Shown: positions 1 through 63,127, numbered from the whole stretch's first letter. The stretch is DNA of 63,127 nucleotides, filler included, from Reclinomonas americana ATCC 50394 (GCA_048213135.1; 16 parts of 16 records of this genome joined end to end with filler, not necessarily neighbours in it), one strand, 5' to 3'. Made by a program: numbers and translations. Notes: a model not told the origin generated them from the sequence alone.

Positions 1-15
1 TCTCGTCCTCGTCTC

Positions 16-16
<1 letters not shown>

Positions 17-69
<53 letters not shown>

Positions 70-186
70 TTCTCTCCCCGTTACCCCCTTCTCCCTTACC
101 CCCTTCTCCTTTCCCCCTTCCCCTTTCGCACCCTTCCCCTCTATCCCCCCCTCACCCTTCCCCTTACATCCCCTTCCCCTATACAG
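17..186 (+). repeat. (CT)n microsatellite / polypyrimidine intron tail ending in splice acceptor
   Basis: (TC)n run then CCCCTT-type repeats, ending ...tatacAG at 185-186 immediately before an in-frame exon. Confidence 0.85.
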
Positions 187-624
187 TGCGCCACGGTCGG
201 CGCCTCCTGCTGCTACGGCCTCTCCGCCGTGTTCGGCGTGCGCCTCATCCGTCGCCTCCTCCCGCAACGCTTGCGCTTCCAGGAGCGCCTCGACTACCTC
301 AACGCGCGCATCGCCGAGAACAAGGACACCCTCTTCTACTACATGTTTGCGTTGCGCGTGTCGCCGCTGCTGCCGAACTGGTTCATCAACCTGTCGTCGC
401 CGTTGGTGGGTGTGCCGTACTGGTATTTCGGCGTGCCCACCTGCCTCGGCATCATTCCGGCCACCATTATTGTGGTGTCGGCGGGGCGCGAGTTGCAGTC
501 GATCACCGATCCGTCGCAGTTGATCACGCCGGCGACGTTGTTGAAGTTTTTGGGGTTGGGGTTGGTGTCGCTGATTCCCCCGTTGTTGAAGAAGTGGTTG
601 AGTAAGAGGACGAAGCAGGAGTGA
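187..624 (+). CDS. Terminal exon of a TMEM41/VTT (DedA/SNARE-associated Golgi, PF09335) membrane protein
   Basis: From the AG acceptor reads CATVGASCCYGLSAVFG...YYMFALRVSPLLPNWFINLSSPLVGVPYWYF...KKWLSKRTKQE*. LRxxPLLPNWFINLxSP is the TMEM41A/B-type motif. 5' exons lie outside the window. Confidence 0.85.
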   Translation, partial: CATVGASCCYGLSAVFGVRLIRRLLPQRLRFQERLDYLNARIAENKDTLFYYMFALRVSPLLPNWFINLSSPLVGVPYWYFGVPTCLGIIPATIIVVSAGRELQSITDPSQLITPATLLKFLGLGLVSLIPPLLKKWLSKRTKQE

Positions 625-1119
625 GTGTGAGAGTGAGAGTGAGGGAAGGGTGTGTGTGGTGCTTGTAGAGGTGGGCACAAGGAGAAGTGAATGCGTGTGC
701 AATTCTATGATGTCGTGTAGATGGGATAGGATTGTTCAGGGGGAGAGTTTTTGTGGTACGGCCACCTCTGATCCGGTTGCGGTGATTGACACCGACACCT
801 ATTGTAATCTATCACACCAGCCAGCACGCGATTGCTTGGTTTTGCCTCCTGAAAGAGAAGATGACTGTTTGGAGAAGAAAATGGTAGTTTCTGCCTTGGT
901 CATTGTCGGCAAGGGATTTGTGGACAGTTGTCGCATAATTGGAATGTGGTGAATGAAGTGTTTTGTTTGAATTAGTTGATCCTCTTGCTCTTGCTCTTGT
1001 TGTTGCTGCTGTGGCTATTGCGGCTGCAGTTGTTGTTGTTGTTGTCGTTGATGCCCGAAATGACGCTGAGAATTATATTGAGCTCTTCGCCCTCGTCCTT
1101 CTTACTCTCCGTTATTCTC

Positions 1120-3609
1120 TCAACCACTCACTCGCCACGCCGCCGACAGGCCCTCCGACAGCACCACAAATGGCACTACCTCGTAGTCGGGATACTTCTC
1201 CCGAAGGCTCGTCGCATACTGTAGCACCTGTTTCTCGGCGTCGACTACTGTCATGGCAAGTGCCCTCGAGTCTCGCTCAATGTCATAAGCATCGCAGTAA
1301 GTGTACCACACGGCAATCAGTCGCGCCCGGTCTTCGTCGGTGATGAGCTGCAGGTTCGCCTGCACATGCACATGCATCGAGTGAGCGCAGCGAGCATCCA
1401 CCACTACCACAACCATAAGGGACACGCGGGTACCGGGAGTACTTTCTCGAGAGTGGCAAGAGCTGCCTCGATTCTCCGCGCATCGATCGCCGAGTTCTGC
1501 CCCTCGTGAGATTCTTCACGACAATTAAGCGCATAGTTAAACATGGCCATTGGTGGAGCTTCGTTGAACTCGATCACCAGGATGCGTTTCGGAGACTCTG
1601 TGAATATCGCCATGTCGCAGAATCGTGACTTGCGTCTACGCCGACCCTGCTCGCAAAAAAGTGAGTGCAGTCTTCAGTAGACGTCGCACAATAGGTAGCA
1701 ACCAACGCTCACCCCCAGACTGACATCCAGTCGAAACTCCACCTTCACCGGCATGTTTGCCCTGGCGAGCTGCAAGTAAAAGGCCTCCACAACATGTTGT
1801 GCGCCCCTCTCCACCTCCGGACTGCCGACACTGCGCCTTCGAGTTTCCAGCCACTCCTTGCAGACGTCGTGCAGAGGGGCAATGTTGAGATCACTGTCGA
1901 TGTGCGGTGGGCATCCTGAAAGGAGGTGGAGGGCGAGAAACTGGGCATGGAATAAACCTGACGAGTGCACTGCAGGCGACTGGGTCGGCATTCTGCACGA
2001 GGCGCTCGAGAATGCAGGCGCGTGTGTTCTCGTTCGCCACCACCAGCGCTGGTTAGGAAAGCTTGAGCGCGGGGGAAGACACAAAAAAGGCGACATCGCG
2101 AAACACAACTCTTGCCATCTGCCGCGATGGTGTACGCGCCAATGTACTGGCAGAACAGTGCGAACATGGGTGCGTCGACATCGGCAATGCTACCGCACGG
2201 AATTACTCTATTGGCATGGTCTGGAGGCAGCGGAACCGTGATCTCGGAGTCATGCATCACACCGAGCAGTGCTGCCAGCTGCTCAGGGTCGACCATCCAC
2301 CGCAATTCAGCGGCGCTCAGCTCGACTCTCGAGAATCTCGTCTTCACGTCGTTGTCCCCATCTTGCACACACTGTGACAGGCATCACTCAGTAATAATGC
2401 TGCGAACGGACCAGCACACATGAAGGGAGAGCAGCAGGGACACACCCGCAGGTATGACATGACTTGGTTGGTGCAGTACAGGGGAATGGCATCTGGGGAC
2501 GGAAAGAACCGAAAGCCCTCGTAGTGCTGGCGAATGACGGCGCAGTGAAACAGCTTCTCGCCGGCAGACAGTGGGTGAGTGCCGTTGACTTGCACGCGAT
2601 CCAACAGCAGATCAACCTCGGCGCCCGTCAGACCGCACACGGCTTGTGTTCTCTCGAAGAACGTCCAGTCCGAGCTGATGCAGAAGCCACTAGCCGCAGT
2701 AACCTCGTTGATGAGCAGAGGAAGCACTCTGCAGGCAGGCGAAGCATCAGTGGCGAGCAACAGCGGCGGGTTGTACATAAAGAGACAGACACACGCACCC
2801 AGTGACCAACACGGATTTCAACTCCATGGCGTTCTTCTGCATGCAAACCAAAAAGTCCTTGACTCCAGAATCAGCAATCAACCCCTCGTAATTGCCCATG
2901 TATTCACCGCCATTCAGCACGGGCACGAATGGCAGATCGGACCCGTCGATCAAGACTACAAGCTGCATATGCGCATCAGCAAGGGAATTCTTTCGACTGA
3001 GGGGCAACGATTGTGATGCAATCATCGACACACCTGCCTGCCAAGCAGACGCACTGCGTTGCACATGACCAGGAAGTAGTGGTTCGCATTGTTGCTGTTG
3101 CGTTGACCAAAGTCACAGCAACCATGCAGCTCCGGGTATCGTTCCAAGAACGGCCGGACGCAGTCCTCAACAAAAAATGCATTGAATGCTTCGTTCGGAT
3201 GCACGCTTGTTTGATCAAACATCGAATATCTGAACTTCAGCGGCGACATGTCGATCCGCAGCACATAATGCTGGCACGGAAGGTGATTACGGTGCACCTC
3301 GTGGATGCGAGTCACGATATGTAAATCCTGCGACGATTACAGATGAGGGAGAAAGTGCGAGTGATGAAAAGGCGAGTAAATACAAACAAGAGAAGAACGG
3401 ACAGATACAATCGGATTACGGTTGTGACTGCTCCGTTCTTCTCTTCCAGAAACTTCAGTATACTAAACAGTAACTATCACAAACCTTGAAAAAGCGCTCG
3501 AATGCGCTCGCCTCTTCGTCGGCTCGCCCAGCAAGTAGACGCTCGTGCAGTGCAGACACGGCGCGCTCATGTGTGGTACGGATGTCTGTGATCGACAGAC
3601 TGCTGGCAA
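1120..3609 (-). CDS. Multi-exon AAA-ATPase-like (PF09820-type) + C-terminal PD-(D/E)XK (PF08011-type) protein, 5'-truncated by gap, catalytic motifs degenerate
   Basis: Spliced reading: ...FERFFK|DLHIVTRIHEVHRNHLPCQHYVLRIDMS...LVVLIDGSDLPF...KSVLVTG...VCGLTGAEV...HYEGFRFFPS...LYCTNQVMSYL...EFRLDV...RFCDMAIFTESPKRILVIEFNE...DAEKQVLQYATSL...*. Motif order matches the family (LFxGLxI, VIxLDFS, VLIDEYD, TG, CGFTxxE, YDGYxF, YNP, E-R-D-IEFK, AxxQIxxY). GT-AG junctions checked at 3485/3327 and 1434/1359. Confidence 0.65.
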
Positions 3610-3995
3610 NNNNNNNNNNNNNNNNNNNNNNNNNNNNNNNNNNNNNNNNNNNNTTAATTAATTAANNNNNNNNNNNNNNNNNNNNNNNNNNNNNNNNNNN
3701 NNNNNNNNNAAAGGGGGGAAAGGGGGGAAAGGGGGGAAAGGGGGGAAAGGGGGAAGGGGGTGTGCGTGAGCACACAGACGAATGTCCACGAATCGCTTGC
3801 CGATAATGACGATGGCACACCAACAATATATGCACAATTGCTAAAAAATAATAGAAACTTCACTGAGACACATATAACAAGCATCTACGAGTGATAGTTA
3901 CTGTTTAGCATACTAAGGTTTCTGGAAGAGAAGAACGGAGCAGTCACAACCGTAATCCGATTGTATCTGTCCGTTCTTCTCTTGATTGTATTCAC
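3376..3995. repeat. ~105-bp inverted repeat pair (3376-3480 / 3891-3995)
   Basis: 3891 gtgatagttactgtttagcatactaaggtttctggaagagaagaacggagcagtcacaaccgtaatccgattgtatctgtccgttcttctcttg is the reverse complement of 3376-3480 with only a few mismatches. An assembly gap lies between the arms. Confidence 0.85.
3610..3709. other. Artificial contig/gap linker N44-TTAATTAATTAA-N44 (first of 15)
   Basis: Identical 100-bp linkers, with stops in all six frames, start at 3610, 12184, 14349, 16543, 19781, 21848, 23441, 25781, 28164, 31383, 36461, 44216, 52112, 54551 and 58738. Confidence 0.98.
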
Positions 3996-4540
3996 AAAGA
4001 GCATAGGAAGAAAGTAATCATTGCTAATAATAATAGAAAATTCACTGAGACACACACAACAATGAGCATCTACCAGTGATCGCCAACAACTTCTCCTAAA
4101 GTCAACTTCCCTTCAGGACTATCAAACGCGTGTTGGCCTCAAAATAATTTCTTCTCCAACAGTCATCATCCCTTCAGGAGGCAATGCCAAGTGATGGAAT
4201 CAAAAAGATTTCGTGACGCACATGGTGTCAGCGGCCTACGAAGACGCTGATGTATGCAAGGCCAGTCGTTTTCTCTCTCCCCTCACATGAAGACTCAACA
4301 CTCACTCAACGGTCTTTGCTCTCTACTCTCTCTCTCTCTCTCTCGCTCAACTCTGGTATTCATGATGCCTGTCTTGCAGGACCATCGGACAACGCTCACC
4401 TCCAACGACAGATGCAGTCGCGACCGCAGACGTGGCGAACGATGCGCGGGTGGCGGTTGCGCACAAACGCATCATTGGCGGATAATAATCTACAGAAGCG
4501 ACGGCGAGATGTCCTGTCAAGAGTTTTAAGGGTCAATCAT

Positions 4541-4895
4541 GAGGGTGGAAGAGAGACACTGATTGCACGCACACACCGATAAAGGGTTGAGGGTGGAGGA
4601 GAGACACTGATCACACGCACACACCGATCAAGGGTTGAGGGCACTGATTGCACGCAGACACCGATCAAGGGTTGAGGGTGACGGAGAGACACAGATCACA
4701 CGCACACATGGATCAACGGTTGAGGTGGAGGAGAGACACTGATTGCACGCACATAACGATCAAGGGTTGAGGGTGGAGAGACACTGATTGTATGCACACA
4801 CCTATCAAGGGCTGAGGGTGGAGGAGAGACACTGATCACACGCACACACCGATCAAGGGTTGAGGGTGGAGGAGATATGATAATCACACGCATCG
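4541..4895. repeat. Minisatellite, ~8 head-to-tail copies of a ~48-bp unit
   Basis: Unit gagggtggaggagagacactgat(t/c)(g/a)cacgcacacaccgatcaagggtt repeated without unique spacers. Confidence 0.9.
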
Positions 4896-5001
4896 ATGTG
4901 AAGTAAAGGACACTGGCTACACACAAGTATCAAGAGGCGGTGCGATCGCAACGGTGGTACCACATTGACTCGGATCTAATGCTCCTGTTCGGTACACTGA
5001 A

Positions 5002-8000
5002 TCAAGCAGCGCCAGCGACCACTCCATCGTGTTCTAATCTGTTGTCATCTTCGCGAACAGCCTCCAGGAGCGGCGCATGGAGCGTTGACTCTCCGGCGAC
5101 TTGCACGTAATGGCTTCCGCCCAACTGCATCTCGATTTCTGTTGTGCACGGGGCGCATGAGTGAGAGAGAAGAAATGCCGAGACAGAGAATGATAAAAAA
5201 TGAGAAGAGAGAGAGAGAATACATAGAGAATCTAGAGGCAATGAGAGTGATGTACATCGACAGTCGCCGACTCTGCCAACGCTCACCGTCAGAAGCTGTG
5301 GATCCTTGTGTGTGACGACGTCTACAAAGCGTCATCACAGCCTTGACAGCAGACAGCACCACGGGACCAACCAGCACAGCACCAGCCAGCGAGAGTACCA
5401 CGATGCACGTGACGACTTTGAAGCGCGTGGATGCCTGTGATGCGAACACGGTGGAGATGACAACCAGCGAGCCGAGACCGATGGCCTGCCAAGCACACAA
5501 TGAGAATGCATGTGTGTCCACAAAACGCAGTGCGCGACTCACCTCCAGCACATTGTACAACAGTTGTTCATAGGCACGAACAACGAGATGCACCGTGAGG
5601 AAGGCGACACACACCACCCACAGTGCTAATGGGAGAATGTCGATTGATCCCGTGGCGGCGAGTGGGAAGAGCACGGCGAGGACGATCAGACGTCGGCAGA
5701 GTTGATAGCCTGGTATACAGGAAAGTGTGAGCGAGAAGTAATGCTCGATGTGCTGGGGTGATCTACATCTGTGATGCTGCTGGTGGGGCAATATAATTCT
5801 ATTGTGGTCCTTTGCATTCCCATACTGTGCGGCTTGTCACAGAGTCTGTCGTGCGTGCACGAGACTCATTTCGACGATAAGTGGCATTGGTGTAACTGTT
5901 TGCCGTGCGTACTCAGGAAGCGCAAATCTTATCTTGAATAAGAAAGAGAGCACAAGAATGAAATAGACAGTACAGTGGAGAAACGAACAAGCATCAGTGC
6001 GCCCGTGTGTTCTCTGATCTCTCTCCTCTCAGCGACCTGTGCCATAATTTGCTGTGCGTCAGCGTGCAGCAGAGAAGCAAACAATCAAGCATCAGTGCGC
6101 CAGTGTGCATTCCGATCTCTCTGCTCTCAGCAACTTGTGCCATAAGTCGCTGTGCGTCCAAGCAAGTGCAGCAGAGAAGCAAACAATCAAATGTCTATGT
6201 GCCTACTCTCATCTCTCTTTTCTAACCAAGCATCAGTGCGCCCGTGTGCTCTCAGCGACCTGTGCCATAATTTACTATGCGTACTCAGCAAGCGCAATAC
6301 CTTACTTGTACCGCAGAGAGTGCAGCAGAGCAGCAAACAATCAAGCATCAGTGCGCCCGTGTGCACTCTGACCTCTCTTTCCTAACCAAGCATCAACTTG
6401 TGCCATAACTTGCTGTGCGTAACCGCAAAGAATGCAGCACAGAAGCAAACAATCAAACAATCAAACGTCCTATGCGCATTCTGATCTCTCTTTCTCTTCC
6501 ACCCTTGCCTTTCATCTCACCTTGATACCACACCACCGGAGGCCGGAAGTGGTCGTACAACACACCGAATCGTTGTCGAGTCTGTCGCACAGGCGTGAGA
6601 CCATGTCATTACAACGTACTCACTCTTGCAATCGCAAGCACCTTCTCGTCATGTAGTCTCTTTTGCCGACGCAAGCGCACGGTCCACCACACCACCAACA
6701 CTGGCACGCTGAGAGTGGCTGCCAACAGCACGGCAAAGAGCGGAATCAGTCGCTGCCACCTGTGTACACATATTTGCCGATCAGCATGGAAAGTTGACAG
6801 TCACGCAGCTGCAAATCAAACGCACACTCCCTGATAGCACACGATGCTGGGCGAAAAGAGCACAACATGACTGTCTCCAACCTCCGTGCACGTGAAGAAC
6901 GTGATTGACGTCTCTGCCAGACCCTCGTACGCTCCCAGCAGAAGTACAACCGTTGTCAGGATGTAACGGTGCGGTGATGCAACGAGCCTAAACCAGGCGA
7001 CGAATCGCGGCCATCGTCCGCTCGTCGAGCCGCGGTGGATGCAACGAGCAAACACCTTTACAAGCAGCCAGTGAAAGCCGAAACAGGCCCACAAGATTGC
7101 CAGCGACACAAATGGCGACACCACGCGAGCCAGCATGTCGCCCACAGCGTCGGTGTTGAAAGGGCAGCCGACATCCAGAATGCGTGGCACGACAAAGGTG
7201 AGCAGTCGGTTGAGCGAGATGAGCTCGACGTTGGGGTAGAAGAGCAGCGTGGTGGTCTGGAGGGTGAAGATGATCATTTCGGCAGAGGCTGCAAGCAAAC
7301 ACAGAAGTGGATTACTTTGGCGACAATATTCAATCAACACGGTTTCTTCTTAAATGCTTCCACTTGCCTCTTTGCCTCGTTTCATCTCTCTTTCCACTTT
7401 CAAGCTTCGTGTTACCATCTCTCTCCCGCTCGTAGTGTCTCGTAATACTTGCGCCTTCCTTCATCGTACCTCTACTTCTCCTTTCCTCTTGGACTCACTT
7501 CTCCCTCTACAGCTCTTCTCGCCCTTGCGTTCCCATCTATTCCGTTCTCCTCTCCTAGATTACTCACCTCCACCAACATCAATCTGGAAGAAGACGTGGA
7601 TGAACAGCACAAAGATCAGCATCTTTGTGAACGTCCACAAGCGCGCCCATCCAGATGTTGATTCGCACGGAATACACAGTCCCTGCCACTGAGAGTAGCC
7701 CTCCTGCACATTCCTGTGAGAGACCATCGTCCACTCGCTGCTTTGCCGTGTAACACACCTTGCATGCTCCACACAGCGGCGAGTCCGACGCACGATTCGT
7801 CTCCTCGTTGCAGTATTCGGCATCGACGGCGACCAAAGTTTGGCTTGAGTCGTCACCGCGTTCGCAGTAATCATAGGGGCAGAGGTATGCTACCACAGTA
7901 GGTGGTGGCGACACCAACGAGCCTGTCCACCCTTTCGACAAGACACCCTCAATCTGCCAATCAGCATCGACTGGGAAGGTCCAGAACTGCGATTGCACTG

Positions 8001-11000
8001 CCATCTGCAGTCCGCCGAGGCAGTCGGCATTGGTTGGACATTGCACACACGTCTGGTTGAATGCGCTTGTCGGCAGTGCGTACTGGCCAGGAGGGCATTG
8101 CTGGCAGCCAATGTCCGTGTAACTGTATCCCGCTGGGCAGGCTGCCAGTGGCAATGAGAGCTCAGGCTGCGGGCCGACAAAGCCACCACCAGAGCCAGTG
8201 GTGATGCTGATGCTCACAGAGTCGCTGCTGTCGCGCAGGTGCGCACGGATTCGTTGGGATGGATTCGTCCCACGCTCGACAATCGTCAACTGGAATATCG
8301 CAGTTCCGGCCACGGTCGACTCCGACAGAGAGCTTGTCTGTAAGGTCCATCAGTTTGTCAGCGTGGTACCATCCTGATGGGTGTGAAAAGCACTGTGACT
8401 CACCTCTGGGCTGCAGCCAGAGGAGCAGGTGACACGTAGCTGTGTGTTGTCCAGCGTGGACATGAACTGACCGAAAACATCCGTAGCGTTCACCTGAACG
8501 ATTCGAGGCTGCTGTGGTGACGGGTACGCAACGCCACTGGCCGAGTCTATCATCACAAAGTACAGCGCTGCAGAGAAGCAAGTTAGTTAACAAAGATAAC
8601 AAATAACCACAATGAAAGAGGAATGAGTAGGAGACAAACAGAGTACATGCTACAGAGAAGCAAGTGAGTAAGCAAAGGTAACAAAAAGGGCAATGAAAGA
8701 GGAACGAGTAGGAGACAGTGCAGCGCTACAGAGAAGCGAGTTAGCAAGCAAAGGTAACAAATAAGCACAATGAAAAGAAACGAATAGGAGACAAACAGAG
8801 TAGAGTGCTACAGAGAAGCGAGTTAGCAAGCAAAGGTAACAAATAAGCAAAATGAAAGAAGCACGAGTAGGAATGCTCGTTCATCACGTTCAGAAACCAA
8901 AGTATTCTGTTCCTCTCCTTCTCTTTTCTTTTGATTCACCTTGCCTTCTTCACCTTCTCCTCCTTCTGCTTGTTCCACATCCTTTCCTTCTCCTTCTCTT
9001 CCCTTATTCATCGTTTACCATCTCTTCCTTCTTCTTGTTCCTCTTCTCCTTCTCTTCGTGACTCTTCTTGCCTTCTTCTTCCTATCCTTCTCCATAAGTA
9101 ACTAATATGAACACGCTGACAACGCAACTGCTGCCGACATTGTTCGCCAGCGAGTTGCTGGCCAAGTTTCCAGTAACATTCAGTTGCCGCTGCAGCATCC
9201 ACGATGACCATCCACCAGCAGCAGTGAAGGACTGCGACACGGCGGCCAGCGTCGACGGCTTGCCACCACCATTCCAAAATACGCCGCCACCGGCTCCTTC
9301 GCCCACTAAACGCGGCTGACCCAAAGGCGCCACCGCCTGGTTACCAGACACAGACACACCAAGCATGATAGCGCCAACAGAACCAACTGTCGACTGCGTG
9401 ATGTTGACGGCCAGGCCGCCACCGCGTGCTCCACTCCAGTTGTCAACAAACGACATTGAGACAAAGGAAGTCACCGTCGTGTCCACCACCGACGCTCCAC
9501 CACCATCACCTCGCTCAGCCGTGTTGCTGACGAAACGAGTACTTGAGCAGTTGAGCATGGAGGAGCCACCGGCAAAGAGGCCACCACCGACTGTTGTCGC
9601 TGTGTTGTTCAACAGCAGCGAGCCCGTGATGTTCACTTGTGGACTGTTGTCCGTGTACACACCGCCACCGTTCTCAGCCTGATTTCCCTCCACTGTCACT
9701 GCAGACATCATCACTTGCGCAGTCTCCGCTGCCGACACGCCACCACCGCCACCACCAGCGACACGATTGGCGAACAGTCGGGATCCCCTTAGCGTGGTGC
9801 TTGAACTGCCGGCGGCGTACAGCGCACCGCCCCACAACTGTGCCCGACCACCACTCAGAGTGCTGCTCGTATCCATCCACGTCCCCAGTCCCTGCGTGGT
9901 CACATGTCCACCGGAGGTGGCTGCCAAGTTCCCCTGGAACTGGATTGTCGACGATGCGACGTAGGCTGATTGGGAGACGTATATGCCGCCTCCGGCCAGC
10001 GTGGCATTGTTGGCCGCCACATAGCAGTTGGCAAGAGTGATCAATGACAGGCCATCAGCGTACACGCCGCCACCATCTGCCGTCGCCTGATTGTTGTTGA
10101 TAGACGTGCCAGTCAACGTATGATTGCTGTTCTGATCGGTGAACATGCCACTGCCAAATGGGGCAAAGTTGCCGACGATAAAGGCATCCGACCAGGAAGA
10201 CGAAGACAGCAGGTCGGCAAAGAAGCCACCACCAAAGTGAAATGCCTTGTTGTTCTGCACGCTGGAACTACCCGACAAGGCAAGAAAGGCGCTGGCGGTA
10301 AGAAATACGCCGCCACCGCTAAAGGCCTGATTGCCATCCACAACCGATTGCGATTGAATCTGCAAGTGCACTTGTTCGGCACGTGCCGCGATGCCGCCAC
10401 CATACAGCGCAAAGTTGCTGGAGACTGTGGCGTTGCTGATTGCAGCCGTGGTGGCCACCTCATTCAGCAATACTCCACCACCGTAGCCGATTGGCGATAA
10501 GTTGGAAGTGACGAAAGAGTCCACGATCTTGCAGCCTTGTCCACTCATTGCCACACCACCGCCACCAGTGAAACGGGCGACGTTTCCTGTAACTTGAGAA
10601 CCAGCGAGGAGAGACTGCGTACCCACCAGCACACCACCGCCAGTCACCAGCTCACCAGACACTGAGTTGCTCGAGATGAAACAGCCAGTGGCCGAGCTTG
10701 ATGCATCGAGTAGCAGAGCGCCACCTCCATGGGAGCGACCGGCAATGACGAGTGGCACTGACGATTGCACGGTGTTGCCAGTCAGGGTTGACGAGGATAT
10801 CGCGGCACCGTCGACGGCGAGCAGCGCACCGCCACCGCAGAAACTGCCGGAGGAAAATAGTGCATTTCCAGCACCAGCGTCCTCCACGCGGTTGTCAACG
10901 AACTGAGAACCGGAGAGTGATGAGGGCGATTTGACCAGCAGCACGGCACCGCCACCGTTGTGATTGCTGCCTTGCCCGTTGAGAGTGTTGCTGAGGCCGC

Positions 11001-14000
11001 CCGCACCGTCACGGAGAGACTGGTTGCCGATGAATGTGCAATCGGTAACGTTGAATGTGCCCTGAGAGCGAAAAAATGAAAGGTGAGTGCGTGGATTGGT
11101 GAAGGGTGAAGCAAATGCGGCGCAACTGTTAATGTTGACGGTGCAACCAGCAACGCCGCTCCACCGCCGTTGAAGCCGCCAAAGGAGGCACCGATAGTGC
11201 TGTTGAAGCCACCAGCTCCGTTGTGCGACGATGTGTTGTTGAGAAATAGCGACTTGCTGAGCGTCTGCAAAGTGGGGGTGAGAGACTCTACAAAGGAGGA
11301 TGCACTCGATGACAAGTGAGCGAACCAGGAGGGACGCAGAGTTTGGGGCGGAGAAGACCAGCAGAGCGCCCCCACCAGAGAATGTTGAAAGGCTGCTTCC
11401 CGATGAAGTGTTCCCGCTGCCTCCGTTGCCTATGTCAAAGATGAGCAGGAGTGGTGTGAACAGAGAGAATCTTGTGCTTGCATATGATAGTGAGGATCAC
11501 CATTGCTACCAGCGGAGTTGTTGAAGAAGGTACAACCGGAGATCTTTTTCGGCAGCACGATGCGGCAAAGTGAGTGACACTCTAAGCCATGAAGAGAAGA
11601 TGACAAACAGAACCTCGAGAGCGCCAGGCAGAGCAACCAGGACGGCACCACCGCCATTGGCTGAGCCGGTGGCATCGCCGCGGTTGGTATTGCTGCCTCC
11701 AACAGCATTTCCTGAAGCGACGTTGGAGAGGAATGTACAGCCTTGTAAGGTCACCTGCTCAAGTGTGATGGTGAGATGAGGCTCTTATGTAGATTGACGG
11801 TGAAGCGGGAAACCTTGTTCGTGTTGCTGGTAAGCGAGAGCAGAAGTGCGCCACCGCCGTTCTGCGAACTCGAAGCATTGCTCACGATTGCACTCTGGCC
11901 TCCGTTTCCATTCCCATCGCCCGCGTTGCTATCGAATCGACAATCCTCAATCGTCTGTTTGTGGGATGGTGTAAGAAACACAAACAGGAGGATGAGAGCA
12001 AGCAGCTGGGTACGAACCAGGGTCGATGTCGATTCAGAGTGAAACGATGCGAGAATCGCACCACCTCCATTCACGCTGCTTGATGCGTTGGCTGAACCTG
12101 CATGGGGAGGGGGAGGGGGGAGGGTGAGGGAGAGAGGGAAAGAGGGAAGGAGGGGAAGGAGGGGGAAGGAGGGGAAGGAGGGANNNNNNNNNNNNNNNNN
12201 NNNNNNNNNNNNNNNNNNNNNNNNNNNTTAATTAATTAANNNNNNNNNNNNNNNNNNNNNNNNNNNNNNNNNNNNNNNNNNNNGAGACAGAGAGAGGGAG
12301 TGCACACCTGGATTGCAGATCCATTGGTGATCAGCATGACACCACCTCCGCTGAAGCTGCTGTTGCTATCAGCACTCCCGCTGCCGCTGTTTGCTGCAAG
12401 CATAGAGGACGCATCGACCAATGAACCTCACATGCCGCCACAGTCGGACAGCGTCACATGAGCATCGAACCTGTGCCACCGATGCCATTGCCGTTGGCAG
12501 CGTTGAATGTAAAATTACAGTTGCTGACGGTCTGCATCAACACCTGCAATACCAGAAGAGATTTCAAGGTCAATGCTTCGGATGAGAACGAGAAAGAGAA
12601 TGAGGAACAGGGGACGGCAATCGTGAGAGGGTGGAGAAAGGGACGAGACAGTGGGCGCGAAGAGTGAGTCAGAGTGAGAGGGAGAGAATGATGAGGGAAG
12701 AGTGAGAGCGAATGAGAGAGTGAGCGGGCGAAGAAAGGGAAGAGACAGCGAGCGCGAAAAGAGCAGTCAGCGAGAGTGAGAGAAAAAAAGAGAGAAGGGA
12801 AGAGAGAGCGTGGAGAAACGGGAGAGACAGCGAGCGCGCAAGGGTGAGAGAAAGTGAAGAGTGAGCGAGGCAGAAAGAGTGAGTGAGCCTGTGAGAGGCC
12901 GAGAGGGCGGAGAAACGGGAGAGACAGCGAGCGCGCAAGGGTGAGCGGGAGAGGAAGAGTATGGTAGCTATAGAGGAGGGAAGAGTGAGTGAGCCTGTGA
13001 GAAAGCGAGAGGGCAGATAAACGGAGAGACAGCGAGCGCGCAAGGGTGAGCGGGAGAGAAAGAGTATGGAAGAGGAGGGAAGAGCGAGAGGGCGCAGAGA
13101 GACAGAGCGAGAGGGCGCAGAGAGACAGAGCGAGAGTATGTGAACCAGTGAGCACTTAAGGCGAGAGAAGAAAAAGAGCACGGGGGACGAGGGGAAAGTG
13201 GGCGAGAAAGTGACAGAACGCGGAAGTGAGTGAGAGGATGGGAACAGCTAGACAGACCGAGTGTGCAAATGAATGCGAGAGCGCGAAGGAGAGACAGGGA
13301 GAGAGATGAGGGAAGAGTCAATGGGCCAGCGAGAGAGTGTGCAAGTTCGTTCGTGTGAGTGCGTAAATTAAGTGAGTCGGTGAGAGTGCACAGAGTCGCG
13401 AACACACACCTGGCTTGCAGAGGTCCCAGCGCTGAGCAGCAAGACACCGCCACCATTATATCGGCTGCTGCTTACCGCACTCCCGCTACCGTATCCTGCA
13501 CACATCGGCAAAGTCAGCCGATCAGCTAGAAATGTGTAAACACATCAAGTGCCACAATAGAGCACTCACCCGTTCCACCATTCCCGTTGTTGCTTGCGGT
13601 ATTGAATGAAAAGGAGCAGGCGTTGATGGTCTGTAACAACATCCACAAGAAAGAACAAGAAAGAGGTCTCCGTCAATGCCATCACCAGTCACAAATGCGC
13701 GCAGTGAAAGAGACTAGAGAGCAACTAATCTGCTCTCATTTCCAGCTTCTGCGTGCTAATCTGCCAATATATAATGTGATGGAGGCATGGCATCACCATT
13801 CACAGCGCGCACAAAGTGAGAGTGACAAGAAAGCAAACAATCTGTACTCATTCCCAGCTACTACGTGCTATCTGCCATCAGATAATATGACGGAGGGATG
13901 CCATCACCATTCACAGCGCGCACATTGTGAAAGTGACAAGACAACAAACAATCAATACCCATTCCCAGCTTCTGCATGGTGACGACGTACCTGGCTTACA

Positions 14001-17000
14001 TCTGCAGTTGTACCGGCAAAGACCAGCATGACACCACCGCCGTTCATGTCTCCCTTGCTACCAACACTCCCGCTGCCGTTTGCTGCAAGGGACGGGAAGA
14101 CGGGACAGTAGGTGAGGGAAGAAGACCGTCGGGAGCGACTTGCATCACTTACCTGTGCCACCACCGTTTCCGTTGTTATTAGCCGTGTTGAGTGTTATTA
14201 TGCAGTTGCTGATGGTCTACAACAGTAACGACAAAATATGAGAGAGGCCTCCGCAACAACAATTGCCACATGTAAGACAGGCGGAGAGAGAGAGAGAGAG
14301 AGTGAGACACAGAGAGTGAGAGACTGAGTGTGAGAGAGGCAGAGAGGGNNNNNNNNNNNNNNNNNNNNNNNNNNNNNNNNNNNNNNNNNNNNTTAATTAA
14401 TTAANNNNNNNNNNNNNNNNNNNNNNNNNNNNNNNNNNNNNNNNNNNNGAAAGGGAGAAAAGGTGAAAGGGAAAAAAGGTGAAAGGGAGAGAAAGAGAGA
14501 AAGGGGGAGAAAGGGAGAAAAAAGGTGAAAGGGAGAAAGGGAAAGAAAGGGAGGGGGAAAGGGGAGAAAGGGGGAGAAAGGGGGGAAAAGGAGGGAGAAA
14601 CGAAGAGATACTGGAGACACGGGAGACGGGGAGAGAGCGAAAAAGAGATATCGGAAGAGAAAGAGGCACAAAGAGAAGGCTCGACGGGAAGAGAGAGAAC
14701 GAGACAGAGAACGAGACAGAGAACGAGACGAAGAGAACGAGACCGACGAGAACGAGACCGAAAAGAACGAACCGAAGAGAACGAGACCGAAAAGAACGAG
14801 ACCGAAGAGAACGAGAACGAGAGAGATCGACAGAGAAAGAGAGGAAGAGTTACGGAGAGAAAGAGAATGAGAGGGATTGGGGAAGCGGAGAGAGAAATGC
14901 GGAGAAAGACAGAATGGGGGAGAAGAGAAAATTAGAGAGAGAACGAGGAAAGAGAGAGAGAGAGTCCTGGATGTAAACAATCTCAAAGCCAGTTCCAACT
15001 CATCACATACCTGACTTGTAGAACCACCGGCGTAGATCATCATGACACCGCCTCCGTTGTAGTTGCTGTTGCTATCCGCACTTCCGCTTCCGTAAACTGC
15101 AGCACAGAGCACAAATCAACAGATTCAGCCACACACGAACAAACAACATCAAATCTCAACAACAGGCGCACAGGAGAATGGAAGCGAGAGAGACTGAGAG
15201 ACGGAGGGACAGAGAGATATAGAGACAGAAACAGAGAGAGACAGAGGAACAGAGAGACACAGGGGCAGAGACACAGTGATTCAAAGGCAGAGGGACAAAG
15301 TAACAGAGGGACAGAGACAGAGTGAGAAAGACAGAGAAATAAAGGCAGAGAGAAGAGAGACAGAGGGACAGAGGGACCGAGACAGAGAGAAACAGGGAAA
15401 GAGAGAGAGAGAGAGTGAGTGTGTGTCATGTGTTGCAAAGGGAGAAAACCCGTTTGAGTTTGTGCGTCAGTTGCAAAGGGAGAGAGAATGTTTCTTGCGT
15501 GTCAAGTGCGGATGCATTTCGTACCTGTGCTACCACCAATCCCATTGTGGTTTGCAGCATTCGATGTAAAGGTACAGTTGCTGACGGTCTGTGACAGGAG
15601 TCAAAAACCAGAGAGACGCTTGTCAGCACAGTCACTCCGCTACTTCCGCGCTTTCGAAAAAAACATGTCACTCGGGGAGATAACACACCTGGGTTGCAAT
15701 GGTTCCGGCGTAGATCAGCATAATACCACCACCACTCAAGTCTCGCTTGCTTGCCGCACTTCCGCTGCCGGTTGCTGCGAGTGCAAGGCATTTGCAATGA
15801 AAATCAGCACCCACACACATATGCAGTTGTCACTCGCTCAACTGCACCCAAACAACCTACACGCCAACGATTTGCACTCACCTGTGCCACCATTCCCGTT
15901 GCTGCTGGCAGTGTTTGATGTGAATGTGCAGTTGCTGATGGATTGGGTGACCTGCGAGAGTATTCCTTTAGCAACGCCACAGCGACCATCTCGCACCGGC
16001 TCACAAGACCTGATTTGTACCAGCAAACAACAAGACTCCGCCGCCGGCGAGAGAGGAGGAGGAGGACGAGTCGGAAGAGACTGAATTCCCCGCGCCTCCA
16101 TTTGCATTGAAATCCGCATGATTGAACATGAATGACGATCCAGCGATCTGCGAATCGCGGCTCAGCACCATCTGACGTTGGATTGATCTTCCAACCCATC
16201 GCTCACCGTCTGCGTGGCTGAGCCTGCTTCTGCAACGTACGACCAGATCGCGCCTCCGCCAACTTGCGAGCCGATGGCGTCTCCAGATCCTTGGTTGTTG
16301 TTTCCGCCGTTTGCATTCGCCGATGCGGTGTTGTTGAGGAACAGGCTGCTGGTGATCTATTCACAGTCAAGGTTGGAGGGGGAGGGGGAAAGAGGGGAAG
16401 GAGGGGGAAAGAGGGGAAGCAGGGGGAAGGAGGGCGAAGGAGGGGGAAAGAGGGAAGAGAGGGAAAAGAGGGAAGAGAAGAAAGAGAGGGAAGAGAGGGA
16501 AAAGAGGGGAAGAGAGGGGAAGAGGAGGGGGAAGAGATGGGGNNNNNNNNNNNNNNNNNNNNNNNNNNNNNNNNNNNNNNNNNNNNTTAATTAATTAANN
16601 NNNNNNNNNNNNNNNNNNNNNNNNNNNNNNNNNNNNNNNNNNAAGAGGGAAAGAGGGAAAGAGGGAAAGAGGGAGAGGAGGGGAAGAGCGGAGGAAGAGT
16701 GGGGAAGAGCGGAGGAAGAGTGGGGAAAAGTGGGGAACAAGAATGGAGAGGAGTGGGGAAACAGGAGAGGAAAAGTGGGCGAAGAGTGTTGGGGAAGAGT
16801 GGGTGAAGAGTGGGTGAAGAGGTGGGGAAAGAGGTGGTAAACGGGGAAATAGACATGGGAAGAGAGTGAAGAAGAGAGGTCGAAGAGCGGGCGACGAGTG
16901 GGCAAAGAGTGGACGAAGTCTAGAGAGGAAAGAAGACGAAGGCGACCAAAAGGAGAAGAGAAAGAGAGTGGAGCACGAGGAGAGATAGGAACGGAGGAAG

Positions 17001-19392
17001 AGTCGGGAAGAGTGACTGGCAAGACCCTATGATATCCATCTCACCTCCATAGTAGCAGCTCCATTCGCCCACACCACGCCACCACCACAGTCGCTCCCCG
17101 AGTTTCCATTGTTCGGCAAGTTGCTGCCTCCGTTGCAGTTGCCCGATGCGCGATTCCCAGTCGCCGAAGTATTCTGCGAGTTGTGTGATCAGCTTCAAGA
17201 ATCTCAACAATCTCGCCTCATCAGCACGAACCCTCATTGTAACAGACGTGGGCGAGGCCGATGACACAAAGAAAGCCCACACAGCTCCACCGCCGGCCTG
17301 CTGACCGCCAGTGGCACTTGTGATGGAACATTGATTCGAAGGACATGTCATACCGTTGGCACTGCTGGCTACTGCGTTGCCCGCAAAGGAGGTGCCTTGG
17401 AAGCCGACATGCAGGGCATTCATGAGAAAGAGGCCACCGCCTCCCACGTTCGTGAAACCGTTGGCGGCCTTCGTGTCACCGTTTCCACATTGGAACACCG
17501 TGTTGTTCGCCCACACGCCACCCACATCGGACAAAGTGGCCGACGTTGGGTCGGTCACATACACAGCACCGCCACCAACGTTGCCGCTGGCGAGGTTCAT
17601 CGCCGTGTTGTTCACGAAATGGGTGCCGACCGTGTTGACGATCACCCCACCCGTTCCTTGCACAAACACGGCACCGCCGCCCGCATTGCCAGACGACGTT
17701 GCCGTGCTGCCTGACCCGACGACCGAGTTGCTGGAGAACACGCTGTCTTGCAAGGAAACCGTGGCACCAGCGGCGAGGTTGACTAGCGACATGGCGGCTC
17801 CAGAGGCATCGTCTCCGACCTTGGTGCAAGCGTGCCACGTCGAGCCTGTGACTTGAACGACGGAGAAGGGACCGGAGGCGAGCACGACAGAGGCCAACGT
17901 GCCGCGTGCAGCAGCGCGATGGTCCACAAACTGCGTGTTGGTGATGGTGAGGGAGGCGGTGGAGGTGGCGGGTAGGGCAGTGGCATCCAGCTGGAGGGCG
18001 CCCGCCGTGGAGCCCGTGAACGAGCAGTTGGAGACGACGACTTGCGGAGACATGGTGGTGGCCAGGGCGCTCCACGAGACCGCTGGCTGACCGCCCGTCA
18101 CAGTGAGGCCAGTCATCTCGAAGCGTGGTGCGTCCTGGACGAGGATGGGAAATGCTGATGCTTGCAAGATGGGCGATGACGAGGGTGAAGAGGATTGGAG
18201 AGTGATGTTGCGACCTGCAAAGGTGGTGTTAGATAATTTGTTCGGGGAGGGGGTGAGAGAGAAAAATAGTGGGAGAGAAAGGAATAAAGAGAAGGGAAGG
18301 GTGGAGGGACTGGGAAGGAGATAGAAAAGAAGAGGGAGAGCAGCAAGACAGAAAGAGAGGGAATAAAAACGGGAGGGAAAGGAAGATTGTGGCCAACCAG
18401 TCCTTTTATCTCTATGCTCTTGTAGTGTGACTCTATAAGCTGCTTCTCTGCCTCGTTGCCCTTGCTCTGTTGCTTGACCCGTCATCCGGTCAACGGCAAC
18501 GATGAAAGTGGAATGGGGAACAAATGTTCCAACAGTGGTCGAAAGTGAGAGAGACACAAAATCAAAGGAGGCGGCATCAACCAACAAGCTTTTCGTGCAT
18601 GCCTTTCAGAAGTGCATTTGATCGTGGTGGTCTCTCAGCATATTAGTGTGTGCGCGCGTCTTTCTCACTCTCTTTCTGAGGACCTCTTGGTTGCTTGTCA
18701 CTCTGCTGTCACGTTTCGAGCGCGCTCTTCCTCTCTCTCTGTTTTGTGTGGGACTGTGTGAGAGAGAGAATGGGCGGAGAGCGATAGCTATAGGCGTCAA
18801 ACATACACACACAGAGAGAGAAAGAGCGAGAGAGTGAACGAGCAATTGTAGGAGAAAGAGCGCGCTCGAAAACGAGACAGCAGATTGACACGACAACGAG
18901 ATAAACAGAAAAAAGGGAGAATGGCGTGCATACGCAATAATACACACATACAACCACGCACAGATACAGAAAGAGAAAAAAGGAGACCGAGAGAGAGAGA
19001 GAGAGACAGACCGAGAGAGAGAAACAGACCCCGAGAGAGAGAGAGAGAGAGACAGACCGAGAGAGACAGAGAGAGACAGAACGAGAGAGACAGAGAGAGA
19101 CAGACCGAGAGAGACAGACCGAGAGAGACAGACCGAGAGAGAGAGAGAGACCGAAAAGGAGAGAGCGAGAAAAAGAGAGACAGGGGTGCTTGCATCTGGG
19201 GACACTCACCATTGAGGGAGAGAGGCTCAGTCAAAACAAACGTGTCCGCGGAGAACAGCACTTGCAGAGCCCAGTCGGATGCCGTAGCTGGGTATCCACG
19301 CTGAGTACACGATGCAGTGACCTGGCCGAGGGCGCAGGGGATGGCGAGGTCGCCACATGGGGTGGTGGGGGAGCCGGTGGCGGAGACATTAA
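5002..19392 (-). CDS. Large multi-exon surface receptor: Pmp-like (GGA[ILV]/FxxN) parallel beta-helix repeats, Ig-like segment, Cys-rich (ephrin-receptor-like) region, C-terminal multi-pass TM domain; N-terminus missing in gap
   Basis: Exons at ~19208-19392, ~17235-18215 and ~9100-11060 are full of GGG(A/V)(L/V/I) and FxxN motifs. 7690-8340 reads CPAGYSYTDIGCQQCPPGQY...CPTNADC...CPYDYC...SPLCGAC. 6540-7290 and 5285-5710 give hydrophobic helices with FGVLYDHFRPPVVWYQ|GYQLCRRL. Last exon EIEMQLGG...GAA* ends at 5002. The gene spans three gaps in consistent exon order. Confidence 0.8.
5985..6480. repeat. Intronic degenerate tandem repeat (~95-100-bp unit, ~5 copies)
   Basis: Recurrent aaacaatcaagcatcagtgcgcccgtgtg...ctcagcgacctgtgccataa...gtgcagcagagaagc. 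Confidence 0.8.
8563..8875. repeat. Intronic tandem repeat (~80-bp unit, ~4 copies)
   Basis: Recurrent gctacagagaagc(a/g)agttag..agcaaaggtaacaaataagcacaatgaaaga..gagtaggagaca. Confidence 0.8.
13677..13975. repeat. Intronic tandem repeat (~110-bp unit, ~3 copies)
   Basis: gccatcacca(g/t)tcaca..gcgcgca...gtga..gtgacaaga....aacaatc...cattcccagct occurs near 13678, 13790 and 13900. Confidence 0.75.
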
Positions 19393-19685
19393 CTGGGGGA
19401 AGGGAAGTGTTGAGACAAGAGGCAGCAGATAGGGGAAGGAGGTAGGGAAGGAGGGGAGGAGAGAAGGAGGGAAGGAAGAAGGAGGGAAGGAGGGAGTGGA
19501 AGGAGAGAGAGAAGGAGAGAGAAAGAGACACAGAGTGTGTGACAGTGAGACACAGAACAGAGAGACAGAGCAGAGAGACAGAGCAGAGATCAGAGAGAGA
19601 CGCACAGAAAGATCGGCAAAGTAAGCTGTGAGAGCGACAAGTCAGTCATAAAGAGACAGTGTAGAGAGAGAAAGAAAAAAGAAAG

Positions 19686-19730
<45 letters not shown>

Positions 19731-19880
19731 TAGAGAGAGAGAGAGAGAGCGAGAGAGACCGAGCAGGGCGACAGAGCAGANNNNNNNNNNNNNNNNNNNN
19801 NNNNNNNNNNNNNNNNNNNNNNNNTTAATTAATTAANNNNNNNNNNNNNNNNNNNNNNNNNNNNNNNNNNNNNNNNNNNN

Positions 19881-21562
19881 AGTGTGAGGACGTCCATTTC
19901 GATGCCTGTAGTACGATGGAGCATGTTAGGTGAATGGTGACGGATACACAGAGAGAGAGAGAGGGAGACCAAAGGGAAATGCAAGGAGAGAATACAAACA
20001 GATGGACAATAAGAGAGAGATCTTGAGAAAGAGAAAAGACACAGAGAAATGAGACAGAAAAACAGAGAAAAGAGACAGAAAAACAGAGAAAAGAGACAGA
20101 GAAAAGAGACAGAGAGAGAGAGAGAAGAGAGCAGACGGACAGACAGACACAGCGCGAAGCATGACAGACAAGCAGAGCATGTCGACAGTTAAACAAAGAA
20201 TTCACAGGCAAACAAGAAGAAAGACAGATGTGCAGAGAGAAAGTGGAAACGTGGAGACGTACGAGGAATACAGCAAGTAAAATCATGGAGAGAATACAAG
20301 CAGACAGACATTGAGAGGGAGAGACAGAGAGAGAGAGAGAGAGGCGGAGAGACAGAAATCATAGCATGACGTGCACCAACAGGTACGAAAGAACGCGTCC
20401 ACACAAACAGACAAGAAAAAAAGGCAGATGGTGGAGAAAAAGCGAGAAAGAAAAGTCAACGAAAACGACGTAGAGACAGCAAGCAGGCAGACAGAAAGAC
20501 AGACAGTGAGAGAGAGAGAGAGGCAAACAGAGAGGCAATAAAATGAGATGACGGCAGTCGAAGAGAATGAGGAATGCAGAGGGAGAGATACAAACACTCT
20601 CCTTCTCTCCCTCTCTCTCCCTCTTATCACTCTCTCTCTCTCTCTCCCTCCTCACTCCTCTCTTCCTCTCCGTCGTGTAACTCACCAGCAGTTGCACACT
20701 CGGTTGCCATCAGCGCCTGATCGATCGACGCAACCTTTGCTCCACGCCGCCGTCGCCAGCAATCTCTGAGCTTGAGCCACACCTTCTTGATCACCTTGAA
20801 AACCGTCCAGGCAATCGGCAGCGCCAGGATGCAAATCACAATAATGAGGAGCACAATGCAGATGATGACTTTGAATTGGTTCGACGCCTGCGACGCAAAG
20901 ATGGTGGAGATGACCACCAGGCCCAGCAGGCTGATGGTCTGCACACACCGCAAGAGAGAGAGGCATGAGTATCAAGAGGGCACATGTGCCTTGATATAAC
21001 AACCGACTCCATCAACGCAACTTCCATAATGTTCTCCACACGATGGTGGTACGGCATGACAGAGATTTGCACCGCCAGGAACCCGATGCACACCACCCAC
21101 AGCGCCAGCGGCAGCACATCAAGTGCGCCAATGGCAGCCATGGGGAACAGAACCGCCAGCAGCACGAGACGACGACTCAGTTGATAGCCTAAAACGCGAA
21201 CAGCAGTGAGTGTGTGAGAAGGGAATGCAGAGACGGGAGAGCAGGACAGAAGAATCAAAGGAGCAAGGGAAGCGACCAAAGATGCAGCGATCAACTGCGC
21301 ACAACAACCATGCACTGAGACGCAACCAAGGAACCACACCACCGGCTTGCGATATGCGTCATACAACACGCCAAAGATGCTCATCACCTGTACAACAATG
21401 CAATCAGCAACTGCGCACACGATAGACAGGCAGAGTGACGCAACCTTCTCGTCCTCCAGTCGATCCTGCCGACGCAGACGCATGACCCAGATCACCAGCA
21501 ATATCGGCGTCACCAGCACCACGAGTGCAACAATCGCAAACAGCGGAGAGACTCGATTCCAT
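19881..21562 (-). CDS. 3' multi-TM portion of a tandem paralog of the 5002-19392 receptor (both ends run into gaps)
   Basis: WNRVSPLFAIV...RLRRQDRLEDEK|VMSIFGVLYDAYRKPVVWFL|GYQLSRRLVLLAVLFPMAAIGALDVLPLALWVVC...|TISLLGLVVISTIFASQASNQFKV...|GIEMDVLT aligns with the downstream gene, and intron positions are the same. Confidence 0.85.
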
Positions 21563-23378
21563 CTGCAAGCACCACAAAAAATGGTCAGACAAACGAGAGA
21601 GACAAAGGCACTTTAAAAACGCCTCTCCCAGTCCCCCATTCCTTCTCGGCATCATTCTCCAGTGTTTTGAGCTCGCTCAGCTTCACACTACTTCCTTCAC
21701 TCGCCCACTTCTCTCACTCTCTCCCATGTACTCCGTTGCCTCACAGCCTGCGCTCTGCCTCTCTCACGCTCTCTTCTCTCTCTCTTTCTTCTCCTCTCTC
21801 TCTCCTTTGCTCTCTCTCTCGCTCTCACTCTCTCACGTGTCTCCCTGNNNNNNNNNNNNNNNNNNNNNNNNNNNNNNNNNNNNNNNNNNNNTTAATTAAT
21901 TAANNNNNNNNNNNNNNNNNNNNNNNNNNNNNNNNNNNNNNNNNNNNTCCCCTTTCCCCTTCTCCCCTTCTCCCTTCTCCCTTCTCCCTTCTCCCCTTCT
22001 CCCCTTCTCCCCTTCTCCCTTCTCCCCTTCTCCCCTTCTCCCTTCTCCCCTTCTCCCCTTCTCCCCCTTCTCCCCCTTCTCCCCCTTCTCCCCCTTCTCC
22101 CCCTTCTCCTATTCTCCGTTCCCCTGATTGTCGGTGAATGAAGTTGAAGTTGTTTCGCAATCAATCGGCATTTAATGTCCAGCCATGTCCAGCTGTGATT
22201 ATCTTGCGTACGGAGGAAGTGTGTGCACAAGCCCCCCACGTACATGCATATGCCTCCTTCAGCGTCGCTTGCCTGGATTCCTTTGACCTGTCCTGTCCCG
22301 TTTGTTCACGCTCACACGTGCTGCGCGCGCGCTCGCTGGCACATAGCACGCAACCTGCAACACGCACCTGGTGCATTCTCCTGCTACATTGCTGCTCTTT
22401 GTGCACCAGCGAGCGTGCGTGCGCGTGCGCGTGCGTGTGTGTGCGTGTTTTTTTGTGTGTTGTGTTAACGTTGAGACACTCGGCGACTGCCATATGCGCA
22501 CTCTCTCTCTCCGTGCGCGCGCACGGTCTTGTTTGTCTTGCACGTCCTTCTCTACACGCTGCGTCAGTTCTTCTCATCGTCAGTGTCGCAGCAGCGCGCG
22601 CGGAAATGCATTACGCCACATGCATGTCGACCAAAGTTGGCGATTGATCGGCCTCGTTTGCGCCTTTGGGATCAGGTGTGTGAGGGGGCGGTGACGCTGT
22701 GAGCTCTCCCTGATTCCCCTCTTTGTGTGACTGTTTCTCCTTTTCCCCTCTCGCTCCTTTCTCTCGCTAATCTCGCTCTTCTTCTGACGATACATTTCTC
22801 CGCCTCTCTCTCTCTCTCCCCGCTTCCTCCGCCGCTCTCCGACGCTGTGTCTCATTCTGTCTGTTTGTGTGCATATATATATATATGTGCGTGTGCTTGT
22901 GCTTTAGTCTCTCTTACTTTGCGTCCCCCGTATTCTGTCTCTCGTCTAATTCCCTCGCCAGGACACATACATATTTCGCTGATTGCAGGCAAGATGCTCT
23001 TTTACGGTCGCATGCGCCGGCTGCGCGTAACCGCGGTGTGTGGCACAAGCTTGTTTCTCTCATGATCAGTGCCAGCTGCAGAAGCAGTGTGAGTAATCTC
23101 CGATGGATAGTGCATTGTAGTGCGACTGTGTGGTTGTGAGTCTCAGACATCGTTCTTTGGCGCAGCGTTGCGACATCTACGGCTCTCAACTCACGGCGAC
23201 TCACGCTTGCGTTCTTCGAGACTTGTCGTGTGCCCTTTTATTGGTTGGTGCTATGCGGTTTCGTGACTCTCTTTCTTCTCGCTTTCACTCCATCTCCCCT
23301 CTCCCTCCCTCTTCCTTTAACCCCCATCTCCCTTCTTCTCTCTCCCTCTCCCTTTACCTCCATCTCCCTTCCTCCCTC

Positions 23379-23440
<62 letters not shown>

Positions 23441-23540
23441 NNNNNNNNNNNNNNNNNNNNNNNNNNNNNNNNNNNNNNNNNNNNTTAATTAATTAANNNN
23501 NNNNNNNNNNNNNNNNNNNNNNNNNNNNNNNNNNNNNNNN

Positions 23541-24016
23541 ATCAACTGCGGCGTCTCTGTGTTTCACGGTGGGCATGCATGCACTCTGAGAGCGGCCCAG
23601 TGAGCACGTTTTTCGGTGGAAGCAGTGATGGACGGCAGTGCGACCTCAGGCAGCACGCTGAATGGTCGGCAGGGCGACTACACCACCAATCAACTCTTTC
23701 ACTCTTGATGTGACAATCAGAGCAGCAGTGCATGCGACGGTTTTCCTGGCTCGTTGCTCCCAGTGTGATCGATCAGCGGCGACACCGGAGAGTTGCTCGG
23801 CGACTACATTACGACTGGCATGACACGACCGACTGGTAACGGCTCGGCTGGGGAACACACCAACGATGGCGTCAGTGCAACAGTGGTGGTTTTTTTCCTT
23901 CCACTTCACGGTGGTTTCCATTGAGCGAGCGCCTGCGATACTGCTGGATTGACGGCGATGACAGGCGGCCTTGGTCTCTGGCCACAGCGTGGTGACTGCC
24001 TGCTGAAGAGGCGATC

Positions 24017-24050
<34 letters not shown>

Positions 24051-25780
24051 ATATGACGATACCCGATTCTTGATGTGACTGGCGGGTGGATCAGTGCATG
24101 CAGGACCAGTGACAGACAGTCAACCCGTTCTGATTCGGTTTTAATCGGCGGTGACAGTGTACCAACGTCGACCCCCTCGCCTCCCACAACACCTTGGCCA
24201 CCACTGCGTCGGTGGGCGGCAGCCGGTGACGCGCCCAGAGACAACAGCAGTGTGACGGTCCAACTGGCCAACAACAACAACATCAACAACAACAACACAT
24301 TCGGTCACCACGCCGACTGTTCTTCTCAAGAGACAGCGGGCGACCCAAGAATGACAACGGTGGACGGCATCTGTGACTGTGTGAGGAGGCGCACGAGCGG
24401 ACCACGGAGGTGTACCTCTGGGCACGATCGCGATGATGCCTCTTTCACGACTGTGGACGGTGGCAGTGTCAACCACTGTCCAGTGTGGCGTTCTGTGATA
24501 CCCAACGAGTTGTCTCGCGGTGCCTTTTGGTGATGCGACACCGAGCATCAACGGTCATGCTGAGTCCTGGATGAGCGAGTGAGGGCTGTGTGGCACCATT
24601 GCCCATGGCGAACGTGCTCATGCCCCCGCTTTCACCACCACTACATCAGCCGACCCGACCGCCACCAACCGTCTCCAACACCAACACCAACAATCAACAA
24701 CAACAACAACGACGACGATCACCAACAACGGTGGCGTCAGCAGACATATTCACTCGGTCACCACCACCACCACCACCACCTTTTTCGGAGTCTCATCAGC
24801 AACATCCACCCTCAACCTCCACCACAACACCTCACCTTCACAACATCTCATCACCGATGATGACTGCAACTGCCAGTGGCTACTTCCGACGAGTAGTAGC
24901 CACCAACACCTCCTCCGCCCTCACCTCGTCAGCAACAACAACAGTACCCCCCCAACCCCGACGACCACATGAACAACATCAATGTGGAGATACATTCTCG
25001 CCATCCATGGTACCATGCCCCTACGGTTTCACCACCACCTCGCCCATCAACAGCCTCCCCCCCGCTCACACCTACAACGACTCCATCACCCCTCACCGAC
25101 GACATCAACATCGACTACATGCATGCTCCCTCCAAATACGACTGCGCAATTTTACATCACCACCCACCCCTGGTCAATCGGCGACGCTGTCGACACGGTG
25201 CGGCGTATGTCGACGCCAGACACCAGTCACGACTACCAGCGCAGCCACCAACACCCACGCTTGGCAGTCATTACCCGCTCTTCAACAACAACATCGACGC
25301 GACGGTGACGCCCGTCGGCGGATGTCTGCCACCACAACCAGCGTCACCACCAGCGCTGCGGCTACACCGATGTCGGGGGCAACCCCCTGCTGCACTACCT
25401 GCTGTACCACCTGATGTGCTCGTGCCACCCCCAACGTCGCCACCCTCGTCGGCACATCATCTTCACCAGCATCACTGGCAGCCGCCCACCACCGCCATCG
25501 CCCACCATCAACACTGGCAACATTCATCATCTCAACATCAACAACAACATCAACAACGACACCAGCACCATCGAGGCGTTGCTGCATGACGCTCCACCAC
25601 CACCACCACCACCAACACCAACATCAACATTCACCATCAACAATCACCATCAACATCAACTGTCACCATCTGCAACAACACCTGTCCATCTGCAACGACA
25701 CCTCTCCAACACCACCACCATCATCACCATCATCATCAACAATGGCCGTATGGGTGGAGCGACTGTTTTCCACCGTTGCT
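23541..25780. other. Low-complexity CAC/CAA/CAG-rich segment of unclear function
   Basis: Triplet runs open several frames at once, there are degenerate internal repeats, and no domain or splice pattern is recognisable. Confidence 0.45.
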
Positions 25781-25880
25781 NNNNNNNNNNNNNNNNNNNN
25801 NNNNNNNNNNNNNNNNNNNNNNNNTTAATTAATTAANNNNNNNNNNNNNNNNNNNNNNNNNNNNNNNNNNNNNNNNNNNN

Positions 25881-28800
25881 TTAGCTCATACTTTTCATTT
25901 GCCCTTTTCTAAGTCTGGGGGCGGGACCCTTACGTCCCGCTGTCGATGTAGTCTGCGTCTCTAGAAGACACAGATGAATCAGATTTTTTTCTCAGTGTCT
26001 TATTTTTGCGGAAGAGCTTTAATGTGCAGTATTTTACTTCCCACGCTTTCTGGCGATAAGGCCTCTCTCCTAGGGGAGGCGTGGAGGAGTTGAGAGGAAG
26101 TCTCCCCCTCCGCCAGATACTAGGAAGAGCGTCACGACAAATGTACTACTACTACTACTACTACTCTCCAAACCTTCGCTGATGATGAGAGTGCTGTTCA
26201 TCCGACCTCCAACTCCGGTTCCATCGTCCACCAAAATCACCACCTGCATTCCACTTCCCGACAAGCGATCCACATTCGATCGTAACTCGGCAGCCGCAAT
26301 GAAAAAGTTCTCCTGCTCAGGGGACACCACAATGAGTGAGCGATTAAGACCAATGGCCACGACAATCGCGACTGCAGACCTTGGCAGCTCCGCCAACCAA
26401 GGTGAATGTATGCGTCTGGCAGCAATTGGCATCCAGCGCGCGCAGCCGTCCCACCAATCCATTGCGCGACACGGGTCCCTTGAACAGTGCCGGTTCAATT
26501 GCCACACCCACCGGTGCAGCATTCGCTGTAGGCCAGACAGGTGAGCTAGACGTAGCTGAGAGAGCGACGAAAAAAAGCAGTCCACACAAACCCTCTGTAA
26601 TAGTAAACGTCCTCTCCAGCCACAATCCATTGGAGTCTGTCGAGCGCACGATCACTTCGAAAGGCTGCCCGCCGACATTCTCCACCGTGAAGCGCAGCTT
26701 GTTGCCAGCAATGTTGAACATGGACGCTTGAGCGCCTCCTCGAATCGTGTACGTGAACGACTCGCAACAGTTGGAGTCCGTGGTCGTCAGTGTACCAACA
26801 ACGTAATTGGTGTTCAGTGTGCGAGGCACGTAGGTGGTTGCCGAGAGTGAGATTTCACTCGGGGCCACGAGCACTGCGGAGGCGTAAGCATATTGATCTA
26901 TGCAGCACAAAATCCTACTTTGTTCAACGTACCTTCCGAGAGAACAAAGGTCTTCTCCAGCACACCTCCTTGCTGATCGTCGGTTCGTATCGACACTTCG
27001 AGATTGTTGCCGGCTAGTGAAAGCACATTCGATACCAACTTGTCGTCTTGAATGCGGAATTTGGCCTACAATGTGGAAAAGGAGGTGAGCGAGCATGCCG
27101 CAGAACAGAAGAAGGGTGTGCTGAAGAACGAACCGCATCGGCGCCGCCAAGAATCGTATACACGATGGTGACGCAGCAGTTCGGGTGGGCGGTGCGCAGA
27201 GTGGCAACAGTGCCGCCGAGTGGCAGACCCACCGGGTACGACGTGCTGCCAACTGTCAGATTAGTCGGCAGGACACGGGCTGTGCGTGAAGGAGAAGCAA
27301 GTTAGCGGGAGTGTGAACAATAAAAAGAACGCAGCATGCAAACCTTCAGCAACAACAAAGAGCTTGGTAAAGGTCTTCGCGGTGGAATCTGTGACGGTGA
27401 TCTTGACGCTCCACGCTCCCGTGTCCCCAACTTGTGTCATCACCAACTGGCTTCCGATGATATCAAAGTGTGACTGCGATGATGAGAGGGAGAATGAGTG
27501 ACAGGTGGCCAAGAGTTTTCAACAAAAAAGGCCAGGAAATACGTCAGGTAAGATCCTCTTCTCTTGTGCAACAGCTGAACAACTGTTCTACGCTCAGCAC
27601 TGTCATCTTTCTTCCGCGCCTCTTCGGTTTTCATATGTCTTGTGTTTGTTCCACAAACAACTCCTCATTGGGCGAGCGTGATATTCTCTCTCTCCCCTTA
27701 TCACGGACACGCACATACACACGTATTCAACAGACTGGAAAGTGATCCTCTGGCGACACAAGATGTTCGCTGGCAGCTCTCTCTTCATCTCTCCCCTTGT
27801 CCTCTTTCTCTATAACTATTTTCATGTCTTCCACATCATCTGTTCGATTGACACTATCATTCTCATTCCTTGTCGCCCCTCCCTCTCTGTTCTCTCTTCC
27901 TTCTCCTTCCCTCTCCTTTCTCCTTCCATCTCCTTTCTCCTTCCATCCCCCTTCTCATTCTCACTTCTCCTTCCCTCTCCTGTCTCCTCCCTCTCCCTTC
28001 CCCTTCCCTCTCCCTTCCCCTTCCCTCTCCCTTCTCCTTCTCTCTCCCTTCTCCTACTCTCTCCCTTCTCCTTCTCTCTCCCTTCCCCTTCCCTCTCCCT
28101 TCTCCTTCTCTCTCCCTTCTCCTTCCCTCTCTCTTTTCCCTCCCTCTCCCTTTTCCTTCTCTCNNNNNNNNNNNNNNNNNNNNNNNNNNNNNNNNNNNNN
28201 NNNNNNNTTAATTAATTAANNNNNNNNNNNNNNNNNNNNNNNNNNNNNNNNNNNNNNNNNNNNTTCTCCTTCTCACTTCTTCTTCTTCTCCTCCTCACTC
28301 TCCCTTCTCGATTCCTCTCCCTTCTCCATTCCTCTCCCTTCTCCATTCCTCTCCCTTCTCCTTCCCTCTCCCCTCTCCTTCCCTCTCTCGTCTCCTCCTT
28401 CCCTCTCTTGTCTCCTTCCCTCTCTTCTCCTTCCCTCTCCCTTCCCCTTCCCTTTCTCCTCTCCTTCTCCTTCCCTCTCCCTTTCCCTTCCCTCTTCCCT
28501 CACCGCATCCAGTTCCGACTCAATGGCAAACGTGAATGTGTCATCCGAATTGCCATCGACTGCCGACAGGACACCAACTACCGTGTTCAACATGGTAACA
28601 GGTGGCGTGTACACGGCGTTCGACAGCGCAATGTCGGATGGCGCCACAGGCACTGCGTAGAGACAAAATGAGCACAGAGAGACGCGCGTTGAATCATTGC
28701 GCGACGTCACCACACGCAAACCATCATCGACAACCAGAATCTTGTCCAAGAACGCTCCTCGGGAATCCGTGGAACGCACGAGCACGGAGAACCGACTGCC

Positions 28801-31800
28801 GCGTTGCTGAGCATTGCGCAACACGAGAGTTGTGCCATTGACGATTTGGAACAGGTCAGCCGCAGGTCCGCCCAGCAGCGTGTACGTGAACGTGTCGGCA
28901 GCGTTGTCATCGTCCGTCGTCAGTGTGCCAACCACCGTATTCGACGTCACCGTCGGCGGTGTGTACGTGGCGTCGGGAAGCACGCGAATGTCGGCAGGCG
29001 GTACATTGACTGCACAACAACAATGTTCACAGTCAGCTGCAACTCGTGAGACCCACAGCAAATTGTCGTCGTCGATACACCCACCTTCGTTGATCACAAA
29101 CGTCTTTTGGAAAATGACTCCATTCGTGTTGGTGGTGCGCACCACCACTTCCAGTCCGTTCCCGCTGACATTGGCCGGCACAAGGACCAGCTTGTTGGCG
29201 CCGGTGATGGTGAACTGCGCCTGCGCTGCGCCGCCGACCACTGCGTACACGTGACTCTGACCGACAGTGGCGTCCACCGTCGACAACGTGCCGATGATAG
29301 CATTGCCGGCGGCACTTCGTGGCACGTAGGTCGTTGATGAGAGGAAAAGGGCCAGCGGTTGCACCGTAACTGAGGAGCGGAGAGGAGAATGAAAACAATG
29401 AGGGCGAGGAGAGAAGCGACACAACAACATGCACCACGACTGGCAGAAATGAACACAAGCAGTCAAATCAATCACTTCTTTTCTAGTATCCACTCTTCCA
29501 CAAAAGTACCTTCGGAAATCGTAAACGAGCTGGCATACAGTCCACCTTGTCCGTCGTCCACTTGAATCTGCACTTGCAGTCCCGACACGACGGTCGCGTC
29601 GTATCGCAGATACAGCACCAAATCCAGGCCGACGAAGAATCGAGACGCGTCCGTGCCGCCGACGACAGAGTACGAGAACGTCTGGCAGCAGTTGTCGTCG
29701 GCTGCCGTCAACGCGCCAATGGGAATGTTGGAAGGCGCACCGGGCGTCACATACGACGTGCTACTCAGTTGCACCAGCGTGGGCGCCACATTTCCTGCGC
29801 AGCATGCTTGTGAGCTCCTTGACATTCCACTCGCGAAGAAACAAGAAAACACGAAACTCTCGTTCAAAGTAAACATTCGCGTGATGACATCCCCGCAGCC
29901 GACGCATGTACCAGTGACCTCAACTTCCAGCTGGTTACCGGTGACGCGCGCCACCCGGGTGACCAGCGACGATCCACTGACGGCGAAACTCGCCGCATCG
30001 ACACCACCAGTAACACTGAAAGTGTACGAATCGGACGGATTGGCATCGGTGACTGTCAGCACGCCGACCACCACATTCGACTGTGGCCAGTTTGGTGTGT
30101 AGACGTCGGTCGAGAGCACGAGGTCGGTGGGCGACACGTTGACTGCAGATTGATGTGAATGCGAATTCAAAGAAGGGATGTAGAAATACAATTGGTGCCA
30201 AGCGCGAGGCTGTCCACCTCACTCTTCCCCTCTTTCCCCCTCCCGTCCTCTCTTCACCCCCGACTCACCGTCATTGACGATGAACATCTTATCCAACGTC
30301 GCTCCAAACCGATCCGCCGTGCGCACAACAACGCGGAGACCACCACCCCGCACCCCCGTCGGCAACAGCGCCAGCTGATTGCCGTTGACAACGGCGAAGA
30401 GCGCAGAAGAGGAGCCGCCGACAATGGTATACGTAAAGGATTCGATGCTGTTAATGTCGACCGTCGACAGAATGCCGACCACCGTGTTCATTGTCGCCGT
30501 CGGTGGCGTGTACGTGTTGGCAGTGAGCGTAATATCGGTCGGCGGCACATTGGCTGCGGGTGGGAAATAGTGAGACAACAGCGAGAATGTTTCACAAAAA
30601 ACGCGAGTGGTGAAGAAACTCCCACCTTCTGTGATAGTCAACGACTGCTGCGTGGACAGCGGAGGCGTCGCGTCATCGGTCGACTGGATGATGACCGAAA
30701 GATTACTTCCGCGCTGTCCGGCATTGCGCAGCACCAGCTGATTGCCGTTGACGAGATCAAAAAGAGCAGCATCGCCACCGCCCACAATCGCATACGCGAA
30801 CGTCTGACAGCAATTCAGGTCCACAGTGGAGAGCGTGCCGACAATCTGGTTGGCCACTGGTGTCGGTGGAGTGTATGCCGAGGCGGAGAGCACGAGTCGG
30901 GTGGACGGCACATTGACTGCACAACCATGGCATCAGTATGAAGGACGAGGAGAGCATGAACTCGAGGAAATCAGAAAGAGGACAAAGAGAACAAGAGGGA
31001 AGAAGCACACACAGACGGTATAACGCGCCCTCATCCTCCCTCATCCTTTCCGTCATCCTCTCCTCCATCCTATTTCCCTTCCTCTTCCGTTCTCTCTCCC
31101 CCATTTTCTTCCCCTATCCTCTCTCCCATTCTCTCCCCCTAATTATCTCCCCCGTTCTCTCCCCATTCTTTTCCCCCGTTCTCTCCGCCATCCTCTCCCC
31201 CATCCTCTTCCCCATTCTCTCCCCCATCCTCTCCCCCCATCCCATCCTCTTCCCTCATCCTCCTCCATCCTCTCCCCTTCTCTCCTCCATTTTCCCCCAT
31301 CCTCTCCCTAATTCTCTCCCCCGTTCTCTCCCCTACCTTCTCCCCCATCCTCTCCCCCATCCCATCCTCTTCCCTCATCCTCNNNNNNNNNNNNNNNNNN
31401 NNNNNNNNNNNNNNNNNNNNNNNNNNTTAATTAATTAANNNNNNNNNNNNNNNNNNNNNNNNNNNNNNNNNNNNNNNNNNNNTCCCCATCCTCTCCCCCG
31501 TTCTTCCCCCATCCTCTCCTCACCCTCTCCCCTTTCGTCTCCCCCGTTCTTCCCCCTCCCCTCCCCTATCCTCTTCCCCATTCTCTCCCCCATCCTCTCC
31601 CTCATTCGTTCCCCACCAACTCACCTTCGTTGATTACGAATTGCAGCACCTGTGTCCCACCAGCGCCATCCGCCACCTCCACACTCACTTGCAACCCGGT
31701 ACCGGTGAGCCCGCCCGCGACGTTGCTGCGCAGCTGGTTGCCGACGATCGTGAACTTGCTCTGGTCAGCACCACCAACCAGCCGATACGTCAGCGTCTGG

Positions 31801-34800
31801 CAGCAGTTCGCATCGGTGGCCGAAAGCGTGCCAACCACTCCATTCAATTGCAGCGGCGGCCGATACTCGCTCGACGAGAGGGCGAGGCCCGTAGGAGGAA
31901 GATTGGCTGTTGTCATGGTGAGCAACATAAATGACACAAGACACGCTTCTCCCATGCGCACCAGCATTCACGGTAAGCAGTTGCGTGACGGACAGCGGCG
32001 GCGTGCCACTGTCGGTGGCCTTGATGCTCACGCTCAGCGGCGTGACCGTTTCGGTGGCACTGCTGATGAACAGCTGGTTACCGTTCATCACTCGGAACAG
32101 GGCGCCGTTGCCAGTTGGCAGCACAGCAAACGTGCAACTCTGTGCCGTGTTCGCATCGGTGCAACTGAGGGTGCCAACCAGTGCCAGAGGCAACTGCGTC
32201 GGATTGTACACAGCAGACGACAGCGTGACGCCAGTCGGTGCCACATTTGCTGCAGAAACCGAAACACAAATCGGTGAGTGGCATCATAAAAAAGTAAACA
32301 CAGTCTCCGTGCCCGACGCACCTTCGCTAATGCTGAACATTGCATTCGCCAAACCACCAGCTCCGTCGCTCACCTGCACCGTCACTTGCAAGTTATAGCC
32401 TGTCAGGCCCACCACGTTGCTCCGCAGCAAAGAGCCACTGATGTTGAACAGAGTGGCATCGGAGCCTCCAACGACAGTGAATGACAGCACCTGGCCGGTG
32501 TTGCCATCCGTCGACGACAGTGTGCCAATGACACCGTTCAGTGCAAGCGGGGGTACAAACAAACTGTTGGAGAGCACCGGAGCTGTCGGGAGGAGATTCA
32601 CTGCATCAAGAACACAGACCATTAGCATGTGAAAAGGCAGTCACCAAGAAAAGCATTGACGTGCGATGCTCGAAACTCACCCTCGTTGATGACGAAAGCG
32701 GTGCTGGCGACGCCACCTGCGCCATCGCTGACGCTCACCGATACCCGCAAGCCGTTGCCAATCAGCCCCGCCACGTTCGAGCACAGATTCGAACCGATGA
32801 TCACAAACAATGCCTGATCCGCCACCCGTGATGGTGAACAGCAGTGCCTGACCGGTATTGGGGTCGTTCGACAGCAGAGCTCCCACAACGCCGTGCAAGG
32901 CAAGGGGCTTCGTGTACGTGCTCGAAGACAGCGACGGCGTCGACGGCACAACATTGACTGCTCACTCATCCGTTGTTAGACACGCACAGACAGACAACCG
33001 AAAGAAAAAGAGAACGCAACTCTCGGAGATTGTGAATGTGCTGGTGGCCGAGCCGCCGGCGCCATCGCTCACCATCACCACCACCTGCAAGCTGTTGCCG
33101 GTGAGGCCGGCCACGTTGGAGCGCAGAGTCGCGCCGCTGGTGCTGAATTGCGCCGCGTGTGTGCCACCCGTGATGGTGTACGTCAGAGTTTGATCGGAGT
33201 TTGGGTCCACAGAAGTCAGCGTGGCGACGGTCCCGTTGAGCGCGAGCGGTGGCGTGTAGAGAGTGGTCGACAATGTAGGCGCCGTTGGCACCACATTGGC
33301 TGCAACACACAGAGCAAAGTAAGTGTACACATGAGCACAGAGATACAGACAGATGCAATTAGTCAACATAGCAACACACCTTCGCTGATGACGAATGTAG
33401 CACTGGTAACTCCACCAACTCCGTCGCTCACTTGCACTGTCACTTGCAGTCCATTGCCCGTCAGTCCGGTAAAGTTGGAACGCAGAGACGATCCGTCAAT
33501 GTTGAACAGCGACGCGTTGACACCACCGGCGACGGTGAAGGTCAATGTCTGTCCCGTGTTCGGGTCCGACGACGACAGTGTGCCAATCACACCGTTCAGC
33601 AGAAGCGGTGGAATGTACGTGGTTGTCGACAGCGTGGGTGCAGTCGGGGGGAAGTTGACTGAATGTGACACAAGGGAAGTAAGCGAGCATGCATCGATGA
33701 TCAATACGGGGTTTCGAGATGCAGACCTTCGTTAATAGTGAACGAAGTCGAGGCCGTTCCTCCAACGCCATCACTCGCTCGCACAGTCACTCGCAATCCA
33801 CTACCCGTGAGACCGGCAACATTGGAGCGCAAGCTCGTGCCGCTTATGTTGAACAAAGACGCGTTCGCGCCGCCAGTAATGGTGAAGGTGATGCTCTGGC
33901 CCGTATTCGGGTCGCTCGAGGACAACAAACCAACGACTCCATTCAAAGCCAGCGGCGCAACGTACGACAACGCTGACAGTGTCGGTGCCGTGGGCGAGAC
34001 ATTGGCTGCGGTGGACAATGCACTCAGAAAACAGAAGAGGAAAAAATGAACTGAAATGCAAAGCATACACACCTTCAGTGATAGTAAAAGTGCTGCTGGC
34101 CACACCACCGACGCCGTCATCCACGCGTACAATAACCTGCAGGCCGTTGCCAGTCAAGCCCGCGACGTTAGAACGCAAGCTGCTCCCGCTGATATTGAAA
34201 GATAATTGATTGGCTCCGCCGATGACAGAGAATGTCAGCGTCTGACCCGTGTTCGGATCACTCGAAGAAAGCGTGCCAATCACGCCGTTGAGGGCAAGCG
34301 GAGGCGCATATGTCGACAGCGAGAGGACAGGCACAGTGGGCGAGACATTGCCTGCACGAGTTGTCAAAAAGAAGAAAAAACACGGCAACAACGCAATGCA
34401 CAAGACCTTCGTTAATGATGAAAGTCGAGCTTGCTGTGCCGCCGACTCCGTCGCTGACTCGCACAGACACTTGTAGGCCATTGCCTGTCAGCCCAGCCAC
34501 GCTGGATCGCAAAACCGAGCCACTGATGCTGAACGACGATGCATTTGAGCCACCAATGATGGTGTACGTCAGCGTCTGACCAGAGTTGACATCCACCGAA
34601 GACAGCGTCCCGACTACGCCGTTGAAAGCGATTGGCGGCGAGTACGTCGTCGATGATAGGGCGGGAGCGGTTGGGCTCACGTTTGCTAATGGGGATTCAA
34701 TAAGCAACAGCTGAAAAAAGGGGGATTCTGGCAGGACAAACGACACACCTTCGCTGATGGTAAACGTAGTGCTTGCCGTTCCGCCCGCTCCATCACTGAC

Positions 34801-37800
34801 ACGCACAATCACTTGAAGACCATTTCCCGTCAGCCCAGGAGCATTTGACCGCAGACTGGTACCGCTAATGTTGAACCAGGCTTGATTCGTGCCACCAATG
34901 ATAGCGTACGTAAGCGTCTGACCCGTGTTTACATCTGCCGACGACAGTGTGCCAATCACACCATTCAGCGCAAGAGGTGGCGTGTACGTCGACGATGACA
35001 GTGTCGGTACAGTCGGTGCCACATTTGCTGATGCAGTCACCCACGTCAGTCGCATGACAGATTCATCAAGAACACGAGGACATCAAACACACCTTCGTTG
35101 ATCGTGAACGTTGCACTTGCTGTCAGGGTGCCGTCGCTGACCTGAACTGTCACTTGCAGGTTGTTACCCGTCAGGCCAGCCACATTCGACCGCAGACTCG
35201 TGCCACTGATGTTGAATGACGTCTGATTCGTGCCACCAGTGATCGTATACGTCAGTGTCTGGCCCGTGTTGGGGTCGGCAGACGACAAAGTGCCAATTAC
35301 TCCATTCGTGACGAGAGGCGGTGTGTACGTCGACGACGACAGCGTCGGTGCCGTCGGATTCACGTTGGCTGAGACGAACACTTGTGTCAGTGACAAGGCA
35401 CATACGAATCGAAGAGACAACAAACAAAGTTATACCTTCGCTGATCGTGAATGTCGTGCTTGCTGTCAGAGTTCCGTCACTAACTTGCACAATCACTTGC
35501 AGACCATTGCCAGTGAGGCCTGCCACATTCGAGCGCAGACTCGTGCCACTGATGTTGAACGAAGCCGAGTCCGTGCCACCCACAACGGTGTACGTCAGTG
35601 TCTGACCCGTGTTGGGGTCAGTTGATGCAAGCACGCCAATCACTCCATTTAACGCCAAAGGCGGTGTGTATGTCGACGACGACAGCGTCGGTGCAGTCGG
35701 TGCCACATTGACTGTCCCAGCCAGGAATGAGAGTCACGCGACAGACGTTCCAAGAACACGACAACAACAACAAATACCTTCGCTGATCGTGAATGTAGCA
35801 CTGGCCAACAATGATCCATCGCTGACCCGCACTATTACTGTCAGACTATTGCCAGTCAGACCAGCGACATTGGACCGCAAATTAGTGCCGCTGATGTTGA
35901 ATGATGATGCGCTGGCGCCGCCCGTGATCGTGTACGTCAGTGTCTGACCCGTATTGGGGTCGGTCGACGACAGCGTGCCAATCACTTCGTTCACAGCGAG
36001 CGGCGGCGTGTATGTCGACGAAGACAGCGTCGGTGCAGTTGGTGCCACGTTGACTTTCACAAGAGATGAGATGCGTGCGTGACCCACAAGAAAACGAGAC
36101 CCGATGCGCACCTTCGCTGATCGTGAATGTCGTGCTTGCCGTACCGCCTGCTCCATCGCTCACTTGCACAGTCACTTGCAGACCATTGCCAGTGAGGCCC
36201 GCAACATTCGACTGCAAGTCGGTACCGCTAACATTGAACAACGAAGCATCGGCACCACCAGTGACTGCATACGTCAGCGTCTGGCCTGTGTTGGGGTCGG
36301 TAGATGCCAGAGTGCCAATCACTCCATTTAGTGCAAGAGGGAAGGCATAGGTTAGCGATGACAGCGTCGGTGCAGTCGGTGCCACATTGACTGTCAAATA
36401 GTAACGGCAAGTCAACAAACAACGAATGAGAAAGACACAATCACTTCTTGAGACAGCAGANNNNNNNNNNNNNNNNNNNNNNNNNNNNNNNNNNNNNNNN
36501 NNNNTTAATTAATTAANNNNNNNNNNNNNNNNNNNNNNNNNNNNNNNNNNNNNNNNNNNNGACATCCGTGGACGACAGCGTGCCGATCACCCCATTCAGT
36601 GCAAGTGGTGGTGTGTACGTCAATGATGAGATTGCCAACAGAGTCGGCGCGACATTGACTACACGATGCAACAACATCAGCATGCGACAACGCAGAACAA
36701 AGAAAAGCAATGCATATGCAGGTCACACCTTCGTTGATCGTGAACGTCGTGCTCGTGGTCAGAGTTCCGTCGCTCACTTGCACAGTCACTTGCAGACCAT
36801 TGCCAGTGAGACCGGCAACATTGGATCGCAAGTTGGTGCCGCTGATGGTAAACGATGCTGCGTTGGAGCCACCCGTGATCGCGTACGACAGCGTCTGGCC
36901 AGTGTTGGGGTCGGAAGACGACAGAGTGCCAATCACTCCGTTCACGGCAAGCGGCGGCGTATATGTTGTCGAGGACAATGTCGGTGCAGTAGGTGCCACA
37001 TTCGCTGACAACATCAACGGCGTTTTGCTCAGTCGCACGACAAACAAACAATGAAACGAACGACGACATCAAACACACCTTCGTTGATCGTAAATGTCGT
37101 GCTAGCAGTCAGGGTGCCATCGCTTACTTGCACAGTCACTTGCAGGCCATTGCCAGTCAGTCCAGATACACTTGACCGCAAGTTGGTGCCGCTGATGTTG
37201 AACGATGTCGCATTCACGCCGCCCGTAATGACATACGTCAGCGTCTGGCCCGAGTTTGGATCAGTCGACGACAGCGTGCCAATGACACCATTTGTGGCAA
37301 GAGGCGGCGTGTACGTCGACGATGACAGCGCCGGCGCGGTCGGTACCACGTTCACTAACGCCAAGTGACCAACATCAGGCACACGGCAGACATATCAAAG
37401 ACACGACAACACCAACACACCTTCGCTGATCGTGAAAGTCGTGCTTGCAGTGCCGCCTGCACCGTCACTCACTTGCACAATCACTTGCAGGCTATTACCA
37501 GTCAAGCCAGCCACATTCGACCGCAAGCTCGTGCCACTAATGTTAAATGACGCCTGATTCGTGCCACCGGTGATGGTGTAGGTCAGTGTCTGACCCGTGT
37601 TCACGTCGGTCGACGACAGCGTTCCAATCACTCCATTCGTGACGAGAGGCGGTGTGTACGTCGACGACGACAGTGTCGGTGCAGTCGGAGCCACATTGAC
37701 TGTCGCAAACAGCAGGCAGGACACGTTGAGAAGAGTGTGTGGGATCACCTCAAACAAGCACGCATGACATGCAACCTTCAGTAATCGTGAACGTGGCACT

Positions 37801-52373: not shown

Positions 52374-53381
52374 GATGCAAAGTAAATGGCAGGAGTTGAG
52401 CGAGGACAGAGGCAGAGAAATGACGCGCGCGCTGAGGGCGAAAGTGAGAGTGCGTGATCCGCCAACACTCACACAACCTTCCCCTTCCAGTTCCCCTTCT
52501 CCCTCTCTCACCTGCCGTAAAATATGACGTGCTGCCAACACCGCCGGCATTGCCTTGCCCCACAGTTCCTGTACCACCTGGAGTCCCCAGCACAGCAGCA
52601 CTACCGCCGCCACTGCCACCCGAATTCCCCGGCTTGGTGCCATTCACAGTGCCACCGCCGCCTCCGCCAATCGCAATCACCGTCGTGCCAATGGACGAAT
52701 TGGCGCCATTGGCTCCATTGGCCGAGGTGACGGCGCCCAAGCCACCAGCGCCGACTGTGATGGCGTACGTGGCGCCATCGGGAACCACATTGGAGCCAGT
52801 GAGCACACCACCTGCGCCACCTCCGCCGCGACCAAACCACAGAGTGCCGGCGATTGCGCCGCCGCCACCACCGCCTCCGGCCACCACCAAGTGCTCGCGA
52901 TTGACACTGCCGGCGGGGATGCTCAGTGTGCCGCCGTTGGTACTCGTGAATGTGTGCACGGTGTAGGTGAAGCCGCTGGCGTTGACGGTGGTGATGGTGC
53001 CGCCGGTGCCGAGGAGCGTGACTTGCGCCGAGGCCAAGGTCGCGAGCAGCAGCACAAGAGAGAGGATGATGATGGACAGTGCGACGCCTGCAATGTTGTT
53101 GAATAATGAGTGCAAACTCCGCGCGCGCGAGTGTGCGTGAGAGTGGAGGGAGAGAAGAAACCAGTGTGAGGGAGAGAGAGAGAAACTGGAGTGGAACATT
53201 TTATGCGTGCGTGACAGGCGCAAAGTGCACGCGTGTGAGTGCATGTGTGAGGGAAAGAGAGAGAGAGTATGTGCACGACAACAAAGAGTGCGTGAGTGTG
53301 TGAGAGAGAGCGAGTGATAAATGCAGACGCACTTGGTTTGCATTGTGCGTGTCTCCGTTGCGGGAGAATGTCACATAGCAT
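25881..53381 (-). CDS. Giant secreted/surface adhesin-like protein: signal peptide, glycine-rich domain, bacterial Ig-like, IPT-like, then ~63 cadherin-like repeats (>6000 aa visible)
   Basis: Exon 1 53381-53333 (MLCDILPQRRHAQCKP) splices in phase 1 to 53087-52512 (SVALSIIILSLVLLLATLASA/QVT...YTVHTFT...VVAGGGGGG). Next come 51948-51066 (...GGNGGSGIVIVRY...LAIQTQPS...FATQPV...PPTYTSFAPTS), a short exon at ~50770-50822 and the repeat exons down to 26174. Candidate last exon 25960-25881 ends in TAA. Five gaps interrupt the model. Confidence 0.85.
26174..50720 (-). repeat. Coding tandem array: ~280-bp exon + ~55-75-bp intron unit (~345-bp period), ~63 units
   Basis: Consensus NVAPTAPTLSSSTYTPPLAxNGVIGTLSSTDxNTGQTLTYTITGGxNxxSFNISGTSLRSNVAGLTGNxLQVxVQVSDGxxxTASxTFTISE. 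Units typically end GAA G|GT and start AG|(T/C)C AA(T/C). Confidence 0.95.
49740..49955. repeat. Intronic 10-bp minisatellite (gagtgcagga/gagtgcagaa)
   Basis: Direct 10-mer repeats inside the ~1-kb intron between the second and third cadherin-like exons. Confidence 0.85.
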
Positions 53382-54015
53382 TGTGTGAGTGTGTGCACAC
53401 ACTCGGGCACACACACGCGCAGTCGGAGGAGTGCGTGTGCGCGGGGAAATGAGAAGCAAGAAAAATAATCAGACAAATATCGGCTCGTTCGTCGACTAAT
53501 GGAACGGTGGAAATATTGTCGGTAGCATTTCGCCCGGCAGCAGTTGTCTTTGCAGACCGCTTGTCGCAGAATATGCAGTCAGAGCAAACACCAGTCTTGA
53601 GGGCAGTGGCACGTGGAATTGGAGATGCATAAGTCAACAACGAACAAGCGCAAGCGTCGTTGAACAATGGATTTGACGCATTTACCAACCCAAAATGCTG
53701 GACACATCGAAGTCGTGAAAGGCCAGCATCATGAGACAAAGTAAAGGCGGGTCCGGATCCGTGAAGCACGCAAAACAGTGAATGCGAAGTCGTTGATAAT
53801 GAGTTTGTTTTTCTAGATCTTGCAAAAACGCCAGCTTTGCCATCTCGATCTCGACTTTCTCTCGGGTTTTCCGTAATGTCTGAGTTTCTGGTGCTCACTC
53901 AAGATGGTGATCATCATGTAGCTGTGTCGCTGTTTGGATTCGTAAAGTTGTTTGTTCAGTTGTGGTGAAGTAAAGCGCTCGTCATGCAGGACGCGCGGAA
54001 AAATCAAACGTCGCC
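53382..54015. promoter_or_regulatory. Probable bidirectional promoter region between head-to-head genes
   Basis: 634 bp between ATG 53381 (minus) and ATG 54016 (plus). Inferred from position only; no element was identified. Confidence 0.4.
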
Positions 54016-57220
<3,205 letters not shown>

Positions 57221-57927
57221 GGAGTTTAATGCATTATTGTTTGCGGAATGATGGAGCAGGGAGGCAACGTGAGTGTTTACTGCGACTGGATGCGCGGACG
57301 ATATTTGGAGAGGAGGATTGATGGGGGTGAGGGCGGGCGGAGGATAATGTTGCAGCAAGCTCAGGGAGGCGAATGCGCTGTGCTTGTCAGACAGCCAGTT
57401 GCGTTTCGTGACGTCTCTCTGCAACACGGCCAGCGACCATCTGGTACTGACTGCACACGTGCACATGCAGTATTGGATCAGGTAAGCGGCGACGGAGCGC
57501 ACTTTCTGCATGTACAGTAAGACGTACTCACATACTGTGTGTGTTGACACCGAAGGAATGGCAAGGTAGCATATGACAGTTAATCGGTGAGTTAAAAAAT
57601 TGCGAGACGAAATGGCCACGCAATCGATCACTTACTTTCTGCATGTGATTCAGCGGGGCACATTACATTCACGAAGCAACGGATGAGAAATTCGTCGCCA
57701 ACGACGTCAGTGCGTGCTGCAAGACGCAAGCATGCAAACCTTCTGTGAATCGCGCACAATAACGTTGCGTCAGCATGTACTACACTCACTTCTGACAGCC
57801 TCAAACGGAACGCAACTGGGTGGTAATGACACCTGATGTTTGTGTCATCAGTGACTTGATGCCTACATTTCTCGCAGAGGTACGGCTGTGCGATGGAGAG
57901 TCAATCAACTGCAATACTCATAGACTG

Positions 57928-58200
57928 TCAAGCGTGCAAGTCATCCGGACGCACGTCTGCCTCCTCCTCGCGCGACCTCTTCTGTGTGGTGCGTTGAGTT
58001 GCGCGATCATCGCGAGCAGCGCGCTGTTGTTGAGATACATCTGCCGCTACTGCTGCTGCTTCGCGTGCCGCGGCAGCACGATGTTGCGCATGATGTAGTC
58101 GTTCGCGCTCTGCTGCTGCTGCTTCACGTGCCTGAGAGGCTTTCTGTTGCCGCAGATGCTCCGCAATCGCTTCCTCCTCTCGCGCCCGAATTCGCGCCGG
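57928..58200 (-). CDS. Putative terminal exon of an unknown charged coiled-coil protein
   Basis: Acceptor gaacAG|CCG followed by 91 codons PARIRAREEEAIAEHLRQQKASQAREAAAAERER...DDLHA*. No family recognised. Confidence 0.45.
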   Translation of the reverse strand, partial: PARIRAREEEAIAEHLRQQKASQAREAAAAERERLHHAQHRAAAAREAAAVAADVSQQQRAARDDRATQRTTQKRSREEEADVRPDDLHA

Positions 58201-58837
58201 CTGTTCGGACGCAGATACGAAGTCAGTATGCATTGACAAAGTGCTGTACCATGTCGCGACAGTGACTGCTGACGTACATGGTAACGGCAGTCGCGTTCTG
58301 GATTGAGTTACTAGGCGATCAGACAACCGAATAACAGAATGCAGATGCAGCTAAAATGACTGCTTACCGAGATGCTGCCTCATGTCCCGGAAGGGGATCT
58401 GCGCTCCACAGTCTCGGGGACAGGGACGAAGGCACACGTTGTGATCGTGATCCTGCATTTGGCTCAGCGGTATGCGCGCACCGCAGCCACGAGTGCATGG
58501 GTGCGGGCACTCGCTCCATAAGTGCTGGTCGCGGTGATCCCTGGCTACGCCACTCCCGCACGTGTAGCACTTATTGCGGGTGAGGTTCGGGTCTTGACAG
58601 TCCGTTGCAGCATGCGTGTGGTAATACTCGCCAAGAGTCTGTATCGTGTGGTGGGGGCGAGACGCATGATTGATGTTAACACAACTCTACGACGCGTTGC
58701 GAGACTGTCGATCAAATGCTTCGTACGAACCAGTCGCNNNNNNNNNNNNNNNNNNNNNNNNNNNNNNNNNNNNNNNNNNNNTTAATTAATTAANNNNNNN
58801 NNNNNNNNNNNNNNNNNNNNNNNNNNNNNNNNNNNNN

Positions 58838-59255
58838 CAGCGAAGTCCATGATCTGGTCGACGACCTCCGAGGAATTGCCGATCGTCAGCGAGAAGGTCA
58901 GGCCCGGATAGCGCTCGCGCATGCGGGCGAGGGTGGCCATGACATGGGTGGCGCTGTCGGCGGCGATGCGCAGATGGCCGCGCTGCAGCGTGCGAGTGCC
59001 GGCGAGCAGGGACTGGGCCTCGTCCTCCGCCGCGAACAGCCGGGCGGTGATGACGAAGAGGCTCTGCCCCAGCGGCGTCAGCTTCACCTGCCGGCCGGCG
59101 CGATCGAACAGCCTGACGCCATAGGCGTCCTCCAGCCCGCGGACCTGGGCGGAGAGGGTCGGCTGGCTGACATTGCGCGTCCTGGCGGCGCCGGTGAAGC
59201 TCTGCGCCTCGGCCACGGCGTGGAAGGCGGAGAGGCCGGAATAGCTGATGGCCAT
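58838..59255 (-). CDS. LysR-type transcriptional regulator (3'-truncated), divergent from phnW
   Basis: MAISYSGLSAFHAVAEAQSFTGAARTRNVSQPTLSAQVRGLEDAYGVRLFDRAGRQVKLTPLG is a canonical LTTR helix-turn-helix. Confidence 0.93.
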
Positions 59256-59258
59256 GCC

Positions 59259-59324
59259 ATAGATCCTATCTATACAGGATATGGAAACGATGTATTGGAC
59301 CTATGTCAATCGCGATCCTAGCGT
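59259..59324 (+). promoter_or_regulatory. LysR operator (T-N11-A dyad) and candidate sigma70 promoter for phnWAY
   Basis: Perfect dyad ATAGAT-cct-ATCTAT at 59259-59273, a weaker ATGG-N7-GTAT at 59281-59295, then TGGACC-N17-TAGCGT at 59296-59324. Confidence 0.65.
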
Positions 59325-59360
59325 CGAGATCACCCGCCGCAACGACATCGCGAGACCATC

Positions 59361-60506
59361 ATGGCCCAGGCCCGCCGCCCTGCCTCCTCCGAAACCGGTG
59401 ACCCGCTTCTGCTGACACCCGGCCCGTTGACGACGAGCAAGGCCATCAAGGAAGCGATGGTGCACGACTGGGGCTCGCGCGACGCCACTTTCGTCGGGAT
59501 CAACAAGGCGGTGCTCGAGGAGCTGCCGAAGGTCATCCATGGTGGCGAGGACTTCGTCACGGTGCCGATGCAGGGCTCCGGGACCTTCGCCGTCGAGGCA
59601 ATGCTGACCACCTTCGTGCCGCGCGAGGGCAAGATCCTGGTCCTGATCAACGGCGCCTATGGCCAGCGCGCCAAGCGCATCCTGGAGATCGCGGGCCGCG
59701 CCGTCGTCGTCCACGAGACCGCGGAGGACACGCCGCCGGATCTCGCCGAGGTCGACCGCATGCTGGTGGCGGACGCCGGCATCACCCACGTCTTCACCGT
59801 CCATTGCGAGACCACCAGCGGCATCCGCAACCCGGTCGAGGCGATCGCGGCGCTGGTCAAGCGCCATGGCCGCCGGCTGCTGATCGACTCGATGAGCGCC
59901 TTCGGCGCCCTGCCGCTCGACAGCCGCGAAGTCTATTTCGACGCGGTAGCGGCGTCCTCGAACAAGTGCATCCAGGGCGTTCCCGGCCTCGGCTTCGTCA
60001 TCGCCCGCAAGAGCGCGCTGGCCGAGACCAAGGGCAACGCCACCACGCTGGTGCTCGACCTCCACGACCAGAATGCCGGCTTCGAGCGCACCGGCCAGTA
60101 CCGCTTCACCCCGCCGATCCACGTCATCGTCGCTTTCCATGCGGCGCTGCAGGAGTTCTGGGCCGAGGGCGGCGTCGCCGGGCGCGGCGAACGCTATGCC
60201 GACAATGCCCGTATCCTGATCGAAGGCATGCAGGAGCTCGGCTTCCGGACGCTGCTGCCCGCGGCTCGCCAGGCGCCGATCATCGTCACCTTCCACATGC
60301 CGCAGGACAAGAACTTCGTGTTCCAGCGCTTCTACGACGCGCTGAAGGATGCCGGCTACGTCATCTATCCCGGCAAGCTCACGGTCGCCGACAGCTTCCG
60401 CATCGGCTGCATCGGGGCGCTCGGCGCGCAGGACATGCGCAACTTCGTCGCCACCGTGTCGTCGGTCCTCGACGAGATGGGCGTCGGCCTGAAGTCGGCC
60501 GCCTGA
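59361..60506 (+). CDS. phnW: 2-aminoethylphosphonate--pyruvate transaminase
   Basis: LLLTPGPLTTS...DWGSRD...QGSGTFAVE...NGAYG...HCETTSG...DSMSAFG...SSNKCIQGVPG...RFTPP...IYPGK...FRIGCIG. Confidence 0.96.
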   Translation: MAQARRPASSETGDPLLLTPGPLTTSKAIKEAMVHDWGSRDATFVGINKAVLEELPKVIHGGEDFVTVPMQGSGTFAVEAMLTTFVPREGKILVLINGAYGQRAKRILEIAGRAVVVHETAEDTPPDLAEVDRMLVADAGITHVFTVHCETTSGIRNPVEAIAALVKRHGRRLLIDSMSAFGALPLDSREVYFDAVAASSNKCIQGVPGLGFVIARKSALAETKGNATTLVLDLHDQNAGFERTGQYRFTPPIHVIVAFHAALQEFWAEGGVAGRGERYADNARILIEGMQELGFRTLLPAARQAPIIVTFHMPQDKNFVFQRFYDALKDAGYVIYPGKLTVADSFRIGCIGALGAQDMRNFVATVSSVLDEMGVGLKSAA

Positions 60507-60516
60507 GGAGTTTGTG

Positions 60517-61770
60517 ATGAACATGCATTCGACGGTTGGTTCTGAGGTTGTGGCGAACGGGCGGGGTTATGCCCGTCCGGCTCGTCCGACGGTGGTGATC
60601 TGCATGGACGGCTCGGAGCCGGCCTATATCGAGGCGGCGAGCGCCAAGGGGCTGACGCCGAACCTCGACAAGATCATGAGGACGGGGGCGAGCACCCACG
60701 CCTATTCGGTGATCCCGAGCTTCACCAACCCGAACAACCTCTCGATCATCACCGGGCGCCCGCCGGCCTGGCACGGCATCGCCGGCAACTTCTTCTACGA
60801 CCGCGAGGCCAAGGAAGAGGTGATGATGAACGATGCCCGCTTCCTGCGCGCCCCGACTATCCTCGCCGAGTTCCAGCAGGCCGGCCTCAAGGTCGCGATG
60901 GTCACCGCCAAGGACAAGCTCAGGACCCTGCTCGGCAAGGGCCTCGACTTTTCCGCGGGCACGGCGATCGCCTTCTCCTCGGAGAAGGCCGACAAGGCGA
61001 ACATGGCGGAGAACGGCATCCAGAATGTCCTCGACTTCGTCGGCCTGCCGGTGCCGTCGGTCTATTCGGCCGATCTATCGGAGTTCGTCTTCGCCGCCGG
61101 CGTCAAGCTGCTCGAGACCTTCAAGCCAGATCTGATGTACCTCTCGACCACCGACTATGTGCAGCACAAGGCGGCGCCGGGCTCGCAGATGGCCGACAGC
61201 TTCTATGCGATGTTCGACCGCTATGTCGGCAGGCTCGACGGCCTCGGCTGCACGCTGGTGATCACCGCCGACCACGGCATGAACGACAAGCACCTGGCCA
61301 ATGGCGAGCCCGACGTCATCTATCTCCAGAGCCTGATGGACGACTGGTACGGCAAGGGCACGATGCGCGTGATCCTGCCGATCACCGACCCTTACGTCGT
61401 CCATCACGGCGCGCTCGGCTCCTTCGCCACGGTCTACCTGCCCGATGGCATGAGCCAGGAGGAGGTCGCCGCCCGCATCTCCGGGATCGAGGGCATCGCG
61501 CTGGCGGTGACCTCGGCCGAGGCCTGCGAGCGCTTCGAGCTGCCGGCCGACCGGATCGGCGACGTCGTCGCGATCTCGACCCGGCAGAAGGTGATCGGCA
61601 CCTCGCCCGACCGGCACGATCTTTCCGGCCTGACCGAGCCCTTGCGCTCGCATGGCGGCATCACCGAGCAGCGCGTGCCGATGATCGCCAACCGGCCGAT
61701 CACCGTCCCGGACGGCCGGACCCTGCGCAATTTCGACGTCTTCGACGTCGCCCTCAACCTGGTGCACTGA
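60517..61770 (+). CDS. phnA: Phosphonoacetate hydrolase (alkaline phosphatase superfamily)
   Basis: VVICMDG...[14 protein letters not shown]...HGIAGN...[11 protein letters not shown]...TADHGMNDK...[12 protein letters not shown]...LRSHGG. SD GAGGAG at 60505-60510 precedes ATG 60517. Confidence 0.95.
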
Positions 61771-61772
61771 CG

Positions 61773-63127
61773 ATGAACGCGACCGTGAAGCCGCCGGTGC
61801 GGCGCGAGGCGATGCGCATCGCCGGCAAGCTGGTCTCGACCGAGGACATGGTCGAGGTCAGGAACCCCTATGACGACAGCGTCGTCGGGCTGATCCCCGC
61901 CGCCCGGCCCGAGCATGTCCGCGAGGCCTTCGCCAAGGCGAAAGCCTTCAAGCCGACGCTCTCCCGCTATGAGCGCCAGCGCATCCTGCAGAAGACGGCC
62001 GAGCTGCTGTTCGCACGCAAGGAGGAGTTCGCCCGGCTGATCACCGCCGAGGCCGGCCTGTGCTGGAAGGACTCGCTCTACGAGGCCAGCCGCGCCTATG
62101 ACGTCTGGTCGTTCGCGGCCCAGCTCACCATCAAGGACGATGGCGAGATGTTCTCCTGCGACATCTCGCCGAACGGCAAGGCCCGCAAGATCTTCACGAC
62201 GCGCCAGCCGCTGCTCGGGGTGATCTCGGCGATCACCCCGTTCAACCACCCGCTCAACATGGTCAGCCACAAGCTGGCGCCGGCGATCGCGACCAACAAC
62301 CGCCTCGTCCTCAAGCCGACCGAGCTGACGCCGCTGACGGCGCTGGCCCTGGCCGACGTGCTCTACGAGGCCGGGCTGCCGCCGGAGATGCTCTCGGTGG
62401 TCACCGGCAACCCCTCGACCATGGGCGATGCGATGATCACCGATCCCGATGCCGATCTGGTGACCTTCACCGGCTCGGTCCGGGTCGGCAAGCACATCGC
62501 CAACACCGCCGGCTACAAGCGCATCGTCCTCGAGCTCGGCGGCAACGATCCGCTGATCGTGATGGAGGACGCCGATCTCGACAAGGCGGCCGAGCTCGCG
62601 GTTGCCGGCGCGACCAAGAACTCCGGCCAGCGCTGCACCGCGGTCAAGCGCATCCTGGTGGTCGAGAGCGTCGCCGACGCCTTCGCCAGGCTCGTCGTCG
62701 AGAAGGCCAAAAAGCTCAAATGCGGCGATCCGATGGACCCGGCCACCGATGTCGGCTGCGTCATCAACGCCCGCTCGGCCGCGCTCTTCCAGGCCCGCGT
62801 CGACGATGCCGTCGCCAAGGGCGCCAAGGTGCTCCACGGCAAGCGGGCGGAGGGCGCGCTGTTCCACCCGACCGTGGTCGACCACATCCCCCATACTTGC
62901 GAGCTCGTGCACGAGGAGACCTTCGGCCCGGTCATCCCGATCATCCGGGTGCCGAACGACATCGCCGAGGTCATCCGCATCTCGAACTCGACCGCCTACG
63001 GCCTGTCCTCCGGCATCTGCACCAACCGCTTCGACTACATCCAGCGCTTTGTCGCCGAGCTCGAGGTCGGTACGGTCAATCTCTGGGAAGTCCCGGGCTA
63101 CCGGATCGAGATGTCACCCTTCGGCGG
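61773..63127 (+). CDS. phnY: Phosphonoacetaldehyde dehydrogenase (NAD+ ALDH family), runs off the window end
   Basis: Hand-translated because it is absent from the ORF track (no stop): [18 protein letters not shown]...ITPFNHPLN...KPTELTP...FTGSVRVG...LELGGNDP...[11 protein letters not shown]...EETFGP...[13 protein letters not shown]. It starts 2 nt after the phnA stop. Confidence 0.94.

Follow-up and report, generated by a model that had tools for sequence, protein, structure and literature searches.

In this study, we analysed a window of 63,127 nt (records of the Reclinomonas americana ATCC 50394 genome joined end to end with filler) and found on its minus strand a gene that is spliced, belongs to a eukaryote and is under purifying selection. 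The predicted protein of ~6,500 residues is probably a very long adhesion fibre, since ~63 cadherin-shaped beads follow a Gly-rich head that has relatives among the receptor-binding tips of phage tail fibres. Our favoured reading, to which we assign a probability of roughly 0.6, is that the product has at least ~6,500 residues, is secreted or exposed at the cell surface and follows the plan of a fibrillar adhesin. The head, the number of repeats and the one-exon-per-domain structure are what is unusual here. An earlier note on this DNA had gone further and proposed a new system, which is overstated, because proteins with 8-9 repeats of this type are expressed in euglenids, too.

A profile HMM built from the window's own repeats matched the minus strand 67 times (26172..50724; E values from 5e-07 to 6.5e-50) and the plus strand not once. 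Fifty-seven of the 67 matches are full-length, and a domain start is present in 62 and a domain end in 62, giving an array of ~63 cadherin-fold repeats of ~95 aa that mostly occupy one exon each. The earlier note had counted about 63 by hand, and the repeat pattern it gave agrees with the computed consensus. At the 66 junctions between repeats, four fall on assembly linkers, two lack a candidate and 60 could be modelled as introns (57 phase-1 GT-AG introns, two in phase 2 and one in phase 0). Inter-repeat introns have a median length of 66 nt; one, a low-complexity intron of 1,009 nt between repeats 2 and 3 (49089..50097, minus strand), contains no repeat match. For 46 central repeats (1,035 pairs) the median pN was 0.133 and the median pS 0.558, corresponding to a dN/dS of ~0.145. 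The earlier claim of a spliced eukaryotic gene that is apparently single is borne out.

Upstream of the array, a candidate start codon (53197..53199, minus strand) is proposed from the sequence in frame with a hydrophobic segment that ends in ASAQ and is a putative signal peptide or signal anchor (53023..53091, minus strand; residues 7-29 of reading frame P0005, judged by eye); a short spliced upstream exon is the alternative to this start. The N-terminal two thirds of a Gly_rich_2 domain (PF21722) follow in P0005 (52512..52932, minus strand; 42.2 bits, cut-off 24.3; positions 4-155 of the 226 in the profile) up to an exon end with a phase-1 GTGAGA donor. The C-terminal third lies in P0006 (51626..51948, minus strand; 21.7 bits, positions 133-226) and ends in GGSGIVIVRY; the way it joins the next domain is conserved in the bacterial protein P0042. 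Between both parts is a low-complexity phase-1 GT-AG intron (51949..52511, minus strand), which holds an assembly linker. The flanking exons of P0005 and P0006 are collinear with one complete consensus of the family; as far as can be read from the DNA, the two exons together encode a complete Gly_rich_2 domain. The next domain is a Big_1-like bacterial Ig domain (51317..51625, minus strand). It scores 20 bits with Pfam Big_1 (PF02369), below the cut-off of 34.9, and matches tandem domains of Gemmatimonadota 'Ig-like/adhesin/invasin' proteins with up to 58-63 bits per domain. Since proteins with precomputed Big_1 hits match at 50-63 bits, the domain works like Big_1-type domains and is related to them. 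It is followed by a probable IPT/TIG-like domain (51066..51316, minus strand), which we regard as a lead only: TIG sets account for 25 of 30 Atlas feature hits (best score 0.90), PF01833 gave no match at E<=1, and Pfam returned only DUF7498 (E 0.42). A candidate mini-exon of 50 nt (50774..50823, minus strand), with AG and GTGCGT borders and consistent phases, would link the IPT-like exon to repeat 1 in frame. The order of parts described before (signal-like segment, Gly-rich domain, Ig/IPT-like domains, repeats) is upheld. Every relative of the head or of the Ig domain that carries a name is bacterial, in line with the earlier suggestion that the parts may have come from prokaryotes.

The fold of the head was predicted on P0042 as a bacterial proxy, the window's own domain being split by the intron and the linker. 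Residues 38-305 of P0042 were modelled with pLDDT values of 85-98 (blocks of ten) and the remainder with low confidence; the model is therefore uninformative on the Ig domains. It matched the Pam3 fibre (7ypx_A) with a Z-score of 16.3 (rmsd 2.4 Å, 182 aligned residues, 30% identity), the Bxb1 tail tip with 15.7 and the glycine-rich domains of ALK/LTK with 6.5-8.3, and a sequence profile reaches the Pam3 fibre at E 0.003. The proxy thus has the fold of the phage fibre tip, a TNF-like sandwich plus glycine lattice. The publication on Pam3 gp24 describes these domains as recognising the host receptor and cites S16 gp38 as a further phage receptor-binding tip (PMC9608196). BLASTP against P0042 was weak in the Gly-rich part (P0006 E 0.004; P0005 no significant match), the PDB searched by sequence yielded no match at E<=1 for P0005 and two chance-level matches only for P0006, NCBIfam yielded nothing on the head pieces, and the open-access collection searched contained no literature on Gly_rich_2 or PF21722. 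Because the proxy matches phage fibre tips with a Z-score of 16.3, a role of the Gly-rich module as a binding head is plausible, as had been proposed for this tip. In the phage tips (Pam3 gp24 and Bxb1 tail-tip chains) and in ALK/LTK, the Gly-rich domain occupies the far end of a long molecule, where it faces the ligand, as it would here. Unlike the phage tips, the window's head is N-terminal in a predicted secreted eukaryotic protein, with Ig and cadherin-like domains after it. The fibre tips of phages act as trimers.

The cadherin/Ig-like fold of the repeats had been set beforehand as a check and was confirmed. An AlphaFold model of the repeat reached a pLDDT of 95.3, its Foldseek matches were almost all cadherin EC domains, and the best 50 of 48,161 PDB representatives were all cadherin EC domains (Z 9.7-11.5, rmsd 2.0-2.8 Å, 88-96 of 96 residues aligned). 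The calcium-binding motifs LDRE and DxND are the criterion for true cadherins (PMC2926784). None of the 56 repeats contains D.ND, D.N[DE]N, LD[RYF]E or D[RYFA]E; DxD is present in three of them and DxN in 53. Since the canonical calcium motifs are absent from all 56, the repeats are cadherin-like and not true cadherins. Pfam Cadherin (PF00028) matched one of 36 repeats, at E 0.21, and none of the long reading frames. Pfam Big_9 (PF17963) was marginal, with hits to 17 of the 36 repeats at E<=1 (lowest E 2.1e-05), 24.1 bits on the first repeat against a cut-off of 23.6 and 29 bits on a frame of three repeats, and NCBIfam returned only tand_rpt_95 (E 0.098). Potentially, the conserved residues N4, N24, D34, N36, D81 and E95 make up one cation site or a network of hydrogen bonds wherever two domains meet, and this putative arrangement would replace the three-calcium linker of cadherins.

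Among 1.84 billion representative proteins, the repeat profile matched 16,915 at E<=0.001 and 1,906 at E<=1e-30. Twenty repeat relatives were looked up, and those with an organism name are bacterial except for two euglenid clusters. Bacterial cadherin-domain proteins reach ~41-70 bits per domain, whereas the best single domain of metazoan cadherins scores 12-16, which supports the earlier view that the repeats are nearer to bacterial than to metazoan ones. The same repeat family forms long tandem arrays in bacterial fibrillar adhesins with cadherin-type stalks, both in giants named 'cadherin domain-containing protein' (Silvanigrellaceae, Chitinophagales, Chitinophaga and Paenibacillus) and in T9SS-sorted proteins of Flavobacterium and Ekhidna; all have in common with the window's gene the general plan of a stalk combined with other domains. 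These bacterial giants differ from the gene described here in several respects. They have 8-38 matched stretches per protein (at most 38 among the best 150, against ~63 here), and they are intronless, whereas this gene is intron-rich. Their repeats carry DxD in 7 of 13 to all cases, and mostly also DxN[DE], with a D+E content of 10-16%, and one of them, P0127, scores 742 bits on the Pfam Cadherin model that the window's repeats fail. The window's head was found in none of 153 repeat-rich proteins examined, and its repeat in none of 120 relatives of the head or the Ig domain (proteins of 582-2000 residues).

The best per-domain scores came from euglenids, namely P0264 of Euglena longa (EukProt; 92.6 bits) and the P0188 cluster of Eutreptiella (90.3 bits), which bears the UniRef name 'SbsA Ig-like domain-containing protein' and has a signal-like segment at its start. 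Both have the motif NVAPTDI..LS...YTPP and the loss of the calcium motifs in common with the window's repeats, and in a quick tree the euglenid and window repeats form a group that excludes 90 domains taken from 45 other proteins (SH-aLRT 97%). The euglenid proteins are nevertheless different in architecture, with 8-9 repeats only, which are ~32% identical to those of the window, without a Gly_rich_2 head and with ~1,300 further residues that include a Big_5 domain and a Cys-rich end; these C-terminal regions have no match anywhere in the window. Searches of the open-access collection for cadherin-like giants in protists and for cadherin together with euglenid did not retrieve this architecture. 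Metazoan FAT4, CDH23, PCDH15 and CELSR1 have the same domain fold (Z 9.7-11.5) in long tandem arrays, and D34-x-N36 of the window's repeat aligns with the cadherin DxD motif. In sequence they are marginally similar (whole-chain E of 6e-05 at best), LDRE or DxND is found in none of the window's 56 repeats, and no transmembrane segment or cytoplasmic tail was seen in the product described here. These metazoan proteins have ~27-34 repeats.

How might such a protein function? In bacteria, for which the class was defined, a fibrillar adhesin combines an adhesive domain, tandem stalk domains and surface attachment, and Big_9 is named as one of the stalk domains (PMC8286594). The ~63 tandem domains of the window's gene correspond to such a stalk. 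The 60 modelled introns are of the spliceosomal type and the gene is therefore eukaryotic; its product would work like fibrillar adhesins and stand outside the bacterial class as defined. The Gly-rich module would adopt a TNF-like sandwich with a glycine lattice, like phage tail-fibre tips, and would act as a ligand-binding head. Cadherin domains are ~4.5 nm long. The repeats may thus form a rod or tether of ~0.3 micron (63 x ~4.5 nm, by arithmetic only), which would hold the head away from whatever carries the C-terminus. One may further speculate that the fibre is a eukaryotic prey-capture device, in which a receptor-binding tip of the phage type sits on a calcium-independent 0.3-micron tether of beads, its modules are derived from prokaryotes or phages and were amplified exon by exon, and a bacterivorous protist catches bacteria by their surface glycans in the way a phage tail fibre recognises its host. 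We consider this specific role doubtful.

Among the alternatives to an adhesion fibre, a structural role is the one that survives best, although we judge it to be clearly the less probable explanation. The protein would be secreted into the matrix as a fibre of a coat, mucilage, lorica or stalk, the repeats would make it bulky or elastic, and the head would take part in assembly instead of binding foreign targets. A fibre of this kind would suit the repeat composition (Thr+Ser+Gly 41%, D+E 4.0%, K 0.2%), and no transmembrane segment, GPI-like end or other anchor was seen after the last repeat, where the contig ends 290 nt downstream. The boundary of this 3' end region (25884..26171, minus strand) is not fixed; a GT follows the last repeat, and a short last exon with a TAA at the contig edge is possible. 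A conserved N-I-S sequon in 40 of the 56 repeats would likewise fit a heavily glycosylated coat protein, but an overall enrichment of N-glycosylation sequons was rejected, as 69 were observed against a mean of 114 after shuffling. Moreover, nothing links the gene to a matrix, and the closest structural relatives of the head are receptor- or ligand-binding modules (PMC9608196).

The adhesion fibre as described presupposes one continuous gene, and the assembly bears on this. Over its 27 kb, the gene crosses five linkers of 100 nt, each consisting of 44 N, TTAATTAATTAA and another 44 N. Two of them, at 36461..36560 (cut at profile position 37) and 44216..44315 (position 93 on one side and 20 on the other), interrupt repeats, and sequence is therefore missing there. 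The linkers at 28164..28263 (within an intron; profile positions 3-48 before and 50-97 after) and 52112..52211 (within the Gly_rich_2 intron) are flanked by complementary domain halves, which supports the adjacency of these contigs, and the fifth, at 31383..31482, is located in a low-complexity intron. In addition, 44485..48377 (minus strand) is a higher-order duplicate of 36562-40453, with 90.8% identity over 3.9 kb (exons 91.5%, introns 85.8%); the better conservation of the exons again speaks for selection on the protein. The contigs that begin at 36561 and 44316 share this block, and both copies of it run up to a contig break that falls within one and the same type of repeat. Repeat order and copy number within the array are therefore uncertain. 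Two or more genes, or diverged alleles of a shorter array, might have been placed in tandem by the assembly, so that the true number and continuity of the repeats would differ; the last contig of the window looks bacterial, and some of the window's junctions may hence not be physical. Nevertheless, we regard an assembly product as unlikely: all six pieces of the gene are collinear on one strand, two linkers are bridged by the domain halves described above, most repeat units are only 74-75% identical in DNA and thus distinguishable, and single contigs already contain 21 and 15 uninterrupted full repeats. On the reading as a single gene, the array may have grown by tandem duplication of exon-plus-intron units.

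A frame break within one repeat (32815..32822, minus strand) raises the possibility of a recent pseudogene, or of a product cut short after ~50 repeats. The two halves of this repeat match in different frames with an overlap of 8 nt, there is no room for an intron, and the upstream frame reaches a stop. However, no other frame-breaking lesion was seen in the ~19.5 kb that code for the protein, open frames and conserved motifs persist in the downstream repeats, and the break at ~32,820 sits in a run rich in G, in which an erroneous indel would be plausible; a pseudogene or truncated product is thus quite improbable. A bacterial giant adhesin gene from a contaminant, as the mainly bacterial repeat and head families and the bacterial-looking contig could suggest, is ruled out by the intron structure (sixty in-frame GT-AG introns and no open frame of bacterial length), and the GC content and low-complexity introns resemble those of the eukaryotic flanks.

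If the gene encodes one protein, its ~63 domains form one of the longest cadherin-fold arrays seen, compared with at most 38 stretches in the best 150 matches from 1.84 billion representative proteins, and a eukaryote would have rebuilt the bacterial fibrillar-adhesin design of a binding head on a long repeat stalk, with an intron for each domain. A relative of phage tail-fibre tips, which is also related to the ligand-binding domain of ALK/LTK, heads a predicted eukaryotic extracellular protein. The array would also show that rods of cadherin-fold domains occur in nature without canonical calcium linkers. Taken with its homologues in euglenids, it suggests that protists have repeatedly used bacterial-type cadherin-like stalks for cell-surface reach, and such stalks bear on the origin of adhesion and prey-recognition machinery before animals.

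A GH31 exon adjoins the gene; its relatives in Atlas and homologue searches are mostly bacterial, at up to 64% identity, with scattered eukaryotes among them.

The minus-strand gene at ~25.8-53.5 kb is, on its sequence, best explained as encoding one giant secreted or surface protein of fibrillar-adhesin-like design, in which a long cadherin-fold stalk and an Ig neck would carry a binding head. In an excerpt of PMC8286594, fibrillar adhesins are defined as bacterial proteins that combine an adhesive domain with tandem stalk domains and surface attachment. The giant protein is outside this bacterial class and also outside the true cadherins. Its repeats form a unit of ~95 aa that recurs in minus-strand stop-to-stop frames between 26 and 51 kb. 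A profile made from the window repeats gave 67 matches (E 5e-07 to 6.5e-50), all on the minus strand (26172-50724), and the same search of the window returned no plus-strand match. Full-length matches accounted for 57 of the 67, and 62 domain starts and 62 domain ends were found. With halves paired, the array comprises ~63 domains, the number that the earlier note had reached by hand. The repeat consensus is xAxNVAPTAPTLSSSTYTPPLAxNGVIGTLSSTDxNTGQTLTYTITGGxNAASFNISGTSLRSNVAGLTGNxLQVxVQVSDGxGGTASxTFTISEG, with L12, L30, D34, F54, L61 and V75 invariant and N4, P7, N24, G28, N36, D81 and E95 among the nearly invariant positions. In 40 of 56 repeats, a conserved N-I-S sequon occupies the same alignment column; total sequons in the repeats are below the shuffled-sequence level. 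Lys (0.2%) and Cys (0.3%) are rare among repeat residues.

The repeat was predicted to fold with a mean pLDDT of 95.3 (36-row repeat alignment A1), and Foldseek matched the model almost exclusively to cadherin EC domains (TM 0.52-0.76). In an independent scan, the best 50 of 48,161 PDB representatives were all cadherins (Z 9.7-11.5, rmsd 2.0-2.8 Å, 88-96 of 96 residues aligned). At the sequence level the resemblance to metazoan cadherins is weak, with CELSR1 as best match (E 6e-05) and top single domains at 12-16 bits, and of 36 repeats searched against Pfam, 17 matched Big_9, 10 He_PIG, 7 Cadherin_CELSR2_9th and 1 Cadherin (E 0.21). In an excerpt of the Pythium genome paper, true cadherins and bacterial cadherin-like proteins are told apart by the motifs LDRE and DxND (PMC2926784). 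Neither motif was found in any of the 56 window repeats, in which D and E make up 4.0% of residues. Lacking two features tested for cadherin membership, the repeats are placed outside the true cadherins, although the fold is common to both. D34-x-N36 aligns to the cadherin DxD, and the conserved N4, N24, D34, N36, D81 and E95 may be the remnant of one site, which would correspond to cadherin site 3.

An exon upstream of repeat 1 opens with a hydrophobic stretch whose last residues are ASAQ and contains a Gly_rich_2 (PF21722) match (42.2 bits, profile positions 4-155). A second Gly_rich_2 exon covers profile positions 133-226; further along it come a Big_1-like domain and then a third beta-rich segment, a candidate IPT/TIG domain according to an Atlas feature match (0.90). 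The candidate start is the in-frame ATG at 53199, with a short spliced upstream exon as an alternative, and a candidate 50-nt mini-exon would preserve the frame into repeat 1. The Gly-rich/Ig junction GGSGIVIVRY..P..LA..TQP is also conserved in the bacterial protein P0042. Because the window's own domain is split, P0042, which has the identical domain order, was folded in its place. Residues 38-305 of this model (pLDDT 85-98 in blocks of ten; remainder poor) resemble the cyanophage Pam3 fibre (Z 16.3, rmsd 2.4 Å, 182 aligned residues, 30% identity) and a Bxb1 tail-tip chain (Z 15.7); a weaker resemblance extends to the glycine-rich domains of ALK/LTK (Z 6.5-8.3). A sequence profile likewise reaches the Pam3 fibre (E 0.003), and an excerpt of PMC9608196 gives the fibre-tip domains of Pam3 gp24 a role in host-receptor recognition and likens them to S16 gp38 and ALK. 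The 'binding tip' proposed in the earlier note is thus supported by homology, through a model of a bacterial proxy. In the strongest rival reading, the protein is a structural coat fibre. Up to the contig edge no transmembrane or GPI-like end was seen after the last repeat, where a GT may lead to a short last exon with a TAA at that edge.

A second rival is partial mis-assembly. The window (63,127 bases, GC ~53%) contains 15 identical linkers of 100 nt (44 N, TTAATTAATTAA, 44 N; first 3610-3709, last 58738-58837), in which TTAATTAATTAA carries stops in all six frames, and many contig ends consist of simple purine- or pyrimidine-rich sequence. The window is thus several contigs strung together, and each linker needs its own evidence that the two sides are neighbours. 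Two of the five linkers inside the giant gene, at 36461 and 44216, interrupt repeats. Both contigs break off within one and the same kind of repeat; some sequence is therefore lost there, and the block order is uncertain. At the 28164 linker, complementary halves of one domain lie on either side. The linker at 52112 falls within a phase-1 intron between the Gly_rich_2 exons, which align gap-free to the consensus of 30 bacterial Gly_rich_2 proteins; by this collinearity, the domain is complete and the contigs flanking this linker are adjacent. The visible coding sequence amounts to ~540 aa (counted from ATG 53199) plus 5,965 aa.

Between successive repeat matches there are 66 junctions, of which 4 lie at linkers, 2 are without a candidate intron and 60 were modelled. 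All 60 are in-frame GT-AG introns (phase 1, 57; phase 2, 2; phase 0, 1) with a median length of 66 nt (range 55-1,009 nt). Phase-1 introns at the domain junctions make most domains single symmetric 1-1 exons; an extra intron near profile position 50 interrupts the final few domains. The giant gene is spliced and eukaryotic, and its introns rule out a bacterial contaminant as its source. Comparison of 46 central repeats (1,035 pairs) gave a median pN of 0.133 and a median pS of 0.558, corresponding to a dN/dS of ~0.145; the protein sequence of the repeats is under selection. A gene broken recently is the third rival, and it concerns one repeat with a frame break at ~32,815-32,822, within a G-rich run. 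Most repeat units share just 74-75% DNA identity. A 3.9-kb block is duplicated (36562-40453 and 44485-48377, 90.8% identical), with 91.5% identity in exons and 85.8% in introns. In a quick tree, the 12 central repeats sampled formed one clade (95% SH-aLRT), which would be consistent with recent expansion inside the gene.

Among 1.84 billion representatives, 16,915 proteins matched the repeat profile at E<=0.001, and the best 150 of these are 788-7,398 residues long with 8-38 matched stretches. Of 20 relatives looked up, the named ones were bacterial (Silvanigrellaceae, Chitinophagales, Chitinophaga, Paenibacillus, Flavobacterium) except for two euglenid clusters from transcriptomes of Euglena longa and Eutreptiella. 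The euglenid proteins had the highest per-domain scores (92.6 and 90.3 bits; others examined <=70.6). Like the window repeats, they contain the NVAPTDI..LS...YTPP motif and have lost the calcium motifs; unlike the giant gene, they have just 8-9 repeats and no Gly-rich head. Window and euglenid repeats formed a group that excluded 90 domains from 45 further proteins (97% SH-aLRT) in a quick tree based on 20 of the 56 window repeats and short columns. For the head and Ig domains, 274 relatives were found at E<=0.001, and every named one among the 120 listed is bacterial. Head and repeat did not occur together in any of these 120 or of 153 repeat proteins examined.

Further loci of the window were also inspected. 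Two long minus-strand open frames (9085-11496 and 16923-18605) are rich in GGGA[LVI] and F..N..A motifs, reminiscent of polymorphic-membrane-protein-type beta-helix repeats, and gave no Pfam match at E<=0.001; with such frames beside the giant gene, its neighbours may be large surface proteins too. Paralogous hydrophobic, multi-pass-looking frames lie on the minus strand at 5048-5836 and 20839-21612 (52.6% identity over 76 aa); a Cys-rich frame with CxxCPxGxY-like spacing spans 7582-8349. Together, these frames suggest two paralogous receptor-like genes upstream. Positions 12001-20000 show a plus-strand purine excess over 8 kb (GC skew +0.2 to +0.32, AT skew +0.25 to +0.40). A spliced plus-strand GH31 glycosidase gene (56068-57100; Glyco_hydro_31_2nd, E 1.2e-13) has as closest relatives mostly bacterial alpha-glucosidase or sulfoquinovosidase-like proteins (identity <=64%). 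The last contig (58838-63127; GC 60-66%) has long frames without introns, encoding a class-V aminotransferase, a type I phosphodiesterase-family protein and an aldehyde dehydrogenase, a set resembling a bacterial phosphonate-breakdown operon. This contig either stems from a contaminant or symbiont or is a very recent transfer. Immediately across the linker at which the last contig of the giant gene stops, a plus-strand open frame rich in Pro, Thr, Asn and Gln (24575-25836) may be a convergent neighbour of the giant gene, if the contigs are adjacent.
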